Positions 1 to 64,000 of a stretch of 64,000 nucleotides of DNA are shown piece after piece. This stretch comes from Syntrophales bacterium. GTDB lineage: Bacteria > Desulfobacterota > Syntrophia > Syntrophales > UBA2210. The notes under the pieces are model-generated. The model was not told where the DNA came from and made no database searches. It saw nothing but the letters and a program-made list of their open reading frames with translations. Location of the stretch: positions 2,656,001 through 2,720,000 of the forward strand of contig CAXXKT010000001.1 of NCBI GenBank assembly GCA_963662405.2, written 5' to 3'. How positions within the stretch are numbered: the first letter of the stretch is position 1; each line of letters opens with the position of its first letter. Made by a program: the position numbers and the translations under genes.

Positions 1-466
1 GTTCGGTGATTTTTGCGACCTCGGTCTCGGCATCGAAGCCGTCTTCCCGCGGTTCGGTCTCTTCCGCCCTCGGCATGATCTCCGCGATCTCTTCCGCGTC
101 GAACCCGGTGAGGCTGACGTCGATCTCCACGGCCTCGAGTTCGACAAGCAGATCGCGGAGCCGGTCGAGGTCCCATTCGCCGCTGATCTTGTTGAGGGCG
201 ATATTGAGCGCCTTCTCCTTCTCTTCGGGAAGATCGACAATGGAGACTTCGGCCTCTGTCCAGCCGAGGTCCCGCATGACGGTCAGGCGCTGATGACCGC
301 CGACGAGGCGCCCGGTCCGCACGTTCCAGATCAGGGGATCCACACAGCCGAACTCTTCCAGGGAACGGCGGAGCTTCTCGTATTCCCGGTCACCGCTGCT
401 CAATGCCTTACGCGGGTTGTAGTCCGCCGCTGTCAGATCGCTCAGTTTCATGGTACTGAATCTCAT
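1..466 (-). CDS. ParB/Srx-like N-terminal domain protein, probably a phage DNA methylase; partial, runs off the window
   Basis: Absent from the ORF track; translated by hand from ATG 466 (RBS GGGAG): MRFSTMKLSDLTAADYNPRKAL...SLEEFGCVDPLIWN...LVGGHQRL...EKALNIALNKISGEWD. Confidence 0.85.
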   Translation of the reverse strand, partial: MRFSTMKLSDLTAADYNPRKALSSGDREYEKLRRSLEEFGCVDPLIWNVRTGRLVGGHQRLTVMRDLGWTEAEVSIVDLPEEKEKALNIALNKISGEWDLDRLRDLLVELEAVEIDVSLTGFDAEEIAEIMPRAEETEPREDGFDAETEVAKITE

Positions 467-475
467 GGTGTCTCC

Positions 476-913
476 CTATTCCCCATCTTTCGGTATCGCC
501 CTCATCTTTCCCAGGGCGCGGAACTTGATATCCCACAGTCTCACCGTCTCGGGACTGATCCTCAAAATACCGGCAATCTCCCGGGAGGAAATCCCGAAAT
601 GCAAAAAGACGGCAAGGAGGAGGACTTCGCTGTAGGTCATGTGACACCCGGCCAGGAAGGACCCCGTGAGGGCCGTGAAAAACTTCCCGCACCACCGGCA
701 GCAGACCCTCCTCCCTTCCCAGAATCTCTGCAACGCCTTTCCCTCCATCTCGCCCCGGCACTCCGGGCAGCGGACGGGTCCTCTCCCGTGGATCGTCCCG
801 AGGATCCATGCCCTGCAGGCGTTCTCATCCAAAAACCCCGCACGGAAGGATGCCGCCGCGTCATGAGGTACAAACACGTTGCGTCCGGTATTGTCTTCTT
901 TTCTTGCCTTCAT
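476..913 (-). CDS. Zn-ribbon + HTH protein resembling the N-terminal part of IS1595-family transposases (no DDE domain)
   Basis: CPEC...CRWCGKFFTALTGSFL...GISSREIAGILRISPETVRLW; 145 aa. Confidence 0.6.
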   Translation of the reverse strand: MKARKEDNTGRNVFVPHDAAASFRAGFLDENACRAWILGTIHGRGPVRCPECRGEMEGKALQRFWEGRRVCCRWCGKFFTALTGSFLAGCHMTYSEVLLLAVFLHFGISSREIAGILRISPETVRLWDIKFRALGKMRAIPKDGE

Positions 914-954
914 TTTGATGAGTTCCGTTTTTCCATGCAGTTTTTATTCAACAA

Positions 955-1013
955 GTAGTGAAGAGCCGGGGTGCTCCGTCTCCGTACCCGAAAAATCCCT
1001 CAGGAAGGACCCG
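955..1013 (-). other. Lambda-like cos site (cosQ + cosN-like) of prophage A
   Basis: Minus strand GGGTCCT-N19-TACG-GAGACGGAGCAC; lambda has GGGTCCT-N19-TACG-GGGCGGCGACCT; lies just upstream of the packaging-region genes. Confidence 0.65.
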
Positions 1014-1362
1014 CTCGAGGGTCTCCTGTTCTGATGAAGGGAAGGAGATCGCCACGGGAGATGAGTTCGTTCAGATCGTCACGGGCTTCCTCCAGGAGAT
1101 CGCAGAGATTCTGGGCGGCGGTCCATCGCGCGGTGCCGGCGTCGTCCCCGGTCATGGCCGGTTCGAAGTGGAGGCGGAAGCCGTTCTCCTCCCGGTAGAT
1201 GGAAAATCCTCCGTCCCGGTTCATCTGCAGGTACTCCGCCAGTCTCATCACCGCCGGCCGGTGCATCCAGGGTGAGGGATATGCGTTTGTCCGAGATCCT
1301 CTTGTTTGTGATCCTTCTTTTTCCTTCTGTGACTGGTACTTTTTGAAGTCGATTATCGGCAT
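1000..1362 (-). CDS. Hypothetical phage protein (120 aa)
   Basis: RBS GGAGG before ATG 1362 (MPIIDFKKY...); the longer track ORF crosses the repeat/origin region. Confidence 0.6.
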   Translation of the reverse strand: MPIIDFKKYQSQKEKEGSQTRGSRTNAYPSPWMHRPAVMRLAEYLQMNRDGGFSIYREENGFRLHFEPAMTGDDAGTARWTAAQNLCDLLEEARDDLNELISRGDLLPFIRTGDPRAGPS

Positions 1363-1433
1363 GATTTCCTCCATAAACCGGCAAATCCGGGCTGCAGTCG
1401 TTAAAACGCTTTGATATCGCTTGAGTATTCGGG

Positions 1434-1748
1434 TGGTCCAGGCTGGAAACGGCGAAACGGATTGATATTGTTTGATTATTCGGAAGTGGTCCAAAAGTGG
1501 TCCAAAAATGGTCCAACTTAACTTTTTGATTTTATTGACTGGTCCAAGTGGTCCAAGTACTTTTCTATAAAATAGATTTATAAAATTGTAAGAAGTGTTC
1601 TCAACGCGCGCGCGCGCGTGCGCGCGCATGTGCAATATTTCAAAAAAGCTTGGACCACTTGGACCACTTGGACCGGGCCGCGAAATCATTACGGTTTTTT
1701 CGGGGGTCAGGTTGGACCAGCTTGGACCACCTGGACCACCCTGAACCA
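1434..1748. repeat. Putative prophage replication origin: inverted clusters of TGGTCCA/TGGACCA iterons around an AT-rich and (CG)n core
   Basis: TGGTCCA at 1434, 1487, 1498, 1509, 1540, 1549; TGGACC(A/G) at 1651, 1660, 1669, 1713, 1723, 1732; AT-rich 1560-1595; alternating Pu/Py 1604-1634. Confidence 0.7.
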
Positions 1749-1904
1749 TTTTCGCGGATGTTTTGATGCATGGCCGCCTCGCAGAACGGGGGGATAAGGG
1801 GAACAATGGTGATTTGGTACCACACCGGAGTGAGAGATTCAAATGCTTTCTCATGCTCTTGCTCATGCTTATGTTCATACTCATTCTCATGCTCTTGCCC
1901 GTGC

Positions 1905-4331
1905 TCATGTCTTCACCTTCAGTCCCACGCCGCGGATCATGCGCTTCCGTTCAGCTGATTTTCGGGGACGGTAGATCCGGATGTTGTTCACGGCGTTCTC
2001 GAGCTCGCGGAAGAAGTTGTTGTTCGAGGTCGGCATGTACCCGTTCATCCCGCAGTACTGCCGGTACCGGCTGTAGATCTCGTCCTTGGCCACTTCCTGT
2101 TCATTGCCGGTGACGCACTCGTCCTCGACGAAGGAGAGGATCGGACTGTTCGATCTGCGGTATGACATGATGAGGGCACGGGTCTCCTCGCAGTCGGTGA
2201 ACCGGCCCTTCTCCATCAGTCTCCTGAGCCCGCAGAGCGCCCAGTAGAAGATCTCCGACAGCTCTTCTTTGAGCTTGTCGAAGAGGTAGGGATCCCGTTC
2301 GGGATCCCCCTCGAGGAACTGCCGCTTGAATCTGACCGGCAGGAATCGTTCGTACAGCGCATCGGAGGTATCCTTGATGCGGGGCAGGATGTTCCCGGCG
2401 AATATCAGCTTGCAGTACGGGGCGAACTCGAAGTTGTCCCGGTGCTTGAAGGCGGCCTGGATGGGATCGCCGCTGGTGATCGCCTTGAAGTAGCTGCTCT
2501 CGATCGCCTGGCTCCCGATCTCCGTGGAGATGTTCAGGAGCTTGTTGTAGAGCGACGACCGGGGGAACTCACGCTCCAGGTCCGGGAAGGAGACGGCGGA
2601 GCAGTTCCTCCCGCCCACCATCTCCCTGAGGAGCTTCATGAGCGTCGACTTCCCGTCCCGCCCTGGGCCGTACAGGAAGAGGCACTTCTCGTAGCGTGCA
2701 TGGCGCGTCAGGATGTAGCCGGCGAACTCCTGGACCTGGTCGATAACCGCCGGCGTCCTGACGGTTGCGTCGAGATACGACAGAAACCGGTCGCACCGTT
2801 TCGGGGATGCCGGATCCAGGGACACGGGGAAGATGGTGGTGAAGTAGTAGTCCGGATCGTGTTCCTTCATGTCGAAGGTGGTGATGTTCAGCATGCCGTT
2901 CTGCAGGCAGATCCAGTCCATCCGGTCGTTGACCTTCCGGCCGTGGGGCAGCGTGCAGAGCTTCCGCACCTGGTAGACGGCGTCCTCGACCCGGGCCTTC
3001 TGTGATTCGGTGGCCAGGTGCCGTATGGCGGCGTTCTTCAGGTGGTCCTCGTCGAACTCCTCCCAGTACTTCCCGTTCCAGAGATAGATCAGCCCCGATG
3101 CCGGGTCGGACATGAGCCGGTACTCCGCAAGGAGCCGCTCCGCCAGGAGACGGGCCTTGAAGGAATAGCGGTGGTTGACGCCGTGTTCGAAGAACTCTTT
3201 CACAGACTCAAGATCGCCCGGGGGAGGATGCTCACTGTCAGATGTGGTCGACGTCGTTCCCAACGTCTCGAACCGCGGTTTCTCCGCCGATTCGACCAAT
3301 ATCCTGAAGTCGTCTGTTGTCTTCTGATGCCGGACGAAGAAGTCCGTCAGGTCCTGGCCGTGATCGGCCGGAAAGCCACCCTGTTCGTCTTTTCCCATGA
3401 AGCCGGGCCATTGTATGGCCCGTACCGACCTGGCCGTGCCGGCGAGCGCCTGGGCGGCGTACCGGGCGTACTTCTGTCCCGGGCGGTCGGCGTCGTAGGC
3501 GATGACCACGTCCCGATCCCTGAAGGCGTCCAGCTGGTCGTCGGGGAACGTCTTGAGCTTTGTTGTCTGGGTAATGGCGTTGAAACCGTGCGACAGGGCG
3601 CAGATCGTGTCGCTTTCCCCCTCGCACAGAATGACCGTGTCATCGGGGTGCAGGGGGCGTGCCGGGAAGAGGCGCGACCGGCCGGTGGACCGGGCGAAGG
3701 AGATGATCTTGTAGCGCTTCGCCCCCGGACGGTAGAGCCTGATGTTGACCAGGGCGCCCTCGCGGTCCCTTACGGGGACGGCCAGCCGGTCCGGTGCCTT
3801 GATGGCCACCAGTGCGCCCTTCTTCGACAGGTAGTGCGTCTGGAGGCGGAGGTCGAGGATCTCCATCCACTTCCTTGACCATCCCCGTTCCTTCTCCATG
3901 CGGACCAGGAGATTCTCCGGAAGGGCAGTGAAGAGCTCCAGGGCGCGCTCCATCTGTTCATTGACTACTGCAGGATCGAGGGGAGGTGTCTCTTTCTCCG
4001 ATCGTTCCGATTCGATGTTCTTTCCTTTCCCTGCTCCTCCGGAGGAATCGATCGGGATGTCGTGGGCCTTGCAGAACGCCCTGAATCCTTCCTTCTGGCC
4101 GTAACCCTTCACCTCGGACCACAGCCTGATCAGGTCGCCGTCGGCGTTGCAGGAGAGGCACTTATAGACGTCTTTCTTGAAGTTGTAGGAGAATGACGGG
4201 TTCTTCTCGCCGTGGAGGGGACAGAGGCCGTGCAGTTCGCCCTTGGCCTCGTCGACGCTCGTGACGGTGAACAGCGTCCTTGCAATCTCCGCCCGGCGGG
4301 CTTCTCCCAGGTATTTTGCGGCAAGACCCAC
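1905..4331 (-). CDS. Phage DNA primase-helicase, P4/D5 family (CHC2 Zn finger, TOPRIM, SF3 helicase)
   Basis: CPLHGEKNPS...CLSC; LCEGESD...IAYDAD (TOPRIM); LYGPGRDGKST Walker A. Confidence 0.92.
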   Translation of the reverse strand: MGLAAKYLGEARRAEIARTLFTVTSVDEAKGELHGLCPLHGEKNPSFSYNFKKDVYKCLSCNADGDLIRLWSEVKGYGQKEGFRAFCKAHDIPIDSSGGAGKGKNIESERSEKETPPLDPAVVNEQMERALELFTALPENLLVRMEKERGWSRKWMEILDLRLQTHYLSKKGALVAIKAPDRLAVPVRDREGALVNIRLYRPGAKRYKIISFARSTGRSRLFPARPLHPDDTVILCEGESDTICALSHGFNAITQTTKLKTFPDDQLDAFRDRDVVIAYDADRPGQKYARYAAQALAGTARSVRAIQWPGFMGKDEQGGFPADHGQDLTDFFVRHQKTTDDFRILVESAEKPRFETLGTTSTTSDSEHPPPGDLESVKEFFEHGVNHRYSFKARLLAERLLAEYRLMSDPASGLIYLWNGKYWEEFDEDHLKNAAIRHLATESQKARVEDAVYQVRKLCTLPHGRKVNDRMDWICLQNGMLNITTFDMKEHDPDYYFTTIFPVSLDPASPKRCDRFLSYLDATVRTPAVIDQVQEFAGYILTRHARYEKCLFLYGPGRDGKSTLMKLLREMVGGRNCSAVSFPDLEREFPRSSLYNKLLNISTEIGSQAIESSYFKAITSGDPIQAAFKHRDNFEFAPYCKLIFAGNILPRIKDTSDALYERFLPVRFKRQFLEGDPERDPYLFDKLKEELSEIFYWALCGLRRLMEKGRFTDCEETRALIMSYRRSNSPILSFVEDECVTGNEQEVAKDEIYSRYRQYCGMNGYMPTSNNNFFRELENAVNNIRIYRPRKSAERKRMIRGVGLKVKT

Positions 4332-4560
4332 TATAAAACCCCTTTTTCTCCTCCTGGAACAGCCCGAGTTCCCGCAGTCTTACCTTTTCCCTCAGAATCG
4401 GGGAAAATCGAAAATTGACGCTGAAACCGCCCCCCAACAACCACTTTCAAGGGTTTCCTCGCAAGGGACGCCCCTTTACTTGTCCCACAAGGGAGGGATT
4501 CTTTCCCATACGATATGAATGGACCGGACAGGTTTCGATGAGACTCTTCAGCAGCGCGAA

Positions 4561-5781
4561 TCATAAAGACAATACCTCCTGCGCAAGGCGCTTTGTACCC
4601 ATGTCGATGTACTCATCTTTCAATTCGATCATGACGGCTTTTCTCCCCAACTCCTTTGCCACATACGCCGTTGTCATCGATCCGCCGAACGGGTCAAGGA
4701 TCACATCACCAGGCATGCTACCGGCTAGGATACATGGTTTGACAAGATCCGGAGGAAATGTTGCGAAGTGGGCTTCCTTATATGGCTGCGGGTTGATGAT
4801 AAAGGCCAATGGATCACCGTCATCGTCCGTCAAAAGACCCTGCCATGATTCGAAGAACCAATCAGTGTTGCGTCTAGCCCGGAGAGTAACAACATCCTTT
4901 ACCGCCGCCGAGAATGACGTGTTCTGTTTGTTCCTCCAGCCCGGTCCACGACCGAATTTAGATGACGTTCCGAGCTCCTGTTCTTTCCGGCCCGTATCTT
5001 TTGTCACATTGTGATCTATTGCCCTGTGAGATCCCGGGCCATTCATCCAACCGGAGACGGGCTTTTGAGCCTTCGGGTTGACGCCGGGCGGTACCATATG
5101 CTCGAAGGATCGAGCGATTGTCTGTCCACCGGGACCGCCATCAGCATACTTGTGGTGATCTGATCTTCCTCGCCGCCCATACCGTGCGTGTGAATATGGT
5201 GATGCCATGATCTTTACCGATTCATGGTCGTAGAAGTATCGAGAGGACTTCGACAGGAGAAATATATATTCTATAAATTGAGCTGGTCTATCTTTACAGG
5301 ATTCAGGCATCCCGTTTCTCTTCAGCCAGGGGCAGCACGAGCGTAACCACCAACCGTCTGCCTGGAGGGCCATCGCGACGCGGAAAGGTATCATGCATAG
5401 GTCTTTGGGCTTGAGTCCCAAAACACGATAATCTGATCGCGGGATGAGGGCATTATCTCTGCGACGTGATTGTGTGGTTGATCGCGCTCCTCCTCGTGCA
5501 TCGTTCCTGTTGCCGGCATACAAATCCCCCATATTCAGCCACAACGTGCCGTCTTTGTTCAAAACCCGGCGGACTTCACGGAAGATAGTCACTATCTTCT
5601 CAACATACTCTTGGGGTGTCTTTTCGAGGCCGATCTGACCCGCGACACCATAATCACGCAGTCCCCAGTACGGAGGCGAGGTTACGCAACACTGTACATA
5701 TTCGTCCGGGAGGCTCCGGAGGACTTTGAGCGCGTCACCGTGATAGATCGTTATCCCTGCGTGGTCATAATAAGGCGTCAT
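4561..5781 (-). CDS. Site-specific DNA methyltransferase (N4-C/N6-A, beta class)
   Basis: VTSPPYW catalytic motif, HFATFP, ILDPFGGS SAM motif; start at ATG 5781 after RBS. Confidence 0.9.
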   Translation of the reverse strand: MTPYYDHAGITIYHGDALKVLRSLPDEYVQCCVTSPPYWGLRDYGVAGQIGLEKTPQEYVEKIVTIFREVRRVLNKDGTLWLNMGDLYAGNRNDARGGARSTTQSRRRDNALIPRSDYRVLGLKPKDLCMIPFRVAMALQADGWWLRSCCPWLKRNGMPESCKDRPAQFIEYIFLLSKSSRYFYDHESVKIMASPYSHARYGRRGRSDHHKYADGGPGGQTIARSFEHMVPPGVNPKAQKPVSGWMNGPGSHRAIDHNVTKDTGRKEQELGTSSKFGRGPGWRNKQNTSFSAAVKDVVTLRARRNTDWFFESWQGLLTDDDGDPLAFIINPQPYKEAHFATFPPDLVKPCILAGSMPGDVILDPFGGSMTTAYVAKELGRKAVMIELKDEYIDMGTKRLAQEVLSL

Positions 5782-5788
5782 TCCCTCT

Positions 5789-6082
5789 TCAACCTCCCTC
5801 ACACATCGACAAGGGGAGCAATTCAACCGACATGATCACCCATCCAACTCTCAGCCCGTACGCCGGGCCGGGCAGGATAAAGATGATCCGCACAAGCATC
5901 TTCCGCCCGGTATATTCCAGTGGCTTTCCTTCTTTCATTTCCGCGCCGGTATACTTTGTCTCCCGCAGGAGGATCAAATCGCCCGCCTGATAATCCCGAT
6001 CGTTGTACCGGATCTCCCACTCCCTCAATCCCCGGTATGATGCCTCAAACATCTCCGGGTCCGTCTTTAATTCGTGCTTCAC
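5789..6082 (-). CDS. DUF3850/ASCH-like phage protein
   Basis: MKHELK...EIRYNDRDYQAGD.I.L.E...YTGR...GWVIMS. Confidence 0.8.
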   Translation of the reverse strand: MKHELKTDPEMFEASYRGLREWEIRYNDRDYQAGDLILLRETKYTGAEMKEGKPLEYTGRKMLVRIIFILPGPAYGLRVGWVIMSVELLPLSMCEGG

Positions 6083-6515
6083 TGTTTTGCTCCTTCATTC
6101 CTCCCGAATCATTACGATCGAGATTCTGCAGGCCAAATATGAGCAGTGGAATATCTCTCCGGTGTATCGCTCCATGGGTTTGGGTATGCAGAAAGTTGAT
6201 GTTAATGATGTCACTGCCGTCCTGTTGCAGTATCGCGAGGCGTATCTTCTCATGCATGTCCGTCCGGGACTCCTTGTCGGGGAAACGTACTATGTGACCG
6301 TTCGCGGGATCGGGGGGTGAAACATCCATGCCGGCAACAATGCGGTCGAACTCCTCGCGCAAGCGTTGTTCCATTTCCCTTCGGTGGTCCGGAGGGCCGA
6401 TGCGAACCAGTATCAATTCATCCGGAGGCTCTTTCATGGGTACCTGTGTTCCTTTCCCGCAAGCGGCATTGTCCCGGCCGTCTGATCCCGCATCTTTTTC
6501 CCGTCTCATCACCAC
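6045..6515 (-). CDS. Hypothetical phage protein
   Basis: ORF packed in the early operon; start uncertain. Confidence 0.5.
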   Translation of the reverse strand: MVMRREKDAGSDGRDNAACGKGTQVPMKEPPDELILVRIGPPDHRREMEQRLREEFDRIVAGMDVSPPDPANGHIVRFPDKESRTDMHEKIRLAILQQDGSDIININFLHTQTHGAIHRRDIPLLIFGLQNLDRNDSGGMKEQNSEARIKDGPGDV

Positions 6516-6517
6516 TC

Positions 6518-6901
6518 CTACCTCCCCAAAAACATAACTTCGCGGGTTTGATTTCCGAAGGACCTGGCCTCTTCAACGGTACCCATAAAGACATCAACTC
6601 TCTCCTGGAACCTTTTGTTCATCAAATCATTGACCCTCCGGACACCAACACCGTCGATATAAACCCGTCCGCCAAGCCAGTGCATCAGATCCCGGGACAC
6701 GGCGCAGGTCCACCCGGCCACCGGGTCCTCCATGGTGGCGGTGTGTCCCGGATCGCTGTTCGTCTCGCATTGCCGGTTTGTGTATGCCGTGACCGTGGCG
6801 GTGATCTCCTCGGTGGCGGAACCCCCCTTCACCTGGTGTATGACGTACACCTGGGAGGCTGCCAGGATCGCAATGAACAGGATGTTCCAGAAGAGTTTCA
6901 T
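6518..6901 (-). CDS. 3D-domain protein with N-terminal signal/TM
   Basis: ATVTAYT...TAT...CAVSRD...VYIDGVG...VND...VDVFM. Confidence 0.75.
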   Translation of the reverse strand: MKLFWNILFIAILAASQVYVIHQVKGGSATEEITATVTAYTNRQCETNSDPGHTATMEDPVAGWTCAVSRDLMHWLGGRVYIDGVGVRRVNDLMNKRFQERVDVFMGTVEEARSFGNQTREVMFLGR

Positions 6902-6952
6902 AGATCGTCAACCTGCCGTGCAATAAGTCTTCGTTGTCCGTGCTAGCGGCTG

Positions 6953-7162
6953 TCATGGCGCATAAGCAATATTCCATGTCGGATGATACAATCGTGACGC
7001 CTTTTCCCCGTCAATCCGTATGCGAAGATAGGGGCCGCGTGTTCCGGTGATAACGCCGTGCCTGCCTTCACAGTTCACTCTCCCGCCACGTTTGGCGGGG
7101 ACGCCATAGGCTTTCCTGATATAATCCATGCTCACCGTGTCCCCTCCGATATAGCCGCACAC
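6953..7162 (-). CDS. Small conserved-type phage protein
   Basis: SMDYIRKAYGVPAKRGGRV...YHPTW. Confidence 0.6.
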   Translation of the reverse strand: MCGYIGGDTVSMDYIRKAYGVPAKRGGRVNCEGRHGVITGTRGPYLRIRIDGEKASRLYHPTWNIAYAP

Positions 7163-7569
7163 CCTTTCCCCGTCTTGAAAATGATGTCCTGCAACCCTGA
7201 CTCGAGGATGGTGATCGCCTCGCTTTCGATCATACGGCAGTTTATGCCTGCCGCCGTTTCCAAGGCCTTATAGATCTCAATATCCGGGCCCTGGAAAACG
7301 ATGGTGATCTTTTTCCCGTCTCGGGCTTCTCTTATGGCTTCCTGGGCCTCGCTTGCCGCCCGTTCGGCTCTCTTGCTTTGAATTTCATCACATCGATCTT
7401 CGATGTCCTTACGCTCCTTGGCCAGGATCCGCTCTCGGACTTTCGCCAACGCCTTTTGTCGTTCCTCGTCTTCGAGGCCCCTTGCAGCCTGGTAGCACGT
7501 GCCGCACAGTCCCTTGGCCATGATCTTGATGTCTTTCCGCCCGCAATTCTCACACGTCCCTGTCTTCAT
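7132..7569 (-). CDS. Hypothetical phage protein with Zn finger
   Basis: CENC...GLCGTCY; RBS present. Confidence 0.6.
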   Translation of the reverse strand: MKTGTCENCGRKDIKIMAKGLCGTCYQAARGLEDEERQKALAKVRERILAKERKDIEDRCDEIQSKRAERAASEAQEAIREARDGKKITIVFQGPDIEIYKALETAAGINCRMIESEAITILESGLQDIIFKTGKGCAAISEGTR

Positions 7570-7593
7570 GGCGTCCTTCCCCCTTTTTCTCCT

Positions 7594-7815
7594 TCACCCT
7601 CCACGGCAAATCGCGGTCCGGCCATGCTGTTTGGCCTCGATCCCAGATGCTTCCGACATGCCGCTTACCGCCGCGGCCAAATGGCTCTCCGATCTCCGCA
7701 AGTGGTCAAGGACCTGCTCATCGGGGTCGTGTCCGTCCCTCTCTCTATCGTTGATTCTCAACACCGCACGGCTGAGTTCCATCTGTGCACATCCCAGCTC
7801 TTCTCTCCAATGCAT
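7594..7815 (-). CDS. Hypothetical phage protein
   Basis: ORF with RBS in operon. Confidence 0.5.
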   Translation of the reverse strand: MHWREELGCAQMELSRAVLRINDRERDGHDPDEQVLDHLRRSESHLAAAVSGMSEASGIEAKQHGRTAICRGG

Positions 7816-7839
7816 TGCCTGGTCCCCTTGCTGTGTTAA

Positions 7840-8124
7840 TTATTTCTTCACCTCTGCATTCTCCCTTTCCAACAGTGGAAGATCCCGAGGGGAAAATGAT
7901 GTTTTGTGCAATCTCCCTAATGCATCAACGTAGTCACACATCAATACAGGCTCTTGCACAAATCCGACTTCAACACTGCCGATGATGGTAGAGTGCCCGG
8001 TAACCATCATAGTGATGCCAAGGTACGTGAAGGATTCTCCCCGCTTCCTGAATGCTTCGAGCCTCTTGATTGCCTCTTCTTGCCAATTCGGTTTTTGTTC
8101 AGCTTTCTTCCTTTTCAACCACAT
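7840..8124 (-). CDS. Hypothetical phage protein
   Basis: ORF with RBS GAGGAG in operon. Confidence 0.55.
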   Translation of the reverse strand: MWLKRKKAEQKPNWQEEAIKRLEAFRKRGESFTYLGITMMVTGHSTIIGSVEVGFVQEPVLMCDYVDALGRLHKTSFSPRDLPLLERENAEVKK

Positions 8125-8209
8125 ACTGTTACTATTCTCCTCGCCGTGTCGTGATCCTCTGTATGTTCTGTGTCCCCAACCATTCTTCTCGCAGATGGTC
8201 CCGCTCTCC

Positions 8210-8353
8210 CTAGAGGATATAAAGCAGCACCAGGAACGCCCCCATCAGCATCACCAAACTGGCGACGCATCCGAGCATGCGCCGCCAGTTGTTTCGTGGA
8301 TCCGGCATTTCCAGCTTCACAAAATAGCCTGATACCTTCGCAATGACTTCCAT
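8210..8353 (-). CDS. Small membrane protein (47 aa)
   Basis: Absent from the track; RBS GGGAGACACC-ATG; MEVIAKVSGYFVKLEMPDPRNNWRRMLGCVASLVMLMGAFLVLLYIL. Confidence 0.55.
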   Translation of the reverse strand: MEVIAKVSGYFVKLEMPDPRNNWRRMLGCVASLVMLMGAFLVLLYIL

Positions 8354-8367
8354 GGTGTCTCCCTTTC

Positions 8368-8565
8368 TCATGTGTAGAGCTCACGCCGGGGAATCCCGTT
8401 GTCCGCGTCAAACTTCCCCTGATCCCAGGCCAGCGACATTTCCGGGGAGGAAAACAGGGTGAAATGACAATTCCCCTGGTTCGGGCCCTGCTTTCCGCAA
8501 TCGTATCCCGCGTTGTATGCTTCCTCCAGGGTCCGGCGTTTCAGTATGATTTCTGAGAGTGGCAT
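8368..8565 (-). CDS. Hypothetical phage protein
   Basis: Overlaps the stop of the upstream ORF; AYNAGYDCG motif. Confidence 0.55.
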   Translation of the reverse strand: MPLSEIILKRRTLEEAYNAGYDCGKQGPNQGNCHFTLFSSPEMSLAWDQGKFDADNGIPRRELYT

Positions 8566-8786
8566 TATCGTCCTCTTCCTTCCGGGATGGTCCCGCCGTT
8601 TCGGAAAAAATCCTCAAGCGGCTTGGCATTCCCACGGAGCGCATCCCGTAAACATCGGTCATAGGTCCGGGCGTTATCGTCCGGCGTTCCGAGAAGCTGA
8701 ACCCGTCCCTGCTTGACCGCGTCGATTATCGGCTTCCAGGTTTTGATCATGTTCTCAAGATGTGCTATCCGCTGTTCCAGGGTCAT
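8565..8786 (-). CDS. Hypothetical phage protein
   Basis: ORF in operon. Confidence 0.55.
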   Translation of the reverse strand: MTLEQRIAHLENMIKTWKPIIDAVKQGRVQLLGTPDDNARTYDRCLRDALRGNAKPLEDFFRNGGTIPEGRGR

Positions 8787-8835
8787 AATTTTTTACGGGA
8801 AAAACAATTTTTATAATTAATGAAAATCGTTAAAA

Positions 8836-9117
8836 TTATTTTATGACCTTTCCGTCACCATTGCCGTTCCGTTTTGCCCTCTCGCGATTCCATAGGTCCG
8901 TAATAAATGAAAGAGTGTCTTCGTATCCTGCCAAATCTTTTCTTGAGATGATTCCCACCTCGGCAACGTCAAGGATTTTTTGAAGCACAGTAATATTGAT
9001 TGTTCCCTGCCCGCTCCTGAAACGAGAAAGGGTGGAGCTGTCTACTTCGACCATATCTGCCAATGTTCCTTGTCCGTGCTCATTGACTAATTTCTCAATC
9101 AATTCGACAAACTGCAT
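8836..9117 (-). CDS. XRE-type HTH regulator (CII-like position)
   Basis: QGTLADMVEVDSSTLSRFRSG HTH; RBS GGAGGGG before ATG 9117. Confidence 0.65.
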   Translation of the reverse strand: MQFVELIEKLVNEHGQGTLADMVEVDSSTLSRFRSGQGTINITVLQKILDVAEVGIISRKDLAGYEDTLSFITDLWNRERAKRNGNGDGKVIK

Positions 9118-9143
9118 CCTATTCCCCCTCCTCTCAATTGATT

Positions 9144-9416
9144 TCAAATCGTCTCAAAATTATTTGTTTTCATTTGAACAGACGTTTTTGTATTTCTGTA
9201 CTCAAAAAGAGAGCCCACAGGTTGGCCGGTCCGCTTGGCTATAAGATCCTCGACCTTGGATGATCGTTTCCGGCCTGCTATTACATCACAGACGTATTGA
9301 TCTTTGATTCGCAGCTCTTGGGCAATTTCGGCTTGGAGTACATCAGCCGTGAGAAGTGCACCTTTTACCCGTTTTCGTTGACCGTTTTTGTTTTTGAGTG
9401 TAGTATTACCCACCAT
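9144..9416 (-). CDS. Cro-like HTH regulator
   Basis: QAEIAQELRIKDQYVCDVIAGRKRS; first gene of the leftward operon, divergent from 9470. Confidence 0.65.
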   Translation of the reverse strand: MVGNTTLKNKNGQRKRVKGALLTADVLQAEIAQELRIKDQYVCDVIAGRKRSSKVEDLIAKRTGQPVGSLFEYRNTKTSVQMKTNNFETI

Positions 9417-9450
9417 TAGGAACCCCCTTCCTTGTGTGGTATGGGTAAAA

Positions 9451-9467
9451 CTAAACTATAGGTTTAG
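9451..9467. promoter_or_regulatory. Palindromic operator candidate in the lysogeny switch
   Basis: CTAAAC-TATAG-GTTTAG between the divergent HTH genes. Confidence 0.45.
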
Positions 9468-9469
9468 GT

Positions 9470-9982
9470 ATGTCAAGTAAAAAGTTAACAAAAGGGCAAG
9501 TTCAGGAGATCGTTGATCGAGCTTTAATCGAATTTGACCTGAAAAATGAGCGCGGACTAGCTGATATTCTTGAGATTTCCGAGCAGAACAAGACAAAGAG
9601 AAAAAACAGCGGCTCAATCGTTGGCTTGATTGAAAGGCAAGCTTACCGAAAAGGAAAAGATGTGTCTTTCATCCTCCACGGAATCAGACAGTCACCCTCG
9701 GCTCCTCAAAATGATCTCGATCCCGATCAGCACACATCTCCCGATGTTCCGAAGCTGCTGGCACAAACAACCAAAGTATTGTTATCGAAATCAGAATTTT
9801 CCAAAGCACTTGAAACAAATATTGTCGCATTTGCTCATGCTATTGATGCCATTGAAGACCTAGAGAAGACAAAAACGGATGTGCGCAATTTGACGCTACG
9901 CGTTTCTCAGGTCGAAAAACTACTTCTGGAAAGACAGGAGGATTGTGAGGAGAACGAAACCACTGGCGGTCAACCACAATAG
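9470..9982 (+). CDS. CI-like repressor (HTH + coiled coil, no obvious S24 peptidase)
   Basis: LKNERGLADILEISEQN..KRKNSGSI HTH; divergent from the Cro-like gene. Confidence 0.6.
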   Translation: MSSKKLTKGQVQEIVDRALIEFDLKNERGLADILEISEQNKTKRKNSGSIVGLIERQAYRKGKDVSFILHGIRQSPSAPQNDLDPDQHTSPDVPKLLAQTTKVLLSKSEFSKALETNIVAFAHAIDAIEDLEKTKTDVRNLTLRVSQVEKLLLERQEDCEENETTGGQPQ

Positions 9983-9987
9983 CTGTA

Positions 9988-10794
9988 TTGTGTATCATCC
10001 GTTTCATATCATTTAATCCTTACGAAAGGACAGGACTGTTGGGAAGGGGAATATTAAAATATTTTGGCCTAGCAGTGAGCATCATCATAGCAACTATCGC
10101 CATCATAGCAATAGGTGGTAGCGTTCATGTTCATTACCAAAAATCAATGATTCTCAGGCAAAACTATGCTGAGTTAAAACGTCACTATGCTGACAACAAC
10201 ACACAGGAATTCATCAAAGCGCTCACCTTCTTCCAGAGCAGAAACAAGCTCGACTATAAAGACGTGATACAGCTCAAACAAAATGTTGAAAGCAACCTTA
10301 ATCAAAAGATATCCACTCTCACAGAAAAAGACACACGTAAGAAAATAAACATTTACATTCAATTGTCACAGCTTGATCCCAGCAACAAAGCCTACTCCTC
10401 TATGGAAAGATATTTTCAGGCGGAACTGGCAAGACAAAATGCAGAAAAGGCACGGATGTTACAAAGGAAAGAGGAGATTGAGAGATCAAAAATCACCAAT
10501 GATCTCAAAAGATATTGGGATCTCTTGGAACAGTTGAAAGTAATTCCAACGTTAGTGAGAAAAATAGAAGGTGAGTCTGTTGGTGGTCAGGTAATAATTA
10601 CCGTTACCAACCCTTGGCACTACAAACCATACCAAGTCCGTCTACAAATGGCGCAGGGTCTTTGGGAAAAATGGGCCGGGATTCATTCGCCATCTAATCG
10701 AGATCGATCAAGGATAAAAATAGTTGATCTTCGTGGCAACGATGTTGGGGGGTCTGGTTGGCTGGGAGGATCATTGATAAAAGTAAAAGAATGA
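9988..10794 (+). CDS. Membrane-anchored hypothetical protein (lysogenic module)
   Basis: N-terminal TM helix, AT-rich, between repressor and integrase; start uncertain. Confidence 0.6.
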   Translation: MCIIRFISFNPYERTGLLGRGILKYFGLAVSIIIATIAIIAIGGSVHVHYQKSMILRQNYAELKRHYADNNTQEFIKALTFFQSRNKLDYKDVIQLKQNVESNLNQKISTLTEKDTRKKINIYIQLSQLDPSNKAYSSMERYFQAELARQNAEKARMLQRKEEIERSKITNDLKRYWDLLEQLKVIPTLVRKIEGESVGGQVIITVTNPWHYKPYQVRLQMAQGLWEKWAGIHSPSNRDRSRIKIVDLRGNDVGGSGWLGGSLIKVKE

Positions 10795-10861
10795 AACAAA
10801 GGCCTGGGTCCGATTTGCTCAGAAATGAGTTGAGCGATTAGAGAATACAGGAAGGGTTACA

Positions 10862-11983
10862 ATGTCAGTCCGGCAAATTGCCGAAGATAAATACATCATC
10901 GATTATTACCCGGACGGCCGGAAGGGGAAACGGGTTAGGAAGGTCTACACGTTGCCATCCCGCGAAGTCGCGGAAGCGATAGAGCGAGACCTGGTATCCC
11001 TGAATAAAAATAGCAAAACCTCTCAATCAGCGGGTCAGGCTACCATCGACAGTTTGTTTCCGACTTACCTGAAATGGTGTGAACAGCACAAACGTGAAAC
11101 AACAGTCACCGACATTGAAAGTGTATATACAAATCACATATCCCGAGTTTTGGGGGCTGTGACCGTTGAAAAATTGAGGGTAGGGCACATCAATATATAC
11201 AAGCGAATGCGGGCCGGAGAGAAAGCAATCCGGGGCGGGAAAATCAAGGGCATAAAAAGAGCCACTATGGTTTCAAACCGCACGATAATGAAGGAACTCT
11301 CATATCTGGCCAGTTTTCTCAAGTGGTGTCGGCGGGATATGGAAATGGAGATCAAACCGCTCTATATCGAAAAGCTCCCTCATGCCCGGCCGAAACCAAT
11401 TGTTCTATCACCGGAGGAAGTAGGGTCGATCTTGGTAAACCTGACGCCACTCCCGCGCGCCGTGGTCATGCTCCTCTATACCATGGGGCTCCGATTGACC
11501 GAGGCCACCTGCCTACGGTGGGAGGATGTGGACTTTTCAAATAACGTGCTCCGGGTAGTTCAGAAGGGAGGGACATGGAAGATCCTCCCCATGAACAAGT
11601 GGGCTGTTTGCGCCTTGCAGGGACTCCCACGATTGGGTGACTGGGTTTTTTACAGCCCAAGAACAAAGACACACATCTATGATATACGGAAGCCACTTGA
11701 GTCGGCACGGAAGGCTGCCGGGATAGACAAGAAGGTGAACCACCACCTTTTTCGACATTCGATAGCGACGCACCTTATGGGACTCAATGTCCAGACTCGG
11801 CTTATTCAGGAATATCTTGGTCATGCTGAGATAGGATCAACAGATTGGTACATGCATGTCAACATGGCGATTCTCGCAGGCGCAACACGTGGAGCATTTG
11901 ATTTTCTGGACGGCATACCTGGGCTTGCGGGGATGCTGACTACACAAAGCTTAGTAATTTCTGATATTTCTGAAGCAAAATGA
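10862..11983 (+). CDS. int: Tyrosine integrase of prophage A
   Basis: GLRLTEA (R), HLFRH, LGHA...TDWY catalytic residues; next to the att repeat. Confidence 0.93.
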   Translation: MSVRQIAEDKYIIDYYPDGRKGKRVRKVYTLPSREVAEAIERDLVSLNKNSKTSQSAGQATIDSLFPTYLKWCEQHKRETTVTDIESVYTNHISRVLGAVTVEKLRVGHINIYKRMRAGEKAIRGGKIKGIKRATMVSNRTIMKELSYLASFLKWCRRDMEMEIKPLYIEKLPHARPKPIVLSPEEVGSILVNLTPLPRAVVMLLYTMGLRLTEATCLRWEDVDFSNNVLRVVQKGGTWKILPMNKWAVCALQGLPRLGDWVFYSPRTKTHIYDIRKPLESARKAAGIDKKVNHHLFRHSIATHLMGLNVQTRLIQEYLGHAEIGSTDWYMHVNMAILAGATRGAFDFLDGIPGLAGMLTTQSLVISDISEAK

Positions 11984-12025
11984 CTACAGACCGCAAAATA
12001 GAATAATAATATCATATGTTATCTG

Positions 12026-12074
12026 GGGACTTCTAATCCGTAGGTCCCGGGTTCGAATCCCTGCTGGCGTACCA
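12026..12074 (+). repeat. att core, 3' half of tRNA-Arg(TCT); right junction of A and left junction of B
   Basis: GGGACTTCTAATCCGTAGGTCCCGGGTTCGAATCCCTGCTGGCGTACCA, identical to 31234-31282; anticodon loop CTTCTAA; no 5' half. Confidence 0.92.
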
Positions 12075-12076
12075 AT

Positions 12077-12119
12077 AAAAATAAGGAGTTAGGCGAATTG
12101 CTTAGCTTCTTATTTTTTT
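12077..12119 (+). terminator. Terminator hairpin after the tRNA 3' end
   Basis: AAAAATAAGGAGTTAGGC-gaatt-GCTTAGCTTCTTATTTTTTT. Confidence 0.65.
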
Positions 12120-12415
12120 CTGTGCTACCCTATTGCTACCCAAACAAAAAGGCTCCTGACCTTCAATAGTATCCCGGACTTTTTTAAGATACCCTTCCAG
12201 ACGATCAAGTTGCTCTTCCATAAAAGCAAGAATGCACAGGGTTCTATGCGTTCGCTCTAACGGTGAGGGGTCAAAGATTCCGAAGTTAAGATCATGAAGA
12301 GTACTCACCAAGGCCTTCACAGGTTCTACCCCCCCCACATCAAGGCTTCTTCGATCCCGTCGCTATCGACTTCCAACCTCTCCAGATCCAATGAATTGAC
12401 TTTCTTCTTGTTCAT
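12102..12415 (-). pseudogene. Small gene frameshifted at a G8 tract
   Basis: RBS GGAGG + ATG 12415 reads 29 aa to TAG just after G8 (12329-12336); G6 or G9 would join it to the downstream ORF 12102-12338. Confidence 0.5.
12122..12141 (+). repeat. Integrase arm-type repeat, left end of B
   Basis: GTGCTACCCTATTGCTACCC, identical to 31088-31107. Confidence 0.75.
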
Positions 12416-12575
12416 AACTCATACCTCCGCCGTCCAAAAATATACAGAAGTTGTTTGAACCGTTTCATGTGTCCTTTCTCTCCAAATCCCGGCTCCGGGA
12501 TCTTCTCAAAAATACCAGGATCAATCTCAACAGAAAGCAAAAAACTAGGTGCTTTTAGCCCTACCGTGGTTTTTC

Positions 12576-12727
12576 TTGACATAATATCTTCATGGGGTTA
12601 GTAGGTTATCAGTTTCGTGATTTGAGGAATATTAAATGTATTTTTGAACAGCTTTAGTGTGGGGGGATTATGGTCTGATCATCAAAGCCCTGTTTCTCAA
12701 ATTGAGAGATGGGGTTTTTATTTTTTG
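12576..12727 (+). promoter_or_regulatory. Promoter-leader-terminator element, copy 1 (ahead of array 1)
   Basis: TTGACA-N17-TA...GATTATGGTCTGA...AAGCCCTGTTTCTC/GAGAGATGGGGTTT + T tract. Confidence 0.7.
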
Positions 12728-12794
12728 TCATTGGATAGATTGAAAAGTTAAAACGGCGAAACAAAATTAATACGGGATGTCCTTGGTTATTAGG

Positions 12795-12815
12795 ATCCCA
12801 TAAACATTGTTGGGC
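12795..12815 (+). other. attI-like site 1
   Basis: CCCATAAACATT-G|TTGGGC; TTGGGC complements GCCCAA of the first attC; resembles attI1 CCCTAAAACAAAGTT. Confidence 0.7.
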
Positions 12816-12831
12816 ATGGAAGAGAAGAATT

Positions 12832-13269
12832 ATGATTGAGCACATCTTAATGGCCTTCATGTGGGTGCTCATCCCGGCCACACTCATCGCCACCCTCGTT
12901 CAAAGCGTACCTTGGACGGACAGAATGAAGAAGAACCTCCTGATGTTCTGTTTCATCCACCCTGGTTGGCTTTTCCCCGTAATCTTCCTTTCGGCTATAC
13001 ATATCGGTGGCTACGCAAGAACGGAGATATCCCCCATTCCGTGGCGCTCATTTTCACATGAACTCATGCTACACGACTTCGGTTCGGCTTGCTTCTCCTT
13101 CGCCACCGTGTCGACTGTCTCGTTGTGGTGCTTCTGGACGGGGGCAAACGCGTGGTTTCTTCATCACCCACAGATGGACAAAACGAAGAGGGTTATGGCG
13201 CATGTAATCAACTTGCTCTTCGGGCTCATTGTGACACAACCCGATAACCCGATTTACAGAATACTATAA
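12832..13269 (+). CDS. Cassette 1: small multi-pass membrane protein
   Basis: About 4 hydrophobic segments; followed by attC. Confidence 0.75.
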   Translation: MIEHILMAFMWVLIPATLIATLVQSVPWTDRMKKNLLMFCFIHPGWLFPVIFLSAIHIGGYARTEISPIPWRSFSHELMLHDFGSACFSFATVSTVSLWCFWTGANAWFLHHPQMDKTKRVMAHVINLLFGLIVTQPDNPIYRIL

Positions 13270-13271
13270 AT

Positions 13272-13330
13272 GCCCAACAACAGGCTTGACGGCACGCGAT
13301 AAACCGCGCCCGTCAACCTGAGCGTTAAAG
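13272..13330 (+). repeat. attC site 1 (59 bp)
   Basis: GCCCAAC...imperfect palindrome...GTTAAAG. Confidence 0.88.
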
Positions 13331-13349
13331 CTATAAGGAACAAGATGAT

Positions 13350-14102
13350 ATGAAGAGTCTTGGAGAACTCAATTTCTTGGAATACTTGGGACATGAGGAG
13401 CGTAACCTATTGAGCAGCATTGTCAACTGGAAGTCGGAATTCGACCTATTTTTCAATCTGGACAGAATATTTCAAGAACCACTCCGACGAATAACTGTGT
13501 CTTCTGGACCAGTGATTGTTTCCCAATTGTATCTATTTGTTCACTTTTATCTTTACTTTTCGGCAAGTTGTCTCTTTCGATGCCATCTTTCGGAGGCCTT
13601 TTCCTCCTTGAGAAAGGCCATTGATGCTTCTCTCTGTGCCTATAAGATGATTCTAAACCCAGAGAGCGAGCGCGCCTATTTAGAGCGGGACAAGTATTTT
13701 CAGTATATTAAGTCGAACATTCAAAGAGAAATCAAGAAAGATACATCCCTCTACCCTCTCGCCCACGAACTGATCTCCATTCATGACATGTGCAGCGAGT
13801 ATGGGTCGCACTCTGACATTAGCTCGTTTTTTCATCGGCTGGAACGGAAAGAAACAGAAGACGAAAAGAGCAACATGATCTTACTGTACTATTTTCAGTT
13901 TCCGAGAAACGAGGAAGAATTTCGATTCTACTACCTTTCCATGCTTCAGGCCTTCTACTCCATGTTCCTAATCTTTAAGCCATTCCTAAACGAGAACCTG
14001 AAAATAATAGACCCAAAGTGGGAATCAACTATTGATCATCTTGGTCCTTTGCTCAACAAACTAAGGAAGGCAAGCTATGAGAAATTCGGGAAGAACCCCT
14101 AA
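13350..14102 (+). CDS. Cassette 2: all-helical protein, DUF5677/HEPN-like
   Basis: EAFSSLRKAID and HDMCSEYGSH motifs. Confidence 0.55.
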   Translation: MKSLGELNFLEYLGHEERNLLSSIVNWKSEFDLFFNLDRIFQEPLRRITVSSGPVIVSQLYLFVHFYLYFSASCLFRCHLSEAFSSLRKAIDASLCAYKMILNPESERAYLERDKYFQYIKSNIQREIKKDTSLYPLAHELISIHDMCSEYGSHSDISSFFHRLERKETEDEKSNMILLYYFQFPRNEEEFRFYYLSMLQAFYSMFLIFKPFLNENLKIIDPKWESTIDHLGPLLNKLRKASYEKFGKNP

Positions 14103-14164
14103 CCAGTCGTTCCACCGGATCGGCGGGGAAAAGCAATCGCCTCCCGGTGAGCTCTTTATTAGCA
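14097..14164 (+). repeat. attC site 2 (core degenerate, ATT instead of GTT)
   Basis: CCCTAAC...CACCGG/CCGGTG stem...ATTAGCA; TTAGCA complements TGCTAA of the next attC. Confidence 0.75.
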
Positions 14165-14183
14165 AATTTAATGGAGTAGCAAA

Positions 14184-14864
14184 ATGATATGCCCACACTG
14201 CAATTGCAACTTTTGGGAAGACTGGACTGATTCAGATACACTTGTTTGGAATGATGAGAACATAGGGCAAGGTATCCAACATACTGCTTGCCCAAATTGT
14301 AATAGGCTCATTGTTAAAGTATATGAAGGAAAGGTTAATGTTCATGGTGAAGTGTTTGAAATAAATGATGATGACGAGTTGCCAGTTGATTATAGCGAGT
14401 TTTTGGTTTATCCGAATCAATCCAAATTAGAGCTTCCTGAAGAAATCCCGGAAAAATATAAAGCGGATTATATTGAAGCCATGGCCGTTGTTGAAATTAG
14501 CCCAAAGGCATCAGCCGCAATCAGTCGGCGTCTTTTGCAGAACCTCTTACAAGATGAGTTGGGAATTAAAGGGACAAATCTTTCAAGGCAAATCGATACA
14601 TTTTTAGAAACGCCCAACATACCTTCCCATCTGTCTAAATCTGTTGATGCTATCAGAAATATAGGGAATTTTGCTGCGCATCCGAATAAAGAAACAAAAA
14701 CTGGGGAACTAATCAACGTTGAACCAGGCGAGGCCGATTGGTTGCTTGAAGTTCTCTTATCTCTATTTGATTTTCAATTTATTCAACCAAAGAGAATTGA
14801 AAAGAGACGGAATGATTTAAACACAAAGCTGAGAAGCATGGGAAAACCCGAAATGAAGGGATAG
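14184..14864 (+). CDS. Cassette 3: DUF4145 (HEPN-like) protein with N-terminal Zn ribbon
   Basis: CPHC...CPNC; SPKASAAISRRLLQ; IRNIGNFAAH. Confidence 0.85.
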   Translation: MICPHCNCNFWEDWTDSDTLVWNDENIGQGIQHTACPNCNRLIVKVYEGKVNVHGEVFEINDDDELPVDYSEFLVYPNQSKLELPEEIPEKYKADYIEAMAVVEISPKASAAISRRLLQNLLQDELGIKGTNLSRQIDTFLETPNIPSHLSKSVDAIRNIGNFAAHPNKETKTGELINVEPGEADWLLEVLLSLFDFQFIQPKRIEKRRNDLNTKLRSMGKPEMKG

Positions 14865-14868
14865 TTTT

Positions 14869-14964
14869 TGCTAACCTAGCACTTCAAAAGAAAGCGAGGG
14901 CGGGGCGACCGTGCAAAATTGAATATCTGTATCGCCCTGACTTCTGGTGAGTTTACTGTTCGCA
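14869..14964 (+). repeat. attC site 3 (96 bp)
   Basis: TGCTAAC...GTTCGCA; stem partly degenerate. Confidence 0.65.
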
Positions 14965-14980
14965 GGAAAAGGTAACAAAA

Positions 14981-15700
14981 ATGTCTAGATTTTTAACAAC
15001 ATTTAGAGAACTTGAAAAAATTATACATTCTGAATACGCTTCTTTAGATTTAAAATGCTGGGAAGAGTATGAAATAGATAAAAAACATCCGCTTACATTT
15101 TTTACTGAAGAGATAAGAGATATTAGTCCAATTAATCCTTTTAATTGGTATGAATTTATCACAGAAATTGAATTCCTAAGTAAAGATTTAAAGTATTATA
15201 CGACTATTCTCTTTCTTTTAAGACCTTTTATAAATAACCCTTTACGAGAAGATAAAACATACTATCAAACGATTGAAGATAACAGATACATGAGTTATGT
15301 TAGTATGCTTTATCAGATTATTTATAATTATTGGGATAGACTGGGTGATTTTTTATTTTACTTCATTGAAACAGGGCTGAAGGAAAGAAATGTGTATTTC
15401 TCCACCGTAATAACAAGTATTTCCGAGGATTTTAAAGAATCAGTTAATTACCAAAAATTGTTGAAAATATATGTTGAGTATCTGAAAGAGCTTTTTGACA
15501 ATAGAAAAAACATTGTACATTACTTACAAATATCTGCAAAAATGTTTTCTGGAACATTTCTTCATCATAACGATGAAAAGAAACTTCTTGAAATGGAAAA
15601 AGAGAAAAACGGATATCCTGATTTTTTTCAAAAACACTTGGAACTAAGTTTGGAAGGATTTGAGTATTCTGTTAAACTTGTCAGTGAGTCGAAGACGTAG
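14981..15700 (+). CDS. Cassette 4: Cthe_2314-like HEPN protein
   Basis: YNYWDRLGDFL and NRKNIVH (RxxxxH). Confidence 0.75.
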   Translation: MSRFLTTFRELEKIIHSEYASLDLKCWEEYEIDKKHPLTFFTEEIRDISPINPFNWYEFITEIEFLSKDLKYYTTILFLLRPFINNPLREDKTYYQTIEDNRYMSYVSMLYQIIYNYWDRLGDFLFYFIETGLKERNVYFSTVITSISEDFKESVNYQKLLKIYVEYLKELFDNRKNIVHYLQISAKMFSGTFLHHNDEKKLLEMEKEKNGYPDFFQKHLELSLEGFEYSVKLVSESKT

Positions 15701-15712
15701 ATTTTGATTGCC

Positions 15713-15767
15713 TGCTAACCACAAAATTCGGGGGACGGATTCCCGCCCCTGATTTTAGGCGTTGCTG
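15713..15767 (+). repeat. attC site 4 (55 bp), last of array 1
   Basis: TGCTAAC-CACAAAATTCGGGGGACGG...CCGCCCCTGATTTTAGGC-GTTGCTG. Confidence 0.82.
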
Positions 15768-15806
15768 ATTACCAATTGATCTTGCCCCGAAAAAGTGGAC
15801 ACCCCA

Positions 15807-16655
15807 CTAAGTTACACACGCTTTTCGTTCAAACTCAGCGGGAGAGCAATAATTCAATGATGAATGTCTTCTAACGCAATTATAGAAAACTTCGATATAT
15901 TCGAATATGCTCCCGCGAGCTTCCTGTCTTGTCTGATACTTCTCAAAATAAACAAGCTCCGTCTTTAAGGTATGGAAAAACGATTCCATAAGAGCATTGT
16001 CGTAACAATTCCCCGAAGAGTTCATGCTCTGAATAAAACCATATTTCTCCATCAGCCCCTGAAAAGCATAGCTGGTATATTGAGTTCCACGATCTGAATG
16101 AAACATAACACCAGCTTTGGGTCGCCGCTGCCTGATCGCCTTGTGCAAGGCATCTGCAAGAATCTTATGACTCAATCTGTTATCCATCGACCATCCAATA
16201 ATCTTACGATTGAAAACATCCAGGATCGCTGCCAGATAAAGCCAACCCTCTCTCGTCCAAATAAGGGTAATATCAGAAACCCACACCTTGTTGGCCACAT
16301 CTGTCGAAAATCTCCGATTTAAAAGATTATCCGCCACTAAAAACTCATGCTTGGATTTTTTGGTGGCCTTGAACCTGCGTTTCGTCTTTGCCTTAATCCC
16401 ATGACTCTTCATCAGGTGAGCCACTCGTTTCCTGCTACACTTAATCCCGTGGGCCTGAAGTTCCGCTGTCACCCTCGGGCTACCATATGTGCCGCGACCC
16501 TTTATGAAAGCGTCCCGAATATACATCAGCAACCGCTCATTCTCTCTCTGGCGGTCACTCTTGCTGTGTTTCCCCCATATGTAATAACCGCTCCTGGATA
16601 CCCCCAGCACTCGGCACATCTTCTTCACCGAAAATTCGGAACGGTGATTTTCCAT
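15807..16655 (-). CDS. IS3 transposase OrfB (DDE)
   Basis: WVSDIT, HSDRGTQY, DNALMESFF; in -1 frame after the A7G slippery site near 16699-16706. Confidence 0.93.
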   Translation of the reverse strand: MENHRSEFSVKKMCRVLGVSRSGYYIWGKHSKSDRQRENERLLMYIRDAFIKGRGTYGSPRVTAELQAHGIKCSRKRVAHLMKSHGIKAKTKRRFKATKKSKHEFLVADNLLNRRFSTDVANKVWVSDITLIWTREGWLYLAAILDVFNRKIIGWSMDNRLSHKILADALHKAIRQRRPKAGVMFHSDRGTQYTSYAFQGLMEKYGFIQSMNSSGNCYDNALMESFFHTLKTELVYFEKYQTRQEARGSIFEYIEVFYNCVRRHSSLNYCSPAEFERKACVT

Positions 16656-16666
16656 GAACTCATACT

Positions 16667-16969
16667 TTACTTTGGGTGTTTCGAGAAGATGGCCAACGCT
16701 TTTTTTAAGATTTCCCTCTCCTCCCTTAAGCTCTCATTCTCCCGCCGCAACCGACGAAGTTCCTCCTCAGGTGCCTTCAAATGACCTTTCCCGGGAAAAG
16801 CTTGCTCCATGTCCGCCCGATATTTACGCCTCCACTGATGAAGCAGGTTTTTATGAACATTCAAATCCTTAGCTAGATCACTTACAGAACGTTTACCTTC
16901 ATCCATTAACCGAATCGCCTCATACTTAAACTCCCGATCAAAATACCGCTTATCCTTCCCATTAACCAT
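16667..16969 (-). CDS. IS3 transposase OrfA
   Basis: FDREFKYEA...HTH...EREILKKA; RBS GAGGAGG. Confidence 0.9.
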   Translation of the reverse strand: MVNGKDKRYFDREFKYEAIRLMDEGKRSVSDLAKDLNVHKNLLHQWRRKYRADMEQAFPGKGHLKAPEEELRRLRRENESLREEREILKKALAIFSKHPK

Positions 16970-17220
16970 GACATGCCTCCTCGTTACTCTATGTCTATAA
17001 GAGAAACTCTTCGGTATGTCCACTAAATCGGGGGAAGACCAAATAGTAATCTGCTACGAACAGGCCCATTCAAGTTTTGTTTGTTACAGGAAGAATCGCG
17101 CAGCAAAAGTATTTCTTGGACACTCCTACGGCGATCCTTCCACTCTTCACCTACAAACACTCAGAACAATGCCATAAGAAATTCATTGATTACTGATTGA
17201 AGGTTTCGCAGTGAAATCTC

Positions 17221-17368
17221 TTGACAATACGTCATCATAGAGTTACCTAAATCGTGGTTTTGATCTTGACATTTTTTATGCTTGTGCTGGCTGTACCAAT
17301 TAGGATTATGATCTGATCATTGAAAGCCCTGTTTCTCAAAAAGAGAGATGGGGCTTTTTTGTTTTTTT
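17221..17368 (+). promoter_or_regulatory. Promoter-leader-terminator element, copy 2 (ahead of array 2)
   Basis: TTGACA-N17-TA...GATTATGATCTGA...AAAGCCCTGTTTCTC/GAGAGATGGGGCTTT + T tract. Confidence 0.7.
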
Positions 17369-17556
17369 GGGCAACTTAGAAAATATCGGGGTTACGTGAA
17401 CGCGGAAAAGAGTATTACATAGTTTCTGTATAACACACCTCAATAAACGAAGGTTTTCATAATAATCTTTGTATTACAGTAAGTTGTAATGATTTTTTCC
17501 GCAATTGAAATATGTATTACGTAGCTGTTTCAGCTATGTTTGGTTTTTATACAGAA

Positions 17557-17578
17557 ACAATATAAACACTGTTGCTGC
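17557..17578 (+). other. attI-like site 2
   Basis: AATATAAACACT-G|TTGCTGC; shares ATAAACAYTG with site 1; GTTGCTGC nearly complements GCAGCTAAC of attC5. Confidence 0.68.
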
Positions 17579-17591
17579 ATAAGGAGTGACC

Positions 17592-18479
17592 ATGAAAATC
17601 CCCGTAAGCATAGAACCCGATGAAGAAGGTTATATTGGAAGAGAATGTCCAGTTTGTAAGAAATATTTTAAAGTTAAATTCGGTACTGGGTTGCATGGAG
17701 TGACTGATTGCTATTGCCCATATTGTAATCATAAAGATTCGCAAGATAATTTTTGGACAAGACAACAGATTGAATATGCAAAATCGATAGCCCTTAATCA
17801 AGTCACCAGTGATCTCCTGAAGAGCCTAAAAAAGTTAGAGCGTAGACCAAAACCAAATCAACTTATTTCTATCGGTATAACTGTCAAAGGACAACCAACA
17901 CCGATTATTTACTATTCCGAAGAAGAACTAGAGCAGAAGGTCACGTGTAATCAGTGTACTTTAGAATATGCTATTTATGGAGCATTTGGTTATTGCCCTG
18001 ATTGTGGCATTCATAATTCAAAGCAAATTGTATCTGCAAACTTTGATCTCATATTAAGAATTTTGGCATTATCAGTTAATGCGGAAGGTGACATCAAATC
18101 AAAGTTAATCGAAAACTCTCTAGAAGATGCAGTATCAGCCTTCGACGGTTTTGGCCGTGAACATTACTCAAGTGCATACCCCCAAATATCATTTCAAAGT
18201 ATATCGTTTGCTCAGACAAAAATTCTAACTGATTCCCAGGTTGATATATCTTCTGGCTTGTCTCCAAAGGAATGGGATTTTGTAGTGGAGCAATTTCAGA
18301 AAAGGCACTTGATAGCACACAAAATGGGTATAATCGATGACGAGTTTATAAGAAAAACTGGAACATCATCTTCTTTGGTTGGTAGGAAGGTTTCAATTAC
18401 AGAAGAAGATGTCCGAAAATTTATTTCTTATTTGTTGGTCATAACAGATAATTTACTTACAGGTATTCCACGCAGCTAA
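17592..18479 (+). CDS. Cassette 5: multi-CxxC Zn-binding protein with C-terminal HEPN-like motif
   Basis: CPVC, CPYC, CNQC, CPDC; KRHLIAH (RxxxxH); RBS TAAGGAG. Confidence 0.7.
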   Translation: MKIPVSIEPDEEGYIGRECPVCKKYFKVKFGTGLHGVTDCYCPYCNHKDSQDNFWTRQQIEYAKSIALNQVTSDLLKSLKKLERRPKPNQLISIGITVKGQPTPIIYYSEEELEQKVTCNQCTLEYAIYGAFGYCPDCGIHNSKQIVSANFDLILRILALSVNAEGDIKSKLIENSLEDAVSAFDGFGREHYSSAYPQISFQSISFAQTKILTDSQVDISSGLSPKEWDFVVEQFQKRHLIAHKMGIIDDEFIRKTGTSSSLVGRKVSITEEDVRKFISYLLVITDNLLTGIPRS

Positions 18480-18532
18480 CAACAGCATCCAGACCGACGC
18501 GCTACGTGCGCGGCTGATGCTGAGCGTTCGGT
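18474..18532 (+). repeat. attC site 5 (59 bp)
   Basis: AGCTAAC-AACAGCATCCAG...CTGATGCTGAGC-GTTCGGT. Confidence 0.88.
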
Positions 18533-18545
18533 TTAGATAAAAACT

Positions 18546-19103
18546 ATGCCTCTAAATCATACATCTCAGTTTTCTGAATTAACAGACAAGCAATTTAACC
18601 TAATTGGCAAAATTGTGGTTGAATGGGCCAATGTCGAATTTATGCAAAAACTAATATTAAGCAGGCTTCTATTTTCGGCGGAATTCATTAGTCGGACATA
18701 TACAGATCGAATGAGTGCCGTGAGGATTCAGGACGCAATAAAGGAATCCGTTGATCTTCATCGTCACAGATACTGCGGAGAGATCATAAGTGAAGACATA
18801 TTGTCTGAAATTGAAAAAGTGAATAATGAAGTTCATGATGCAAGAGCACATAGAAATAGATTCGCACACTTTTGCTGGACTCGTAACACAGATGAAGAAA
18901 TTTTTGGTACAAATTTTTCTGCAGGTTTACCAGGTAGCAAAAAATATAGAAAATCCGACATTGTTATAACGAACAAAGAGTTGGAACAGCTCTATAAGGA
19001 ATCATATAATTTGGTGGATAAAATCAATCAACTCATTGAGAAGCTTCCAGAGATTGAGGAAGATGATTTAACAAAAAGACCAAAAACCGAACAACGGCAT
19101 TAA
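18546..19103 (+). CDS. Cassette 6: HEPN-like helical protein
   Basis: IGKIVVEWANVE; HRNRFAH (RxxxxH). Confidence 0.65.
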   Translation: MPLNHTSQFSELTDKQFNLIGKIVVEWANVEFMQKLILSRLLFSAEFISRTYTDRMSAVRIQDAIKESVDLHRHRYCGEIISEDILSEIEKVNNEVHDARAHRNRFAHFCWTRNTDEEIFGTNFSAGLPGSKKYRKSDIVITNKELEQLYKESYNLVDKINQLIEKLPEIEEDDLTKRPKTEQRH

Positions 19104-19148
19104 GGGAGGCGGCACAAAAGCCGCCGCGCCTTATGCCGGGCGTTCGAC
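19086..19148 (+). repeat. attC site 6 (63 bp)
   Basis: ACCGAAC...CGGCATTAAGG/CCTTATGCCG...GTTCGAC; AAACCGAAC exactly complements the cassette start GTTCGGTTT. Confidence 0.88.
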
Positions 19149-19163
19149 ACTATAGGAGAAACG

Positions 19164-20723
19164 ATGAAAACTCTAAAATTACGAGATCTTCAGATAGGTA
19201 ATATTGATGCAAAAAATGAGCTTCTCACTGGTTCAGAACAAGAAATTGATTTTTTCCGCAAGGGCTTCTGTCTTCCACCTAATATAGTGCTCCAGGATTT
19301 TTTAGGTTCAAAAAAATATTATGTGACAGGCTTAAAGGGAATCGGAAAAACAGCACTCTTAAGATATATAGCACTTGAAGCTGAAAGACAGTTTGGTGCC
19401 ACATGTTCATTTATCTTGTTTAAGAGCGATGTAAAAGAGCAAGATCGTAAAGACATCTGTCGCGTCGCTAGGGCCGAATTAATTGAAAAAAATCTCGAAG
19501 ATTATGATGGAAATGATTTTGAAGTTGTTTGGAAATGGTTTTTGCATAGAAAGATAGTTGATACTATTCGAGAATGTAATTTAAAGTTATTTCAAGATGA
19601 CGACAATTTTAGAAAATATGAGAAGTGTGTAACCGCTCCAAAACTTGATGAAAAATCATCCGGGATTAAACGACTAATACCCAACCTAAAAAAGGGTTCT
19701 ATAGAAATTAGTGAAAATCCGAAGATTGGTTTGGATTTTGATTGGGAGGATAAAGGTAAAACTCGTGTTAAGTTTCATAGTCTAACCAAACAAGCTGATC
19801 AACTTTTTCAGGAATTAAGGCCAGCAGATGGACACCTTCGTCTGTTTTTAGATGAATTGGAATTAAGCTTAGGCTCCCAAAAACAGTATAAAAGAGATGC
19901 AACCCTGATCAGAGATTTGATTATAGCTGTTGAGCAAATCAATTCAGTTGCAAAAAAAATGAGATATAACTTAACCATCTATGCTGGAATTCGTTCTGAA
20001 GTTCTTTCCGCAATTGAATCAGTCGGTAAAGAAATAAACAAAATTATTGGTGATTTCGGAAGCCAAATTGTATGGCATCAGTCCGGTTCTGATAATGAAA
20101 ACCACCCGTTGCTCAACATCATTGTTCAGAGAATATCTATCTCGGAAAACACTAATAAATCAGAGCGTGGCAACCTAAAATCTATAATTTGGAATAAATA
20201 TTTTCCAATATCAATTCAGGGAATTAAGTCCGAGAAATATATCCTTCACAATTCATGGTATCGACCTAGGGATATGGTTCGACTTCTTAATCTGGCAAGG
20301 GATCAATTCCCTGATGTAAGTGGGTTCACTCAAAGAGTTTTCGATGGAACACGAAAGCAATACAGTCAAGAAAGCTGGATAGAATTAGCAGAGGAATTAA
20401 GTGTCAAATATTCTCAACAAGAATTAGTCGCCATTCAACAGATATTCAATGGATATAAAAGAGAATTTTCTTTTATAGACCTTCAGGGTCATATCGAAAA
20501 AAGGCGGAAATTATATCCTGCTGTTGATAAGGCTCTGGTATCACATGCAATTGGCGAAATATTAACTGATTTATACAATATTGGATTTGTAGGTAATGTA
20601 ATTTACTCGGGTAGGAGAGGAATTAGTCCTAAAATGCGCTTTAGCTTTAGAGGTGATCCCAATTTGATTATAGAAGAAAAGATCACTGTACATAAAGGTT
20701 TGTATTCCTTTTTTACATTATGA
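19164..20723 (+). CDS. Cassette 7: P-loop ATPase (Sll1717/FunZ-like)
   Basis: IGNIDAKNE, GLKGIGKT Walker A, LFLDELE Walker B, RPRD. Confidence 0.75.
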   Translation: MKTLKLRDLQIGNIDAKNELLTGSEQEIDFFRKGFCLPPNIVLQDFLGSKKYYVTGLKGIGKTALLRYIALEAERQFGATCSFILFKSDVKEQDRKDICRVARAELIEKNLEDYDGNDFEVVWKWFLHRKIVDTIRECNLKLFQDDDNFRKYEKCVTAPKLDEKSSGIKRLIPNLKKGSIEISENPKIGLDFDWEDKGKTRVKFHSLTKQADQLFQELRPADGHLRLFLDELELSLGSQKQYKRDATLIRDLIIAVEQINSVAKKMRYNLTIYAGIRSEVLSAIESVGKEINKIIGDFGSQIVWHQSGSDNENHPLLNIIVQRISISENTNKSERGNLKSIIWNKYFPISIQGIKSEKYILHNSWYRPRDMVRLLNLARDQFPDVSGFTQRVFDGTRKQYSQESWIELAEELSVKYSQQELVAIQQIFNGYKREFSFIDLQGHIEKRRKLYPAVDKALVSHAIGEILTDLYNIGFVGNVIYSGRRGISPKMRFSFRGDPNLIIEEKITVHKGLYSFFTL

Positions 20724-20734
20724 GTGTAAAAAAT

Positions 20735-20807
20735 GTCGAACATCAGCTTGGAGAAGGATACTCATTACGCTGCGCTTCATTCGCACCTCTCAAGCTGGGC
20801 GTGAGAT
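20735..20807 (+). repeat. attC site 7 (73 bp; core GTG instead of GTT)
   Basis: GTCGAAC-ATCAGCTTGGAGAAGG...CCTCTCAAGCTGGGC-GTGAGAT. Confidence 0.85.
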
Positions 20808-20820
20808 TTCGGAGGAAGAT

Positions 20821-21150
20821 ATGGCACTACCTAGCTATAAGGATATCGTCGAACTCCTTAAGAAGGGAGCAACGATTGAGGCTCAAGAAAAGATTATGGA
20901 GCTCCGCGAAGCAGCTCTTGCGCTTCAAGAGGAGAACATTAATTTAAAAAACAAGGTCTTGGAGCTCCAGGGAAAAGTTCGTAAATTAGAATCATTTGAA
21001 GGTGAGCCATGTCCTAAATGTCGAAAACCAGCTTGGGTTGTGGAGTCAAGCAAGCCGGACAGTACGCTTGGTGACCTAGGTGTTATCCGTCGAGTTTATC
21101 GCTGCACTGAATGCGGGTTCTCCGAATCACAATTGGTGACGCCAAAATGA
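20821..21150 (+). CDS. Cassette 8: small coiled-coil + Zn-ribbon protein
   Basis: AQEKIMELREAALALQEEN; CPKC...CTEC; RBS GGAGG. Confidence 0.75.
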   Translation: MALPSYKDIVELLKKGATIEAQEKIMELREAALALQEENINLKNKVLELQGKVRKLESFEGEPCPKCRKPAWVVESSKPDSTLGDLGVIRRVYRCTECGFSESQLVTPK

Positions 21151-21151
21151 A

Positions 21152-21214
21152 ATCTAACCCCACGGTCAATCGGGACGCGCCAAAAGCGGCGCGCCCCTTA
21201 CCTTCACGTTAGGC
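21152..21214 (+). repeat. attC site 8 (63 bp)
   Basis: ATCTAAC...GGGACGCGCC/GGCGCGCCCC...GTTAGGC. Confidence 0.85.
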
Positions 21215-21439
21215 TAAATTTTAAGTCTCATGCAATTATTACTTAATGTTAGCGTATTTTGACCCGATTATGCGAATCCAGTTTGTCGGTTACAATTGAA
21301 ATGGCAATGATCACACGGTTATTGTTGCCGCCGTGGCATGCCTTGCTGTTTGGCAATTTTTGGATAAGCAGGAAAAGGCAACCGTCACAGATGGTGGGCA
21401 ATAATCGATAAAATAGCGTATAGCCAAGCTTGGCGGAAT

Positions 21440-23935
21440 ATGAGTAACGATTTAATAAGAAACAACCATTACGTCCCTATTTGGTATCAAAAGAATTTCT
21501 TATCTTCAAAGAAAGCGGCTTTCCATTACCTCAACCTTTATCCGGATAAAATTGAATTACCTAACGGCAAAGTAAATTTTAAAAATCAGATATGTTGGCC
21601 ATTCTCTCCTAAACAGTGTTTCTATCAAACTGATTTATACACGACTTCTTTTCTGGGTTATCGAAACGACGAAATCGAACGTTACCTTTTTGGTAAAATA
21701 GATAGCGATGGATCAATAGCCATTAAAGCATTAATGGACCTGAATTATCGTTTATTCCATGACTACTTTCTCAAAGTTTTTGAATACATGGATATTCAAA
21801 AGCTTAGAACACCCAAAGGACTAACATGGTTAAGTCAAAAGTTTTCAATGATTACCCATAATCAGCTTTTGTTTGAGATGCAGAAGATACGAAGGCTGCA
21901 TTGTACATTATGGGCAGAAGCTGTGAAAGAAATTGTTTTGGCCAATAATTCCAAGATAAAGTTTATCGTGTCCGACCATCCAGTGACAGTCTATAATGCG
22001 GCTTGTCCGCCCAACTCAACTGAATGCAAATATCCAAACGACCCTAGAATTGAAATGCAGGGAACACAAACGATTTTCCCTCTGGATTCCAATCGATGTC
22101 TAATTTTAACAAATTTGGATTATGCTAAAAACCCCAGTTTGCAGAACCTTAAAAAATATAGACCAAATCCAAATCCTTTTCGAAACACAATGATCAGATA
22201 TGATAACATCATTAATGAGAGAGAATTATCAGAAGATGATGTTGCGCATATCAACTGGATAATTAAGTCTCGCGCATCACAATATTTAGCTGCCGAAGAA
22301 AAGGAGTGGCTATTCCCAGAAAACAGGGTTTGTCCCGATTGGGCCAAATGCGGTCAAGTGCTAATACCTCCCAGTAATAAGCTTTATAAATTTGGAGGTG
22401 AGATATACGTTGGATACGAAGATGGTTCATCTGCATACTTTGACCAATATGGACGAAGAGAACCAGAATCGGAATTTTTAAGGAAAAAGCAAAAAGCTGG
22501 AAAAATAGGAGCAAATGACCCTTGCCCATGCGGAAGCGGAAAAAAATATAAGAAATGTTGCAGAGATAAACCTGTTGATGAACGGCCCGCCAGTGACGTT
22601 CTAAGTATTCGTGAGCGCAACCTATTTTTTCTCGACATCGTTACAGGAATTTTGGGGGTGAATAGGAGCGGAGACTTAGACTGGGATGAGCTACGTAGAA
22701 ATTTAACCAATGAAAAAATTGCAGAGATATATAAGGCGGTCGCAGCATTATGGCCGCCATCTACTGATTTATTTGCACTTCTCCCAAGACCAGACTCTAA
22801 TGTCCTGAGAGCTTTGTTTACAGGTATAATTGACCCACGTGTGACGTATATAAGCATGGCCTGTTTTTCCTTTTATGCAGACGAGATTTTAGTTCAAAGT
22901 CCTTTTGCAAACCCACACAACATGAGGGAAGAATTTAATCCTATAAAAAACCCTGGGAAATATAGGGATGAAACAATAAAAAACCTGTTTTTCTTATTTT
23001 TAATAATTCCGTGGATTGAAATTGGCGTGATTAATTTATTCCCAGACCCGTGGAATTTTAATTTCGCATTGATGGAGACCGTTATGGAGGCAGCTGAAAA
23101 AAGGAAAGATTCGATAACCTTCGATGAAAAATCATTCAAACAAATGGAAAAATTGTTCTTTGAAGACTATAAACGAACTTTATTCACAATGCCGGATAAA
23201 AACCTTCGGGCTTTTATTCGCCATACATCTCAAGACCTCTCAGAAGAAGAAATATCTAAGCTTATCGAATATACTAAACGAATGAATGCTCAAGATCCGC
23301 TTGTGGATCTGAATCCTGATAAGCCAGGAAAAGAATCAAGCCAGATGCTAATATCACGCACAACTCCAAACATGGAAATGACAATGCTTCTGGCACAAGC
23401 AACTGGTTCAATGATAATAACAGACAATTCTTTCAGGTGGTTTGAAATATGCTCATCAATTCCTTACTACTATGGCCTCAGCAAAAACCCCTGGGCTAAA
23501 TTTGAAACCTTCGCATCTGATTATCCTGTTCAGTTTCCATTGATCGTTGAACAACTATCCCACATGCAGGAGCTAAAGAAATCAGAATTCATGTCTGTAA
23601 AGAGGGTGCTAAAACGATTGTGGAATTCCATTAATGCGGATCAGGCACCAGATAATGCTCAGATTGATCATTTGCAAGAGGAGTTTGATATCGCTCAAGA
23701 GGTAATGTCTAAATCAATCGAAAAATTGGTCCAAAAAGGTGAAAAGGCTACCGACACATCTCCTTACCCAAGGCCAATGAACATAGACGCAAAATTGAGT
23801 TGCAAAATATCACCGATTGGGCATATCAATAATTTGGTATATCGATTATTGATAAGCTATGCGGGACATGATAAGTACCTTAAATCGCTTCCATTGTCTC
23901 TGTATGTAGAATATGGAAACAAGGAGAGAGCCTAA
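21440..23935 (+). CDS. Cassette 9: DUF4238 + SEC-C motif protein (831 aa)
   Basis: NHYVPIWYQKNF, FIVSDHPV, IFPLDS; KIGANDPCPCGSGKKYKKCC. Confidence 0.82.
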   Translation: MSNDLIRNNHYVPIWYQKNFLSSKKAAFHYLNLYPDKIELPNGKVNFKNQICWPFSPKQCFYQTDLYTTSFLGYRNDEIERYLFGKIDSDGSIAIKALMDLNYRLFHDYFLKVFEYMDIQKLRTPKGLTWLSQKFSMITHNQLLFEMQKIRRLHCTLWAEAVKEIVLANNSKIKFIVSDHPVTVYNAACPPNSTECKYPNDPRIEMQGTQTIFPLDSNRCLILTNLDYAKNPSLQNLKKYRPNPNPFRNTMIRYDNIINERELSEDDVAHINWIIKSRASQYLAAEEKEWLFPENRVCPDWAKCGQVLIPPSNKLYKFGGEIYVGYEDGSSAYFDQYGRREPESEFLRKKQKAGKIGANDPCPCGSGKKYKKCCRDKPVDERPASDVLSIRERNLFFLDIVTGILGVNRSGDLDWDELRRNLTNEKIAEIYKAVAALWPPSTDLFALLPRPDSNVLRALFTGIIDPRVTYISMACFSFYADEILVQSPFANPHNMREEFNPIKNPGKYRDETIKNLFFLFLIIPWIEIGVINLFPDPWNFNFALMETVMEAAEKRKDSITFDEKSFKQMEKLFFEDYKRTLFTMPDKNLRAFIRHTSQDLSEEEISKLIEYTKRMNAQDPLVDLNPDKPGKESSQMLISRTTPNMEMTMLLAQATGSMIITDNSFRWFEICSSIPYYYGLSKNPWAKFETFASDYPVQFPLIVEQLSHMQELKKSEFMSVKRVLKRLWNSINADQAPDNAQIDHLQEEFDIAQEVMSKSIEKLVQKGEKATDTSPYPRPMNIDAKLSCKISPIGHINNLVYRLLISYAGHDKYLKSLPLSLYVEYGNKERA

Positions 23936-24002
23936 CATCAGCTTGGAGAAGGATACTCATTTCGCTGCGCTCCACTCGCACCTCTCAAGCTGCGCGTTAC
24001 TG
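23930..24002 (+). repeat. attC site 9 (73 bp), last of array 2; near-identical to attC7
   Basis: GCCTAAC...GTTACTG; AGCCTAAC complements the cassette start GTTAGGCT. Confidence 0.88.
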
Positions 24003-24087
24003 ATTACGAAAAGAAATATACTATCATTCGGTCCCAATTGGTTCCCTTGAGTACAGGAAGCAGTGCTTGCCATACTTTCCACTCTCA

Positions 24088-24213
24088 CTACCCCCTTCCC
24101 ACCAGACCATCAAACAGCCCCTTCACCCTGGGCCTCAACGCCTCATACTCTTCCAGGAAAAATTCTTTCTTCGTCTTCCCTAGGTAGCGACCCTTCTTCG
24201 TGTGAATGTCGAA
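24088..24213 (-). pseudogene. Possible 3' remnant of a protein-coding gene
   Basis: FDIHTKKGRYLGKTKKEFFLEEYEALRPRVKGLFDGLVGRG*; no start found. Confidence 0.35.
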
Positions 24214-24476
24214 TGGCTGCGGTTATCTGGTATTTTTCCAACAAGATTAAAGCTCACCTGAGAGGAAACCCAACGCCGCCGTGTCTACCGCTCAGAATTG
24301 CTCAGGTTGTGACAAAATGAAAAACGAGGGGGAAGATATCAGTTCCATGGGTAAAAGTCTTAGAGGGCCTCTTTTTCGAAAAATCCTAAACCGGGGACAC
24401 CCCCCGGGGACGGGAAAGGAGCGGGTGGGTTGTTTCCCCATTGTAGCGCCCCCGGGGGAGTATCCTTCCGGCAATA

Positions 24477-25016
24477 TCAGAAGGGCCTTATCCGGTTCAT
24501 AATCTCCTTGCTTTCAAGATACATCATATTGTCCCGTGTAACCGGAACATTCATTTCCCGGCCAACATCACGAATCGCATTTTCGATCGCGATGATTTCA
24601 GCACCAAGATCGTCAAGGCGCCGATTAAAAATCTCCTCTTGGGATCGCCGATACCTCGCGACTATTGTGTGAAGATCCCGTTTTAGATCCTCTTCAATCG
24701 GGTTGGCCTGTGTTTCCAGATCGGGGAGAATATCGTCTGATATTTCAGTAACCCACCGTTCCACACTTTGGAGACTTGCTGTTAGGCGTATCTCTTCCTG
24801 ATGCAAAGCCTCCGGATCGTTACCTTTGAGGATTGCATTTTTCATTTCGCCACGAACCTTCCTCAGCTCTTCCGTCAGTGCTTTCTTCTTTGCCTCAGCT
24901 TCTGCCAGATGCTTCCGTGCATTGCCTTCCTGCTTCCTCAGGCTTTCCCGCGTTTTGAGAAGGTTGTTAAATTCCTTATTCCCACCGATGATCTCTTTCA
25001 ATTTGTTTTGGTTCAT
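24477..25016 (-). CDS. Coiled-coil hypothetical protein (satellite late module)
   Basis: RBS AAGGAG; heptad-rich. Confidence 0.7.
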   Translation of the reverse strand: MNQNKLKEIIGGNKEFNNLLKTRESLRKQEGNARKHLAEAEAKKKALTEELRKVRGEMKNAILKGNDPEALHQEEIRLTASLQSVERWVTEISDDILPDLETQANPIEEDLKRDLHTIVARYRRSQEEIFNRRLDDLGAEIIAIENAIRDVGREMNVPVTRDNMMYLESKEIMNRIRPF

Positions 25017-25047
25017 GTGTCATTGCTCCTTTAATTTAGTAGTTTGA

Positions 25048-25326
25048 TTATTTAGCCGCTACGGCCATGTTGTGCTGATCGTGATACTTCTCAAAAACGA
25101 GCGGGAGCACATCTTCCCCGCCGGCGGCGATCCGGTCTTGATACTTTGCATACAGTCCGGGATATCGCTTCCGGGCTTCAAGAAGGGCATCTTGCCGGGA
25201 CATACCCCGTCCGTAAAAATGCCCAACGGCGATTTCATAGAATTCATGTTCTCCGCCCTGAACTTTCCATTTCTGGTACATCTCCTTGACTGCTTCGTTT
25301 AGTGTATTCCTTTCCCTGTCATTCAT
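25048..25326 (-). CDS. Hypothetical protein (92 aa)
   Basis: RBS GGAGGT before ATG 25326. Confidence 0.65.
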   Translation of the reverse strand: MNDRERNTLNEAVKEMYQKWKVQGGEHEFYEIAVGHFYGRGMSRQDALLEARKRYPGLYAKYQDRIAAGGEDVLPLVFEKYHDQHNMAVAAK

Positions 25327-25340
25327 GTCTCTCCACCTCC

Positions 25341-25721
25341 TTAAGGGTTTATGTGCTCTCGAATTAAGGCCGCTATAACGCGGGACAAATCTTGATAGTC
25401 CTGGTTTTCTTTTTGAAAGGTTTGCACCTCCGGCAATAGAGCGCTGGCATCTCTGTACTTTTTCGGATTCAAATGCTGTGCAAATGCAATACAAATTCCC
25501 GCGTTGTATGAGGTAAGCAACCCGTGGATCTCATCGGGTGGGTTTGTTTTGTAATTTTGAAGCCAATCCCAGCATTCATCAGGGTCAAAAAGCCATGCAA
25601 CACCGCGGCCTCCTTTAACCCGGTACGGCATGCCCGCCCGGAGATATCTGTTAAGCGTGAACATGGAACATTCCAGTTCGTCGCACAAATGCTGCTTGTT
25701 CATTAACCCTTCAGTTTCCAT
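25341..25721 (-). CDS. Terminase small subunit-like (lambda Nu1-type winged HTH)
   Basis: MNKQHLCDELECSMFTLNRYLRAGMPYRVKGGRGVAWLFDPDECWDW resembles the Nu1 N-terminus; directly downstream of the cos-like site. Confidence 0.65.
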   Translation of the reverse strand: METEGLMNKQHLCDELECSMFTLNRYLRAGMPYRVKGGRGVAWLFDPDECWDWLQNYKTNPPDEIHGLLTSYNAGICIAFAQHLNPKKYRDASALLPEVQTFQKENQDYQDLSRVIAALIREHINP

Positions 25722-25844
25722 GAGAAGTAAGCTCCTTTCCCTCTGTGATTTTTTCAGACGCGAGGTTTCCAGGGAAAAAATGTTTTTTTATCCCCCCACA
25801 GATATTATGATTTGCAAGGGGTTAAAAATTGTTCTGTACCTAGG

Positions 25845-25902
25845 TGAAAATCGGGGGTCTGTGCTCCGTATAGGACCCCTTATCCCAGGAAGGACCCGTA
25901 AA
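25845..25902 (-). other. Lambda-like cos site of island B
   Basis: Minus strand TTTACGGGTCCTT (13 nt identical to the lambda cosQ context); GGGTCCT-N20-TACG-GAGCACAGACCC-CCGATTTTC. Confidence 0.7.
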
Positions 25903-25995
25903 ATAATGACCCGACAATTCTGATTGTGAAACCCATGCAAAAAGCCCCGGCAGCGTACAGAAGTAGTTCAATCGCTGTTTTCATTTTTCCCCCAC

Positions 25996-27600
25996 TCATC
26001 GATACCAGTTCCCAGCCCTTACGAATCTGTAACCTTGGTGAACTTCAAAATTGATCTTGTTCAGTGACGGCATCGGGTCCGCCTCTCGGAAGCGATTCTT
26101 CACAATTTCAAATTTCCCCCACTCCAAGGAAAGGGCAAGAGTAGCGGCCTTGATAGAGTACACGCCCCCGGTCCCCATCGTTGCACCTGGTTTCTTCTGA
26201 ATCGTTATGAGAGCAGTTCCCTTGTTCAGTCGTCGGATAATGGCACTGATGACACCATGGATATTGAAAGCTCGTTCCCCTTCGGGTTCCAAATAATCAA
26301 CAACGTTGAATGCATCCGGTTGGATCTTATCGGCAATGTTGTTGAAGTCCCATTGATCGATAACTTTCATTCCCTTTGCCCACTCTTCAATGGGAATGGG
26401 GAAATGGGAGAGCTTTTGTTTCAATGCTTCCGGTCCCATCTCGCTGTTGAAATAGTAGGTGGGAAATTCCTTCATGTTCGAGGCAATGGCATTAAAGGCA
26501 AAGAGGGTCTTTCCCATACCCGATACACCGGCAACCACAATGACACCCTTCGGAAAGATCTTGGTCTTGTTGTGAAGTCCCAGAGGGAGAGACAGGTTTA
26601 CTGAGTTCCCGATATCGGCATTGAGAAAATCCATGAACTCGATATCGCGTTCAATACGTCGATAGCATCCGCGCCGGTTTCCATGTTTTTCAAGAAGCGG
26701 TTCCGGTCCCTCGCAAAGGCGTTTTAAAGCCATGTGTGCCGCTTGCATTTCTGATCTTGTTGACAGTTGTAACTCTTTGTTGACATCTGTTGACGTGAAG
26801 TTGCCATTTGTTGACAACACCCATTCACGAATTTCAGCGGTAATATTTCGATCGCGTTTTTCAGATCGCTTCAATGCGCTCTCAATCTTTGCACTGATTT
26901 CTATTTCCGGGAATGGTGGTGTACAGTTATTGGCAAGGATATAAAGGACTTGTTTGATGAACTGAAGCTCACCGCCACCTTTTATGAGCAGATTTGCAGC
27001 GTGGAAAAGGTCATCATCGCGGGTCCCTTGATGAAAATATTTGTTGACAGCGTTGACATTGTTGACTTGCGTTGACTCCTGAAAATTGCCCTTATATATA
27101 TTAAAAGATTTTATATTATATAGGGCATCGGGGCACGGTGCTGTTTCCACTTCAAAGATGCTCAGGGCATTCAGCCAGGCATACCGTTGGCCGGTGCCAT
27201 TAACGGAAGGGGGAGCAATGATATAACCTCCCTCACCTCGAACATCAACACCCGGCATAATGCCCGCGGCATTGCCGATGTGCTCCCCCTTCGGATAGAC
27301 AAGATAGATGTGATAGCCTCTCGGGGTTTTTGCGATACACGTTATGAAATTGTCCGGTAAGAGCTCTTGAATCTTCCTGTACGCTTCCTCATTATCGCAG
27401 TCGATAACCAGCACCCCGGATAGCGGACCGGTTACAATCCCGATCATTGCTTTTGGCCATTTTCCCCACCATTGCCTGATCTCTTCCGGTGTTGCTTTCT
27501 TGGTTTGATAGTCGGTCCAGGGGATGTACGGTTTTTTGTCCGGTCTGACAGGTATAACGGACAGTCCAAGATTTTCATATTTGAGGGCATGGCTTAACAT
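25996..27600 (-). CDS. Bifunctional primase-polymerase (prim-pol) fused to a P-loop helicase
   Basis: GLSVIPV, IGIVTG...VIDCD, TPRGYHIY, DVRGEGGYIIAPPS; AGVSGMGKT, VVDY. Confidence 0.88.
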   Translation of the reverse strand: MLSHALKYENLGLSVIPVRPDKKPYIPWTDYQTKKATPEEIRQWWGKWPKAMIGIVTGPLSGVLVIDCDNEEAYRKIQELLPDNFITCIAKTPRGYHIYLVYPKGEHIGNAAGIMPGVDVRGEGGYIIAPPSVNGTGQRYAWLNALSIFEVETAPCPDALYNIKSFNIYKGNFQESTQVNNVNAVNKYFHQGTRDDDLFHAANLLIKGGGELQFIKQVLYILANNCTPPFPEIEISAKIESALKRSEKRDRNITAEIREWVLSTNGNFTSTDVNKELQLSTRSEMQAAHMALKRLCEGPEPLLEKHGNRRGCYRRIERDIEFMDFLNADIGNSVNLSLPLGLHNKTKIFPKGVIVVAGVSGMGKTLFAFNAIASNMKEFPTYYFNSEMGPEALKQKLSHFPIPIEEWAKGMKVIDQWDFNNIADKIQPDAFNVVDYLEPEGERAFNIHGVISAIIRRLNKGTALITIQKKPGATMGTGGVYSIKAATLALSLEWGKFEIVKNRFREADPMPSLNKINFEVHQGYRFVRAGNWYR

Positions 27601-27836
27601 CGAAATCCCCCACCGGCCAATTCAGCTAGGATTATTTTTTCGACTCGTTCCTGCACATCGTCTCCCTTGGAACACTCGGCACACAAGCAATATCTCAGAA
27701 TCCGCGTCTTACCCTTTGTCGCTCCCCAGGATTCAGGATCTTTGGGCACGAAGATTCCGACTATTGCCGGGGGTCCCCCACAGAGGAGGCAAAAATCATC
27801 GGGAAATGGTTTTTGTAGTTTCCGGTGTCCTATCAT
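27594..27836 (-). CDS. Small Cys-rich (Zn-binding) protein
   Basis: CLLC...CLCAEC; overlaps neighbouring ORFs. Confidence 0.6.
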   Translation of the reverse strand: MIGHRKLQKPFPDDFCLLCGGPPAIVGIFVPKDPESWGATKGKTRILRYCLCAECSKGDDVQERVEKIILAELAGGGFRC

Positions 27837-28048
27837 CGTTTTGCCTCCGCGTAGGCAACCAGCCTATCCACCAGCAACGACGGCAACCGGGAGTAGGGAA
27901 GAAAGGTCAAGAGTCCCGCGATCCGAAAGGCCAGCTTCGCTCTCCTGGAATCCCGATTCGCCGTTATTGTTTTCCCCCGATGGAGAGCGGCACCGTATTC
28001 AGAATCAGTGAGAATGATTATCCCGTCGTTTGTTGGGATGCGCTTCAT
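27833..28048 (-). CDS. Hypothetical protein (71 aa)
   Basis: ATGA overlap with the upstream xis-like gene; RBS GAGG. Confidence 0.55.
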   Translation of the reverse strand: MKRIPTNDGIIILTDSEYGAALHRGKTITANRDSRRAKLAFRIAGLLTFLPYSRLPSLLVDRLVAYAEAKR

Positions 28049-28251
28049 GGCCGTTCCTCGATACTGTCCATGGTTTTTACCGGATTCGAAAAAAGCCATG
28101 CTTCAAATTGATCGACACGGTACAAAATCTTTCCATATACTCGAAGGTAAGGAGGCCCCTTCTTTTGACTTCTGTAATTCGCCAGGGTTCCCAGATTCAA
28201 ATTGTAAAACTCCGCTGCTTGCCGTGGTGTGATCGTCCTGCTCTGCATCAT
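28045..28251 (-). CDS. Excisionase/AlpA-like HTH protein
   Basis: ITPRQAAEFYNLNLGTLANYRSQKKGPPYLRVYGKILYRVDQFEAWL; RBS GGAGGTGA. Confidence 0.85.
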   Translation of the reverse strand: MMQSRTITPRQAAEFYNLNLGTLANYRSQKKGPPYLRVYGKILYRVDQFEAWLFSNPVKTMDSIEERP

Positions 28252-28280
28252 GTCACCTCCATGTTTTTCCCGTATGCTCA

Positions 28281-28297
28281 TTGCTATCTCCGTGCCA
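28281..28297 (-). promoter_or_regulatory. sigma54 -24/-12 promoter of the xis-primase operon
   Basis: TGGCAC-GGAGA-TAGCAA (GG-N10-GC), about 30 nt before the xis start. Confidence 0.8.
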
Positions 28298-28405
28298 CAC
28301 AAAAAAAGGCAATTAGGTATAGATCTAATCGCCCGTAATTAAAGCAAATCCTTGTTGATAAGGTTTAATTCACGCCATGGAGGCTTTCCGAAAAATATCG
28401 TGGCA

Positions 28406-28443
28406 GTGACCGTTACTCGTCACAAGTGACGCCTGGCGGTCAC
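28406..28443. promoter_or_regulatory. Tandem enhancer (UAS) palindromes
   Basis: GTGAC-N8-GTCAC at 28406-28423 and 28426-28443, 20 bp apart, 110-145 bp upstream of the sigma54 promoter. Confidence 0.7.
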
Positions 28444-29807
28444 TTCTTTGTGATTCCTAATCGTTTTAATCTACCCTTCAGTGTGGTCTCGTTCAGGCCT
28501 AAGTGCTCTGCGGCTGCCCTTTTGGTTTGATGTTTTTCAACCGCAAATTGATAGTGGACTTTTCGCAGCTCGGCTTCGGTCATATCCAAGAGGTGGTCAG
28601 TTTCAGAAAGTTCTTTGTTCTTGGGTGCTGGCAGTGGGTCTGTCTCTCTTAATTCACCGGTCAGTCCAACATACTTTTTACAGTCGGCGATCAGTTTTCG
28701 ATGTTTTGCCGTCGGTTTTTTGAATAACAGAGATTCAGGTGGAACGGGAGGTAGCACTCTTCCCGTACGCTCAGAGAGTAGGTTGATGTTGGCCATGCAA
28801 CTTTTGCAGAAGAGGCCACTGAAAAGGTCCAACCCAAAAAAAAGGTCAAGGTGAGACAAGTTATCAAGGGATACATTTTCAAAAGGTTTCGCTGTGTTGT
28901 GACAATCGAGCCCAATAGAAAAGCGGTTGAGTTCCTTTTCCAAAAACGCAACATCGATGCCGTTCATTTTTAGGCTGTTGTAGAAGCGTTGACAGGCATA
29001 CCATGTCAATTTCGTCTGTGTCATTGTCGCAGCTTCGAAAAAACTCGAATCTATGGAAGGAATATGGCGGTTGGGGTTTTTTATTCTTTCAATTTTTATA
29101 CATTCGATTTCCTTACAAAAGGTCTCTAACTCGCGAACGTTCCCGGGCCAGTTATGGGAAAGCAAGGTCATCATCTCCCAAGGATGAAGTTCCCGCAGTG
29201 TGTCCAGCGCGAAATAGGCGAAGTAATATAAAATATCCTCGCGCCGCTCATGAAGAGCGGGAACAGTGAAGTGGAAAAACCGGTGGTAAAAGTCTGGGCG
29301 AAAGTCTTTTTCAGTATCGAACCGTTTATTCGTGGTCGCTATTATTTGGATATCCTTTGCTGTGCTTATCTTATTATCACCAAGACGAACGTATTGATTA
29401 TCTTCAATAAACGTCAGGAGCTTCGATTGAGTGAAGGGAGTCAATTCACCGATTTCTTCCAGAATGAGCAAGTCAGCCTTTTCAACAAGTCCTTCTCTCG
29501 TCTCGGCTGCTCCAGTAAATGCACCCTTGCGGTGGCCAAATAATTGAGACTCAATGAGGGTTTCGGGAAAAGCGGAAATATTGACGTGTACCACAGCCGC
29601 ATCTGGATTTTTTTCTCCATACTGTTTTTTAAACTCTTTGACGAAAAGGGTTTTACCGACCCCCGTATCCCCCATGATCATTAGAGGCGTCTTGCGTTTT
29701 GAGCTCAACAGGACATCACAGACAGCTTCAAAACTCTCCATGGATCTATCAAGGGATGGCGGAACAAGCCACCACGTCCTTTCCTTTTTTTCTATTTCCG
29801 TCCCCAT
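28440..29807 (-). CDS. sigma54-dependent enhancer-binding protein lacking an N-terminal sensor domain
   Basis: GDTGVGKT, GAFTGA, LILEEIGEL, FRPDFYHRF, WPGNVRELE, C-terminal Fis-type HTH. Confidence 0.9.
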   Translation of the reverse strand: MGTEIEKKERTWWLVPPSLDRSMESFEAVCDVLLSSKRKTPLMIMGDTGVGKTLFVKEFKKQYGEKNPDAAVVHVNISAFPETLIESQLFGHRKGAFTGAAETREGLVEKADLLILEEIGELTPFTQSKLLTFIEDNQYVRLGDNKISTAKDIQIIATTNKRFDTEKDFRPDFYHRFFHFTVPALHERREDILYYFAYFALDTLRELHPWEMMTLLSHNWPGNVRELETFCKEIECIKIERIKNPNRHIPSIDSSFFEAATMTQTKLTWYACQRFYNSLKMNGIDVAFLEKELNRFSIGLDCHNTAKPFENVSLDNLSHLDLFFGLDLFSGLFCKSCMANINLLSERTGRVLPPVPPESLLFKKPTAKHRKLIADCKKYVGLTGELRETDPLPAPKNKELSETDHLLDMTEAELRKVHYQFAVEKHQTKRAAAEHLGLNETTLKGRLKRLGITKK

Positions 29808-29812
29808 GCTTA

Positions 29813-31003
29813 CTACTCCCTGTGTTTTTCGATGGTATGTACTTCGATACCCTTGCCGCCGTTAAAGGTCGCTTCAATCCCGTTCACGGCGTCCCGCTTA
29901 TGATCCGGGGAGAGGTGACTGTACCGTTCCGACATGCTGATTGACTTATGACCCATAAGGCGAGCAATGGTATAGAGGGGGGTTCCCTGAATTGCAAGCC
30001 AGGAAGCAAAGGTGTGTCTCAGGGTATGAAAAACAATCCTTTGACGGGGATCGTTAACCCCCTCATTAAATTTCAGTCGATCGACAACCCGGCCAAAGGC
30101 GTTTGATACCTCCTTGATCTGCTCACTGTCCTTCGTTGTAAAGATCAAGGCGCTCCGATCTTCCGGCATCCTTCGCCGAAGAATATCTTGCACATCTTTT
30201 GTCATGGGAGCATATCGGGTTTCTTTATTTTTGGTATCTCTGAGAGCTATCAAGTCGTGATTAAGGTCAATGTCGCTCCCGGTCAGACTGAAGAGTTCCC
30301 CCGCACGTGCTCCTGTATGCAGAGATACAAGAGCCATGTCGTGCAACTGAGGGTCTTTCAACTCTTTATATTCTTCTTTGTTCCAAGGGTTTCGTTTGAG
30401 TTCCTTCAATAAGGCGTTCGCTTCCTCTACTGAGAGAAAACGGTTTCTTTGGTTCTGTATCGAAGGCATCTTGACACCCCTCACAGGGTTCGGACCCTGA
30501 TACACGCCCCAGGTTGCGGCCTTATTATAAATCTGTCTTATCAGTACCAGACAATGTTTCACCGTTGCAGGGGAGTAGTCTTTTTTCAAAAGGTCGTTTT
30601 TCATTCGTTCCAAATCGAATGGAGAAATTGAATCAAGGCGTTCATTCGCAAAACGATCCTTGATGTAGCAGTTGTAGCGGGAAATATCATCGGAACCGCC
30701 TCTGCTTTTGTTTAGCTTTGCCCATCCTTCGTATTTTGTCCATACATCAGAGAGTAGGGGAGCCTTCTTTTTCTGTTTAGGCAATTCCTTACCGTGGCGT
30801 TTTGATTGCATCCTATCTGCCCTAATATCAGAAGCAAGTTTTGCAGTATATCCCTCTGACAACCAGCCTATCTTTTCCCACACCTTCTTTCCATCCAGCT
30901 TATAGGTGATATCAAGGCACACATCGGGTTTCCCTTTGAAAGTTCGTTCCAAAGATTCACGCTGATACACCCCCAGGTACTTCGTTCTTTTTCTGGTTGC
31001 CAT
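29813..31003 (-). CDS. int: Tyrosine integrase of island B
   Basis: TGARAGEL, FHTLRHTFAS, MGHKS...RYSH; N-terminal arm-binding-like region. Confidence 0.93.
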   Translation of the reverse strand: MATRKRTKYLGVYQRESLERTFKGKPDVCLDITYKLDGKKVWEKIGWLSEGYTAKLASDIRADRMQSKRHGKELPKQKKKAPLLSDVWTKYEGWAKLNKSRGGSDDISRYNCYIKDRFANERLDSISPFDLERMKNDLLKKDYSPATVKHCLVLIRQIYNKAATWGVYQGPNPVRGVKMPSIQNQRNRFLSVEEANALLKELKRNPWNKEEYKELKDPQLHDMALVSLHTGARAGELFSLTGSDIDLNHDLIALRDTKNKETRYAPMTKDVQDILRRRMPEDRSALIFTTKDSEQIKEVSNAFGRVVDRLKFNEGVNDPRQRIVFHTLRHTFASWLAIQGTPLYTIARLMGHKSISMSERYSHLSPDHKRDAVNGIEATFNGGKGIEVHTIEKHRE

Positions 31004-31087
31004 GTCCGGGCTCCTTTTTTATTGACCGTCAGAAGGGAATGAGCTATATAGCCACAACTTGACAAGAGAGTACGTTGCTTTGGCTCC

Positions 31088-31152
31088 GTGCTACCCTATT
31101 GCTACCCCTAGGAATGAAAAAGGGTTATTTTAAATTAAGTTCAATGCTACCC
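31088..31152 (+). repeat. Integrase arm-type repeats, right end of B
   Basis: GTGCTACCCTATTGCTACCC at 31088-31107 plus TGCTACCC at 31145-31152. Confidence 0.75.
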
Positions 31153-31233
31153 AAGCAAGCTATAAGTGCTCTATATTATGTTGGTAACTATGTCAAATGA
31201 AATTAGGTGAAATAGGCTGAATACGCCATGTGA

Positions 31234-31282
31234 GGGACTTCTAATCCGTAGGTCCCGGGTTCGAATCCCTGCTGGCGTACCA
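31234..31282 (+). repeat. att core (right junction of B), displaced 3' half of tRNA-Arg(TCT)
   Basis: Identical to 12026-12074. Confidence 0.92.
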
Positions 31283-31293
31283 TATAGATACGT

Positions 31294-31371
31294 GGTGGGT
31301 GTAGCTCAGTTGGTTAGAGTGCCTGGTTGTGGCCCAGGAGGTCGCCGGTTCAAATCCGGTCACTCACCCCA
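31294..31371 (+). tRNA. tRNA-His(GTG)
   Basis: G-1, acceptor GTGGGTG/CACTCAC, anticodon arm CCTGG-TTGTGGC-CCAGG, TTCAAAT loop, encoded CCA. Confidence 0.96.
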
Positions 31372-31401
31372 AGACATGCCCTGAAATGTTGGGCACTTAG
31401 C

Positions 31402-31434
31402 CGGAAAAGGGGTCTCATTGAGACCCCTTTTCCG
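31402..31434. terminator. Perfect hairpin downstream of tRNA-His
   Basis: CGGAAAAGGGGTCTC-ATT-GAGACCCCTTTTCCG. Confidence 0.65.
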
Positions 31435-31469
31435 TTATCAAAATCGATAACACCCGTCGCATGTCTGTC

Positions 31470-31631
31470 GGTGTCTTTCAAATCGTCCGACCCAACCATA
31501 AGATATCGCTCAAATGCTGCATTGGTCGTGTGCGTGCCGGTACGTTTAATCTGCTCCGGGGAGAAGTGTTTCCTCAGCGCCTGGGCCCAACCGTGACGGG
31601 CTCCGGCGCAAGGATCGACACCTTGGTTCAT
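31470..31631 (-). pseudogene. C-terminal remnant of a tyrosine integrase
   Basis: GARHGWAQALRKHFSPEQIKRTGTHTTNAAFERY matches the RH...H...Y box II layout. Confidence 0.55.
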
Positions 31632-31888
31632 CCAGGCTTTTTCCCTATACCGAGCCGAGCATCAAAAAGATAAGCATCCACCGACAGTTCAGGTGAAGCA
31701 GAAATTCATATTCCGGTCAAGTCGATATCCGGTCTCCTCCGGAGGCGCAACGAAGATCCCGCGGCGGGGCCTAAGGATGGTGAAGGTGGTAAAAAACGAT
31801 CGATACGTATCGGCCGACCAGCCCTCCCCCGGAAGACAGCTCATACATGAACGGACTGGTGTCCCGAGATATATATTTGCCCGGCTCC

Positions 31889-34800
31889 TTACTCAGAAGC
31901 CTGCGGCTTGTGTTCAGTGTCGCCGGGAACCGTATCCGAGCAATCGTCCAACCCTGGGATCACTGCCGGAGCGGCGTTTGTGTCTCTCATATCTTCGATG
32001 ATCAGATAGAAGCAGGGGACCAGGAGGAGTGTTATCAGGGTCGCGAAGAGGACGCCGAAACCGAGCGATATGGCCATGGGGATCATAAACCGGGCCTGGC
32101 GCGACGTCTCGAGCATGATGGGGGTCAGTCCGCCGAACGTCGTCAGTGAGGTCAGGAGGATCGGGCGAAAACGGCTGATCGCCGCGGCGTGGATTGCGTC
32201 ATGCACCCCTTTCCCCCCTTCCCTCAACCGGTTGGCGAAGTTGATCAAGACGAGGGAATCATTGACGACAACCCCCGAGAGGGCCACGATTCCGAAGAGA
32301 CTCATCACGCTGAGGCCGTACCCCATCAGGAGGTGGCCGAAGATCGCCCCGACGATCCCGAAGGGGACGCTTGCCATGATAATCAGCGGCTGGATGTAGC
32401 TCTTGAATGGGATGGCCAGGAGGGCGTAAACGGCCAGCATGGCCAGCATCAGCCCCATGAAGAGACTCTTCATGCTGTCCGAGAGGTCAGCCTGGCGCCC
32501 CTCGAATCCATAATTGAGTCCGGCGTATTTTTGTTGCAGCTCCGGCAGGGTTTCCGCCTTGAGTGTGGCGAGGATGCGGCTCGCCTCGCTGGGGGGATTG
32601 ACATCCGCCGTGACCGTGATGACCCGCCGCCCGTCGCGCCGGCTTATCTCCGTGTAGGCGCGACCTCGCTTCATGTTGACCGCCTCACGGAGGGGGACCT
32701 CCCGACCGGTCGGTGTCCGGAGCATCAGTTCTTCGAGGTTGTATTCCGAGGTGCGTTCATCTTCGGGGAGACGAACCATGACCGTGACTTCGTTACGCCC
32801 CCGTTGCTGGCGCAGGACCTCGTTTCCGTAGAAGGAGTGACGAACCTGCCCCGCGACGTCACGCGCGGTCAGACCGAGCGCCCGTCCTTCGGGGCGAATT
32901 GTAAAATCAATCTGCTCTTTTCCGGGAGCAAAACCATCATTGATATCCTTTACTTTCTGAAAATAGCTCAAGTTCTCCGCCAGCTCCGCCCCGGCGGTTT
33001 CCAGGACCCCGAGATCACGGTGACTGAGTTCGATGGACATGGCCGCCCGCGATCCGGGCCCCCCGGCGTCGGACTTAAATGTGAGGGTCTCCAGACCGGC
33101 GATCGTCCCCACCGCGCTTCGCCAGGCCCTGACAAAATCCCCCGTCTGCATGGGACGTTCATTGGCCGGGGTCAGATACACGCGTACCCGGCAGGTGTGA
33201 CTCCCGGCCGTTCCGTTGACCGTATGTCCGATATCGGAAAATATCCCCTTGACCAGCTGTTTCCCCCCGCTGGCGTCGGCAATTGCTCGTGCAGCCTCCA
33301 CCAGTGATGCCTGGACCGACTCGGTTTTTTCTATTGCCGATCCGTACGGGAGCGCAATCTCCACCTGGGCGAAGTCCGATTCGATCCGTTCCATCAGGGT
33401 GATCCCCATACGCCCGCTCTTGACGTAGACGAGGGTGACGATCAGGATCGCCATCCCGACGGCGACCGTCAGGTATCGCCAGTTGAGGGTTCGATCAAGA
33501 AAGGGACCGTATCGTTCTCTTACCAACCGGGTGAAGCGGTTGCTGAAGCGTTGTTGACTGTTGTGAAGCCAGGCCATGACCACCCGATCGGGTTTGTCGC
33601 TCCGGTGACTCAGGTGTGCCGGAAGGATAAAGAGACTCTCCACCAGGGAGATGGCAAAAACAGTGATCACGACGACCGGGATCGCCATGAACATCTTTCC
33701 GGATATCCCCGGCACGAAGAGGAGGGGGGTGAAGGTCACGATGTTGGTAAGGATGCTGAATGTAACCGGCATGGCCACCTCGCGCACCCCGGCGACCGCC
33801 GCTTTGCCGAAGGGATATCCGCGTTCGCGATAGGTATAGATATTCTCTCCTACCACGATGGCGTCATCGACCACGATCCCCAGCGCCACGATAAAGGCGA
33901 ACATGGACATCATGTTGATACTGATACCAAAACCGGGCAAAAAGAGGATCGAACCAAGAAAGGAGATGGGGATTCCCATGGTGACCCAGAAGGCCAGGCG
34001 TGCCTCCAGAAAGAGTCCCAGGAGGATCAGTACCAGGGCGAGCCCCATATAGCCGTTGTTGAGGAGCATCGTCAGCCGCTGACGATAGACGTCGGACATA
34101 TCACGGAGGATATCGATACTGATGCCGGGCGGGAGTGTTTTCTGCCATTCCTTCATGTGCCTCATAACGGCATCCGCCACCGACAGGGGCGTCTGGCCTC
34201 CCACCCGTGAGACGTCGATCATCAGGGCCGGTTGCCCGTTGAACCGGGCGTACCGGTCCGTATCTTCGAATCCGTCGATGATCGTGGCGATATCCTCCAA
34301 GAGCACGCGAGTGCCGTCGCTGGATGAGATAATGGGGATCCGGGCGAACTCCCTTCCATAATCGCGGCGTTCCCTCATCCTGACCAGGATCTCGCCACCG
34401 GTGGTCTTGATTCCGCCTCCCGGCAGTTCGACGGCCGCCTGTCGGACCTTTGTCGCCACATCGTCGAGTGTCAGGTTATAGGCGCGCAACTTGTCCTGCG
34501 GGACCTCGATGCTGATCTCAAAATCACGGGTTCCGCTCAGTTCCACCTGGGTGATCTCCGGGTCCTGGAGCAGGGTGTCACGCAGTATCTCGGCCTGTTC
34601 CCGGAGGACCCTTTCATCCCGGTCGCCATACAGGACCAGAGAGATAACGCCCCGGCGGTGCGAGGCGATCCCCACCTGCGGGTCTTCAGCCTCTTCGGGG
34701 AAGGATGAGATACGGTCCACCTCACTCTGGATATCACGGGCCAGTTTCTGGAGATTGTGCCCTTCGATCATCTCGACCTGAACGAACCCCGAACCTTCCT

Positions 34801-35077
34801 GGGCGCTCGATGTGATCTCCTGTATGCCGTCCAGACCCGAGACGGCCTCCTCCACGGCGAGGATGATCCCCTGTTCGACCTCTTCGGGGCTCGCCCCCGG
34901 GTAGGAGACGGTAATATTGACGAAGTCCAGCTCGAACTCGGGGAAGACCTCCTGCTTGATCTGCAGGGCCCAGATGAAGCCGCCGATCAGCAGGACGAGC
35001 ATCAACAGGTTGGCGGCAACGGAATTGCCCGCCATCCAGGCAAGGGGGCCTCTCTTTTCGGTGTTTATTTCTGCCAT
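31889..35077 (-). CDS. RND efflux permease (AcrB family)
   Basis: YPGASPEEVE, GIVVDDAIVVGEN, RFRPILLTSLTT. Confidence 0.95.
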   Translation of the reverse strand: MAEINTEKRGPLAWMAGNSVAANLLMLVLLIGGFIWALQIKQEVFPEFELDFVNITVSYPGASPEEVEQGIILAVEEAVSGLDGIQEITSSAQEGSGFVQVEMIEGHNLQKLARDIQSEVDRISSFPEEAEDPQVGIASHRRGVISLVLYGDRDERVLREQAEILRDTLLQDPEITQVELSGTRDFEISIEVPQDKLRAYNLTLDDVATKVRQAAVELPGGGIKTTGGEILVRMRERRDYGREFARIPIISSSDGTRVLLEDIATIIDGFEDTDRYARFNGQPALMIDVSRVGGQTPLSVADAVMRHMKEWQKTLPPGISIDILRDMSDVYRQRLTMLLNNGYMGLALVLILLGLFLEARLAFWVTMGIPISFLGSILFLPGFGISINMMSMFAFIVALGIVVDDAIVVGENIYTYRERGYPFGKAAVAGVREVAMPVTFSILTNIVTFTPLLFVPGISGKMFMAIPVVVITVFAISLVESLFILPAHLSHRSDKPDRVVMAWLHNSQQRFSNRFTRLVRERYGPFLDRTLNWRYLTVAVGMAILIVTLVYVKSGRMGITLMERIESDFAQVEIALPYGSAIEKTESVQASLVEAARAIADASGGKQLVKGIFSDIGHTVNGTAGSHTCRVRVYLTPANERPMQTGDFVRAWRSAVGTIAGLETLTFKSDAGGPGSRAAMSIELSHRDLGVLETAGAELAENLSYFQKVKDINDGFAPGKEQIDFTIRPEGRALGLTARDVAGQVRHSFYGNEVLRQQRGRNEVTVMVRLPEDERTSEYNLEELMLRTPTGREVPLREAVNMKRGRAYTEISRRDGRRVITVTADVNPPSEASRILATLKAETLPELQQKYAGLNYGFEGRQADLSDSMKSLFMGLMLAMLAVYALLAIPFKSYIQPLIIMASVPFGIVGAIFGHLLMGYGLSVMSLFGIVALSGVVVNDSLVLINFANRLREGGKGVHDAIHAAAISRFRPILLTSLTTFGGLTPIMLETSRQARFMIPMAISLGFGVLFATLITLLLVPCFYLIIEDMRDTNAAPAVIPGLDDCSDTVPGDTEHKPQASE

Positions 35078-35097
35078 AGTCTGCCGTTTCTTGGTGA

Positions 35098-36330
35098 TTA
35101 TTGATGCTTCGGGGAGGGCCCGGAGGCCCCGTCCGCCTGAGAGGCAGTGATGACCTTCATCCCCGGTGCGGGGGTCGAGAGATCGGTAATAACGATCCGT
35201 TCACCGTCCGCGATTCCTCCGTTCACGAGGACGATCTGTTCTTCGCGCCAGGCGATCTCCACTTTCCTGATATCGAGCGTTCCGTCATCGCTCATGATCC
35301 AGATCTGTTTGCCGTCCCGCAGGGCCGAGCGGGGGAGGGCGACGACACCATCCAGTTGGGGCCCTTCGATCTCGAGACGGACATATTCGCCGATCAGGAG
35401 GGGCGGGCGGGTGCTCTCCGGGTGTTCCAGGTCGAGCGGATCGTCAACCGTGATCAGGATACGGGCCATCCTCCCTTCCTCTTCGAGTTCTCCCAGCAGC
35501 TTGACGACGTTCCCGGTTCGCTCGTACCCGGCGCCGTTCCCGTAAAGGATACGAGCCTTTGACCCCTCCACCCCTTCGGCGCGGGGGATTGCAATCCACT
35601 TGAGGCGATCGACCGGGACCGACGCGCGCACCCGGTATTCATCCGTCCCCACCAGTTCGGCAAGGGCGTCCTGGGAAGAGACGCGGGATCCCAGATCTAC
35701 ATTCTTTGTCCGGACGATACAGTTAAAGGGCGCACGGACGACGGTACGGGAGAGGTCCAACTCGGCCTGTTTCAGAGCGGCTTCGGCCGCGTCAAGATCC
35801 GCGCGCGCCTTTTCGAGATGGGGTTTGCGCAGGGCCAGTTCGGAATCGAGGGATTCTGCGGATATCGTCCCCTGGAGAACCTCCCATTCCCGTTTGGCAA
35901 CGTCCTGCTGTCCCAGCTCCAGCTTGAGGGCGTATTCGGCGTTGACCACGGCGCTCCGTTGCTCGGCCAGGGCCAGACGGTAGTCCTGATCGTCAATCCT
36001 CAGGATATCTTCCCCCTCCTTCAGATGTCCCCCTTCCGTGAAGCGAGGGTTGATCCTTATAACATCACCGGTTACCCGGGATTTGAGGGTGATTTCCCGA
36101 TGGGGTATGACGCTCCCCATCGCCGTGACGATAACCTGGTGTGATGTGTGCTGAGCCGGGAGGACTTCCACCAGCGACACCTCCCGCACGGGGGGTGTTC
36201 GGTGCGCCTTGGGGGAGGTGCTGCCCAGATACAACGCGATGGCTACAGCGACGATAAGAACCGCGATAGGCAATGCAATCTTGAGTGTCTTTCGACCACT
36301 TGGCGTAATATCCTGTTTCTGTTCTTCCAT
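35098..36330 (-). CDS. RND periplasmic adaptor (MFP)
   Basis: N-terminal TM, lipoyl/hairpin pattern, VRAPF. Confidence 0.92.
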   Translation of the reverse strand: MEEQKQDITPSGRKTLKIALPIAVLIVAVAIALYLGSTSPKAHRTPPVREVSLVEVLPAQHTSHQVIVTAMGSVIPHREITLKSRVTGDVIRINPRFTEGGHLKEGEDILRIDDQDYRLALAEQRSAVVNAEYALKLELGQQDVAKREWEVLQGTISAESLDSELALRKPHLEKARADLDAAEAALKQAELDLSRTVVRAPFNCIVRTKNVDLGSRVSSQDALAELVGTDEYRVRASVPVDRLKWIAIPRAEGVEGSKARILYGNGAGYERTGNVVKLLGELEEEGRMARILITVDDPLDLEHPESTRPPLLIGEYVRLEIEGPQLDGVVALPRSALRDGKQIWIMSDDGTLDIRKVEIAWREEQIVLVNGGIADGERIVITDLSTPAPGMKVITASQADGASGPSPKHQ

Positions 36331-36336
36331 GGACAA

Positions 36337-37779
36337 TTATCCTTTACTCGTATTACCGGGAGTGAGCCCTCCGCCGGGAGTCATCTTGTCGGTCCATGTT
36401 CCCCCCAGGGCGCGGTACAGGGAGACCCGGGCGGTCAGCAGTTCCGCCTTCCGTTGAACCAAGTCGATTTCGAGCCCCTGCACGGTGAGGACCTGTGTCA
36501 AGACGGGAAGGTAGTTATCGATCCCCTTCAGGTACCGCTCACGGGCCTCGCCCAGAGCCCGGGTGGCGGCTTCCCGCTCGGCCTCCACGGCGTCGATATG
36601 CTCCCGGATCTTTTTTTCAGTGAGAAGCGCGTCTTCGACCTCCTTGATTGCCGTATAGACTATCAGACGGTAGGCGGAGAGATTCTCATCCACAACAGCC
36701 CGCCGGCGATCCACCTCCGCCGCTCGATATCCCCCGTCAATGAGAGGCCCCACCAGATTGGCAGCCAGATTGGCCAGCCAGTTATGGAAGAGCAGGTCGA
36801 TATCTGGAGCCTGATATGCCGCCGAGGCGCTCAGGCTGATGCGGGGAAGACGATTGGCCCGTGCCGCGGCGACCTGCCAGTCTGCGGAGCGAAGTTTCAA
36901 TCCCGCCGACCGCACATCCGGACGGGAGGCCAGAAGGTCTGCGGGGAGTCCGGTCCGCGGAATGCCTGGTGGTTCAGGCAGGGTGGATCTGTTGATCGCT
37001 ATCGGCGCACGGGGTGGTTTCCCCAGAAGGAGGGCAAGCTGGTACATCAGGAGCTGTTCCTGTTCCTCCACGAGAGGTACCTGTCCCTTTACCTTCTCGA
37101 CAATCTGCCGTTGCTGGTAGACATCGAGCGCGGTGGCCATCGATTTCCGGTACCGGAGCTCTATCAGTTCAAGGAAGGTTTTATTAATCTGCAGTTGCTC
37201 TTCCAGGATCTGTCTCTGTCTCCTCTGCGATATGATCCCGATCCAGTATTGAGCCACCTCGGCGGCGAGGGTCATGGCGGCCGTGTTGATGTCCTCACGG
37301 GTCGCGGTTGCGTCGAGAATTGTGGCCTCTCGTTCGGAACGGATTCGGCCCCAGAGATCCAGTTCGTACGTGCTTGACAGGCCGAGCGAGTAAGCTTCTG
37401 TGGATATCGTTTCCCGGCTGCCGGTACCGGTCTCAGATCGCCGGCGCGTAAAGGAAGCGCCCCCGGTCATCGACAGATCGGGATACAGCTCCGCACCTGC
37501 CTGGATGGCGAGGGCCTGTGCCTGTCTCAGGCGGGCCCATGCCTCTTTGATGGTGAAGCTACCCGACAGGGCCTCATCGATCAGGGTGTTCAACTCCCCG
37601 TCATTGAATTCTTCCCACCATTGCTCAGGTCGGTCCGCTCCGGAGGAGTACAGGGCGAAGGTCCGAGGAACCTCGCCTGCCGGAGACGTTCTGACAGGCG
37701 GCCTGAAGGGATTGCACGATGAGAGGAGAAAAGCCGCAGCGACGACCAACAACATTATGTTCAGATTCCGACGGTTCAT
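36337..37779 (-). CDS. Outer-membrane efflux lipoprotein (NodT/OprM family)
   Basis: Lipobox LSSC, WWEEF, YELDLWG, RPDVR, LYRALGG. Confidence 0.93.
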   Translation of the reverse strand: MNRRNLNIMLLVVAAAFLLSSCNPFRPPVRTSPAGEVPRTFALYSSGADRPEQWWEEFNDGELNTLIDEALSGSFTIKEAWARLRQAQALAIQAGAELYPDLSMTGGASFTRRRSETGTGSRETISTEAYSLGLSSTYELDLWGRIRSEREATILDATATREDINTAAMTLAAEVAQYWIGIISQRRQRQILEEQLQINKTFLELIELRYRKSMATALDVYQQRQIVEKVKGQVPLVEEQEQLLMYQLALLLGKPPRAPIAINRSTLPEPPGIPRTGLPADLLASRPDVRSAGLKLRSADWQVAAARANRLPRISLSASAAYQAPDIDLLFHNWLANLAANLVGPLIDGGYRAAEVDRRRAVVDENLSAYRLIVYTAIKEVEDALLTEKKIREHIDAVEAEREAATRALGEARERYLKGIDNYLPVLTQVLTVQGLEIDLVQRKAELLTARVSLYRALGGTWTDKMTPGGGLTPGNTSKG

Positions 37780-37824
37780 CCCCCATCCTTAATGCCCGGT
37801 TTTCTTACGTTGTGTTCTAATACA

Positions 37825-37851
37825 GTCGTATCAATTCTACAAGTGGTTACA
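37825..37851 (-). promoter_or_regulatory. Putative ECF promoter for the RND operon
   Basis: TGTAACC-N14-TACGAC. Confidence 0.65.
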
Positions 37852-37927
37852 AAAAAGTTCTCCCATCAGAGAGTACGCGAAAAGCTACTATATAATCTCC
37901 TGAAATTATTGCAAGAGATCTTTTTGT

Positions 37928-37954
37928 TGTAACCGATTGGGCCAGGCGTACGAC
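37928..37954 (+). promoter_or_regulatory. Putative ECF promoter for the spy-ECF operon
   Basis: TGTAACC-N14-TACGAC. Confidence 0.65.
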
Positions 37955-38021
37955 TTAGAGAGCAAAGGAAAAATTCCACAGATAAATCGTAGACAGACAA
38001 AAAAATGAATGGAGGAATACC

Positions 38022-38555
38022 ATGAAATCAACACGAAAAAGCATTGTCGTAACGGCAGTTGTCCTGGCGGTTGTATTTGCCTTTTCATCGGCTGCGATGG
38101 CCCGGGGATTCGGGATGGCCGGCGGAGGATATTGTGCCGGACCCGGACTTGGTGGTCCCGGAGGTATGGGACCGGGGGTTGGAATCCTGCAGGACCTCAA
38201 CCTCTCCGATGAGCAGCGGGATCAGGCCCTCGAGATAACGGAATCCCACCAGATCGGCATGATCAAGGCACGGGGGGATCTCATAAAGGCTCATGATGCC
38301 CTGGGAGACGCCCTCCACGGTGACCCGTTGAACGAGGAAATGGTTCGCCAAGCCTACGAGAAGCTGTCTTCCCTCAAAGAAGACCTCCTTGTTGCCAAAG
38401 CGAAAATGATGAGCGATCTGAAGGCGATCCTGACACCCGAGCAAGTTCAATTGCTGAATGAAAGAACGGCAGAACGATTCGACTGGAAACAACAGCGCCG
38501 CGGTCACGGGAAACCGTCTGCCGGCCGGTGGGGTGGTGATTGTCCCCGGCGGTAA
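38022..38555 (+). CDS. Spy/CpxP-family periplasmic protein
   Basis: Signal peptide; LNLSDEQ and LTPEQ (LTxxQ) motifs. Confidence 0.85.
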   Translation: MKSTRKSIVVTAVVLAVVFAFSSAAMARGFGMAGGGYCAGPGLGGPGGMGPGVGILQDLNLSDEQRDQALEITESHQIGMIKARGDLIKAHDALGDALHGDPLNEEMVRQAYEKLSSLKEDLLVAKAKMMSDLKAILTPEQVQLLNERTAERFDWKQQRRGHGKPSAGRWGGDCPRR

Positions 38556-38738
38556 GAATTCCCCGTTCATGGCGGGAACGGGTGGGTGTCATTTTTTTTC
38601 CTCTCATGCCCTCTCCGTTTCCCGCTTCGCGGGAATATTACGAACATCTGAGGCTTACGCTGATTATTATGCGTTGCATCCTGCCCCCCTTTTTGGTTAC
38701 TATGACGGCAGGTGGAACAGACCATACCGTGTGAATCC

Positions 38739-39341
38739 ATGCAGACTACATCCAGCAAACCCAGTGATCGCGAAATCATCCAACGGATTGCTGGCGGAGA
38801 CGCAGACGCGTTCGCACAGATACTGGCGCGGTACAAGGATCATGTAATGGGCATTGTAAGCAGGCACGTCCCCTTCGACCAGGTCGAAGAGATCGCCCAC
38901 GATACCTTCATCAGGGCGTATCAGTCGCTCGCGACCTTCAGGGGTGAGGATAACTTTCGTCACTGGATCGCTTCGATCACGGTACGGACCTGTTACGATT
39001 TCTGGCGGGAGCGCTACCGGTCGAAGGAAGTTGCCATGAGTTCATTGAATGAACAGCACCAGGAATGGCTGGAAAATGTCATATCGGACACGTCGGACGA
39101 GCAATTCGGTGCCAATGGATCGCGTAAGGAGGCCCGTGAGGTCCTGGACTGGGCGCTGGCGAAGCTCTCCGCCGCGGACCGAATGGTCCTGGAGTTGGTA
39201 TATCTTGAGGGGCTGTCGGTGCGCGAGGCCGCCGAGATGCTCGGCTGGACCGTGGCCAACGTTAAGGTCCGCTCGTTTCGATCCCGGAAAAAGCTCCAGA
39301 AAATCCTTTCCGGGCCGATTGGGGAAGGGGTGATACAATGA
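38739..39341 (+). CDS. ECF RNA polymerase sigma factor
   Basis: Region 2 (DTFIRAY...FRHWI) and region 4 (EGLSVREAAEMLG...VKVR). Confidence 0.92.
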   Translation: MQTTSSKPSDREIIQRIAGGDADAFAQILARYKDHVMGIVSRHVPFDQVEEIAHDTFIRAYQSLATFRGEDNFRHWIASITVRTCYDFWRERYRSKEVAMSSLNEQHQEWLENVISDTSDEQFGANGSRKEAREVLDWALAKLSAADRMVLELVYLEGLSVREAAEMLGWTVANVKVRSFRSRKKLQKILSGPIGEGVIQ

Positions 39342-39658
39342 AAGACAATATGACAAAGATCAGAGAAGCCCTCGCGGTGGCGTATCGGGAAAATGAACCG
39401 GTTTCTGCCGATGAGCTGTGGGAGACGCGTGTGATGGGGCATGTCCGGAGCCTCGGCGCGCCGGTATCGGTCTCCTCCGCAAGTTTCGCCGGGCTCTTCG
39501 GCCGGTTCGTATGGCGTTTCGCCCCGGTTGCCTGTATCCTGATTGTTGCCCTGACGATCGGGTTGGCCAACCTTGATTACACGCCTGAATATGAGATAAC
39601 CGCGTCGTTCATGGCCGATCCGATCGAGAGCGCGGTCGAGCAGGTCTGGGGGACATAA
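39338..39658 (+). CDS. Putative anti-sigma membrane protein
   Basis: Overlaps the ECF stop; single TM. Confidence 0.65.
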   Translation: MKDNMTKIREALAVAYRENEPVSADELWETRVMGHVRSLGAPVSVSSASFAGLFGRFVWRFAPVACILIVALTIGLANLDYTPEYEITASFMADPIESAVEQVWGT

Positions 39659-39670
39659 GGAGAAGGGGAT

Positions 39671-40081
39671 ATGAATAACACAGTAAAGGTCACGATCGGT
39701 GTACTCCTCGTTTTTGTCCTCGGAATCCTTGCGGGAGCGTTCGGGATTCAGGCTTACTTAAAATACCGTACCTCACACTTTGTTCAGAGAGGCCCCGAAG
39801 CCCGGGCGGAGCGGTTCCTGGAGCATCTCTCGCGGGATCTCGATCTGACGGATGACCAGCGGGCCGAAATCGGCACGATCGTGAGAGAGTCGCACCGGAG
39901 ACTGGCCGAGATCAGCTGGCGGTGTCGCCCCGAAATACGGGGTATTATTGAGGGCGATTTCGAGAAGATCCGCCGGGTTCTCACGGATGATCAGCGCCGA
40001 AGGTTCGAGCGGTTCCAAATGCGGTTTTACCAGCGGGGGAAACACCGAATACTCGACCGTCCGCCCCCTCCCCGGAATTGA
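39671..40081 (+). CDS. Spy/CpxP-like membrane-anchored protein
   Basis: TM plus LDLTDDQ and LTDDQ motifs. Confidence 0.75.
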   Translation: MNNTVKVTIGVLLVFVLGILAGAFGIQAYLKYRTSHFVQRGPEARAERFLEHLSRDLDLTDDQRAEIGTIVRESHRRLAEISWRCRPEIRGIIEGDFEKIRRVLTDDQRRRFERFQMRFYQRGKHRILDRPPPPRN

Positions 40082-40692
40082 CCGGGCCGTGAGAGAGGGC
40101 GCCTCTCTCTCTTCCTGTGGCATATTGAGGGGCGGAGTGCTGAAAATCGGCGTACGGAGGCCCTCGGGTGCTCCGTGCTGTTTCGTATAATCCGTATCAG
40201 GTCGCTCACAGGACTATCCGATTCTGCTCCGGAATCAGAAAGACTGGCGCCCATTTCAAAGAGACCGGTTTGGGCGGACATGGTGTACCCTTCGGTCGTG
40301 GTTGTCCCTTCCAGATCCCTCTCGGGGAGGGGTGTCCCCAATGGTAACTGCGGCTTGATATCCGACACAACGAGGTGGTGAGCGTCCCCGATGATTTGTT
40401 CTGAATGAAGACGCGTCCCCCACGGAAATGACCCCGATCCGGCCATGAAAATCGGGAAATCGTACATCGCGGATGGCCGTCTACCGGACGTCACGCTCTT
40501 TGCCACTCCTTCGCTCTCTTACCGTAAAAACCAATCCACGGTCTTTCAAGGCCCGCTTCCGTATTTTCATTCGTTGCCCTTCTTCATCCTTGTTGTTTCA
40601 AGACGCCCATCTACCGAACATCCGGCATGAGGGGCGGCGGCTCGCCCTTGATGCCGTGATCCATGGATTATACGTCAATCACCCAGAACGAT

Positions 40693-40831
40693 ACCCCTTT
40701 TTCTCTTTTCGAAAAACAAGGTCTTTCGAATCGTGCCACAATTCCCCCGTCTTTCCAGTCGATCAAGGCATGCCGCGAGTGATTGATAAGTCGTTGCTCA
40801 ATCGCCAGCTCTCTCACGGTTGGTGGTCAAG
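40693..40831 (-). promoter_or_regulatory. Degenerate copy 4 of the promoter-leader-hairpin element
   Basis: CTTGAC...GAGAGCTGGC...GGGGGAATTGTGG...CCTTGTTTTTCGAAAAGAGAAAAAGG (25/26 match to copy 3); no T tract. Confidence 0.55.
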
Positions 40832-41183
40832 GGGCATCCATGATATGGACCATGATATTCAAAAAGATACAGTGCCCCGGCCCCCCAAGGGCTACTGATC
40901 AATCATTTGGCAAAGAAAATAAAAATACAGCCAGGCCGCGCATCGTATAGTCTGAAATTACACTGACAATACCCTTGACACATAACTTGTCTCCTCTATA
41001 TACTGCGACCAGGAAAAATGGTGGATGCACCGTATCGAAAGATGCGGAGGCCTGCCGATAATCGGATTGCAATCAGGTGGGACATTCTGAATAGGTGACG
41101 AGGAATCTTGTTGCTGTTCGCTATGGATCATTGCCGACCACATTACTCACATCTGTTTCGACTTCAGGAAGGGGGCCGCTGCC

Positions 41184-42407
41184 ATGAAAGAAAAGGTTTT
41201 CTCATGTTCCGTTATCTGTATCCTTACGGTGTTGTTTGTTGTGATGGGGGGCCATGCGTGGGCCGACGATGTCCGTTGGATGCAGGAAGGTGTCCGTGTA
41301 TGGTATCTGGGGGGCGTTGACGGTGAAGGCGCCACCTCCTCAAACGCCGAGGAGGCCTATACGCTGGGTGCCGTGGCGGGGGGCAACATCCCGGTGACCA
41401 AGCATGCCGCCTTGACCCATTGGACGTCTCCGCAGGCTCCCACCACGACGGCCTATCCCCGGGCCGGCATGGGCCCCTGCTGGATACACCCCTTGGTCCT
41501 GGATACCCTGGTAGCGGGAAATTACTGGATGGGCCAGGAGATCACGCTGGTGACGCGCTCGTCTTATACCTACGATACCTTTCCCTACAAGCTCCTTCCC
41601 ACTCAGGCCCTCTTCAACCTGAAATCACCGCGAGAGATCGTGAAACTCTCATACATGATTCCCGGTTCCAGCACGGGCAACGCCTATTTTGATTCGGAAA
41701 CGGGGCTTCTCCTCTACTATCATACCCTCTGGGGTTCCAATAAGATGTTCTTCATCCTGAGCGAGATCAACTACAACTTTGCCACGCGGAGGGCCTTCGC
41801 CGAGGACGACGGACCCCATACGGGGTTCAAATCGTTCACCAGCGAACAGTCGTCGGGTGGGTCTGTCGTCATTCAGTCCCTCGTGGAGACGCGCTACGGC
41901 AATATCATCGAGATGCGGGTCCTTGCGAGTACTTCAGGGATGTATGGCGGCACAGGGTCGGGCGATCTGAATTATTGTTACTTCGGCGATGTTCCCATCG
42001 TGCGATACAAGGACGCGACGGTGGCCCCCAGTTACCCGCCGGAGCAGTGGGACCCGTACGGCGAGTACCTCTGGTGGTGGATCCCCCCCGCCGCGCTGAC
42101 GAAGCCGTCCATTTCGGTCCTTGCCGTTCCTATGACTCCCGCTGGTTCCCCCAATCCCTTTACCGCCACCCAGAGCCCGTCGCGCCTCTACTTTTCCCAC
42201 CTCTGGTTCGGCGGCGACGGCTATATGACCCAGTTCTCCGCCGTAGACACAACGATTAGTCTTAATGTGGCTCCGGGACAGTACCTTTTTCAAAACGGCA
42301 CAACCGTGTACGGTCTCGCGTATTACCGGAATACCATGGGGCTGGCGATTCCAACAGCCGCAGTCACCGTTGCCCCTTCGATACTGGCACCACTCTTGTT
42401 CAAGTGA
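41184..42407 (+). CDS. Exported hypothetical protein
   Basis: Signal peptide (HAWA); aromatic/beta-rich; C-terminus ILAPLLFK. Confidence 0.8.
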   Translation: MKEKVFSCSVICILTVLFVVMGGHAWADDVRWMQEGVRVWYLGGVDGEGATSSNAEEAYTLGAVAGGNIPVTKHAALTHWTSPQAPTTTAYPRAGMGPCWIHPLVLDTLVAGNYWMGQEITLVTRSSYTYDTFPYKLLPTQALFNLKSPREIVKLSYMIPGSSTGNAYFDSETGLLLYYHTLWGSNKMFFILSEINYNFATRRAFAEDDGPHTGFKSFTSEQSSGGSVVIQSLVETRYGNIIEMRVLASTSGMYGGTGSGDLNYCYFGDVPIVRYKDATVAPSYPPEQWDPYGEYLWWWIPPAALTKPSISVLAVPMTPAGSPNPFTATQSPSRLYFSHLWFGGDGYMTQFSAVDTTISLNVAPGQYLFQNGTTVYGLAYYRNTMGLAIPTAAVTVAPSILAPLLFK

Positions 42408-42618
42408 ACCAACTGGTTGTCGGGGCAGGTGTCAGTGCACGGAGTGCGGTGATCTTTCAGAAAGTGATACCTATCACCCGGTTGGAAGAAGGGGGTGCGA
42501 TTTCGACGCATATCCCCTGCGGATTGTAATTACCCTTTGTCCAATTCCGCTGGGTCATTTTATTCGAGAGAACCGGGGGAGGGGAGAGGTATCCCCCGGC
42601 CAAGGGAACCCAACGCTG

Positions 42619-42978
42619 TTAGGTAATCCGGTGGACCTCAAAGCGGACGGCCCCTTCTTCGACCATCTTCATAATCGTGCGCTGCCGGCGTGAGAGATGG
42701 GAGTCGGCCGTCTTGAATTCAACGAGGATGACGGCATCTTCAGTGAACTGGACCCCGTCGATGGGGGTCCCCAGAAATCTGAAATCCTGCGAGTCGTAGG
42801 GATACGATTCCAGAAAGGGCATGAACTGCTCGGTGAGTCTGCCGTACCGGACCGACTGGGATCGTTTCTGCCACCCGAGCATGGCGAGTCTTCGTCTCGC
42901 GGATACCAAGAGTAAAAACAGAATGATACAGACGACGAGCAGGACGATTATCGTCACTTCTTCGGGGTGTAACCTCAT
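42619..42978 (-). CDS. Holliday-junction-resolvase-like protein with N-terminal TM
   Basis: SQSVRYGRLTEQFMPF...FRFLGTPIDGV...VEFKT. Confidence 0.8.
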   Translation of the reverse strand: MRLHPEEVTIIVLLVVCIILFLLLVSARRRLAMLGWQKRSQSVRYGRLTEQFMPFLESYPYDSQDFRFLGTPIDGVQFTEDAVILVEFKTADSHLSRRQRTIMKMVEEGAVRFEVHRIT

Positions 42979-43257
42979 GCTGCTTTCTCCCTTGGCTGAC
43001 TCGTTTCTGACAATGGTTGATCTTTCAAACGCGAGAGATCGATTTGCGTTATCGAACCGGTTTGGGTCTTTACCGGCACCACATCCGTGGTGACTTCAAG
43101 GTGCCGTTTCATACCATTCTTGATGTCGTCCGATCAATCACCTTTATCTCTATTGCTCAGAAATGCCGAAACACGGCTCCTTCATGGCATCCTTTCCCCC
43201 CTTGACTTGCCCCGTTCATGCCGATATCATCCCGATAACCTCTGAAAGGTGGTTCAT

Positions 43258-44034
43258 ATGGGAAATGATGAGGGGATACGACCGCGGGACGATGAAACCG
43301 TCGATGAGTTTTTCCACGGCCGCCTCAGGGTCCTGCAGAAGGAGAAGGGGTACCGCTTCTCGATTGACTCGCTTCTCTTGGCGGATTTCGTGGTTCTTCG
43401 AAAAGGAGACCGGGTGATCGATCTGGGGACGGGAAGCGGTATCGTGGCGCTGATCCTGGCGCTCAGGTCCCCGGAAGCCCGTATTGCTGAGGTCGAGATA
43501 CAGAAAGATCTGGCCGAGATGGCAGTACGGAGTGTCGCCCTGAACGGCCTGGAGGCACGAATCAGGGTCTACCCCGGTGATGTGAAGAAGATTCGGAAGC
43601 TCTTTGAGCCGCAATCATTCGACGTCGCGGTCTTTAATCCCCCCTACCGGAGGCTGAACTCGGGAAAGATCAATCCCAACGGAGAGCGTGCGATCGCTCG
43701 GCACGAGGTCAAAGGGACGATCGAGGATTTCCTCGCCTCCGCCCGTTATCTGGTGAAAGAGGGGGGACGGATCTTCGTGATCTATCCGGCGGCGCGGGGA
43801 GCACACCTCATCGACCGGATGCGGCGGAACGGAATCGAGCCGAAGCGCTTGCGCATCGTACACTCGAACGCTACGTCCGGGGGGGTATTTGTCCTTGCCG
43901 AAGGGATCAAAGGGGCAGGGGAAGAGCTACAGATTATGCAGCCGCTCTTCATCTACCGGGCAGACGGCCGATATTCCCCGGAAGTCGAGGATATCCTGGA
44001 CGGATCATCGCTGAACCTTCCCGATCCGAAATGA
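43258..44034 (+). CDS. trmN: tRNA1(Val) A37 N6-methyltransferase
   Basis: GYRFSIDSLLLA, DLGTGSG, NPPY, IARHE. Confidence 0.85.
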   Translation: MGNDEGIRPRDDETVDEFFHGRLRVLQKEKGYRFSIDSLLLADFVVLRKGDRVIDLGTGSGIVALILALRSPEARIAEVEIQKDLAEMAVRSVALNGLEARIRVYPGDVKKIRKLFEPQSFDVAVFNPPYRRLNSGKINPNGERAIARHEVKGTIEDFLASARYLVKEGGRIFVIYPAARGAHLIDRMRRNGIEPKRLRIVHSNATSGGVFVLAEGIKGAGEELQIMQPLFIYRADGRYSPEVEDILDGSSLNLPDPK

Positions 44035-44107
44035 TCCTTCGGCAATATGGCACGGCGAAATCTCCCCCCGGTTATTTCCGGTTTGCACAATCAGTCAAAA
44101 GGCAAAT

Positions 44108-45289
44108 TCACGAGCAGACCTCCTCTTCAACGATGCGTGGTGATCGGAGAGCGAAGAAGAGTGTTCCGGAAATAAGGAGGATACCTGCTATGGGGAAGAG
44201 GGCCGGAAGACCCACGATATCCATCAAGATTCCCCCCAGGATCGGGCCGATAAAAAAACCGACATTCATGATCGAGTGAAAAATTCCCATTGTGTACCCC
44301 AGGCCGTAGTGCCTTCCCTCCTCAATGAGGAGCGCCGTTGTGGCGGGGAGCGACAAGGTGCCGGAGAGGGCGAGGACGATATTGATCAGAATCAACGTTC
44401 CAAGCGTATCGGCAAAGGGGATGAGAAAGAGAAAAATTCCCGTCATGACGCCCCCCGCAATGACAAGGACTCGTTGATCGCACAGGTCTGAGAGCAGCCC
44501 GACGGGCCTGAGGAGCAGTGCGGTGGTGATGGAACCCGCGGCGATGCAGACGCCAATTCCCAGGTACCCCGGCTGAAAATAGGTGTCGATGAGGATCGGA
44601 ACGAAAATGGAGATGACAATAATGCTGAACGATCGAGCCAGGATAAAGCAGAACAACCCCTGGAGGGTATGATTGGAGAAGATATCATGATAGGGGGTAT
44701 GGGGTAATGTACGGTGCTCGCGGATCCGCCGATCATCCGTCTCGGTGAAAAGGAAGATGCACAGGGCGATCAGGCAGAGAATAACCAGGGTCAGGAACAT
44801 GCCGCGATATCCCAGGATATCGCCGATTCCTCCGCCGATTATCGGCCCGAGGGCAAGCGCGGCATAAAAGGAGATATCAAAGGTTCCCATGGAAGAGGCG
44901 ACATGATCATTTTCCGAGATGTCTCCCACTAAGGCCTGGGCAACGGGACGGACCATGGCGGTGGCGATCCCTTGGAGAAAACGAAGCACAATCAACAGTA
45001 TAAGACTTCGGGGAAGAAAGAAGAAGATGAAGGCAACCAGGGTATGGATGATCAGGCCGGCGATGATAATCCCTTTTCTGCTGTTCCCGTCGGAACACCT
45101 TCCCATGAGCGGGGTGGCGATGATTTTTGCGAGGAAGAAGCCGGAAAATACGAGGGCAACCATGATCCCTCGTCCCGTGAGTTCTTGCGCATAGAGCGGA
45201 AAGAAGGGATTTACTACGGCAAACCCGAGTGTCACGGCGAAGACCGTCGTAAACAGGGACGTAAAAACTCGTTTTTGCTGACTGGTCAT
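44108..45289 (-). CDS. MFS transporter
   Basis: About 12 TM; GRCSD..SRK motif A-like; LRFLQG. Confidence 0.9.
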   Translation of the reverse strand: MTSQQKRVFTSLFTTVFAVTLGFAVVNPFFPLYAQELTGRGIMVALVFSGFFLAKIIATPLMGRCSDGNSRKGIIIAGLIIHTLVAFIFFFLPRSLILLIVLRFLQGIATAMVRPVAQALVGDISENDHVASSMGTFDISFYAALALGPIIGGGIGDILGYRGMFLTLVILCLIALCIFLFTETDDRRIREHRTLPHTPYHDIFSNHTLQGLFCFILARSFSIIVISIFVPILIDTYFQPGYLGIGVCIAAGSITTALLLRPVGLLSDLCDQRVLVIAGGVMTGIFLFLIPFADTLGTLILINIVLALSGTLSLPATTALLIEEGRHYGLGYTMGIFHSIMNVGFFIGPILGGILMDIVGLPALFPIAGILLISGTLFFALRSPRIVEEEVCS

Positions 45290-45379
45290 GGCCGGTATCC
45301 GAAGGGATCATTGAAGCCAGACCTCCGCCGGAGAAAAGGGATAATTCCCTCATCTCCGGCATGGCCCACGGCTGTCGCG

Positions 45380-46882
45380 TTATTGCTTGATATATTTGGC
45401 CGCGTTTTCACCGGCAATGCGTCCGGAATTGACGGCAAAGCCCAACGTACTTCCCGACAGAACCACGTCATAGCTGTCGCCATACATGCCGCCTGCGTCA
45501 TTGCCGACCGCATACAGGCCGGGAATTGCTTCCTGTGACTTGTTCAGGACCTCGGTCTTATGGTTGATCTTGATGCCGCCCAAAGTGCCCAAGGCGAAGG
45601 GTACGGCTTTGAATGCATAGAACTTCGATTCCCGGACCGCCCGGATGTACTTCGGATCTTTTGCAAAGAGCGTGTCCTGGCGCTGATCGGCCATTTGGTT
45701 ATACTCGTCGATCGTGGCCTGGAGTCGCACCGGATCGACCCCAATCTTTTCAGCCAGTTCTTTGATGGACGATGCGACAAAAACGAAGCCTCTTTCAACG
45801 CCCCGCTTGATATCGCTTTCGAGGCGGGTCAGTTTGGTGGCCACGGGGACCATAACGCCGACACCCACGTCGATGCCTTGTTCCATCATGTACTTTTTCG
45901 TGTTTTCATCAATAATAACGTACATAACGCGTCCCGGTTGATTGGCCAGTGCGTTCCCCGCATAGGGCCAGGAGAAGATAATGCTTTCGTCGCAGAAGCG
46001 GTCACCCAGCTTGTTGACCCAGAGATAGGGCTGCCGCGCCGGGGCGTTGAGATGAGATTCCGGACCTTCTCCCGGAATGCCGGGACGGTACAATTGAAGC
46101 ACGTCGGTACCAAAGGCGTCGGCACCCGCCGCCCAGGCCATCTGAATACCTTCTCCCATTTTTTTGGCATTTCCCACCGGGATGATATCCCGGCCAAAGG
46201 TCGTGTATTTGTCCAGCATTTCTTTGTTGTTGATATATCCGCCCGTTCCGATGACAACGGCTTTGGTATTGATCTGGACTTTCTTGCCGCCCGTGCCTTC
46301 GGCAATAATACCGGTAATACGCCCGGTTTCGTCCTGAATCAGCTTTTTACCCGCCGTTCTGAGCATAACAGTCACGCCTTTTTCCTTGGCACTGTCGTAC
46401 AGCGCCTGTGCCAGGGCCTTGCCGCGTCCGTCTACGATATGCCAGGTCATGAGTCCCCCGGGATAATTGGCGGCCGGCTCTTTGAACGTGACGCCTTGTT
46501 TTTCAAGCCAGTCGATGGTGTCCGCCGATTTGTCGATAAATGCTCGGGCCAGCCGCGCGTTTGCACGCCAGTGGGTGTATTCCATCAGGTACTTGAACGC
46601 TTCATCGCGGCTGTAATTGATGTTTTTCTTCCGCTGCAAACTGCTTTCCACCGCAAAAACCCCCTCGGCAAAATTGGTGGTCCCCCCGACGGCAGGCATT
46701 TTTTCAAGGACGACGACCTTTGCGCCGCCCTCAGCGGCGGCAACGGCCGCGGATAGCCCCGAAGCCCCCGCGCCAACGACGACCATGTCGGTCTCGATGG
46801 CCTGTGCCGAGGCCATGCCGACGGTCATGATGACCAGGCACAGGACGGCAATACCTGTGATGATTCCTCTTGTTCCTTTCAT
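45380..46882 (-). CDS. Exported FAD-dependent oxidoreductase (flavocytochrome c/fumarate reductase flavoprotein family)
   Basis: Signal peptide; VVVGAGASG, LEK, GTLGGIKIN, PGLYAVG, SGRIAG. Confidence 0.88.
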   Translation of the reverse strand: MKGTRGIITGIAVLCLVIMTVGMASAQAIETDMVVVGAGASGLSAAVAAAEGGAKVVVLEKMPAVGGTTNFAEGVFAVESSLQRKKNINYSRDEAFKYLMEYTHWRANARLARAFIDKSADTIDWLEKQGVTFKEPAANYPGGLMTWHIVDGRGKALAQALYDSAKEKGVTVMLRTAGKKLIQDETGRITGIIAEGTGGKKVQINTKAVVIGTGGYINNKEMLDKYTTFGRDIIPVGNAKKMGEGIQMAWAAGADAFGTDVLQLYRPGIPGEGPESHLNAPARQPYLWVNKLGDRFCDESIIFSWPYAGNALANQPGRVMYVIIDENTKKYMMEQGIDVGVGVMVPVATKLTRLESDIKRGVERGFVFVASSIKELAEKIGVDPVRLQATIDEYNQMADQRQDTLFAKDPKYIRAVRESKFYAFKAVPFALGTLGGIKINHKTEVLNKSQEAIPGLYAVGNDAGGMYGDSYDVVLSGSTLGFAVNSGRIAGENAAKYIKQ

Positions 46883-46947
46883 CCCTTTCCTCCTTCCTGG
46901 TGTTTTGCGACATGCGCATATAAGTTGTGAAACTACCTACTCCCCTA

Positions 46948-46963
46948 TGCGACGGATATGCCA
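46948..46963 (-). promoter_or_regulatory. sigma54 promoter of the flavoprotein-MFS operon
   Basis: TGGCAT-ATCCG-TCGCA (GG-N10-GC); divergent activator gene adjacent. Confidence 0.65.
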
Positions 46964-47096
46964 TCTATAACCCATTATTATTAGAGGATTGTTCCGAAAG
47001 AGATTGTGCTTGAGTGGTATATATGACAGAATAAGATACCATATTCGGTATATTCTTTGCCGTCTGTCAAATAAGATACATTAAGGAACCATACCT

Positions 47097-48689
47097 ATGA
47101 AACGCAATTCTATCAGGGATCTGGAGTTCTTTCAACAGGCGACACTGCGGATCTGCGGCAGCCTTGAGATCGAGATTGTACTGGAGCGTTGCCTGGAGTA
47201 CTTGAAGCAGTACATGCCGTTGGACGGCATCTTTATGAGTTTTATCGACCCGGGCAGCACCGCGATACGGATATCCGGTCTCGTGTCGGATATTCCTTTG
47301 GACCGCCCGAAATCTCCGATTCCCCTCACGCCGGAGGCCCTACAGCGGGCCCTGAACATTAAGGAACGGGTAACCATATATCGGTCTCCTCTGGAGAGTC
47401 CCGTTACCAAGTGTATATGGAGCACATTAGGTACGGTGGATGTGTCCTGCATGGTGATCCATCTGAGGTTTCATGAACAGCCCTTGGGATACGTAGAATT
47501 GTTCGCCAAGGGCTATGACCGGTTTACTGCTGAACATGGCCGTATCTTTGCCCTCATCCATGATCCTTTGACGATCGCCGTGGCGAACAACATTCGGTAC
47601 CGTGAGACCCTCCATTTGAAAGACCTGTTGGCCGACGATAACCGTTCTCTTCGAGAAGAACTGCATAGAGTTTCATCAACCGAGATCATCGGAGTCAGGG
47701 GTGGCCTGCAGAATGTCATGGAGTCGGTATCGCAGGTAGCACCCCTTACCAGTCAGGTTCTCCTCCTGGGGGAAACGGGGGTCGGCAAGGAGATCATTGC
47801 CAATGCCATTCATTATGCCTCGCCACGCAGGGATGGTCCATTCGTGAAGATCAACTGCGGGGCTATCCCCGATGGACTGATTGATAGTGAGCTGTTCGGT
47901 CACGAGAAGGGGGCATTTACCGGTGCCCTGTCCCGCAAGTATGGGCGGTTCGAACGGGCACATCGGGGAACGATCTTTCTCGACGAGGTGGGAGACCTTC
48001 CGCCGCATGCACAGGTGAGACTGTTGCGCGTTCTCCAAGAGAAGGAGATCGAGCGTGTCGGGGGCACAAACCCCGTGAAAGTCGATGTACGGGTTATTGC
48101 GGCAACAAACAGGAACCTGGAGGCACTTGTGCACGAAGGGCAGTTCAGGGAAGATCTCTGGTTCCGGCTCAATGTTTTCCCGATCCTCATTCCTCCCCTG
48201 CGGGAGCGGAAATCCGATATCCCGGACCTGATCCATCACCTTATCATGAAGAAATCGAGGGAACTGAACCTCGGCGCGAACCCGGTCCTTTCCCCGGGGG
48301 CCATGGAGCGACTGATGGCCTATGAATGGCCGGGCAATGTGAGAGAGATGGAAAATATCGTCGAACGGTCTCTGATCAGAATGCGTACCGGAGATCCGAC
48401 AAGGCCGATTGAATTTACTGAAATATTGGTTGATTGGTCACCCTCGGTGCGAGAACGGACCCCGAGCATATCTGACGACTCAACCCGTTCACTTGATGCT
48501 GCCGTGCGTCACCATATCCGAGACGCCCTCGACAGGGCAGGGGGGAGGGTGCAGGGGCCGAACGGTGCGGCAGCACTCCTCGGGATCAATCCGAGCACCT
48601 TAAGACACCGGATGCGCAAATTGGGTATACCATTTGGAAGAAAAACCCTTTCTCACGAGGGAAAGAGGCATGAAAAAATGAACCGGTGA
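47097..48689 (+). CDS. sigma54-dependent activator with GAF domain (FhlA-like)
   Basis: GETGVGKE, GAFTGA, FLDEVG, WPGNVRE, HTH. Confidence 0.93.
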   Translation: MKRNSIRDLEFFQQATLRICGSLEIEIVLERCLEYLKQYMPLDGIFMSFIDPGSTAIRISGLVSDIPLDRPKSPIPLTPEALQRALNIKERVTIYRSPLESPVTKCIWSTLGTVDVSCMVIHLRFHEQPLGYVELFAKGYDRFTAEHGRIFALIHDPLTIAVANNIRYRETLHLKDLLADDNRSLREELHRVSSTEIIGVRGGLQNVMESVSQVAPLTSQVLLLGETGVGKEIIANAIHYASPRRDGPFVKINCGAIPDGLIDSELFGHEKGAFTGALSRKYGRFERAHRGTIFLDEVGDLPPHAQVRLLRVLQEKEIERVGGTNPVKVDVRVIAATNRNLEALVHEGQFREDLWFRLNVFPILIPPLRERKSDIPDLIHHLIMKKSRELNLGANPVLSPGAMERLMAYEWPGNVREMENIVERSLIRMRTGDPTRPIEFTEILVDWSPSVRERTPSISDDSTRSLDAAVRHHIRDALDRAGGRVQGPNGAAALLGINPSTLRHRMRKLGIPFGRKTLSHEGKRHEKMNR

Positions 48690-49303
48690 GACCCGTACGA
48701 TGCCTCCTTGTCGGCTATGATTAGTCGCCACGAAACACAGTACGCCCTTGCCTTGCCGATGGCGTCCACGATCCGTGGGAACACCCTCGCAGACGGCCCC
48801 GCCGGCTATATACATTTCCCAGAAAACATGACGAACCTCTTCGAGTGACGGTACATTCAGCCTGACAAGCCCCGTTCCTTTTTTGCCTCAGTTTCGATCC
48901 CGGTCCCCTCAAGATAATGAAGACGCCGATTTCTCGATTGAGAGAGGGCCTCTCCCCCGCTGGTAGGCACGAACTCTTTTAAAACCGGAAAGCCCTGCGT
49001 ACTCTGAAAATTCGTGGATTCAGACTCAGTCGGCACCAGGTGCTCCGCATGATTGACTCGGTGGATCGATGGTGCGGCGGGTTCCGGCACATGCATGTTC
49101 CCGTTTCATTTCGCCCAGAGCCAGCGGATCTTTCTTTAACCGGTGTCCCTTTTGCTCGTCGAACTTGAAATCTTCCGATGGTATAATTCCCGCCATCGTT
49201 CCCCGTATCACATCCGCCGTGGCGCAGACGTCCAGCGGTTTGAGAGTTCCTTTTCGATGCCGTAATGCGGCATGCGGCGGGTACTGTGGGGTTGAAGGAT
49301 TTC

Positions 49304-49840
49304 CTATTCGTTCAATCTCCGCTTGATAATCTCCTTTGTCATTACCCTTTTCAGTATACCCTTCAGTTCCTTGTCCTCGATCTGAGAGAGGTTCTCTCTG
49401 ATGATCCGCCGGTCCCGTTCCTTGAGGAGTTCCTCGCTGAATTCTGCGGACTGGGTAGATGGAAGGTGCGGTTTCGGCGGGATGTCGCCGATCGAGAAGT
49501 GGATATTGTGTATTTCATCTTTGCCCCACTCGGCGTTGACCTTGTCCATGATCTCCCTTTTGAGAAACCGGAGTTGCTGCATCCACGCCGGGGTCGATAC
49601 ACGTACAGAGAGGGTGTGGTTCTTGAATCTTACGGGGGCCGTCTGAGCCGATATCTGTGGGCCCACCGCCTTGTGCCAGACATCCGTGGCGCGGCAGTCC
49701 AGGGCGTCCAGGTGTATCTTTCTCCTCTCGAGGACCTTCGGCAGAAAATCCCCCAACTTCAGGAGATTCTTCCGGCGTTTTCTGGATCGTCGTCGCTGGT
49801 ACATGGAGCTCTTTTTCGCACAGTTATACCGTCCAGTCAA
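49304..49840 (-). CDS. DUF721/DciA-family protein
   Basis: WHKAVGPQIS.QT.P......L.V.V..PAWMQQL; start uncertain. Confidence 0.78.
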   Translation of the reverse strand: MTGRYNCAKKSSMYQRRRSRKRRKNLLKLGDFLPKVLERRKIHLDALDCRATDVWHKAVGPQISAQTAPVRFKNHTLSVRVSTPAWMQQLRFLKREIMDKVNAEWGKDEIHNIHFSIGDIPPKPHLPSTQSAEFSEELLKERDRRIIRENLSQIEDKELKGILKRVMTKEIIKRRLNE

Positions 49841-49887
49841 GACGGGGATATTATGATAATTGATTCCGTGATTTCTCTGTGTTATGA

Positions 49888-50274
<387 letters not shown>

Positions 50275-50307
50275 AAAGACGAACCCGAAGGACAAAAGGG
50301 TGAGCCG

Positions 50308-51630
50308 ATGAAAAATCCCCGTTCGGATATCAGGGCGATCTTCGATGCGGGACTCGCAGCCGCGGATCCCGGCGAGGCGATCAGGCGCGCCGTCAGACGT
50401 GAAGGAGAACGACTGGAAATCCACGGCGGGACATACGAACTGGACGCCTTTGACCGGATCCTGGTGGTCGGTACCGGCAAGGCCGCCGCGAGCATGGCCG
50501 CCGCGCTTGAACATATGCTGGGGGAGCGCATAACCAGGGGTACCATCACCACGAAGTATGGATATGGATCACCCCTGAGGATCGTCTCCATTGCCGAGGC
50601 GGGACATCCGATTCCTGACGAGGCGGGGGTCCGTGGGTGCCGACGCATCCTCGATCTCCTGCACACTGCCGGCGAGCGGGATCTCGTCCTGTGTCTGATA
50701 TCGGGCGGAGGGTCTGCGCTCATGCCGTTCCCTGCCGATGGTATTTCTCTCCAGGACAAGCAGGAGACGACGCAGGCCCTCCTGGACTGCGGGGCCGATA
50801 TCCATGAGATCAACACCATCCGGAAACATATCTCGGGGATCAAGGGGGGGCAGCTGGCACGGGCCGCCTTCCCGGCGACCCTCGTGACGCTTGTCCTGTC
50901 CGACGTGATCGGCGATGACCTCGACGTGATCGCCTCCGGTCCCACGGTTCCCGACCGGAGCACCTTTGCCGACTGCATCGGGATCGCGGATCGGTACGGG
51001 CTTGCCGACACGCTCCCCCTATCAGTGATCACCTATCTGAGAGATGGGGCAGCGGGGAGACATCCCGAAACGCCCAAGCCTTCCGATCCGGTCTTTGAGA
51101 GGACCGGTGCATTCGTTATCGGCAGCGCTTCCCTGTCACTCGATGCGGCACACGAGAAGGCCCGTGCCCTGGGATACAGCGCGGTCATTCTCTCCTCGTC
51201 GATTGAGGGAGAGACGAGAGACGCCGCCCTGTTTCACGTTGCCGTTGCCCGGGAGATACGGAAATCAGGGAACCCGGTACCGGTGCCGGGGTGTATCATC
51301 TCGGGGGGAGAGACGACGGTCACCATCCGCGGTGACGGTCTCGGGGGACGGAATATGGAATTTGTCCTGGCCGCCGGCATTGCATTGGATGGACTCAATG
51401 GTATCACCGTCTTGAGTGGCGGGACGGATGGAACGGATGGTCCCACCGACGCGGCGGGGGCCGTCGCGGACGATTCAACGGTGCAAAGGGCTCGAGAAGA
51501 GGGGGCTGACGCCGAGCACTACCTCGAAAGCAACGACTCTTATCACTTCTTCGACAAGATCGGGGATCTCCTGAAAACCGGCCCCACCATGACGAACGTC
51601 ATGGATCTGCGGATCTTCCTGGTCACATAG
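50308..51630 (+). CDS. Glycerate kinase type 2 / hydroxypyruvate reductase (TtuD/MOFRL)
   Basis: GTGKAA, ISGGGSAL, IASGPT, GGETTV, GGRN, TDGTDG, TMTNVMD. Confidence 0.93.
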   Translation: MKNPRSDIRAIFDAGLAAADPGEAIRRAVRREGERLEIHGGTYELDAFDRILVVGTGKAAASMAAALEHMLGERITRGTITTKYGYGSPLRIVSIAEAGHPIPDEAGVRGCRRILDLLHTAGERDLVLCLISGGGSALMPFPADGISLQDKQETTQALLDCGADIHEINTIRKHISGIKGGQLARAAFPATLVTLVLSDVIGDDLDVIASGPTVPDRSTFADCIGIADRYGLADTLPLSVITYLRDGAAGRHPETPKPSDPVFERTGAFVIGSASLSLDAAHEKARALGYSAVILSSSIEGETRDAALFHVAVAREIRKSGNPVPVPGCIISGGETTVTIRGDGLGGRNMEFVLAAGIALDGLNGITVLSGGTDGTDGPTDAAGAVADDSTVQRAREEGADAEHYLESNDSYHFFDKIGDLLKTGPTMTNVMDLRIFLVT

Positions 51631-51805
51631 CCGGGCAGGGAAATCTCGACCGTGAGTTTCTGGTAAGAGGGTGCTGTCCTCCTGATAAGAACCTGTGCGG
51701 ATTTGATTGGTCTTGAGCATTCTTATTTAGTACATCTCCAACTGCTCAAAATCGTTTCAGGAGAAAATCGATGATTGCTGATTGGAAGTTTCTCGACAAA
51801 ATATC

Positions 51806-51955
51806 TTGACAATACATGATCATAGAGTTAGCTATATGGCAATTTTGATCTTTACGATTTTTCTGTTTGTGAATGACGTTAACCGTGGGGTGATTATGGT
51901 ATTCTTATCTTGAAGCCTTGTTTTTCGAATAGAGAAAAAGGCTTTTTGTTTTTTG
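51806..51955 (+). promoter_or_regulatory. Promoter-leader-terminator element, copy 3
   Basis: TTGACAATAC...CATAGAGTTA (shared with copy 2)...GATTATGG...AAGCCTTGTTTTTC/GAGAAAAAGGCTT + T tract. Confidence 0.7.
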
Positions 51956-52014
51956 TGAGAGGGGTAATCAAGGGAATCCATCCATAATCTGCAATCGAAT
52001 ACAGAGGAAAAACG

Positions 52015-53094
52015 ATGAAGAATAAACGAACAATATGGCTTTTTATCCTGATACTGCTTCTGTTGACAGGATGTGGAATATCCTTTGCCGGTCAGTTCCC
52101 CGATACCGGGCAGACCACCTGTTATGATGCCGCGGGGAATGTGATTCCCTGTCCCCAGCCGGGCGAGGCTTTCTACGGCCAGGATGCTCAGTGTGCGGGG
52201 CCCGCCCGGTCGTACATAAAGCTGGGGGAAAACGGCGTTCAGCTGCCCGATACCGCCACCCAGGCCGGCGGCTGGATTATGATCAAGGACAACGTCACCG
52301 GCCTTGTCTGGGAGATCAAAACCGACGATGAGTCCATTCGCGACAGGGATAACACATATAATTGGTACGACTCAAGTAATGTTTTTATTGTCACATTGAA
52401 CGCACAGAACTTTGGGGGCTATTCCGACTGGCGGATGCCGACTGTGAAGGAGTTATCCTCACTGGTCAACAGCGGCACATATGATCCGGCCATAGACACC
52501 GCGTGGTTTCCCCACACGAGATGGTCTCGCTATTGGTCGTCTACTCCCGACGCCGGCAATGTGAGCAAAGCGTGGCGGGTGGAGTTCGGCAGCGGCTACG
52601 TCTACTCCCTCGGCGATAAGTATGATTGTTATTCTGTGCGCGCCGTTCGCGGAGAGTCGTCGAGCTCTTCCGGCTGTCTCGTAGACAACGAGGACGGAAC
52701 AGTAACCGACACGGAAACCGGACTGATGTGGCAGAAAGCGACGGCGCCCGGCGAATACACCTGGCAAGAGGCGTTGGCATATGCCGCAGGACTCACACTG
52801 GGGGGATATTCCGACTGGCGGCTGCCGAACCGCAATGAACAGCAGACCCTGATAGACTATTCCCGATACGATCCGGCCATCGATCCATTACTGCAGGAGG
52901 ACACGGAGACCAACTATTGGTTGTCTACTACCGACGCCTATTCTACGGACGACGCGTGGTGCGTGTACTTCTCCACCGGCTCCGTCGCCAGCTACGATAA
53001 GTCGAATAGTAGTTGTGTGCGCGCCGTTCGTGATTGGAATCCGTCAAAGGCCATGCCCTGGATACCGCTGCTGTTGCTTAAAAATCCAGAATAA
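52015..53094 (+). CDS. Exported protein with two DUF1566/Lcl (CLec-fold) domains
   Basis: PDTGQT.CYD; D..TGL.W, GGYSDWR.P, YWSST, AW.V.F, VRAVR twice; C-terminus AMPWIPLLLL. Confidence 0.88.
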   Translation: MKNKRTIWLFILILLLLTGCGISFAGQFPDTGQTTCYDAAGNVIPCPQPGEAFYGQDAQCAGPARSYIKLGENGVQLPDTATQAGGWIMIKDNVTGLVWEIKTDDESIRDRDNTYNWYDSSNVFIVTLNAQNFGGYSDWRMPTVKELSSLVNSGTYDPAIDTAWFPHTRWSRYWSSTPDAGNVSKAWRVEFGSGYVYSLGDKYDCYSVRAVRGESSSSSGCLVDNEDGTVTDTETGLMWQKATAPGEYTWQEALAYAAGLTLGGYSDWRLPNRNEQQTLIDYSRYDPAIDPLLQEDTETNYWLSTTDAYSTDDAWCVYFSTGSVASYDKSNSSCVRAVRDWNPSKAMPWIPLLLLKNPE

Positions 53095-53243
53095 TGATCA
53101 CTTCAGTTGGGTCGTGGTAATTGATAATATATTCTTGGTCCTTTTTGATGATTGCCGTATGTAATATAATATTACGATTGTAATACCTGAAAACGACACT
53201 TCGGGAAGAAAGGTGTCAGCATTCAACCAACAACCCTGTCTCC

Positions 53244-54590
53244 CTATCCCATAACCTCCTTCAGAACATCTTCGACCAGTGTCCGTATAGTGTTGAGCCT
53301 CTCTTCCGTCTTTGCCTCGAAGCGCAGGACCAGGACGGGCTGGGTGTTGGAGGCACGGACGAGTCCCCAGCCATCATCGAACCGGACGCGCACGCCGTCA
53401 ATGTCGATCACGTCATACTCAGCCGCAAACCGCTCCTTGACCCGCTCGACGACATCAAACTTGATGTCGTCGGGGCAGTCGATTCGTATCTCGGGGGTAC
53501 TGAAGGTCCGGGGGACATCCGCGAGGAGTTCGCTGGGTGTCAGGTTCGTCAGAGAGAGGATCTCGAGGAGGCGCGCCGATGCGTATATGGCGTCGTCATA
53601 GCCGAAATAGCGATCCGCGAAGAAGATATGCCCGCTCATCTCCCCCGCCAGCAGGGCTAGTTCTTCCTTCATCTTTCCCTTGATCAGTGAATGTCCCGCC
53701 TTCCACATGATCCCTCGTCCCCCTTTTTGAGCGATGTCGTCGTAGAGCGTCTGGGAACATTTGACCTCCCCGATGATGGTGGCGCCGGGATTCTCTTGCA
53801 GGATGGCACGTGAAAAGAGGAGGAGGAGCTCATCCCCCCGGACGATCTCGCCCTTGTCCGTGACGACGCCGATCCGATCCGCGTCGCCGTCGAATGCGAT
53901 GCCGATATCCGCCATTTCCTCCCTCACCAGGTCGATGAGACCGGTGAGGTTTTCCTCGACCGTCGGATCGGGGAAATGGTTGGGGAAGCGGCCGTCCATC
54001 TCACAGTAGAGGGGCATGATGGAACAGCCGAACCGTTGCAGGAGGGGGACGGTAAAGAATCCTCCCACGCCGTTTCCTCCGTCGATAACTACCTTCAGGC
54101 CTTCGCGTATCGTGACGCCCTTGAAGAGGTGATCCTGATAGGCCTGGGCGACGTTTTCCTGATGGAACGATCCCTCGCCCGATGCGTACCGGTCTTTCTC
54201 CATGATTGTTCGCAGTTCCTGTATGTCGTCCCCGTAGATGGTGTCCGGACCGATGCAAATCTTGAATCCATTGAACTCCGGGGGGTTGTGGCTCCCCGTC
54301 ACCATGACGCCGCCGCCGGTGTCCAGGTGCCTGATGGAGTAGTAAAGCATGGGGGTGGCGCACAGGCCGATATCGATCACGTCGATCCCGGCGGCACGAA
54401 GTCCTCCCATGATTGCCCCATGATATTCTTCGGAGCTGAGCCGGCAGTCTCTCCCGACGGTCATGTCCTGAACGCCCCGTTCCTTTCCGTATGTCCCGAT
54501 GGCCCTCCCCAGGTTGTAGACAAAATCGTAATCAAGATCGGCCCCGACGAGCCCCCTGACATCATATTCCCTGAATACCTGCGGATTCAT
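53244..54590 (-). CDS. Phosphomannomutase/phosphoglucomutase
   Basis: FREYDVRG, VTGSHNP, FDGDADR, GEMSGH, RASNT. Confidence 0.95.
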   Translation of the reverse strand: MNPQVFREYDVRGLVGADLDYDFVYNLGRAIGTYGKERGVQDMTVGRDCRLSSEEYHGAIMGGLRAAGIDVIDIGLCATPMLYYSIRHLDTGGGVMVTGSHNPPEFNGFKICIGPDTIYGDDIQELRTIMEKDRYASGEGSFHQENVAQAYQDHLFKGVTIREGLKVVIDGGNGVGGFFTVPLLQRFGCSIMPLYCEMDGRFPNHFPDPTVEENLTGLIDLVREEMADIGIAFDGDADRIGVVTDKGEIVRGDELLLLFSRAILQENPGATIIGEVKCSQTLYDDIAQKGGRGIMWKAGHSLIKGKMKEELALLAGEMSGHIFFADRYFGYDDAIYASARLLEILSLTNLTPSELLADVPRTFSTPEIRIDCPDDIKFDVVERVKERFAAEYDVIDIDGVRVRFDDGWGLVRASNTQPVLVLRFEAKTEERLNTIRTLVEDVLKEVMG

Positions 54591-54736
54591 ATCTTCTCCC
54601 CCGAAACGGTGATTTGCCGACTCCTACCATATCCGCCCACTTTAGACAATATGTCTTCTCCGATATCAGTTGACACCCGCCGGATGCCATGTTAGGGTGA
54701 CAACAATTCACGAAAGAATTACCGGGAGGTAGGAAT

Positions 54737-55777
54737 ATGGCGTGGCAGGACGATGACGGAAACCCCTGGGGCAACCAGCAGCCACCCGATCTGAAAGAGG
54801 CGATCGAAAAGTTCAAGAAGTCGTTTCCCTTCAAGGTCCCATTCGGTGGAAAGTTCGGTTTGATCCCCGTGATAGTAGTAGCCTTGTTGATTTTCTGGCT
54901 TGTATCCGGGATCTATTTTGTTGCCCCTGACGAGGTTGGCGTGGTCAAGAGATTCGGTAAGGCGGTTCGCACCACGACACCGGGACCCCATTACCATGCC
55001 CCGATGCCGATAGAGACGGTCCTGAAACCGACGGTGACGCAGGTGCGGAGGATCGAGATCGGGTTCAGGACGATCGGAGACCGTCAGCTCGGCAAGCTCA
55101 GGGCAGTAACGGACGAGAGTCTGATGCTCACCAAGGCCGAGAACATAGTGAACTTGACCTTTATCGTCCAGTACAAGATCAAGGATGCGGCCGCGTATCT
55201 GTTTAACCTGAAAGATCAGGACAAGACGGTCAAGGATGCCGCGGAGGCGGCCATGCGTGAAACGGCCGGAGAAAATGAGATCGATGATATCCTGACGACC
55301 GGCAAGTTTCAGATCCAGCAGGACACGAAGGCAATCCTCCAGCAGATATTGGACGAATACAAGGCCGGGATTCATATCGTGGCCGTTCAGCTTCAGGATG
55401 TCCATCCCCCCGATGAGGTGATGGCCGCCTTCAAGGATGTGGCCAGTGCGAAGGAAGACAAGGCCAAGATGGTCAACGACGCGCATGGCTACAGCAATGA
55501 GATCCTCCCGAAGGCGAAGGGGAAGGCATCCCAGATCGTCAACGATGCCATTGCCTATAAGGAATCGAAGATCATCTCCGCAGAGGGGGATGTGAGCCGG
55601 TTTCTGCAGGTCCTGGAGCAGTACAAGACTGCACAGGAAGTGACTAAGAAGAGACTGTATATCGAAATGATGGAAGAGGTCCTGCCGGGGATAGAGAAGG
55701 TGATTGTTGCCGAAGGGATCGGTCGGAATATACTTCCCCATCTTTCACTTGATAAGAAGAATATAACCACGAAGTAG
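54737..55777 (+). CDS. hflK: FtsH protease modulator HflK
   Basis: MAW...NPWG...PPDL, SPFH domain, MLT..ENIV, RLYIE. Confidence 0.93.
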   Translation: MAWQDDDGNPWGNQQPPDLKEAIEKFKKSFPFKVPFGGKFGLIPVIVVALLIFWLVSGIYFVAPDEVGVVKRFGKAVRTTTPGPHYHAPMPIETVLKPTVTQVRRIEIGFRTIGDRQLGKLRAVTDESLMLTKAENIVNLTFIVQYKIKDAAAYLFNLKDQDKTVKDAAEAAMRETAGENEIDDILTTGKFQIQQDTKAILQQILDEYKAGIHIVAVQLQDVHPPDEVMAAFKDVASAKEDKAKMVNDAHGYSNEILPKAKGKASQIVNDAIAYKESKIISAEGDVSRFLQVLEQYKTAQEVTKKRLYIEMMEEVLPGIEKVIVAEGIGRNILPHLSLDKKNITTK

Positions 55778-55796
55778 CAGGGTGCGGAGGCTGGGA

Positions 55797-56645
55797 ATGA
55801 AGACAAAGGGAAAGCTGGGTATCGGAGCCGCTCTGATCGTGATTCTGGTCGCGTCTCTTTCGATCTTTACCGTGGATCAGACGCAGCAGGCGATCGTCAT
55901 ACAGCTCGGGAAACCGCTGAAAGGGATATATGGTCCCGGGCTCCACTTCAAGGTGCCCTTCATTCAGCAGGTTGTTCAGTTCGAACGGCGGATATTGGTG
56001 TACGACGCGACACCGACCGAAATCCTGACACGGGACAAGAAGAATCTTGTGGTGGACAACTATACGAAGTGGGCTATCGAGGATCCGCTCAGATTTTACA
56101 CGACGGTGCGAAACGAGGATGGAGCGCAATCGCGGCTGGACGATATCGTGTACGCGCAGCTTCGGGTCGAGCTTGGTAAGCATGACCTGTCGGATATTGT
56201 CTCGACGACCCGTGATATCATCATGACGAAGGTGACGAAGAAGGCCGCCGAGCGTGCCGGGGATTACGGTATCCGCGTCGTCGACGTGAGGATCAAGCGG
56301 GCGGATCTGCCGGAACAGAATGAGAAGCATGTCTTCGGCCGGATGAAGGCGGAACGGGAACGGCAGGCGAAGCAGTACCGTTCCGAGGGTGAAGAGGAGT
56401 CCAAGAAGATCACGGCGAAGGCCGATATGGAACGGACGATCATTCTGGCGAAGGCCTACAAGGAGTCGGAGCAGATGAAGGGTGAGGGGGATGCCCGGGC
56501 GGTCAAGATATATGCCGACGCGTATCAAAAGGACGTTCGGTTCTATGAGTATATCAGAAGCCTTGAGGCCTACAAGAAGGCCCTCAAGGAGGATGCAAAA
56601 CTGGTGATCGGCGCTGATTCTGAGTTTTTCAAGTTCCTGAATTGA
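55797..56645 (+). CDS. hflC: FtsH protease modulator HflC
   Basis: PGLHFKVPF, RMKAER, RSEG, RSLEAY. Confidence 0.93.
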   Translation: MKTKGKLGIGAALIVILVASLSIFTVDQTQQAIVIQLGKPLKGIYGPGLHFKVPFIQQVVQFERRILVYDATPTEILTRDKKNLVVDNYTKWAIEDPLRFYTTVRNEDGAQSRLDDIVYAQLRVELGKHDLSDIVSTTRDIIMTKVTKKAAERAGDYGIRVVDVRIKRADLPEQNEKHVFGRMKAERERQAKQYRSEGEEESKKITAKADMERTIILAKAYKESEQMKGEGDARAVKIYADAYQKDVRFYEYIRSLEAYKKALKEDAKLVIGADSEFFKFLN

Positions 56646-56782
56646 TAAGCCGATACGAAGACGCAATGCAATGGTTTTCGTGACGTGGAGTGAGAGAATT
56701 TCAATTTCTCCTTGACTTTCCGGGTTTTTGACGGTAGGTGATACCCAAAACGTGAGAGATGTATCCAGGAAGGGAAGAGAAT

Positions 56783-56854
56783 ATGTTTGAGCTGTTGGGC
56801 AACTTTTTTAGCTTTTTTGGTTTTTTTGGTGAGGTCTGCCCTCTGAGCTCTTGA
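56783..56854 (+). CDS. Phe-rich leader peptide (23 aa)
   Basis: MFELLGNFFSFFGFFGEVCPLSS, 7 TTT codons; purine-rich RBS. Confidence 0.8.
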   Translation: MFELLGNFFSFFGFFGEVCPLSS

Positions 56855-56945
56855 CACAAAGCTGTATGAGCCGTGGGCAGACCGAGCAACTGCCCACGGC
56901 TTTTTTTATTTTTGGGGCCGTGGATAATCCACGGCCCTTTTTATT
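56783..56945 (+). promoter_or_regulatory. Transcription attenuator with two terminator-like hairpins
   Basis: Antiterminator GGTCTGCCC(56833)/GGGCAGACC(56875); terminator AGCCGTGGGCAG/CTGCCCACGGCT + T7; second hairpin 56915-56942. Confidence 0.8.
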
Positions 56946-56964
56946 TCAAAGGGAGGGAAAGGCA

Positions 56965-58164
56965 ATGCGGAAAATATGGTGTATCATCATAGGCGTACTT
57001 CTTGTCCTGGGGATGGCCCCGGGCCTGCACGCGAAGGCGATCAAGGTGGGCGCGGCGATCAATCTGACCGGTCCCGCCTCCACCTGGGGACAGTTCCACG
57101 CGAAAGGCCTGCGGGATTATTTCCGGTATGTCAATGAGGTCAAGGGAGGCGTGGACGGGAACCGGATAGAGATGCTCCTCGTGGATACCATGTACAAGGT
57201 TCCCGAAGCGGTAGCGGCGGTCAGAAAATTCGCCGTCAGCGACCGGGTTGATATGATCGCAACCTGGGGAGCGGGAGAGGGACTTGCGGCAAAACCGATC
57301 ATTCAGCGCTACAAGATCCCCACAATCAATTACTCCACGAGCTGGGAAATTCTTGAAGAACCAATCGATTTTATGTATCTTCCTTTTGGAAGCTACCGGC
57401 TCGACTGCTATGCGATCCTGGAATACATCGCTGCAAACCACAAGGGGGAAAATCCGCCGAAGGTTGGTCTCCTGACGTACAACAATGCCTACGGACGGTC
57501 GATACATAAACCAAGCAGGGAATATGCGGAGAAACATGGGATCGATATCGTCGCAATCGAGGAGTTCCCCCCGAAGACGCTCGACCTGACTACGGAGCTG
57601 TTGAAACTGCAAAAGAACGGTGCGGAGTACATCTTCATGCAGATGCTCCCCGCGGCGATCATCACCACCTTCAAATGCGCCGACAGGATCGAGTATGCTC
57701 CCCAGTTCTTCGGGACCTGGACCTCGACGGATCCTGATTTCTTTACCATGGGAGACGGTCTGATCAGGGATCGATTGAAGATGCAGTTCCCCGGCGGATT
57801 GCCCGTCGACAAGGGTGAGGGGATTACGATCATGGAGGACATGTGGAAGCGATACGGCACGGTCGACTCTTTTGACGCCTCCTACTGGGAAGGAGTGGTC
57901 CTGGGGATGATCATGGAGCGTGCATTCGTCCGTGCCCAGGAAAAGTATGGGAAGGTGACGAGAGAAACCATCAACAAGGCGATGGAATCCTTTTCAAATG
58001 AACGATTCGGTGGGCTTATGCCTGACGTTTCCTATTCGAAGACGAATCACGAGGGCTCCTTCACGGCGCGGATCGTCAGGGTCTCGGAGGAGGGAACATA
58101 CCGTCCTGTTACCAACTTTTTCGTGCCCGGCAAGGGAGAGATAGAGGTTCTGGAGGGCAAATGA
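56965..58164 (+). CDS. ABC transporter substrate-binding protein (Liv/HAAT family)
   Basis: Signal peptide; IKVG...LTGP, VNEVKGGVDG. Confidence 0.9.
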   Translation: MRKIWCIIIGVLLVLGMAPGLHAKAIKVGAAINLTGPASTWGQFHAKGLRDYFRYVNEVKGGVDGNRIEMLLVDTMYKVPEAVAAVRKFAVSDRVDMIATWGAGEGLAAKPIIQRYKIPTINYSTSWEILEEPIDFMYLPFGSYRLDCYAILEYIAANHKGENPPKVGLLTYNNAYGRSIHKPSREYAEKHGIDIVAIEEFPPKTLDLTTELLKLQKNGAEYIFMQMLPAAIITTFKCADRIEYAPQFFGTWTSTDPDFFTMGDGLIRDRLKMQFPGGLPVDKGEGITIMEDMWKRYGTVDSFDASYWEGVVLGMIMERAFVRAQEKYGKVTRETINKAMESFSNERFGGLMPDVSYSKTNHEGSFTARIVRVSEEGTYRPVTNFFVPGKGEIEVLEGK

Positions 58165-58982
58165 AGGCTTTTCGCGGTCAGCCCGACATCTTTAAGGCCA
58201 TATCCGGCGACGGTAAACGTGCCGATCTAACAGTTGCCGATCTATCACTGCGTTTCGGAGGACTGACGGCCCTGAGCAATGTCGGTTTTGAGGTACAGAC
58301 CGGTGAACTGTTCGCTATTATCGGTCCCAACGGTGCGGGAAAAACCAGCCTTTTAAATTGTTTGACCGGGTTTTATCGACCGCAGGAAGGGGTGATTCTC
58401 TTCAACGGCAAAGACATCACAAACCTGCCGACCCACGGACTGGTCAGTCGCGGCGTCGGCAGGACCTTTCAAAATATCGAACTGTTCCCTGGGATGACCG
58501 TCCTGTCGAATATGCTCCTGGCGCGTCATTCACTGTGCGGTTATGGCCTGGGACGGGCGCTCCTTTTCCTGCCCGGGGTACGCAGGGAAGAGATACGGCA
58601 TCGTCTCGTGGTGGAAGAACTGATCGATTTCCTGGAGATGCAGGCGATTCGAAAGAAACCGGTCGGATCTCTTCCTTACGGACTGCGCAAACGGGTCGAA
58701 CTCGGGCGGGCACTGGCGCTTGAACCGAAGCTCCTGGTCCTGGACGAACCCTTTGCCGGTATGAATCTCGAGGAGAAGGAAGACATGGTGCGGTTCCTCT
58801 CCGAACTGAACGGTCAGTGGGGGCAGACCATGATACTTGTCGAACATGATATGTCGATTGTTATGACCATATCGAACCGCGTGATGGTATTGAATTTCGG
58901 GGAAAAGCTCGCAGAGGGGACCCCCGAGGAAGTACAAAACGACCCAGAGGTCATACGGGCGTATCTGGGAGATGCACAGTGA
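58161..58982 (+). CDS. livG: ABC ATPase (LivG-like)
   Basis: FGGLTAL, GPNGAGKT, RTFQN, LPYG, VIRAYLG. Confidence 0.88.
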   Translation: MKAFRGQPDIFKAISGDGKRADLTVADLSLRFGGLTALSNVGFEVQTGELFAIIGPNGAGKTSLLNCLTGFYRPQEGVILFNGKDITNLPTHGLVSRGVGRTFQNIELFPGMTVLSNMLLARHSLCGYGLGRALLFLPGVRREEIRHRLVVEELIDFLEMQAIRKKPVGSLPYGLRKRVELGRALALEPKLLVLDEPFAGMNLEEKEDMVRFLSELNGQWGQTMILVEHDMSIVMTISNRVMVLNFGEKLAEGTPEEVQNDPEVIRAYLGDAQ

Positions 58983-60928
58983 ACCGAAACCCGGAGGCCT
59001 CGAAACTCGATACGAAGATGCATCAGAATCCCGAGGGATGGCAGACACTTCCGCAGACCCTCATGGGCCAGGCGGAAAGATATGGGGACCGCATCGCCAT
59101 CCGCGAGAAGGCGTATGGGATATGGCAGAGCTACACGTGGCGGGATTACCGTGCATTTACAAAGAAGGTGGGGTTGGGACTGTGCGCCCTCGGGCTGACA
59201 AGGGGTGATAATATCGGCGTTGTTATGGACAATCACCCCGAATGGCTCTTCAGTCAGTTGGGCGGTCAGGCCCTCGGTGCCGTTATACTTAATCTCTTTA
59301 CCTCCGCCGTCAGCAGCGAGATCGCGGGAACCCTCAATAGAATCAATGCCGCATATGTCATCGTGCAGGACCAGGAACAGGCGGACAAGCTGCTCGACAT
59401 GCGCGACAGCCTCTCCCATGTACGGAAGGTGATCTACGTGGACCGGACCGGGATGAGCGGACCATACCGGGACGATGACTGGCTGATCAGCTTCGCAGAA
59501 CTGCTGGAGAGAGGGGAGGCTTTGGACCGGAAGGAACCCGAGCTCTTCCTCCGGGAGGTGGGGAAGGGGAGGCCGGATGATATTGCCCTGATGATTATGA
59601 CATCGGGGACGACCGGGATCTCCAAACTGGCGATGATGTCGCACAGCAACTTTGCCGCAATGGCGGAAAGTTGGCTGGAGACGCTCCCCGTGGGAATGGA
59701 GGTGGACTGGCTGTCCATGTCCCCCCCCGCATGGATCGTCGATCAGATGTGGACGGGGGTCGCACTGGTCGGGGGGATGACGATGAATTTTCCCGAGACG
59801 CACGAGACGGTCATGGAGGATTTTCGCGAGTTGGGCCCCACGGTTATCATCACCTCGTCCCGTTTCTGGGAGGACCTGGCCTCGACGATCCGCGTCAAGA
59901 TAGGGGATGCCGGACCGATGAGGAGGGCGCTCTTCCGCGTGGCGGAGCGTATCGGCGGGAAGATCACGGACCTGAAGGCCGAGCGGAAAGATCCGGGGTT
60001 CTTATTGCGCTGTGCGGGGTGGCTGGTTTCTCTCACCATATTTCGCCCCCTTCTGGACCGGGTCGGTTGTGCGCGGTTTCACAGCGCATACACAGGGGGA
60101 CATCCGATCAGCCCCGACGTGATACGCTTTTTCCGTTCCCTCGGGTTGAACCTCAAACAGTGTTACGGCCTGACGGAATCGGGGGGGATCTTTCAGGTCC
60201 AGCCCGATGACGAAATCAAGCCGGAAACGGTCGGGAAACCGTTGTCGGGGATGACGGTAAAGATCTCAGAGGATCAGGAGGTTTTTCTCTCCAGCAAGGC
60301 GGTTTTCCGAGGGTATTACAACGATTTCGAGGCTACCCGTGCCGCTTTTGTGGATGGGTGGCTGAGCACCGGTGATGCCGGATACATCGATGATGACGGC
60401 CATCTCGTCATCATCGGGCGCCGGGAAGAGATCATCCGCAACAAGCAGGGTGAGGCCTTTTCTCCCGATTTTATAGAGACGCGTCTCAAGTTCAGCACCT
60501 ACATCCGCGAGGCGGTCACCTTTGGTGAGGGACGTCCCTACATCACCGCGCTGATCAACATCGACATGGGAAACGTCGGTAACTGGGCCGAGGAGCGAAT
60601 GATTCCCTATACCACCTACACCGACCTTTCGCAGCGACGGGAGGTCGAGGACCTTGTGCGCGGGGAAATCCTGGCGGTGAATGAACGCCTGCCGGATGCA
60701 ATGAAAATCCGCCGATTCATTCTCCTCTACAAGCTCCTCGACGCCGACGACGAGGAGCTGACACGGACCGGGAAGGTGCGCAGGAGATTTGTCTACGGGC
60801 TCTACCTGAAACTGATCAATGCCATGTATGAAGATGCGGATGATGTGGATGTAAAGACGACGATCCGCTATCGAGACGGGCAGGTGGGGACGTTGGAGAC
60901 CCGCGTCCGTATATTGAAACTTGATTGA
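58979..60928 (+). CDS. Acyl-CoA synthetase (long-chain, AMP-forming family)
   Basis: TSGTTG, YGLTE, TGDAG, LTRTGKVRR. Confidence 0.9.
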   Translation: MNRNPEASKLDTKMHQNPEGWQTLPQTLMGQAERYGDRIAIREKAYGIWQSYTWRDYRAFTKKVGLGLCALGLTRGDNIGVVMDNHPEWLFSQLGGQALGAVILNLFTSAVSSEIAGTLNRINAAYVIVQDQEQADKLLDMRDSLSHVRKVIYVDRTGMSGPYRDDDWLISFAELLERGEALDRKEPELFLREVGKGRPDDIALMIMTSGTTGISKLAMMSHSNFAAMAESWLETLPVGMEVDWLSMSPPAWIVDQMWTGVALVGGMTMNFPETHETVMEDFRELGPTVIITSSRFWEDLASTIRVKIGDAGPMRRALFRVAERIGGKITDLKAERKDPGFLLRCAGWLVSLTIFRPLLDRVGCARFHSAYTGGHPISPDVIRFFRSLGLNLKQCYGLTESGGIFQVQPDDEIKPETVGKPLSGMTVKISEDQEVFLSSKAVFRGYYNDFEATRAAFVDGWLSTGDAGYIDDDGHLVIIGRREEIIRNKQGEAFSPDFIETRLKFSTYIREAVTFGEGRPYITALINIDMGNVGNWAEERMIPYTTYTDLSQRREVEDLVRGEILAVNERLPDAMKIRRFILLYKLLDADDEELTRTGKVRRRFVYGLYLKLINAMYEDADDVDVKTTIRYRDGQVGTLETRVRILKLD

Positions 60929-60945
60929 AACAGGAGTGCTGTCAT

Positions 60946-61824
60946 ATGGAATTCTTTATCCATCTTTTGGTGAACGGCTTGAGTATCGGTTTTCTCTATG
61001 GCTTGGCGGCCATGGGGTTCGTCATGATATTCAAATCTTCCAGTGTCCTCAATTTTGCGCACGGAGAGCTGATGGCCCTGGGGGCATTTGTCTTCCTGGT
61101 CCTGATCGGGTGGGCGGGTTTGCCGGTCTACCTGGCCTTTCCCCTGGCCCTTGTCGGCTGTTTTATCCTGGGATTTGTCGTGGAGCGCATCTTTCTGCGG
61201 CCCCTGATCGGAGAACCCCTCATCTATGTCATTATGCTCACCGTGGGGCTCGCCTCGATATTCAAAGGGATTATGCTGTTCATATGGGGTGGAAACCTCT
61301 ATACATTCCCCGATTTTCTCCCTGCCGGTATCGCCGTTCACTGGGGGAGCATCCATATTCCCCCCGTGTATGTCGTGTCGATCGCGATCGGTCTGATTTT
61401 TCTCATACTCTTCGGCCTCTTTTTCAAGTATTCCTCGCAGGGGATTTACATGCGATCGGTCGCGGATAACCAGCCGGCCGCCCTCTCACTGGGGGTGCAC
61501 GTGCGGAAGGTCTTTGCCCTTTCCTGGGGCATCGCGGCCCTCGTAGCGGGGATGAGCGGGATTGTCCTCGGTATCATCAACGGGATCAATGTTCATGACC
61601 TCTCCTCCATCGGCCTCAAGGTTTTCCCCGTCGTCATCCTGGGAGGATTAGACAGTATTGGCGGGGCCGTGATCGGAGGGCTCATTATCGGTCTCCTGGA
61701 GACATTCACCGGCGGGTACCTGTCGACATCGCTCCGTGACGTCATTCCCTACATCGCATTGGTATTCATCCTGATGGTAAAACCGTACGGTCTCTTCGGC
61801 CTGGTGGAGATAGAAAGGGTATGA
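60946..61824 (+). CDS. livH: ABC permease (LivH-like)
   Basis: LNFAHGE, GGLDS. Confidence 0.88.
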   Translation: MEFFIHLLVNGLSIGFLYGLAAMGFVMIFKSSSVLNFAHGELMALGAFVFLVLIGWAGLPVYLAFPLALVGCFILGFVVERIFLRPLIGEPLIYVIMLTVGLASIFKGIMLFIWGGNLYTFPDFLPAGIAVHWGSIHIPPVYVVSIAIGLIFLILFGLFFKYSSQGIYMRSVADNQPAALSLGVHVRKVFALSWGIAALVAGMSGIVLGIINGINVHDLSSIGLKVFPVVILGGLDSIGGAVIGGLIIGLLETFTGGYLSTSLRDVIPYIALVFILMVKPYGLFGLVEIERV

Positions 61825-62894
61825 TGAGAAAACTACGCTTTCACCCCTGTGGGAATTTCAACGATCGATACGAGCAGGAGCTGACGATCTTCGAGACGGA
61901 CTTCGGCCGTACCGCCCTTGTGGCAGGTCTTATTTTTCTGTTCGCGGTGGTGCCGTATGCAAGCGGCCCCTATCTTCTCTATATTCTTAACATGGTTGCG
62001 ATAACTGCCATTGCTGCCATCGGTCTCAATATCCTGATCGGTTTCACCGGACAGCTTTCCCTGGGACATGGGGCCTTCTTCGGCGTAGGGGCCTACGCCG
62101 CCGCCATCCTTGCTACGGACGCGGGATTTCCCTTTCTCCTGGCCGTCCCCTGCGCGGGTCTGATTACCGCCCTGGTCGGTGTGCTCTTCGGGTTGCCTTC
62201 CGGGAGGCTGAAAGGGCTCTACCTCACGATCGCGACGCTGGCCGGACAGTTCATCATCGAATACCTCCTCGTCCACTGGGAGGGCCTGACCAAGGGCACG
62301 ATGGGGATCGTTCTCCCCGAGGCCTCCCTCTTCGGGGTAGCCCTCGGCGGCGACCGGAGTTTTTTCTATATCGCCTACGGGGCCCTGATCATTATGACCT
62401 TCATTGCCGTCAATCTCATGAGGACGCGATACGGGAGGGCGTTCGTGGCGATACGCGACAATGACCGGGCCGCAGAGGGGATGGGAATACCCATATTTCC
62501 CTACAAGCTCCTTTCCTTCGGGATCAGCTCCTTCTACGCGGGGGTTGCCGGGGCGCTCTGGGCCTATTATATGATCAGCATTACGACGGAACCCTTCAAT
62601 CTGGGACTTTCCGTGGAATATATCGCGATGGTCATCATTGGAGGGCTGGGGACCGTCGCCGGTTCCATTTACGGGGCAATCTTCATCACGGGACTGAACG
62701 AAGGTCTACGGTGGCTGACCGATGTCCTGATGAGCACCGATCTTTTCAGCGGGATAGGGCTCTCCATGGCGCCACTCCGAGAGCTGGCATTCGGATCGGC
62801 CATCGTACTCTTTATCCTGCTGGAGCCACGGGGGCTTGCCGAGGTGTGGCGTATCATCCGCTCCAACTTCCGGCTCTGGCCGTTTTCGTACTGA
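61821..62894 (+). CDS. livM: ABC permease (LivM-like)
   Basis: GQLSLGHGAF, GRAFVAIRDN, IIGGLG, PRGL. Confidence 0.88.
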   Translation: MMRKLRFHPCGNFNDRYEQELTIFETDFGRTALVAGLIFLFAVVPYASGPYLLYILNMVAITAIAAIGLNILIGFTGQLSLGHGAFFGVGAYAAAILATDAGFPFLLAVPCAGLITALVGVLFGLPSGRLKGLYLTIATLAGQFIIEYLLVHWEGLTKGTMGIVLPEASLFGVALGGDRSFFYIAYGALIIMTFIAVNLMRTRYGRAFVAIRDNDRAAEGMGIPIFPYKLLSFGISSFYAGVAGALWAYYMISITTEPFNLGLSVEYIAMVIIGGLGTVAGSIYGAIFITGLNEGLRWLTDVLMSTDLFSGIGLSMAPLRELAFGSAIVLFILLEPRGLAEVWRIIRSNFRLWPFSY

Positions 62895-62903
62895 GAGGGT
62901 GTC

Positions 62904-63707
62904 ATGCGCGACAACATTCTGCTCCAACTGAACAATATCAGCGTCGTCTATTCGGATGTCATCCAGGTCCTGAAGGGGGTTTCCCTCGCCGTCAGGGAGG
63001 GAGATATCGTTTCACTCCTTGGAAGTAACGGGGCGGGAAAGACGACGACGCTCAAGGCTATCTCGGGCCTCCTGAAAACGGAGAACGGAAAGGTCACGGA
63101 CGGCGACATCGTCTACGAAAAGGGCCTCATCCAGAATTCTCCCCCGGAGGCGATCACCCGCCGCGGGATCATCCAGGTCCTCGAGGGGCGGCAACCCTTC
63201 AAATATCTGACGATCGAGGAGAATCTCCGGGTCGGGACGGCCACACGGTGGGGAAAACCGTACGGCAAGGATCTGGAACTTATCTATGATTACTTTCCGC
63301 CACTGAAGAAGAGGCGCAAGAACCTGGCAGGATACTGCAGCGGCGGCGAACTCCAGATGCTCGTGATGGGACGCGCCCTGATGGCACACCCCAAACTGCT
63401 CCTTCTGGACGAGCCATCGCTGGGGCTCGCCCCCCTCGTGGTGAAGGAGATATTCACGATCATTGAACGGATCAACCGGGAACAGGAAACGACGATCGTC
63501 CTCGTCGAGCAGAACGCGAATATGGCGCTCCGGATCGCTCACTACGGGTATATCATGGAAAACGGCAGGATCGTCATGGAGGGTGAGGCCGATGATCTAA
63601 AGAAAAATCCCGATATCAAAGAGTTTTATCTGGGGATGGGGACGGGGGGTGACGCCAAGTCATACCGGGACGTCAAATCATATAAGAGACGCAAGCGGTG
63701 GTTGTGA
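62904..63707 (+). CDS. livF: ABC ATPase (LivF-like)
   Basis: GSNGAGKT, SGGE.QM, LDEPSLGLAP, VEQNA. Confidence 0.88.
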   Translation: MRDNILLQLNNISVVYSDVIQVLKGVSLAVREGDIVSLLGSNGAGKTTTLKAISGLLKTENGKVTDGDIVYEKGLIQNSPPEAITRRGIIQVLEGRQPFKYLTIEENLRVGTATRWGKPYGKDLELIYDYFPPLKKRRKNLAGYCSGGELQMLVMGRALMAHPKLLLLDEPSLGLAPLVVKEIFTIIERINREQETTIVLVEQNANMALRIAHYGYIMENGRIVMEGEADDLKKNPDIKEFYLGMGTGGDAKSYRDVKSYKRRKRWL

Positions 63708-63719
63708 GAGGAGAGTGAC

Positions 63720-64000
63720 ATGGAAAGATACTTTGATGACCTGGAGGAGCGTTCGTCGCTCGATCGAGAGGCTGAGAACAATCGGAAGTTGTCCGGGATG
63801 GTTGACAGGGCCTATACCTGCTCTCCGCTGGTCAAGAAAACCCTCGATGACCTCGGGTTGAAACCGTCGGATATTGCCACCGTCGGCGACCTCGGGAAGC
63901 TCCCCGTCATTTCACGGGAAGCGGTGGTCGAGCTGGAGCAGCGGGACCCTCCCTTCGGGGGCCTTTCTCGGCAGGATCTCCCCGCGGCCCGGATATTCAC
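63720..64000 (+). CDS. Phenylacetate-CoA ligase (PaaK)-family protein, N-terminal part
   Basis: Absent from the track (runs off the edge): MERYFDDLEE...GLKPSDIATVGDLGKLPVISRE...PPFGG. Confidence 0.65.
   Translation, partial: MERYFDDLEERSSLDREAENNRKLSGMVDRAYTCSPLVKKTLDDLGLKPSDIATVGDLGKLPVISREAVVELEQRDPPFGGLSRQDLPAARIF

Follow-up and report, generated by a model that had tools for sequence, protein, structure and literature searches.

How can integron cassettes be arrayed on DNA that encodes no integron integrase, and what carries them? The question is raised by a stretch of 64,000 nucleotides from a Syntrophales genome (the window, analysed at its full length), which holds two real integron cassette arrays, each headed by an attI site and neither with an integrase of its own. 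In published vocabulary both are CALINs that kept an attI, a CALIN being, after Cury et al. (2016; PMC4889954), a cluster of attC sites without an integron integrase. We contend that these adjacent arrays, of four and five cassettes, are probably cargo of a 19.2-kb integrative element in a tRNA-Arg gene.

Cassettes, attC sites and cargo

A sequence-only reading of this DNA had described nine genes, each followed by an attC-type palindrome, and the description holds: nine plus-strand ORFs are each followed by an imperfect palindrome of 55-96 nt. The palindromes span from ..AAC to GTT.. and start 0-13 nt past the ORF or overlap its stop codon. All nine attC sites lie on one strand, one per cassette, in the form R''(..AAC)-L''...L'-R'(GTT..).

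12810..15761, plus strand: array 1, four cassettes
12810-13324, plus strand: cassette 1, ORF 12832-13269, attC1 13272-13330
13325-14158, plus strand: cassette 2, ORF 13350-14102, attC2 14097-14164
14159-14958, plus strand: cassette 3, ORF 14184-14864, attC3 14869-14964
14959-15761, plus strand: cassette 4, ORF 14981-15700, attC4 15713-15767
17572..23996, plus strand: array 2, five cassettes
17572-18526, plus strand: cassette 5, ORF 17586-18479, attC5 18474-18532
18527-19142, plus strand: cassette 6, ORF 18546-19103, attC6 19086-19148
19143-20801, plus strand: cassette 7, ORF 19164-20723, attC7 20735-20807
20802-21208, plus strand: cassette 8, ORF 20821-21150, attC8 21152-21214
21209-23996, plus strand: cassette 9, ORF 21440-23935, attC9 23930-24002

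The canonical attC form is kept in seven of the nine sites; the degenerate ones are attC2, in which ATT replaces GTT at the crossover, and attC3, with 96 nt and long spacers. Sites attC7 and attC9 are 94% identical. The complementarity proposed between 5' heptamers and their own attC was also recovered: at four variable positions per cassette, 29 of 36 complement the cassette's own R'', and permuted pairings gave a mean of 15.6 (sd 2.6) and reached 29 in 0 of 100,000 trials. The heptamer of cassette 5 matches at 0 of 4 positions as aligned and fits once a one-base insertion is allowed.

Searches were made with a model built from the window's nine attC sites (R1) and with a covariance model from array 2 only (R2). 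In this leave-one-array-out comparison R2 recovered two of the four array-1 sites at their exact ends (attC1, 27.6 bits; attC4, 14.7 bits) and gave one off-target match (19.3 bits, at 40613-40664). It missed attC2, with its ATT at the crossover, and attC3, and part of array 1 may therefore be frozen. Elsewhere in the window R1 found nothing off-target above 14.3 bits, and in 70 kb of array-less island DNA from relatives it found 0 matches. Behind the other attI-like sites of the genome it detected 25 more attC sites, of which 24 have the strand predicted from the attI (13 of 13 among those scoring at least 17 bits); these include 12 sites behind an intact intI and four behind a frameshifted one. 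None of the window's cassettes recurs on the other platforms or in the rest of the genome. No product of recombination was observed: the public runs, which are low-depth contigs and include no listed RNA run, contain no joints that would be informative.

The cargo is predicted from family matches to be mostly of defence type. The product of cassette 3 matches the DUF4145/PD-T7-4 anti-phage protein (Pfam and PADLOC; E 7e-23), and array 2 includes a PDC-M14A-like protein (E 6e-23), a Sll1717-family P-loop ATPase (262 bits) and a DUF4238 plus SEC-C protein. That integron cassettes can store genes for anti-phage defence has been described (preprint 10.1101/2024.07.02.601686). Like the cassettes described there, those of the window are single genes matching defence families (PD-T7-4, PDC-M14A, P-loop ATPase); unlike the sedentary chromosomal integrons of that account, which have their own integrase, they sit on an integrase-less mobile island.

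The carrier island

This island lies between 49-bp direct repeats of tRNA-Arg and carries an integrase and a PrimPol-helicase; the intact tRNA-Arg gene is at C1:2626343-2626419.

12026..12074, plus strand: attL, left copy of the 49-bp direct repeat, equal to the 3' half of tRNA-Arg(TCT) and perfectly repeated at 31234-31282
15777..17041, minus strand: IS3-family insertion sequence between the platforms, orfA 16667-17023, orfB 15807-16655 (Pfam rve, HTH_Tnp_1)
24477..31003, minus strand: island core
24477-25016, minus strand: coiled-coil ORF
25048-25494 and 25341-25721, minus strand: small ORFs
25996-27600, minus strand: PrimPol-helicase
27594-27836 and 27833-28099, minus strand: small ORFs
28440-29807, minus strand: sigma-54-type AAA+ protein with HTH
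29813-31003, minus strand: tyrosine integrase
31234..31282, plus strand: attR, right copy of the 49-bp direct repeat, with tRNA-His next to it at 31295-31371

Imperfect terminal inverted repeats mark the ends of the IS3-family element, and its target duplication is the 3-bp AAT. A check of homologous islands revealed that the closest PrimPol relatives of the island are without arrays, so the arrays are accessory cargo. In the genome G020 a PrimPol homologue (48% identity) lies 2 kb from a platform of leader, attI and two attC sites.

It had been proposed that a helper phage packages the island, as a phage satellite, with the arrays as a dedicated landing pad travelling in capsids. The island is indeed small and bounded by att repeats, and it has regulators together with two features expected of satellites, namely an integrase together with att sites and a primase encoded by the island itself (the PrimPol-helicase); an integrative mobilisable element, however, fits this pair of genes equally well. 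The case further includes a tandem element at the same tRNA, with a gpA-type large terminase, a D5-type primase and a methyltransferase, and one small island ORF with a weak small-terminase match (phrog_57, E 1.2e-4, residues 4-60). That ORF has no Pfam match, and its neighbours in the protein atlas are prophage and HTH proteins, with the terminase family on 20% of the members of one cluster. A search of the island genes turned up no capsid, portal or size-redirection gene and no clear terS, and the leader that precedes each array is a genome-wide element and does not belong to a pad module. The satellite claim, built on the integrase, the PrimPol-helicase and one weak TerS/HTH-like match, is not borne out, and we judge packaging by a helper phage improbable. 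An integrative element with accessory arrays is the reading retained below.

Array heads and a possible integrase in trans

Both arrays open with the core ATAAACAYTG|TT, with the crossover G at 12809 and 17571.

12785..12811, plus strand: attI of array 1 (type C-like, ..AGGATCCCATAAACATTG|TT), crossover after G12809
15762..15773, plus strand: end flank of array 1, TTGCTGATTACC, putative right half of the original attI
17412..17573, plus strand: attI region of array 2 (type B), core ACAGAAACAATATAAACACTG|TT, crossover after G17571
23997..24017, plus strand: end flank of array 2, TTACTGATTACGAAAAGAAAT, found again at C1:1951936 and in related form at C1:1944440

Three direct GTATTAC repeats (0.011 expected) lie in the attI of array 2, and its region shares 94% identity with C1:30431-30595, the 165 bp that come directly after the stop codon of a frameshifted intI. 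The distance from intI to a downstream attI-like site is 164, 175 and 173 nt in G000 (the present genome), G005 and G012, and at G019:C94 an attI-like site lies 166 nt after a 3' remnant of intI. Because they are homologous to sites adjoining bona fide intI genes, both array heads are, on sequence comparison, genuine attI sites, at which recombination is predicted. The core is common to three attI types, two of them tied to IntI; for type C, that of array 1, the present genome has no intI-linked example. At the other end of the arrays a shared terminus had been predicted, and TTRCTGATTAC closes both arrays as well as a third, which ends at C1:1951936.

Such heads are dispersed. The motif ATAAACAYTGTT has 10 copies in the genome (about one expected by chance, by simple arithmetic), and besides the window's two there are at least nine further attI-like sites without intI; dispersed attI sites number about 10. 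Sites related to that of array 1 were found in six of 37 other family genomes, and a reversed control pattern gave 0 matches.

An integron integrase has an extra domain near patch III. The window itself lacks intI, as had been claimed: against a TIGR02249 cut-off of 265 bits, its two recombinases reach 91 and 41, and tblastn with the genome's IntI retrieved these two only, at 29% and 24% identity. A decayed intI adjacent to the arrays, which would have spoken against the proposal, was sought as well, and no fragment lies beside either array (tblastn, E <= 10). The suggested search of the whole genome gave one intact intI (C1:2211990-2212934), 444 kb from the arrays, with 471 bits over the full TIGR02249 model. 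The second intI is frameshifted; its identity to the intact one is 82% across residues 1-173 and 66% across residues 163-343. The intact host IntI could act in trans on the island attI sites; the cognate integrase of the array 2 attI is the frameshifted copy, and its use by the intact paralogue is assumed here. No intI match at E <= 1e-60 was obtained in G020, G006, G007, G011 or G050, five genomes of the family that have attI-like sites or platforms; platforms therefore persist without a resident integrase.

From their layout, the integrons of this lineage are of the inverted-integrase type: intI, attI about 170 bp downstream and then the cassettes, all on one strand. Inverted-integrase integrons (Treponema type) are mentioned by Cury et al as a group reported to be paraphyletic (PMC4889954). 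As in those, intI and cassettes of the present genome are co-oriented with attI downstream of intI, and the clade placement is a putative one.

The platforms might also be remnants of complete integrons that lost intI by deletion or rearrangement and are now static cargo, and both intI loss and IS-driven rearrangement are listed among CALIN origins (Cury et al., 2016; PMC4889954). The two degenerate attC sites missed by R2, the IS3 element between the arrays, the frameshift in the type B integrase, the intI remnant before an attI at G019:C94 and the lack of any cassette common to the window and other arrays are all in line with this. Against it stand seven canonical attC sites, almost intact heptamer complementarity, an intact IntI in the genome and the lack of any intI fragment beside the arrays (tblastn, E <= 10); moreover, the junction of leader and attI is met repeatedly in this genome and also in other genera, as would be expected of a unit that is propagated and less so of arrays decaying independently. 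We consider fossil arrays unlikely. Far less credible still is that type C attI sites, that of array 1 included, are served by a Xer-like tyrosine recombinase pair (390 and 298 aa) instead of IntI: two paralogous pairs (59-66% identity) do lie divergent beside type C sites, at C1:131360 with a gene start about 100 bp from attI and at C1:160050 about 1.8 kb away, past a leader and an IS110 element, and a related motif is found some 200 bp upstream of a G047 orthologue, but an attI-like motif is within 1.5 kb at one of seven orthologue loci of relatives, the attI core is shared with the two IntI-tied types, and the pairs are without the IntI-specific insertion (73-120 bits against the TIGR02249 cut-off of 265).

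Arrays without an integrase have precedents. About half of the CALINs surveyed by Cury et al lie in genomes with IntI encoded at another place, an IS is next to 38% of them, and mobilisation in trans by a resident IntI was proposed (PMC4889954). Like them, the window has at least two same-strand attC sites and no intI within reach; unlike that survey, according to which attI is unknown for most integrons, the present case has an identified attI at each array, and about 10 attI heads are dispersed in one genome, most behind a conserved terminator-bearing leader. The sequence-only reading knew of no description of this architecture, but one CALIN that has an attI of its own and is carried by a phage-derived element, a Shewanella prophage, is in print (Qi, 2023; PMC9892861). 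As in that prophage, an integrase-less array sits at a lineage-specific attI of the same type as the attI beside a real intI, and the arrays ride an integrated element. In contrast to M16-3 of the same report, where intI is on the same element, the intI of the present genome is remote, and the window has two tandem pads, a small PrimPol island as carrier and a putative regulatory leader before each attI.

The leader and its possible role

The promoter-leader element claimed for the two arrays is indeed shared by both; it is not integron-specific, belonging to a genome-wide family of 39 copies, of which eight precede an attI by pattern and 10 by eye. Its design is a Shine-Dalgarno sequence, ATG-NNN-TGA and then an intrinsic terminator.

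12576..12726, plus strand: leader copy 1, TTGACA 12576-12581, Shine-Dalgarno GGGGGG, ATG GTC TGA 12670-12678, terminator hairpin and T-run 12684-12726
17075..17368, plus strand: conserved upstream block and leader copy 2, TTGACA 17221-17226, ATG ATC TGA 17308-17316, terminator 17322-17368

Within 12000-24500, no other terminator-like site is as strong as the two 16-pair terminator hairpins (12684-12718 and 17322-17358). The Shine-Dalgarno and mini-ORF arrangement is present in 29 of 39 copies by pattern and in one more by eye; the second codon is variable, and ATG and TGA are constant. The consensus fold reveals compensated changes in the terminator stem, and no alternative antiterminator fold was identified in it. 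TTGACA is present in most rows of the 39-copy alignment, while its count among the 28 copies aligned for the fold, which were chosen by TTGACA, is not a conservation test. A sigma-70 promoter has -35 and -10 hexamers 16-18 nt apart. A simple sigma-70 scan called no promoter at TTGACA 12576 or 17221, where the -10 candidates are poor; the sites were not called because the -10 is non-consensus. The leader-attI junction recurs eight times in the present genome by pattern and also in other genera (G020, G006 and G011). The same design stands upstream of both intI genes of the present genome and of the G019 intI; the G005 orthologue has ACG at the expected mini-ORF ATG.

A comparable arrangement is known from the vmlR attenuator of B. 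subtilis, which precedes an inducible gene and likewise has a very short uORF with a Shine-Dalgarno sequence, along with an intrinsic terminator; its uORF(MIN) is loosely constrained in identity, and translation initiation on it is essential (Takada et al., 2022; PMC9226507). Unlike vmlR as described there, the leader has a uORF of two sense codons that abuts the terminator, with no antiterminator fold found, so that a direct steric block is the simplest model; also unlike vmlR, it forms a multicopy family before many unrelated genes, attI sites and intI, and its attenuator role is a prediction.

Under the reading of the arrays as cargo of an integrative element, the intact chromosomal IntI would use attI x attC recombination to insert circular cassettes at the island attI sites and attC x attC recombination to excise them, and the island would carry the loaded arrays from host to host. 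Transcription would enter each array via its leader, in which the two-codon mini-ORF ends 6-7 nt before the terminator. If a ribosome stalled on this mini-ORF, it would cover the hairpin base and permit read-through, and disturbed translation would thus lead to expression of the mostly defence-type cargo.

The points of interest are the dispersed attI pads and the mini-ORF leader. It can be speculated, as a tentative and rather doubtful extension, that they form a distributed integron, in which one IntI serves about 10 attI pads on the chromosome, two large secondary replicons and mobile islands, with pads and intI gated by two-codon mini-ORF attenuators in a regulon of about 39 members. If this were true, ribosome stalling, as in phage takeover or under ribosome-targeting antibiotics, would switch on both cassette capture and cassette expression, a control different from the SOS response of classical integrons, and the islands would export ready-loaded pads to hosts that perhaps lack any integrase.

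Nine cassettes and their attC sites

The genome under study (3.8 Mb, three contigs; window at C1:2656001-2720000) has a low-GC tract at about 9 kb-31 kb of the window, where the GC content is 0.32-0.50, compared with about 0.55-0.60 beyond it. Each of nine plus-strand ORFs, arranged as cassettes 1-4 (array 1) and 5-9 (array 2), has on its 3' side an imperfect palindrome (55-96 nt, ..AAC to GTT..) that either follows the ORF by 0-13 nt or overlaps the stop codon. The bottom strands of attC1, 4, 5, 6, 8 and 9 fold with an R box, an unpaired spacer, an L box and bulged bases. In attC7 only the L box and the inner stem pair, and the crossover reads GTG; attC2 and attC3 form weak folds, and the attC2 crossover reads ATT. 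A signature of integron recombination is complementarity between the opening heptamer of a cassette and the R'' of its attC, and over the nine cassettes this is found at 29 of 36 variable positions, compared with 15.6 +/- 2.6 in permuted pairings (0 of 100,000 reach 29).

Covariance models replaced a palindrome scan that was too strict and missed the window's own sites. Model R1, built from all nine sites, gave no match above 14.3 bits across the rest of the window. The harder test was model R2, for which only the sites of array 2 were used; it recovered attC1 (27.6 bits) and attC4 (14.7 bits), both to the exact end positions, and missed attC2 and attC3. Based on what R2 recovered and missed, seven sites are canonical and two, attC2 and attC3, are degenerate. 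The sequence-only reading, which had assigned an attC-type site to each of the nine genes, thus stands for all nine palindromes and for the heptamer rule, with the qualification that two sites are degenerate. That the palindromes are chance structures or plain terminators is rejected by the heptamer statistics, the specificity of R1 and the R1 matches found on the predicted strand behind other attI-like sites. A lone minus-strand hairpin far from the arrays (window 40613-40665; 14.2 bits with R1 and 19.3 bits with R2, of which it is the single off-target) is probably a chance structure or a terminator.

Integrases and attI sites in the genome and family

The two recombinases of the window score 91 and 41 bits against the IntI model TIGR02249 (cut-off 265 bits), and the earlier statement that the window holds no IntI is upheld; by sequence neither is an IntI, and the closer one aligns to IntI about 46 residues short, so the IntI-specific insertion is missing from it. 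The search for intI elsewhere in the genome, proposed at the same time, found two copies, each with cassettes downstream on the same strand:

C1:2211990-2212934, intact intI, 471 bits
C1:31553-30608, frameshifted intI paralogue

The stop codon of the frameshifted copy precedes 165 bp that match window 17409-17573 at 94% identity and end in ..ACAGAAACAATATAAACACYG|TT; attC sites come next. An IS3-family insertion parts the intact gene from its ..GATCCGTATAAACATTG|TT, behind which lie homogeneous 109-bp repeats, revealed as attC repeats by the strict palindrome scan, and 12 R1 matches, all on the right strand. Among relatives, the attI core is located 173-175 nt past intI in genomes G005 and G012 and 166 nt past an intI 3' remnant in G019. 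Since the core recurs downstream of intI both here and in relatives, the attI sites proposed for the window are real ones. The type B attI, which heads array 2, also contains three GTATTAC direct repeats (0.011 expected).

In the resident integron (C1:2212975-2214235 and C1:2214382-2227657) the IS3-family element lies between intI and attI, the homogeneous 109-bp repeats are mixed with heterogeneous shorter sites, and the first repeat is an ORF-less unit directly at attI. Within the type B attI region of the window, a hairpin of 9 pairs with a T-rich run behind it (17519-17539, plus strand) lies some 30 nt ahead of the crossover and is also kept beside the frameshifted intI; a second terminator and an integrase-binding palindrome are both candidate roles. 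In G020 (loci L042/L022, C2:439800-440700) the first position behind a type B attI is filled by a gene for a 290-aa tyrosine recombinase, followed by what we take to resemble the start of an IS91-type transposase.

The genome contains 10 matches to the pattern ATAAACAYTGTT and a few further sites that fit looser variants of it. Beyond the two intI-linked and two window attI, attC-like R1 matches on the predicted strand lie behind six attI-like sites (C1:131249, 158267, 236414, 245939, 306604 and 1947680). Counted over all attI-like sites outside the window, the intI-linked ones included, 24 of 25 R1 matches are on the predicted strand, 13 of them at 17 bits or more, and those behind C1:158267 and 245939 stay below 15 bits, which is noise level; the whole-genome R1 search scored 150 of 691 candidates and is not a census. 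Three arrays terminate in TTRCTGATTAC, which should be the leftover expected in the oldest cassette from the right half of the ancestral attI. An 11-nt similarity between an array-end flank and the anticodon arm of tRNA-Thr was dismissed as chance because about 2 random matches are expected.

Of the 37 other genomes of the family, 6 contain type C-like sites, the kind heading array 1 (reversed control pattern, 0), and IntI is present in 12 of 38 family genomes. In five genomes (G020, G006, G007, G011 and G050) there are attI-like sites or platforms, and intI gave no match at E <= 1e-60. Tyrosine recombinases of Xer-like type, in two paralogous pairs (about 390 + 298 aa; C1:131360-133328 and C1:160050-161853), lie divergently beside type C attI-like sites in a layout that resembles the classical intI/attI arrangement; a general linkage was rejected, a similar motif being found at only one of seven orthologue loci of relatives.

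The carrier island and its cargo

Perfect 49-bp direct repeats (window 12026-12074 and 31234-31282) correspond to the 3' half of tRNA-Arg(TCT), whose intact gene lies 42 kb leftward. Between them, a 19.2-kb element contains the two arrays, an IS3 element, three small ORFs, a PrimPol-helicase, an AAA+ sigma-54-type protein and a tyrosine integrase.

Annotated features of the island
Window 15777-17041: IS3 element, AAT duplication
Cassette 3: matches PD-T7-4 and DUF4145
Cassette 5: matches PDC-M14A
Cassette 7: matches the Sll1717 P-loop ATPase family
Cassette 9: DUF4238 and SEC-C motif

Cassettes 1, 2, 4, 6 and 8 gave no match in family searches. For the cassette 6 protein, the species-genome collection yielded a single relative, which is 45% identical, comes from an Acidobacteriaceae MAG and has no adjoining attC. 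No duplicates of the window cassettes were found elsewhere in the genome, and the public sequencing runs listed include none of RNA and three of DNA, from one sample, which are low-depth contigs whose joints fall in repeats and are uninformative on excision.

The closest PrimPol relatives (G018, 68% identity; G050, 61%) lack attC, attI and leader throughout the surrounding 20-36 kb, and a more distant one (G020, 48%) has a leader, a type B attI and two attC sites 2 kb away, so the arrays are accessory cargo, found more than once in this family of islands. As to the proposed phage satellite, the att repeats, the integrase, the PrimPol-helicase and one weak TerS-family match agree with it, but no structural or hijacking genes were found in the island, and the evidence for a satellite is thin.

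A second integrated element of 41.6 kb (C1:2626343-2668025) occupies the same tRNA-Arg site, window 1-12025 being its right end. It encodes a gpA-type large terminase, a D5-type primase-helicase (window 1905-4331), a DNA methyltransferase, its own tyrosine recombinase (window 10862-11983) and several defence-type genes, carries AbiEi, an SMC-like ATPase, a UvrD-type helicase and DUF488 proteins, and has three leader copies. The island array is flanked by another copy of tRNA-His, in which the changes to the T-arm are compensated.

The leader and the reach of the attI

The leader ahead of each window attI has 39 copies in this genome and is present in 18 of 24 family genomes searched. Its proposed role as an integron element is not borne out, as an attI follows just 8 of the copies by pattern (10 by eye) and the rest precede unrelated, mostly low-GC genes. 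Its 3' part (29 of 39 copies by pattern, one more by eye) consists of a Shine-Dalgarno sequence, ATG-NNN-TGA, 6-7 nt, a 15-16-pair hairpin and a T-run. The middle codon of this mini-ORF is GTC, GCC, ATC, GAC or GTA, with ATG and TGA invariant in pattern-matching copies, and such changes would break the only small hairpin otherwise able to explain the conservation. The promoter is only a candidate, since a consensus scan makes no call at the conserved TTGACA. No antiterminator fold was identified in the leader, and Rfam returned only tRNA for the window at gathering score, no family at threshold for the leader and nothing at E <= 0.01 around the intI loci.

The same design in different sequence lies upstream of both intI genes; G019 has a family-type leader copy upstream of its intI, and G005 has ACG in place of ATG. 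The intI upstream regions L001 (C1:2211690-2211990), L003 (C1:31930-31640, minus strand) and L068 (G019) contain two-codon mini-ORFs (ATG AAC TAA, ATG ATC TGA and ATG GAC TGA) between a promoter-like TTGACA and an intrinsic terminator, past which a CACTTCC box is complementary to the intI Shine-Dalgarno region (GGAAGTG). Together these suggest that intI is under both attenuation and Shine-Dalgarno sequestration.

A third window copy of the leader (51762-51954, plus strand), its mini-ORF stop codon lost, precedes a 359-aa ORF with a hydrophobic N-terminus. Sites elsewhere include C1:242332, 396286, 872705, 1518611 and 1520046, and two high-GC secreted-protein paralogues are among the targets. 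An IS110-family element (DEDD_Tnp_IS110 + Transposase_20; C1:158540-159800, locus L049 1796-2764) also lies upstream of copies C1:306363, C1:1415781 and C2:343146; in four places it ends at the same point, immediately before the conserved CTACTACTGCTC with which the module starts, which suggests that it targets CTACTACTGCTC.

The usual picture of an integron is a single integrase with a single attI, and CALINs, attC clusters without an integron integrase, are treated as orphan cassette stores of unknown attI and doubtful expression. Earlier reports describe frequent co-occurrence of CALINs with IntI and IS elements and possible mobilisation in trans (PMC4889954), a Shewanella prophage CALIN with its own attI (PMC9892861), and a three-codon uORF and terminator at vmlR that respond to ribosomes stalled at initiation (PMC9226507). 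By analogy with vmlR, we infer that the leader is a ribosome-dependent attenuator, in which the base of the terminator would be masked by a ribosome stalled at the mini-ORF. In the literature searched, including the accessible part of the regulation review PMC8876359, we found neither some ten attI heads dispersed around one intact integrase, nor tandem attI-headed arrays on a small PrimPol island, nor a mini-ORF/terminator leader common to pads and intI, nor a translation-stress switch of such kind, although a search of this sort does not establish absence.

Because the conserved mini-ORF and terminator precede intI, the attI pads and some 30 other operons, they suggest a switch through which translation stress would control integron activity together with mostly acquired, defence-type genes. 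The window attI is readable because it is common to sites beside real intI genes, and this makes it testable whether one IntI loads many dispersed pads in trans, whether mobile islands carry loaded pads to hosts that lack an integrase, and whether orphan arrays are expressed.

Follow-up and report, generated by a model that had tools for sequence, protein, structure and literature searches.

Two cassette arrays without an adjacent integron integrase gene each link an attI-type start to a dispersed repeat on a satellite-like island

Introduction

When the cassettes of an integron array are deleted on paper, does the remaining joint restore an empty attI site? The question is raised by two tandem cassette arrays on an island of a Syntrophales bacterium, within a stretch of 64,000 nucleotides that was analyzed as a whole (the window). 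An earlier note had removed the cassettes from both arrays and found the two rebuilt sites to be alike on both sides of the crossover. It interpreted them as one platform that was duplicated or captured twice and then diverged, providing a candidate attI consensus.

Results

Structure of the arrays and their carrier

Judged from their sequences, the two arrays have one architecture in common (Table 1). The crossover Gs of array 1 are located at 12809 and 15761, those of array 2 at 17571 and 23996, and an attC site is present for 9/9 cassettes. The core and inverse core pair at 5–7 of 7 positions in eight cassettes, including 7/7 in cassette 1, and this first cassette starts at G/TT. In cassette 5 the pairing is 3/7; its core is one base short and fits the inverse core if a missing base is allowed. 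An initial attC search was swamped by noise (1083 matches), and a covariance model built from the nine attC sites gave 13 other matches only. The IS3-family element has two further full copies in the genome, both with 3-bp duplications, one of them of a different triplet. All four array junctions are spanned, as assembled, by contigs from public runs. The joint at the crossover points was not present in the public-run contigs, which came from four runs with a depth of 2–6 and lose rare variants, so that its absence there carries no weight.

Table 1. Features of the two arrays and of the island that carries them
Feature	Position	Strand	Remarks
tRNA-Arg(tct) 3' part, left boundary repeat of the island	12026..12074	+	49-nt exact repeat with 31234-31282
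Leader U1, 5'-degenerate	12520..12728	+	TTGACA box; two-codon ORF 12670-12678; terminator-like hairpin 12684-12718
attI of array 1 (left half up to the crossover G, plus core box)	12793..12815	+	crossover G 12809
Cassettes 1-4	12810..15761	+	attC 13272-13330, 14097-14164, 14869-14964, 15713-15767
Cassette 3 gene	within 12810..15761	+	PD-T7-4/DUF4145-like
R1 (15762-15776 and 17045-17094)	15762..17094	+	interrupted by IS3
IS3-family element	15777..17041	-	rve/HTH_21/HTH_Tnp_1 matches; 3-bp target duplication
Tail from R1 to U2	17095..17147	+	four more genome copies, 88-96% identity
Leader U2	17148..17367	+	TTGACA box; two-codon ORF 17308-17316; terminator-like hairpin 17322-17358
Post-intI spacer and attI of array 2	17409..17577	+	crossover G 17571
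Cassettes 5-9	17572..23996	+	attC 18474-18532, 19086-19148, 20735-20807, 21152-21214, 23930-24002
Array 2 cassette genes	within 17572..23996	+	PDC-M14A-like; Sll1717-type ATPase; DUF4238/SEC-C
R2 (23997-24061) and short tail	23997..24091	+	tail end motif same as in the R1 tail
Satellite-like core	24477..31003	-	small-terminase-like ORF; Prim-Pol/helicase; excisionase-like HTH; sigma54-type AAA; phage-type integrase (not IntI)
Right boundary repeat (tRNA-Arg 3' part)	31234..31282	+	tRNA-His 31295-31371 next

Array 1 has four attC sites and array 2 has five, and neither has intI nearby, so that both fall within the CALIN class (at least two attC sites without a nearby intI), and neither is a complete integron, in which intI is adjacent to attI. 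The closest IntI is encoded at C1:2211990-2212934, ~456 kb away. The two integrases of the window scored 40.8 and 91.1 bits on TIGR02249, far under the IntI cut-off of 265, and were rejected as the cassette enzyme. The gene content of the carrier island appears phage-satellite-like, and helper-dependent packaging is only putative. The island has repeats at its tRNA ends, an integrase, an excisionase, a primase-helicase, and a small-terminase-like gene (a weak match, E=1e-4), which we take to be the PICI-like set by which an island is called satellite-like. An intact tRNA-Arg(tct) is present elsewhere in the genome (C1:2626343). No relatives of the Prim-Pol were found among the viral contigs searched. 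In the window, Rfam detected nothing but tRNAs, and in three loci it gave a single chance-level match.

The left half of each array is attI

The left 15–25 nt of both arrays correspond to a genuine attI consensus, at which recombination by IntI is putative. In array 1, the last 10 nt of attI are those of the attI of the host's intact integron, and the 5-mer ahead is also common to both. At the spacer and attI of array 2, 165 nt are 94% identical to the DNA right after the stop codon of a broken intI (C1:30.6k), and 201 nt are 97% identical to C2:287957; the layout is that of a leader, a post-intI spacer, and attI, with the gene absent. The same motif heads the intact integron (past an IS) and the broken one. 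It has 16 copies in this genome, and 14 of the attI sites are intI-less. An ORF-less cassette that occurs repeatedly in the intact array likewise stands first at the intI-less C2:287957. In three relatives (L173, L174, and L175), whose IntI are 73–79% identical to that of the host, the motif lies 183–188 nt 3' of a same-direction intI, and it was not found at the relatives' other 13 intI-like loci. The leader is joined directly to the post-intI spacer at two loci of G011 and in one G020 satellite.

The leader element U has 62 HMM matches in the genome. On the U model, the intI leader of L173 scored 14.1 bits (0/200 shuffles). The leader homology is weak (L001, 3.0 bits; no match for L174 or the broken-intI leader), which counts against the reading favored below. 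The hairpin of U shows covariation at 1/20 pairs. We dropped U as a consensus sigma-70 promoter: its TTGACA box is kept, yet a promoter scan yielded no consensus site, and no consensus -10 box was found at the U1 position.

The right half is a dispersed repeat

With IS3 and one AAT removed from array 1, the right flanks align without gaps at 21/28 positions from the T after the crossover G (22/28 only with the G as position 1) and at 40/65, and a nonamer begins 56 nt from the crossover G in both arrays (17085 and 24052), as the earlier note had described. None of 200,000 shuffles attained 21/28 or 40/65 (p<1e-4), and without the first 6 nt the flanks still match at 16/22 (p=1.5e-5). The left flanks are identical at 9/13 positions (p=0.004), at 8/12 without the G (p=0.026), and at 14/30. 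The likeness on both sides is thus real, and both flanks are members of multi-copy families.

The right flank belongs to a repeat of ~65 nt, R, with 32 genome copies above the best reversed-genome score and 91 copies in relatives' loci; the R, attI, and U models were trained on the same copies that they score. An attC lies directly before R in 8/32 of the genome's own copies and 12/86 of the relatives' copies, versus 0/469 control positions, and an attI was never found there in either set. Most attC–R joints have one register (13/20 at 0/+1). The few off-register joints (+3, +7, and -2) were discarded as proof of several crossover points, since they may equally reflect jitter in the register or slippage at a short repeat within the sequence. 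In the 103 R copies not called attC-joined, GTT occurs at the junction in 27 (background, 4.9%), and 22 share one of three recurrent non-integron left flanks, 8 with the flank type seen in the closest kin of R1 and another 8 with that of R2's kin. The closest relatives of R1 and R2 are thus preceded on the left by conserved flanks of their own that are not of integron type, with GTT at the junction in both groups, matching the GWT expected at an attG crossover. R has no attG hot-spot right motif (+6 to +9), known from E. coli hot spots, and this absence speaks against R as an attG-type target. No R was found behind the two intI-bearing arrays within 40 kb and 30 kb (best score 0.5), and no attC of its own was found 3' of R. 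Taken together, the native left flanks, the absence of R behind both intI arrays, and the lack of any attI directly before it suggest that R likely lies outside attI. We also rejected a structured RNA or hairpin for R (16 copies yielded no consensus pairs, and the fold z-scores were 0.1 and 1.4), and a terminator hairpin as a rule before R was too weakly represented to keep (14/102 vs 5/96).

The two halves have separate histories

The earlier proposal of one duplicated platform is not supported, as the two copies are closest kin on neither side. The attI halves of the two arrays are each among the other's least similar (0.42), and the mutual similarity of R1 and R2 ranks 19th and 45th of 122. 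Over 45 nt, the attI of array 2 does not differ from another platform, yet the similarity of their R copies is only 0.55. Left and right types were uncoupled in a Mantel test (p=0.22), a comparison limited to 11 modules paired by eye, and the small size of this set weakens the case for independent halves.

The empty consensus without cassettes, which the earlier proposal led us to search for, was represented by no true site. There was no empty attI–R joint in the bacterium's own genome. Among 339 genomes of the class, with 2 mismatches allowed, the single match belonged to another family and had no R-model score; the 12 matches in GTDB contigs had R scores of -44 to 5, and the 5 matches in metagenomes had scores of -33 to -26. 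The patterns were strict and the collection scans were exact-match, so divergent empty sites may escape them. Of the proposed attI consensus, the left 15–25 nt stand, and the right flank is a copy of R.

Discussion

How did the same two halves come together twice? We consider it slightly favored (a probability of about 55%) that each array has an attI-type start without an adjacent intI and a last attC joined to the multi-copy R, a likely secondary target of the distant host integrase; the shared right flank would then likely lie outside attI. What the deletion on paper yields as an "empty site" likely combines two elements and is not one duplicated platform. The platforms would derive from same-direction integrons that lost intI, and the intact IntI 456 kb away may load the arrays in trans. 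Each attC–R joint could have arisen by recombination between attC and a secondary site of the attG type, by which either the intervening DNA was deleted or an array-bearing circle was integrated. Such joining would have occurred several times, with different R subtypes, and the two arrays would be independently assembled modules, placed in tandem on the satellite-like island.

One alternative, which widens the earlier proposal to a family, is an ancestral empty attI–R platform that spread with the leader, and whose arms were swapped later by IntI recombination between arrays. R ends 7/14 of the intI-less attI sites, directly behind the cargo, versus 0/2 of the intI-bearing ones, a single register dominates the attC–R joints, and the layout from attI to R recurs in L020, L113, L131, L161, and G016:C39. 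The first two observations weigh against the secondary-target reading, since a coherent ancestral platform would give the same. We nevertheless regard this alternative as rather unlikely: the empty site is missing from all the collections above, the native left flanks of R are not attI, and selection on attI leaves the 65 conserved nt unexplained, because attI1 accepts substitutions in its right part (10.1101/2022.09.11.507474).

R might instead be the 5' end of a unit consisting of R, tail, leader, and attI, with or without cassettes, that IntI excises and inserts as it does a cassette. R1-U2-attI2 would then have been put into one longer array, and R2 would be the stump of another unit. Indeed, attC4 and attI2 flank 15762-17571, and attC4 and attC9 flank 15762-23996; R lies 119–135 nt 5' of a same-strand U in four of the genome's own copies and three of the relatives'; R is found just 5' of attI at C1:133k (the recombinase-pair element there being discounted) and in G016:C39; and attI-terminated cassettes are described as recombining in class 1 integrons (PMC12901181). 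However, the remaining three own R-U units were not called attC-joined, U is missing behind most R copies, and attI is missing within 300 nt of 30/39 complete U copies, which makes such a unit quite improbable. Very improbable, and largely refuted, is the view that R opens an ordinary cassette that is common and decayed, the truncated common cassette that the earlier note had itself named as the case against its platform. R has a core-like GTT start right behind the last attC at 20 loci, but it has no attC of its own and the DNA downstream varies. Moreover, no attC was called before most copies (24/32 and 74/86 not joined), R is missing from both complete arrays, and in unjoined copies the conservation extends left past the junction.

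Under the secondary-target reading, the arrays resemble several known systems. CALINs have a minimum of two attC sites but lack a nearby intI, with an integrase elsewhere in the replicon, and mobilization in trans has been proposed (PMC4889954; PMC11389934); both arrays have this combination. Unlike in CALINs as described there, attI and a leader are kept in each array, the layout occurs about a dozen times in a single genome and also family-wide, and many arrays end in a conserved repeat. A CALIN with its own attI is reported as a single case in the Shewanella prophage M16-3, with intI on the same prophage (PMC9892861). There, as here, the array is integrase-less, lies on a phage-type element, and has attI at its head; here, in contrast, intI is 456 kb away, there are two tandem arrays, and their carrier is satellite-like. 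The attG sites are GWT targets at which attC is joined to non-att DNA, with hot spots and with excision at nearby sites (10.1101/2022.09.11.507474). R likewise has the GWT at the crossover and is non-att DNA joined to attC, whereas the putative target is here a dispersed repeat that is conserved, used again in many genomes, and devoid of the hot-spot right motif. In Delta-attI-type cassettes, which consist of an ORF and a shortened attI, an attI-ended unit can recombine (PMC12901181). R1-U2-attI2 likewise ends in attI and not in attC, but it has no long ORF and carries the leader and a full-length post-intI spacer.

These observations caution that cassettes deleted on paper may not restore any site that ever existed. 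They provide an attI consensus for an uncharacterized IntI clade and show R to be a repeatedly used array end point, a naturally occurring sequence that may be a conserved attG hot spot. An intI pseudogene is reported to be missing in most CALINs (PMC4889954); this genome family offers a concrete route by which CALINs may arise, in which intI is cleanly lost from the interval between leader and attI. More speculatively, and in our view unlikely, the family may harbor IntI-propagated "satellite integrons", in which R, leader, attI, cassettes, and attC move as one super-cassette, R serves as both 5' end and next landing pad, and a two-codon-ORF attenuator from the intI leader gates the cargo; one integrase would thereby sustain the evolution of a dozen or more defense arrays carried by islands and phage satellites. 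If the arrays can be loaded in trans, phage satellites could renew defense-like cargo without an integrase of their own.

Composition of the Array Flanks

Nine attC sites mark out two neighboring cassette arrays, array 1 and array 2, each headed by an attI without an adjacent intI (see the table). Their flanks were compared after deletion of the IS3 together with one copy of the 3-bp target duplication, a length borne out by two further IS copies, and the junctions are spanned in public contigs exactly as assembled. The right flanks are identical at 21 of the 28 nt after the crossover G (22/28 with the G), at 40/65 and at 46/80; the nonamer starts at +56 in both, and none of 200,000 shuffles attained 21/28 or 40/65. 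The flank similarity described in the earlier note was therefore confirmed and is significant. The left flanks are identical at 9 of 13 positions (p = 0.004) and fall to background level farther out.

The host genome (G000) comprises contigs C1, on which the window spans 2656001-2720000, and C2. It encodes an intact IntI, which scores 471 bits and is free of stops, and a second, split IntI. The left-flank motif and cassettes follow both intI genes in the same direction, with an IS separating gene from site at the intact integron. An exact 12-mer search of the genome found 10 left-flank sites, and a profile search, after one match in unrelated DNA was dropped and the array-1 site added, gave 16 attI sites, among which that of array 1 is the most divergent (15.6 bits). 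The 165 nt preceding the array-2 crossover match the DNA beyond the stop of the broken intI at 94% identity. Among 17 intI-like loci examined, the motif was found in the host and in three relatives' loci (L173, L174, and L175; 73–79% identical, motif 183–188 nt behind intI), and was absent from the other 13, one of which (L182) ends at a contig edge. The left half of each reconstructed site is attI. The available part of PMC12901181 likewise places attI left of the crossover in class 1 integrons, and that of 10.1101/2022.09.11.507474 reports recombination unimpaired by changes in the right part of attI.

The right half is a repeat separate from attI, here called R (~65 nt). An iterated profile detected 32 host copies above the best reversed-genome score (11.9); a model from 16 copies matched 27 of 38 family genomes, and nearly all matches listed in relatives' loci were examined, giving 91 distinct copies scoring at least 14. 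An attC ends at the R start in 8/32 host copies and, in relatives, in 12 of the 86 copies with sufficient upstream sequence, compared with 0/469 control positions; the threshold for calling a copy attC-joined probably misses some. The best attI score ahead of the 91 relatives' copies was 1.3, compared with 15.6–34.8 for the attI sites kept. R was directly behind attI at none of the 16 host sites and none of the 16 and 13 relatives' sites (two counted in both sets); the best R score behind any attI was −6, an ordinary cassette on inspection, and no R occurred within 40 or 30 kb behind the two intI-bearing arrays. GTT stands at the junction in 27 of the 103 R copies not called attC-joined (background 99/2,005), and three recurrent left flanks account for 22 of these 103. 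In alignment rows hand-picked from the nearest relatives, unjoined relatives of R1 (five copies) and R2 (six copies) from several genomes conserve ~25 nt left of the junction, whereas conservation in the attC-joined copies stops exactly between G and TT. Therefore, the natural pre-insertion state is R with its native left flank, not R with attI.

Cassette 5 starts one base short relative to its own inverse core and opens with the same 7 nt as R1; both features could record a shifted crossover. At locus L068, a close relative of attC7 and attC9 sits before R.

Positions of features in the window and elsewhere
Feature	Position	Remark
tRNA-Arg 3′ part	12026; 31234	repeated; second tRNA-His behind
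U1	12520-12728	upstream of array-1 attI
U1 two-codon ORF and hairpin	12670-12718	
Array 1	12810-15761	
R1 opening	15761-15767	
IS3	15777-17041	splits R1
U2	17148-17367	upstream of array-2 attI
U2 two-codon ORF and hairpin	17308-17358	
Cassette 5 opening	17571-17577	
Array 2	17572-23996	
attC7	20739-20802	94% identical to attC9 across 64 nt
attC9	23934-23997	
Marine-sediment contig match	24097-24213	one difference; opens just after R2 tail
Partial U-like hairpin	40615-40740 (− strand)	with 28-nt stretch resembling attC6 in reverse orientation
Third full U copy	51733-51956	ahead of ORF near 52016; no attI
Split intI	G000:C1:30608-31553	
Intact intI	G000:C1:2211990-2212934	
Two-recombinase element	G000:C1:131300-133410; 159780-161940	short terminal inverted repeats; first copy in L011
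U copies starting within ~30–180 nt of tRNA 3′ ends	G000:C1:1880770, 2335767, 2539178; C2:323317	
Intact tRNA-Arg(tct) and tRNA-His	30 kb upstream of the window	region G000:C1:2626343-2687371
Related Prim-Pol island (L202)	G020:C2:426000-445900	U, array-2 type spacer, attI-like site

Leader Element and Island Context

Upstream of each attI lies a leader element, U, with 62 HMM matches in the host genome; 27 of 36 family genomes match a query that also contained parts of R and spacer. A two-codon ORF, preceded by a purine-rich stretch, stands just ahead of a terminator-like hairpin in 31 of the 39 copies whose 3′ part is complete, and nine of these 39 have attI within 300 nt. U is a candidate translation-coupled attenuator, with putative promoter activity and attenuation. 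Leaders of intI genes share this build. In sequence, the L173 leader is clearly homologous to U (14.1 bits, 0/200 shuffles) and that of L001 marginally so (3.0 bits); no homology was detected in two others. Two arrays of the related genome G011 (L220 and L221) have an intI-type leader fused straight to the post-intI spacer and attI, without an integrase gene. We infer that the leader stands where the intI gene was, the leader having been kept and the gene lost. In the related island L202, an integrase-like and transposase-like gene pair and then a cassette lie behind the attI-like site. In the viral contig L188, too, a U-type leader stands ahead of small accessory genes.

The arrays occupy the cargo end of an island of 19 kb that is bounded by tRNA-Arg repeats of 49 nt and also carries integrase, excisionase-like, Prim-Pol/helicase, and terminase-like genes. 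Two of the nine cargo proteins had strong PADLOC matches (PD-T7-4 and PDC-M14A), and a Sll1717-type ATPase is also among the nine. A defense function of the cargo is putative. The tRNA arrangement suggests tandem elements at one tRNA site. Short direct repeats flank the two-recombinase element, once at an R end and once at the motif opening U; within that motif, there and at C1:305-306k, lies what we take, from its N-terminus, to be an IS110-like element.

The arrays are a variant of the CALIN, an attC cluster lacking a nearby intI (compared with the available parts of PMC4889954 and PMC11389934). An attI-bearing CALIN on a prophage has already been published, according to the accessible part of PMC9892861. 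Searches of a library covering few subscription journals turned up no paper describing a multi-copy leader–attI–cassette–repeat module.

Origin of the Arrays

The earlier note had read both flanks as one attI platform that was duplicated or captured twice, diverged, and was then loaded independently. The left half is indeed attI, but the right half is a different element and a single duplication was not borne out. R2 ranks 19th of 122 copies in similarity to R1 (5th of 31 in the host), and R1 ranks 45th for R2 (8th in the host). The similarity of attI1 to attI2, 0.42 over 45 nt, is the lowest for attI2 and near-lowest for attI1. The C2:287957 site is identical to attI2 over 45 nt, and its R has a similarity of 0.55 to R2 but of 0.86 to that of the C1:158k module, whose attI is of another type. 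In 11 modules whose left and right ends were matched by eye, similarity on one side did not correlate with that on the other (rho = 0.13, p = 0.22).

A same-strand U lies within 10 kb upstream of 16 of the 32 R copies (opposite strand: 4), R terminates 7 of the 14 intI-less attI sites, and the layout was also found in other genera; therefore, U–attI–cassettes–R is a recurrent module. The same three observations speak for an ancestral empty attI–R platform whose arms were later swapped; overall, we consider such a platform unlikely. No such empty site was found: there were none in the host, one pattern match (two mismatches, another family) in 339 class genomes, and 12 exact matches in GTDB contigs and five matches in metagenomes, all of which failed the R profile. 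Because such sites could be scarce or short-lived, this lack weakens the duplicated-platform case without closing it. R lies upstream of U or attI at several loci, as expected if R were the 5′ end of a cassette-like traveling unit, R–U–attI; this seems improbable to us. U–cargo–R also exists without the integron part. That R is the start of a common decayed ordinary cassette we regard as very improbable.

Beyond the observed anatomy, copy numbers, contexts, and uncoupling of the halves, we favor, with a probability of roughly 0.55 as a whole explanation, a history in which platforms would have lost intI while retaining leader and attI, and the arrays would have been loaded in trans, supported by an ORF-less cassette that occurs both in the intact array and at the C2 site lacking intI. 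The last attC may then have been joined to R by recombination with a secondary site, of the attG kind treated in the available part of 10.1101/2022.09.11.507474.

Follow-up and report, generated by a model that had tools for sequence, protein, structure and literature searches.

Some sigma-54 enhancer-binding proteins (bEBPs) are known to lack a sensor. PspF, the phage-shock activator of E. coli, consists of an AAA+ core and a helix-turn-helix (HTH) domain and has no N-terminal sensor, while HrpR and HrpS of Pseudomonas syringae are sensor-less bEBPs that are controlled by the partner protein HrpV and drive a single dedicated promoter. Sigma-54 promoters have a very low basal activity. The known switches of prophages, satellites, and integrative elements work at sigma-70 promoters, by means of repressors, anti-repressors, AlpA-type activators, or quorum signals; PICIs, for example, are AlpA- or Stl-controlled and follow a repressor/anti-repressor logic. 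A literature search for sigma-54 self-control of such mobile elements found no precedent. Here, we describe a genomic island of a Syntrophales bacterium in which a bEBP gene, a putative enhancer, and a sigma-54-type promoter precede the genes predicted to act in excision and replication. Were an element to encode its own sigma-54 activator and enhancer, the logic would be different, with transcription strictly off until the ATPase is triggered.

Structure of the island and its core genes

The window analysed comprises 64,000 nt of assembly GCA_963662405.2 (contig CAXXKT010000001.1, positions 2,656,001-2,720,000). It contains an island of 19.2 kb, at approximately 12026-31282, whose borders are perfect 49-bp tRNA-Arg repeats. 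The features of its borders, arms, and cargo are as follows:

12026..12074, plus strand: left attachment repeat, 49 bp, 100% identical to the right repeat, with only these two copies in the window
31234..31282, plus strand: right attachment repeat of 49 bp that corresponds to the 3' half of tRNA-Arg(TCT), a perfect direct repeat of 12026-12074
31085..31151, minus strand: three copies of the arm-type repeat GGTAGCA, between int and the attachment repeat
12832..23935, plus strand: low-GC cargo (0.32-0.46) with PD-T7-4/DUF4145, PDC-M14A, a Sll1717-family ATPase, and a DUF4238 + SEC-C protein
15807-17023, minus strand: IS3 insertion within the cargo 12832..23935

A tRNA-His gene (31295-31371) is situated directly beyond the right repeat, and the complete tRNA-Arg was located in the genome 61 kb further upstream; the island is part of a 61-kb tandem array of elements. 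Two more GGTAGCA copies were located in the other arm at 12123-12140, and five of the ten GGTAGCA sites in the window fall in the two island arms. The core genes are all encoded on the minus strand and, apart from the bEBP gene described below, comprise the following:

29813..31003, minus strand: tyrosine integrase gene (int), 396 aa (PF00589, 3.7e-27; phrog_1, 4.6e-67)
28045..28251, minus strand: xis, Xis/AlpA-class HTH_17 protein, 68 aa from the ATG at 28251 (PF12728, 6.3e-08; phrog_66 excisionase, 6.3e-07)
27833..28048, minus strand: small ORF of 71 aa without a family, its ATG overlapping the xis stop (ATGA)
27594..27836, minus strand: small ORF of 80 aa with a four-Cys pattern and no family, its start overlapping the stop of the preceding ORF (ATGA)
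25996..27600, minus strand: PrimPol + DnaB-like helicase replication protein, 534 aa (PF09250, 9.5e-34; weak DnaB_C match; PHROG primases)
24477..25721, minus strand: three more core-module ORFs (126, roughly 92, and 179 aa), of which the first encodes an HTH protein that weakly matches a small terminase and the other two have no family assigned

Read along the minus strand, the order is int, 5 nt between its stop and the ATG of the bEBP ORF, the bEBP gene, a palindrome pair, a terminator-like hairpin, the promoter TGGCACGGAGATAGCA, a Shine-Dalgarno sequence, and the set xis-orf-orf-PrimPol/helicase. Stop and start codons overlap throughout this four-gene set, including the PrimPol-helicase start and the stop of the 80-aa ORF, and the core ORFs are all intact and translationally coupled. 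The xis product matched PF12728 with 33.2 bits (cut-off 27) and, as a small winged-helix HTH_17 protein encoded beside an integrase module, belongs to the excisionase/AlpA class; it could be an AlpA-kind regulator instead of an excisionase. A start at TTG 28302 was considered and replaced by the ATG at 28251 or 28248, the most likely starts, behind a GGAGG at 28261-28257. In the resulting short form the HTH_17 domain begins at residue 7, and a domain start near that residue is usual for such proteins.

The original prediction had described the element as a satellite, possibly triggered by a helper-phage protein. The integrase, the attachment repeats, and the replication module of its own match those of phage satellites (PICI, P4-like, cfPICI, PLE), and the length lies in the 10-20 kb range given for them. 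However, searches of Pfam, PHROGs, and NCBIfam for terS, cpm/ppi, sid/psu/delta, and capsid or portal genes found none in the island, where several ORFs have no family, and no packaging or helper-hijack gene was recovered; one HTH protein matched a small-terminase PHROG weakly (phrog_57, 1.2e-4), and ESM comparison led to 'prophage protein' clusters. No complete prophage was identified beside the island. These results do not support the satellite label, and triggering by a helper-phage protein found no support.

The enhancer-binding protein and its subfamily

28440..29807, minus strand: sensor-less sigma-54 bEBP, 455 aa (PF00158, 1.1e-36), with an AAA+ core, a conserved helical insert of about 165 aa, and a Fis-type HTH

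The predicted arrangement of int followed after 5 nt by a sensor-less bEBP with a GAFTGA loop, an HTH, and a long insert was recovered in full. The protein scored 126.4 bits against PF00158 (cut-off 20.2) and contains the Walker A motif GDTGVGKT, GAFTGA, RxDxxxR, and WPGNVRE. Its AAA+ core begins at about residue 35, which leaves no room for a sensor domain, and the stretch between the lid and the C-terminal HTH spans about 165 residues. In an alignment of 34 family members, whose identity falls to about 31%, Walker A, GAFTGA, RxDxxxR, the sensor-II arginine, and the glutamate-switch asparagine are conserved in all sequences; G46, G49, G51, K52, D172, R176, and R225 are invariant, as is F97 of the GAFTGA loop (residues 95-100), while T98 and R170 are at least 90% conserved. 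The Walker B motif had initially been read with a canonical DE. The corrected sequence is LLILEE, which departs from the hhhhDE pattern, and EE occurs in 34/34 family members as against DE in 33/33 readable host paralogues. The ATPase competence of the island bEBP is assumed from this family-wide conservation.

The structure model (pLDDT 88) gave NtrC1, FlrC, FleQ, and NifA as the best PDB matches to the AAA+ domain. The Pfam HTH_50 match was weak (0.006), and the Fis-type HTH is assigned by fold: the DNA-binding domain (DBD) resembles those of NtrC4 (4fth; Z 7.7, rmsd 1.6 over 55 residues) and NtrC1 (4l5e; Z 7.2). Among the best 25 of 28 matched NCBIfam bEBP equivalogs (NorR, RtcR, NtrC, NifA, PspF, and others), none reached its cut-off, the top one being NorR with 167 bits against 476; a match to phrog_7998 (1.2e-27) was also recorded. 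Judged from the alignment, the subfamily to which the protein belongs is rare and unnamed and combines an intact GAFTGA with an EE Walker B and a conserved helical insert; it is further marked by the insert pattern NGIDV-LEK-LN-GLGL and by a conserved N-terminal WxxPPxL stretch.

Predicted regulatory sequences between the bEBP gene and xis

The interval between the two genes contains four features:

28406..28443, no strand assigned: putative enhancer (UAS) made up of two GTGAC-N8-GTCAC palindromes, 20 bp from centre to centre (pattern counts against shuffles)
28337..28370, no strand assigned: AT-rich spacer containing an inverted repeat that is imperfect (79% complementarity between its 14-nt arms)
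28300..28334, minus strand: intrinsic-terminator-like hairpin followed by T7, which together stop 2 nt short of the promoter (stem of 10 bp, -13 kcal/mol, z -4.0)
28282..28297, minus strand: sigma-54-type promoter TGGCACGGAGATAGCA, with GG at 28296/28295, GC at 28284/28283, and a predicted transcription start near 28271

The two palindromes occupy 28426-28443, overlapping the bEBP stop codon, and 28406-28423, a spacing that would place both sites on one face of the helix. Their pairing, which the original prediction had pointed out, stands out statistically: the window contains two matches where 0.03 were expected, and two or more occurred in 0/100 shuffles. Only seven such sites exist in the 3.8-Mb genome, of which two adjoin here and the other five are isolated singles, and no second pair was found elsewhere in the window with one mismatch allowed. 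The AT-rich spacer holds no exact WATCAANNNNTTR match.

The predicted promoter about 110 bp further on was likewise found, 109 bp past the proximal palindrome and directly ahead of the xis-orf-orf-primase genes with their PF12728 and PF09250 matches. TGGCACGGAGATAGCA at 28297..28282 is the sole match in the window (0.05 expected; at least one in 5/100 shuffles) and one of seven in the genome. Scored over the 12 positions of the consensus TGGCACG-N4-TTGCW, it reached 11/12, its -12 element being TAGC and not TTGC, and no other window site scored at least 11/12. The genome holds 29 sites at this threshold, corresponding to 0.001 expected per 250 bp of one strand, and several host bEBP genes are also followed by one. 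GGAGG and ATGATG lie 10-20 nt past the predicted transcription start, and no sigma-70-like site was found on this strand between 27500 and 31400. The host bears both this presumed cognate -24/-12 promoter and rpoN (C2:209930-210406; 211 bits, 484-aa open frame), and its genome is rich in bEBPs, with 36 matches including the island's own.

Relatives of the bEBP cassette

Conservation in homologous islands had been named as a test of the prediction, and the prediction withstood it. A metagenomic homologue on another element (L175/L174), with a bEBP about 44% identical, carries two TAACGGT repeats, spaced by 20 bp and placed at the bEBP stop codon, then a hairpin followed by T7, and a perfect TGGCAC-N5-TTGC promoter, TGGCACACCGCTTGCT, 122 bp from the proximal site. 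Downstream are an AAGGAGG ATGATG start, an AlpA gene (PF05930; 30 bits, cut-off 21), small ORFs, a gene for a 255-aa protein, and one for a DnaG-type primase, matched by its zinc ribbon; no identification was obtained for the gene upstream of the bEBP in L174. Since this AlpA is unrelated in sequence to the xis product of the window, the same cassette appears to be wired to analogous, non-orthologous modules. In a chromosomal member (L179), two GTATGCTA copies are spaced by 20 bp and a 12/12 promoter follows 224 nt past the bEBP stop, and the family is therefore not specific to mobile elements. The order gene, sites, promoter and the 20-bp spacing thus recur in both relatives, with site sequences that differ alongside diverged HTHs. 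Overall, of the four independent family loci for which 230 bp or more of sequence were available downstream, three have the promoter; the fourth (L176) lacks one within 490 bp downstream and faces a convergent aldehyde-dehydrogenase-like gene. Only two independent mobile-element examples were recovered.

Proposed sigma-54 switch and alternative explanations

We consider it probable that the xis-replication operon is silent behind the terminator and transcribed only from the sigma-54 promoter activated by the island's own bEBP, a reading that is well supported by comparison of the loci. Int and the bEBP would be made from one transcript ending at the hairpin and T7 (28334-28300). Using the Fis-type HTH, dimers of the bEBP would occupy the two 18-bp palindromes at the stop codon of their own gene, and host sigma-54 RNA polymerase would form a closed complex at 28297-28282, at a distance of 119 bp from the proximal site. 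Upon a signal, probably read by the insert of about 165 aa, the N-terminal WxxPPxL stretch, or a partner protein, the bEBP would assemble, its GAFTGA loop would contact sigma-54, and ATP hydrolysis would open the promoter, with transcription beginning near 28271. Xis and Int would then excise the island at the 49-bp repeats, and the PrimPol-helicase would replicate the circle. The low basal activity of sigma-54 promoters is a likely benefit to the island. Of the complete switch gating the life cycle that was originally predicted, the parts are present and their layout appears conserved; the satellite nature and the helper trigger found no support.

An improbable alternative accepts the promoter as real and has it served by one of the roughly 34 other bEBPs of the host, or has the island bEBP mainly target cargo or host genes, with no self-control in either case. 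The abundance of host bEBPs and the ability of bEBPs to activate from solution would permit this, but the palindrome pair is unique in the window, different sites track diverged HTHs in L175 and L179 within a constant order and spacing, and the island has no second promoter site of at least 11/12. Similar doubt attaches to the proposal that the EE Walker B makes a poor ATPase, and that the bEBP sits on the DNA and keeps the promoter closed, whether by repression, by insulation, or by trapping sigma-54, with activation coming from elsewhere. The consistent EE of the family is what suggests it, together with the available text of two sources, in which the Walker B aspartate of PspF is essential for catalysis (D107A 0.23 vs 39.5 per min; PMC3419264) and PexR is a dual activator/repressor bEBP (PMC12754779). 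Glutamate nevertheless retains the carboxylate, a sigma-54 promoter requires some activator, and the invariance of all other catalytic and sigma-54-contact residues despite about 31% identity is hard to explain without ATP-driven remodelling.

It is more doubtful still that the island is decayed or domesticated, so that the circuit survives and no longer leads to excision or transfer. The IS3 copy in the cargo, the position within a tandem array, and the contigs, in which no empty site or circle junction was found beyond what the native tRNA-Arg/tRNA-His locus explains, would fit such a history, yet the 49-bp repeats are perfect, the core ORFs intact and coupled, and arm-type repeats present in both arms; moreover, the island was not found in the one same-genus genome searched, and a copy of the xis-promoter-UAS stretch about 96% identical occurs in a marine sediment metagenome run. 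A coincidental -24/-12 match is very improbable. In that case the xis and replication genes would depend on read-through from int-bEBP or on a sigma-70 promoter that escaped recognition, and the palindromes would serve as a terminator or an Int/Xis site. The deviating -12 box, an ATG at 28281 that is in frame, is preceded by GGAG, and could extend xis across the motif, and the capacity of the palindromes to fold as a single RNA hairpin (-19.2 kcal/mol, z -2.9) are outweighed by the recurrence of so rare a site at the family loci, the strong hairpin and T7 that would block read-through, the lack of a T-run after the palindromes, the usual domain start of the short xis form, and the same ATGATG layout in L175.

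If the self-encoded sigma-54 switch operates as proposed, mobility of the element would depend on host rpoN, which would limit its host range, and the bEBP, UAS, and promoter would form a compact, portable cassette of about 1.7 kb, apparently re-wired to non-orthologous excision/replication modules. Its bEBP would also stand for a new subfamily with an unexplored input domain and EE Walker B, and sigma-54 as an orthogonal expression channel of mobile DNA would become a directly testable question. More speculatively, a class of integrative elements may use the subfamily as a dedicated master switch for induction, with the insert or the WxxPPxL stretch reading a signal such as a protein of an infecting phage, and near-zero leak from the terminator-shielded sigma-54 promoter giving an all-or-none decision to stay integrated or to excise and replicate; together with the AAA+-only cassettes of phages, this would mean that mobile elements widely use host sigma-54 as a private orthogonal channel. 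We regard this wider view as possible but doubtful.

Comparison with known systems

Like PspF, the island bEBP is sensor-less and would be expected to be controlled in trans and not by a fused sensor. It differs in scoring 128 bits against the NCBIfam PspF equivalog (cut-off 443), in the insert of about 165 aa before the HTH, in the EE Walker B, and in its location on a mobile element, and no PspA-like partner was identified for it. HrpR and HrpS are a co-dependent pair acting on a secretion regulator, whereas the island has one protein with an excision/replication operon as its presumed target. The island bEBP differs from its best structural matches, NtrC1 and NtrC4 of Aquifex aeolicus (AAA+ 1ny5, E 5e-16, 32% identity), in lacking a receiver domain, in the long insert that it carries between lid and DBD, and in the EE Walker B.

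Among phage proteins, the AAA+-only bEBPs of uncultured phages (phrog_7998, IMG/VR contigs) are followed directly by a consensus sigma-54 promoter in 13/79 viral loci, as in L160, where TGGCACGGATCTTGCT lies 3 nt past the stop and Walker B reads DE. These proteins are 241-257 aa long and lack the DNA-binding domain and insert present in the island bEBP, and the genes around them encode helicase, exonuclease, Sak4-like, and SSB proteins in place of Int and Xis. Htm (Gp204) of Mosigvirus AV110 is described in the available part of its source (bioRxiv 10.64898/2026.10.06.757011) as a bEBP-like AAA+ fold with a changed Walker B and broad action on host genes, and as given there it has no GAFTGA loop or HTH, both of which the island bEBP keeps, with a presumed cognate promoter alongside. 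In Salmonella, RtcR is activated by Gifsy-1 prophage genes (PMC9879122, available text); in that case the prophage acts on a bEBP and an operon that both belong to the host, whereas in the island both the bEBP and its putative target are borne by the element. In overall organization, the island resembles PICI and P4-like elements, being flanked by tRNA sequences and carrying int, a regulator, xis/alpA, small ORFs, a primase-helicase, and defence-type cargo, but where those elements have a repressor or anti-repressor system, its regulator is a predicted sigma-54 activator that comes with an enhancer and a -24/-12 promoter of its own.

Gene Organization of the Island and Its Activator

The best reading of the int-proximal end of the 19.2-kb island, and probably the correct one, is a sigma-54 switch, complete in itself, that controls the xis-replication operon. 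Its parts, with their order, spacing, rarity, and recurrence, are observed directly; binding, activation, the transcription start, operon read-out, and excision are inferred from them. The island carries the following features:

31003..29813, minus strand: int, at the right end of the island
29807..28440, minus strand: sigma-54 enhancer-binding protein (bEBP) of 455 aa, 5 nt after int
first downstream gene, minus strand: xis (HTH_17), after a 158-nt intergenic region behind the bEBP gene
behind xis, minus strand: a 71-aa ORF, then an 80-aa ORF
behind the 80-aa ORF, minus strand: PrimPol + DnaB-like protein, 534 aa
beyond the PrimPol gene: three more small ORFs
12832-23935, plus strand: cargo with defence-type matches
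14184-14864, plus strand: PD-T7-4/DUF4145 (cargo)
17586-18479, plus strand: PDC-M14A (cargo)
19164-20723, plus strand: Sll1717-family P-loop ATPase (cargo)
21440-23935, plus strand: DUF4238 + SEC-C protein, 831 aa (cargo)

The genes for xis, the 71-aa ORF, the 80-aa ORF, and PrimPol are joined by overlapping stops and starts (ATGA, ATGA, and ATGTTAA), which argues for a single operon. An IS3 copy is inserted within the cargo, and a 64-nt repeat (94% identical) lies behind both the Sll1717 ATPase gene (20739) and the DUF4238/SEC-C gene (23934).

The bEBP was aligned with 34 full-length relatives, 31-78% identical and, except for one longer protein, 429-540 aa in length, all of them from metagenomes or MAGs. 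Walker A, the glutamate-switch Asn, RxDxxxR, and the sensor-II Arg are invariant in this alignment, as is F97 of the GAFTGA loop, with T98 conserved to at least 90%. In Walker B, 34/34 family members have EE, versus DE in 33/33 readable host paralogues. The D107A variant of PspF is reported to be nearly dead (0.23 vs 39.5 per min; PMC3419264), and we found no literature data on a D-to-E change in Walker B. The confident AlphaFold model of the protein (pLDDT 88, pTM 0.78) matches NtrC1, FlrC, FleQ, and NifA in its AAA+ part, and its last 55 residues match the DNA-binding domains of NtrC4 (Z 7.7) and NtrC1 (Z 7.2). Between the lid and the HTH lies an insert of about 165 residues with the conserved motifs SLKMNGIDVxFLEKxLNxFGLGLD and GLxFFxxLF...NLL. 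ESM Atlas matches for the insert domain all scored below 0.9, Foldseek returned no match to the C-terminal model at E ≤ 0.001, and no fold match for the insert was listed among VIA-align rows, which cover the HTH only and so barely probe the insert fold. The C-terminal part is rare, being matched by 16 of 1.84 billion cluster representatives at E ≤ 0.001 and by 8 at ≤ 1e-10, and the protein reached no NCBIfam equivalog threshold.

Putative Enhancer, Promoter, and Start of xis

Two GTGAC-N8-GTCAC palindromes right after the bEBP gene, part of the original prediction, were found at 28426-28443, overlapping the bEBP stop codon, and at 28406-28423. They are the only two in the window (0.03 expected; two in 0/100 shuffles), no further copy appeared there with one mismatch allowed, and they account for two of the seven copies present across the 3.8-Mb genome. 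As a pair, they make up a nested palindrome of four half-sites.

The predicted near-consensus sigma-54 promoter ahead of xis is likewise present. The site, TGGCACGGAGATAGCA at 28297..28282, has no second match in the window (0.05 expected), and the whole genome contains seven. When scored against TGGCACG-N4-TTGCW, it is one of 29 genome sites reaching at least 11/12, a frequency equivalent to about 0.001 per 250 bp of one strand in a count that includes the host's real promoters. GG is located at 28296/28295 and GC at 28284/28283, from which a transcription start should fall near 28271, followed by GGAGG at 28261-28257 and ATGATG at 28251-28246. The TTG at 28302, given as the xis start in the ORF list, is the less likely start: the gene would then contain the promoter. 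Counted from this TTG, HTH_17 begins at residue 24, and in the short form it begins at residue 7. No exact IHF consensus was found between the putative enhancer and the promoter.

Upstream of the promoter, a hairpin with a 10-bp stem (-13 kcal/mol, z -4.0; 0/200 shuffles folded as well) is followed by seven T and ends 2 nt before TGGCAC. This hairpin would stop the int-bEBP transcript and leave the sigma-54 promoter as the sole entry into xis; a simple scan of the minus strand across 27500-31400 revealed no sigma-70-like site. The 8-mer GCACGGAG is common to the promoter and the int-proximal arm, probably by chance, since it occurs five times in the window.

The host genome contains rpoN and about 34 other bEBP genes, all at most 43% identical to the island bEBP. 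Four host sites scoring 11/12 (C3:243700, C2:366321, C1:1740209, and C3:347283) closely follow host bEBP genes of the same strand. Judging from these positions, the host seems commonly to place the promoter of an activator right behind the activator gene.

Distribution of Relatives and Comparison of Family Loci

Searches with the C-terminal part of the bEBP yielded one positive among 401 Desulfobacterales genomes, the Desulfobacterales genome G519 with two members, and one of two genomes in the family of G519 was positive. In 401 genomes of the phylum, the matches besides the island's own genome were four, all HTH-only; the C-terminal profile gave 0/401 in a phylum sample that is evidently the same one. 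None was detected in five named Desulfobacterota genomes. Scans of genome and viral contigs with the full-length alignment retrieved only unrelated bEBPs through generic motifs (WPGNVRE etc.), IMG/VR searched with the C-terminal profile, PrimPol, and Int returned none, and tblastn against plasmids and phages gave no match. When the island's other proteins were compared with 176 stored loci by tblastn, only the island's own loci (L002/L169) and remote integrases were recovered. A metagenome pattern scan produced 151 matches, three of them relatives, all on short contigs. Additionally, a marine sediment metagenome contig is about 96% identical to 27813-28618, with 34 differences and 2 indels in 806 nt.

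Family loci with context comprise only a few members, namely the metagenomic locus L175/L174, L179, L176, and L180. L175 and L174 are near-identical contigs, the latter with 100 nt upstream of the bEBP gene from which no gene was identified, and their bEBP is about 44% identical to that of the island. From its stop codon onwards, this locus carries a TAACGGT repeat pair with 20-bp spacing, the second copy being a perfect 16-bp palindrome, followed by an AT-rich spacer, a hairpin with seven T, TGGCACACCGCTTGCT, AAGGAGG, and ATGATG. The distance from the proximal site to the promoter (TGGCACACCGCTTGCT) is 122 bp, compared to 119 bp in the window. Downstream, genes encoding AlpA (PF05930), small ORFs, a 255-aa protein, and a DnaG-type zinc ribbon are located. 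This AlpA shows no similarity to the island xis, and the primase also belongs to another family; therefore, the same regulatory cassette is coupled to analogous, non-orthologous modules.

The locus L179 (8540-11017, G519:C86) is a chromosomal family member flanked by solute-binding and chemoreceptor genes, so the bEBP subfamily is not confined to mobile elements. Behind its bEBP gene, two GTATGCTA copies are spaced 20 bp apart, and a 12/12 sigma-54 promoter, 224 nt beyond the stop codon, lies ahead of a gene for a PPC-domain protein with a signal peptide and of a GH5-like gene. In L176, no promoter was found in the 490 bp downstream, and the bEBP gene faces a convergent aldehyde-dehydrogenase-like gene. 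L180 (G519:C126) ends 220 nt after its bEBP stop and stands outside the four informative loci; 60 nt after that stop, a near-perfect inverted repeat with arms of about 22 nt surrounds GTCACAGCATC (L180:80-200).

The gene, the paired sites, and the promoter occur in that order in three of the four informative independent loci. Besides the island, the arrangement recurs in L175/L174 and L179, each with a 20-bp site pair and a promoter, and the site sequences differ from locus to locus, as would be expected if each HTH had co-evolved with its enhancer.

Island Boundaries and the tRNA-Arg Site

At either end of the island lies one copy of a perfect 49-bp direct repeat (12026-12074 and 31234-31282) that corresponds to the 3' half of tRNA-Arg(TCT); the right copy adjoins tRNA-His, the two together spanning 31234-31371. 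At C1:2626343-2626508, 61 kb upstream from the right end of the island, the host genome contains an intact tRNA-Arg(TCT) and a second tRNA-His, which has diverged; this identifies the island as the last member of a tandem element array at tRNA-Arg. Compensatory differences separate the T stems of the two tRNA-His copies, whose downstream flanks, compared by eye, are only about 80% alike. One of the two copies probably arrived with an array element. GC content is 0.45-0.50 in the core, 0.32-0.46 in the cargo, and 0.55-0.62 in the flanks. Five of the ten window copies of GGTAGCA lie in the island's two arms, and they look like arm-type integrase sites.

Two sequencing-run joints skipping about 19.2 kb were rejected as evidence of excision, their 22-nt sides being explained by the native tRNA-Arg/tRNA-His junction at C1:2626419-2626432. 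In sequencing run X8, 24354-31013 is uncovered, a gap that carries no weight at a depth of 2-3.

Directly left of the island lies a phage-like element (window ~1-12025 plus a few kb upstream, L182:5259-9545) with these features:

10862-11983: int
8836-9416: repressor-like and CII-like regulators
4561-5826: DNA methylase
1905-4331: Zn-ribbon/Toprim/D5 (D5/P4-type) primase
just outside the window: lambda-type large terminase

No capsid or tail genes were recognised in this element. Further left, a low-GC stretch (L181 and L182, C1:2626001-2656000) contains defence-type genes, including AbiEi, a 1303-aa SMC-like ATPase, a UvrD-type helicase beside a 606-aa ORF, and two DUF488 proteins, as well as IS3 and IS200 transposases. 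The tRNA-Arg site appears to be a hot spot for integration.

Control of the Proposed Switch and Comparison with Known Systems

In a sigma-54 switch of this kind, the bEBP would bind the paired palindromes and activate the promoter, with transcription start, read-out of the operon, and excision expected to follow. The island bEBP is probably co-expressed with int, which makes post-translational control more likely, either acting on the insert or on the conserved WxxPPxL stretch near the N-terminus, or exerted by a partner protein. PspF and HrpS are bEBPs under post-translational control.

The original prediction also regarded the island as a satellite, a status that the analysis does not establish: packaging or capsid-remodelling genes were not found in the island, where a weak small-terminase-like HTH match and ESM leads were the only candidates. 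A helper-phage trigger for the switch is speculation, because no capsid or tail genes were recognised in the neighbouring element and satellite status is not established.

Our literature search turned up no report of a mobile element that uses a bEBP of its own, acting at a sigma-54 promoter, to drive its excision or replication genes. In the ICE review PMC5812530, RpoN appears only in a reference. Among the nearest items, Gifsy-1 genes are reported to activate RtcR (PMC9879122), and the phage protein Htm, as presented in a preprint (bioRxiv 10.64898/2026.10.06.757011), is bEBP-like but without GAFTGA and HTH. AAA+-only bEBPs of uncultured phages, 241-257 aa long (phrog_7998), were identified in 13 of 79 IMG/VR loci fetched by generic bEBP motifs (L141, L145, L152, L154, L156, L157, L159, L160, L163, L164, L166, L167, and L168), many of these contigs probably being close relatives of each other. 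In all 13, a sigma-54 promoter scoring 11-12 of 12 is situated within 3-45 nt of the bEBP stop, a phage layout for which we found no paper. For example, the bEBP of L160 has GSFTGA and a DE Walker B and neighbours helicase, exonuclease, Sak4-like, and SSB genes. These phage loci suggest that mobile DNA may draw on host sigma-54 more widely than published work indicates.

Follow-up and report, generated by a model that had tools for sequence, protein, structure and literature searches.

We propose that the gene at positions 52015..53094 of the window (the whole 64,000-nucleotide stretch from Syntrophales bacterium analysed here, on whose forward strand all features of the gene lie) is an orphaned target of a diversity-generating retroelement (DGR) that carries two variable repeats, VR1 and VR2, and that arose by fusion of the two targets flanking the accessory gene, template repeat (TR) and reverse transcriptase (RT) core of a Desulfobacterota DGR cassette; we put the probability of this reading at roughly 0.75. 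It is built on the layout of the cassette in relatives, the adenine bias of the repeats, the separate ancestry of the two domains, the absence of RT, TR and accessory gene from the assembly, the loss of the boundaries behind both repeats, and the excess of variation in VR2.

In this sediment bacterium, the open reading frame encodes a predicted secreted protein of 359 amino acids, which consists of a predicted signal peptide (52015..52092, called from the sequence, with a weak NCBIfam lipoprotein-signal match below the cut-off), an extension with the motif PDTGQ, two Lcl_C domains of the C-type lectin fold and a short hydrophobic tail. Residue 20 is a cysteine within a lipobox-like LTGC motif in the reference allele only, and a glycine in P0001, P0122 and four sequencing runs. 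Pfam recognised both Lcl_C stretches (PF07603, formerly DUF1566; E 8.9e-65). According to the domain coordinates and a tree, domain 1 (52279..52650) is of the upstream-target, or PDTGQ, type of the DGR cassette, and domain 2 (52696..53031), for which an AU test was also available, is of the downstream-target type. An AlphaFold2 model of residues 27-359 was confident (pLDDT 92.6), and Foldseek matched it to the C-terminal domain of Legionella Lcl (8q4e) and to C-type lectin domains. The Lcl domain is the sole solved relative in sequence (E 0.009) and was matched with a Foldseek probability of 1.00 and a TM score of 0.58 by target. Lcl is described as a trimeric collagen-linked adhesin that binds glycosaminoglycans (PMC11162425), whereas the present protein has both of its domains on a single chain and lacks a collagen region. 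The Lcl_C/DUF1566 domain, the C-type lectin fold and a VR at the C-terminus of the domain are thus all present, and the predicted features and the model suggest that the protein is exported and displays two ligand-binding tips.

The gene has a DUF4147/MOFRL gene on one side and a phosphomannomutase-family gene on the other, and stands by itself between them. Directly ahead of it, at 51733-51958, lies a promoter-leader-terminator element of about 230 nucleotides that recurs across the genome (43 stretches at E 0.01 and 24 at 1e-8 by blastn); the consensus two-codon mini-ORF of this element is five codons long in the present copy (ATG GTA TTC TTA TCT TGA). An Rfam search of 51600-53300, leader element included, gave no match, and no RNA run containing the stretch was listed. 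The genome holds a second Lcl_C gene (C1:1520107-1521222), which is of a distant type and adjoins a paralogue with a common N-terminal region and a different C-terminus.

An earlier note, made from the letters of the window alone, had described two repeats in this gene, and its description was reproduced in full. The segments at 52531-52650 (VR1, 40 codons) and 52915-53031 (VR2, 39 codons) lie in frame in the ORF, align over 39 codons with one codon gap, and both end in GTGCGCGCCGTTCG; 18 of the aligned codons are identical and 21 differ, the third base being kept in 15 of the latter. Where the two repeats share a degenerate residue they use the same codon in 16 of 17 cases, against 5.8 expected from the codon usage of the genome, a degree of identity reached in 0 of 2,000,000 simulations. 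The concentration of changes at codon positions 1 and 2 rather than at base 3 also exceeded that in a control taken from the same two domains by protein-guided alignment: the third base was kept at 14/19 differing residues inside the repeats versus 13/48 in the rest of the domains (p 7.5e-4), and synonymous differences were 2/18 inside versus 10/23 outside (p 0.038). At the DNA level the two domains also resemble each other ahead of the repeats (63% over 236 nt), so that the repeat marks the end at which two homologous domains are best preserved. Such extended similarity would be expected if an Lcl_C domain had simply been duplicated within the gene, its structural residues being conserved and no DGR playing a part, and Lcl_C also occurs in proteins that are described without reference to a DGR, such as Lcl (PMC11162425). 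This explanation is highly improbable and, for practical purposes, refuted: codon identity lies far above codon usage, third bases are kept at residues that differ, an AU test rejects the two domains as sisters, and the repeats have closer matches among DGR templates than elsewhere in the genome.

Such templates were found in relatives. A search with a template pattern returned 20 metagenomic TR loci, in 14 of which an RT frame was recognised by motif. The cassette reads target 1, a gene for a 126-residue accessory protein, a TR in frame at the start of the RT, and target 2; target 1 consists of the PDTGQ extension and an Lcl_C domain, and target 2 of an Lcl_C domain followed by varied cargo, with many different C-terminal cargo domains behind the same GQSG linker. 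In 15 of the 18 cis VR/TR pairs scored (one further pair was left unparsed), VR and TR show 0-2 non-A mismatches over 73-79 sites; the three exceptions comprise one frameshifted target and two interrupted templates. At ten loci (L091, L094, L095, L097, L099, L102, L103, L104, L107 and L163) the TR lies in frame inside a reading frame that continues into the RT, target 1 and the template are separated by the accessory gene, whose product starts MARYEHLP, and the terminal segment of the RT, FQVGxF/YExY, looks MutS-I-like. At three other loci (L162, on G373:C4 near 3725, and L093 and L108 near 2550) the TR is interrupted at one common position by some 260 inserted nucleotides, with CCCCGTGA/TCACGGGG ends and a short frame that resembles a GIY-YIG nuclease; such an insertion would inactivate the DGR.

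Measured against these templates, both repeats bear the mark of adenine mutagenesis. Against all 17 templates scored, VR1 and VR2 mismatch at 54-64% of the adenines and at 12-33% of the other bases (p <= 0.004 against each). The template pattern had fixed the first 42 bases, where the comparison is circular; the templates of G280 and G153 came from a search with RTs instead. Against the G280 template, VR1 differs at 22/39 adenines and 10/78 other bases and VR2 at 21/39 and 10/78; the corresponding figures for G153 are 25/42 and 16/75 for VR1, and 23/42 and 13/75 for VR2. At the 24 template-A sites, VR1 and VR2 share the base in 10 cases, much like cis VRs that were written independently (39/80). 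No cognate template of VR1 or VR2 was found, and counts of non-templated bases rest on heterologous templates: by this measure VR1 holds three third bases (in codons AAA, CGG and GAG) that none of 19 templates explains, together with one extra codon, and VR2 holds one such base (TCG>TTG). A template with AAA codons could account for AAA, CGG and GAG in VR1, though none of the 19 has A there; lysine codons are among those that vary in Treponema denticola DGRs (PMC4891356). The proposal of the earlier note that both repeats are of DGR origin is thus supported, by near-identical templates beside RTs in 14 of the 20 loci and by mismatches biased towards adenine.

To resolve the ancestry of the two domains, a tree was built from the non-VR part of 36 domains, a set without the domains of G032, of G280 and of the tandem gene of G373. 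Domain 1 falls in a clade supported by 100/100 with the upstream targets L099, L109 and L163 and the first domains of four other tandem genes, and domain 2 sits among downstream targets and second domains. Three short upstream targets are not part of the domain-1 clade, and the deep branches are mostly weak. An AU test on 32 rows, from which four long-branch rows of the 36 had been dropped, rejected domains 1 and 2 as sisters (p-AU 1.3e-55). From this separate ancestry it follows that the two domains are not duplicates of one another. In the five tandem genes of the tree the order is always upstream type and then downstream type, and the domain order in the gene is the target order in the cassette.

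Relatives show steps in the loss of the cassette core. In L074, targets 1 and 2 enclose a broken accessory gene, whose start is fused to the 3' end of the RT; L083 has kept TR and accessory gene together with no more than the beginning of the RT; L080 carries the two target types without any remnant of the core; and G280 combines a frameshifted target 1, a deleted RT and a truncated target 2. No intermediate with the fusion junction itself was present among the relatives examined, and fusion by deletion of the core is what we infer from this series. Tandem genes could also have been assembled by shuffling of DGR-derived domains through the sequence shared behind the VRs, rather than by the collapse of a single cassette, the gene being an orphan otherwise as we propose. 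The varied cargo behind the common GQSG linker would suit such exchange, as would the tandem gene of G373, which has an extra N-terminal region and coexists with an intact target pair; the constant domain order in five tandem genes and the existence of core-deletion intermediates both speak against it, and we consider shuffling rather improbable.

The G373 gene is also informative about the way in which both repeats of a tandem gene may be written. It lies on another contig than the cassette, and both of its VRs match the TR of the same genome (non-A mismatches 4/81 and 3/81, against 0/81 for the cis targets), so that one template has written both VRs of such a gene at a distance. The tandem Lcl_C genes of G552 and G389, as parsed or printed by the pattern, did not match the template of their own genome. 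No DGR RT was found in the genomes of five other tandem genes (G032, G304, G306, G022 and G003; 79-97% complete), whose genes have 0 to 18 unexplained bases in the first 24 codons, the highest counts being inflated by indels. A weak RT in G003, which is of the same genus, was rejected as a candidate, as it is not DGR-like and has no template nearby.

The genome of the present organism (3.80 Mb in 3 contigs, 100% complete) was searched for each component of a DGR. The absence of RT and template had been noted for the 64-kb window and extends to the rest of the genome. The RVT_1 profile gave five matches, namely four equal copies of 479 residues, which we take for mobile group II introns, and one intron-type frame, and DGR RT queries reached at most 19-28% identity to these proteins; no DGR-type RT was found by either means. 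The one RT of DGR size, with 356 residues, proved to be a group II intron-type frame cut by IS elements; the locus (C1:2043922-2050150) contains nested IS elements, and the C-terminal part of the frame lies 4 kb downstream. In blastn searches with both VRs and 20 real templates, only the VRs themselves were matched. A scan for AAY-rich windows yielded 25 with at least 9 AAY codons in 40, the maximum being 12, and none was template-like; the top window is a short AAC/AAT-rich tandem stretch near position 348550 of C3. An accessory (Avd-like) gene was sought with NF033474, which gave no match, and with four accessory proteins of the lineage, which gave a best E of 0.05. The assembly has two or more gaps, its contigs end in repeats, and it is possible that a small DGR element lies within a gap.

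In the wider sample, a search for the DGR RT of this lineage was positive for 15 of the 339 genomes from the order and for none of the 37 others from the family; 27 of 61 sampled genomes contain a homologue of the protein. The template pattern was found in 3 of 401 genomes of a phylum sample; a pattern scan of genome contigs gave 13 stretches, all of them VRs, with no intact RT by motif, and the VR pattern had 0 matches in viral contigs. NF033474 was tried as a marker of DGRs and discarded: it matched 21 of 61 genomes, always below the cut-off, and among the loci checked only the match in G053 adjoins an RT and a template, which makes it unfit for this use. The earlier note had guessed a template sequence to be looked for beside an RT, and templates almost identical to the guess do exist elsewhere, but none was found in this genome; likewise, its provision that the idea would fall if neither this nor related genomes held a TR and RT holds for the organism's own genome, but not for related organisms of the order.

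The 3' boundaries of the repeats also differ from those of live targets. In live targets, NNNGGACAG follows directly after the VR in 14 of the 18 scored cis VRs. We take this boundary to be an IMH by analogy with the BPP-1 DGR, in which an IMH element behind the VR is reportedly needed for homing. Behind VR1 (52651..52662) the gene reads GGAGAGTCG instead, an eroded boundary, and three tandem relatives (L073, L085 and L172) still have NNNGGACAG after the first VR. Behind VR2 (53032..53048) the boundary has been replaced: GATTGGAAT follows directly, and the protein reads DWNPSK where the two closest full-length relatives of the same layout read AGQSGP(L/F)GNL. The GGACAG boundary of live targets is thus absent after both repeats, and no indel was seen at the VR2 boundary in runs X3, X4 and X5. 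A short microhomology deletion was considered as the cause of the loss behind VR2 and rejected, as the sequence of the relatives does not fit it. P0002 and P0005 keep AGQSGP after VR2 and then continue into the same C-terminal tail as the present protein, AMPWIPLLLL (53049..53094). The DNA of this tail is 93% identical to the end of an unrelated frame of 1249 amino acids elsewhere in the genome, and a third protein ends in a similar motif; the stretch 53049-53211 resembles C1:321999-322168 over the tail and 120 nt past the stop (82% over 170 nt). No NCBIfam model covers the tail, which, judged by its sequence, is possibly a sorting or anchoring signal.

Variation among strains was examined in sequencing data, eight runs from four studies containing all or part of the stretch. 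Five sediment runs were compared as low-depth contigs (depth 2-8) rather than raw reads; X6 and X7 have no coverage of the VRs, and coverage holes were not counted as evidence. Differences were counted from listed rows, with 39 rows and the differences near contig ends standing outside the list. VR1 shows no listed difference (full coverage in X4, partial in X3), and P0001 and P0122 have the same VR1. In VR2, X3 shows no change, X5 has 6 differing sites and X4 has 3 that are listed, 6 of the 10 differences of the X4 contig being unlisted. Of the 8 distinct listed sites in VR2, 7 are template-A sites (p 0.004, or 0.044 under a stricter null that lets only third positions and A sites vary) and none is synonymous; in X5 four of the changes produce an A, and a double change, GAC>AGC, affects one codon. 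In P0001, which may be the same strain as X4 and hence not independent, differences fall on 7 of 39 VR2 residues versus 6 of 320 others (p 1e-4).

It is conceivable, if unlikely, that VR2 is still edited at a low rate and in short patches by a trans-acting DGR, residing in an assembly gap or on a strain-specific mobile element. The template-A sites, the lack of synonymous changes, the double change in one codon and the single unexplained base of VR2 would all agree with this, as would the remote targets known in this lineage from G373 and also published (PMC5758913); unequal activity of VRs within one gene has likewise been described (PMC10907252). The alleles themselves point the other way. 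VR2 changes stepwise, by single bases, and is not rewritten wholesale: of the 24 non-A bases at template-A sites, 20 survive in X5, against 4.2 expected under rewriting, and within the changed span of X5 8 of 12 survive (P 1e-4); for the short X4 span the probability is 0.056, and a short edited patch is conceivable there. The replacements D328E and N331Q in P0001 are unreachable from AAY codons. No DGR-type RT, TR or accessory gene was found in the assembly and no such RT in the 37 family genomes, and each of the three runs with coverage of the 3' boundary lacks it. Of 15 strain differences elsewhere in the gene, 12 are non-synonymous as well, a count that leaves out 8 coding-region rows from contigs of other organisms, and in the reference allele C60, R109 and E226 deviate from the family consensus; selection on the gene may thus be relaxed. 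The best reading of these alleles is that point mutation likely accounts for the present changes in VR2, selection on the second tip being either relaxed or positive.

For the orphaned fusion gene, the likely course of events would then be as follows. One template would have written the VRs of both targets; deletion of the core, or recombination between copies of the two targets, would have brought them together, and read-through of the stop of target 1 would have joined them; the DGR would have been lost afterwards, and the repeats, now former VRs by template comparison and strain alleles, would have drifted, with point mutation in VR2 under relaxed or positive selection. Of the suggestion in the earlier note that the gene is a remote DGR target, current or ancestral, the ancestral half stands; a current role as a target in trans is unsupported, given the lack of RT, TR and accessory gene, the three and one unexplained bases in the repeats, and the loss of both GGACAG boundaries. 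The gene works like a DGR target and descends from one, and it falls outside the class of active targets. A bolder combination seems improbable: cassettes of this DGR lineage would collapse time and again into binding genes with two tips, which then survive the element itself, and in this species the second tip would still be patch-edited in trans although the chromosome lacks RT, template and boundary.

Orphan targets, remote targets and genes with several VRs have each, taken alone, already been published. Treponema denticola strains without a DGR core retain leftover target genes (Nimkulrat et al. 2016, PMC4891356), which resemble the present gene in that their VRs differ from the templates of other strains mostly at adenines, in genomes without RT and TR, and in that the targets are secreted or lipoproteins; they differ from it in that the present gene has two VRs, belongs to the DUF1566/Lcl_C class, combines domains of two target lineages, has no cognate template among those found, and has lost its 3' boundaries. 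Category 'd' targets (CLec2, DUF1566/DUF823/Fib_succ_major) and non-adjacent targets are described by Wu et al. 2018 (PMC5758913); the former share domain family, VR at the C-terminus of the domain and chromosomal setting with the gene, and the latter are defined by a TR in the same genome with essentially only A-to-N differences, and no such TR was found here. Among multi-VR targets, that of Thiohalocapsa PB-PSB1 DGR 4/5 has three tandem CLec domains (Dore et al. 2024, PMC10907252), 31 DGRs have several VRs in one ORF (PMC6642488), and 4 targets have 2 VRs (PMC11661182). Like the present gene, these have tandem CLec domains each with a VR and unequal variation between VRs, but as published they sit in DGR loci with RT and TR, whereas the gene is an orphan whose domains are not duplicates; the PB-PSB1 targets, moreover, are vWA-containing sensors in conflict systems (PMC10907252), unlike the gene described here. 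Fusion of flanking targets as an origin of multi-VR genes was not found in a thin literature search.

The gene belongs to a tandem Lcl_C family with 921 matches at E 1e-40 or better among 7996 candidates scored, and both domain motifs are present in 107 of 122 retrieved proteins. At template-AAY positions, K, E, Q, M and W make up 62 of 1224 residues (5%) in this family, versus 15% overall. The family still bears the codon limits of the template, and DGR surveys that require RT and TR therefore miss such genes; the target tables of published surveys could already list this cassette lineage. Our findings suggest that the gene shows the fate of a DGR target once the retroelement is gone and that the fusion route is a simple origin for genes with several VRs, and the strain alleles of VR2 make continued selection on an abandoned variable tip testable.
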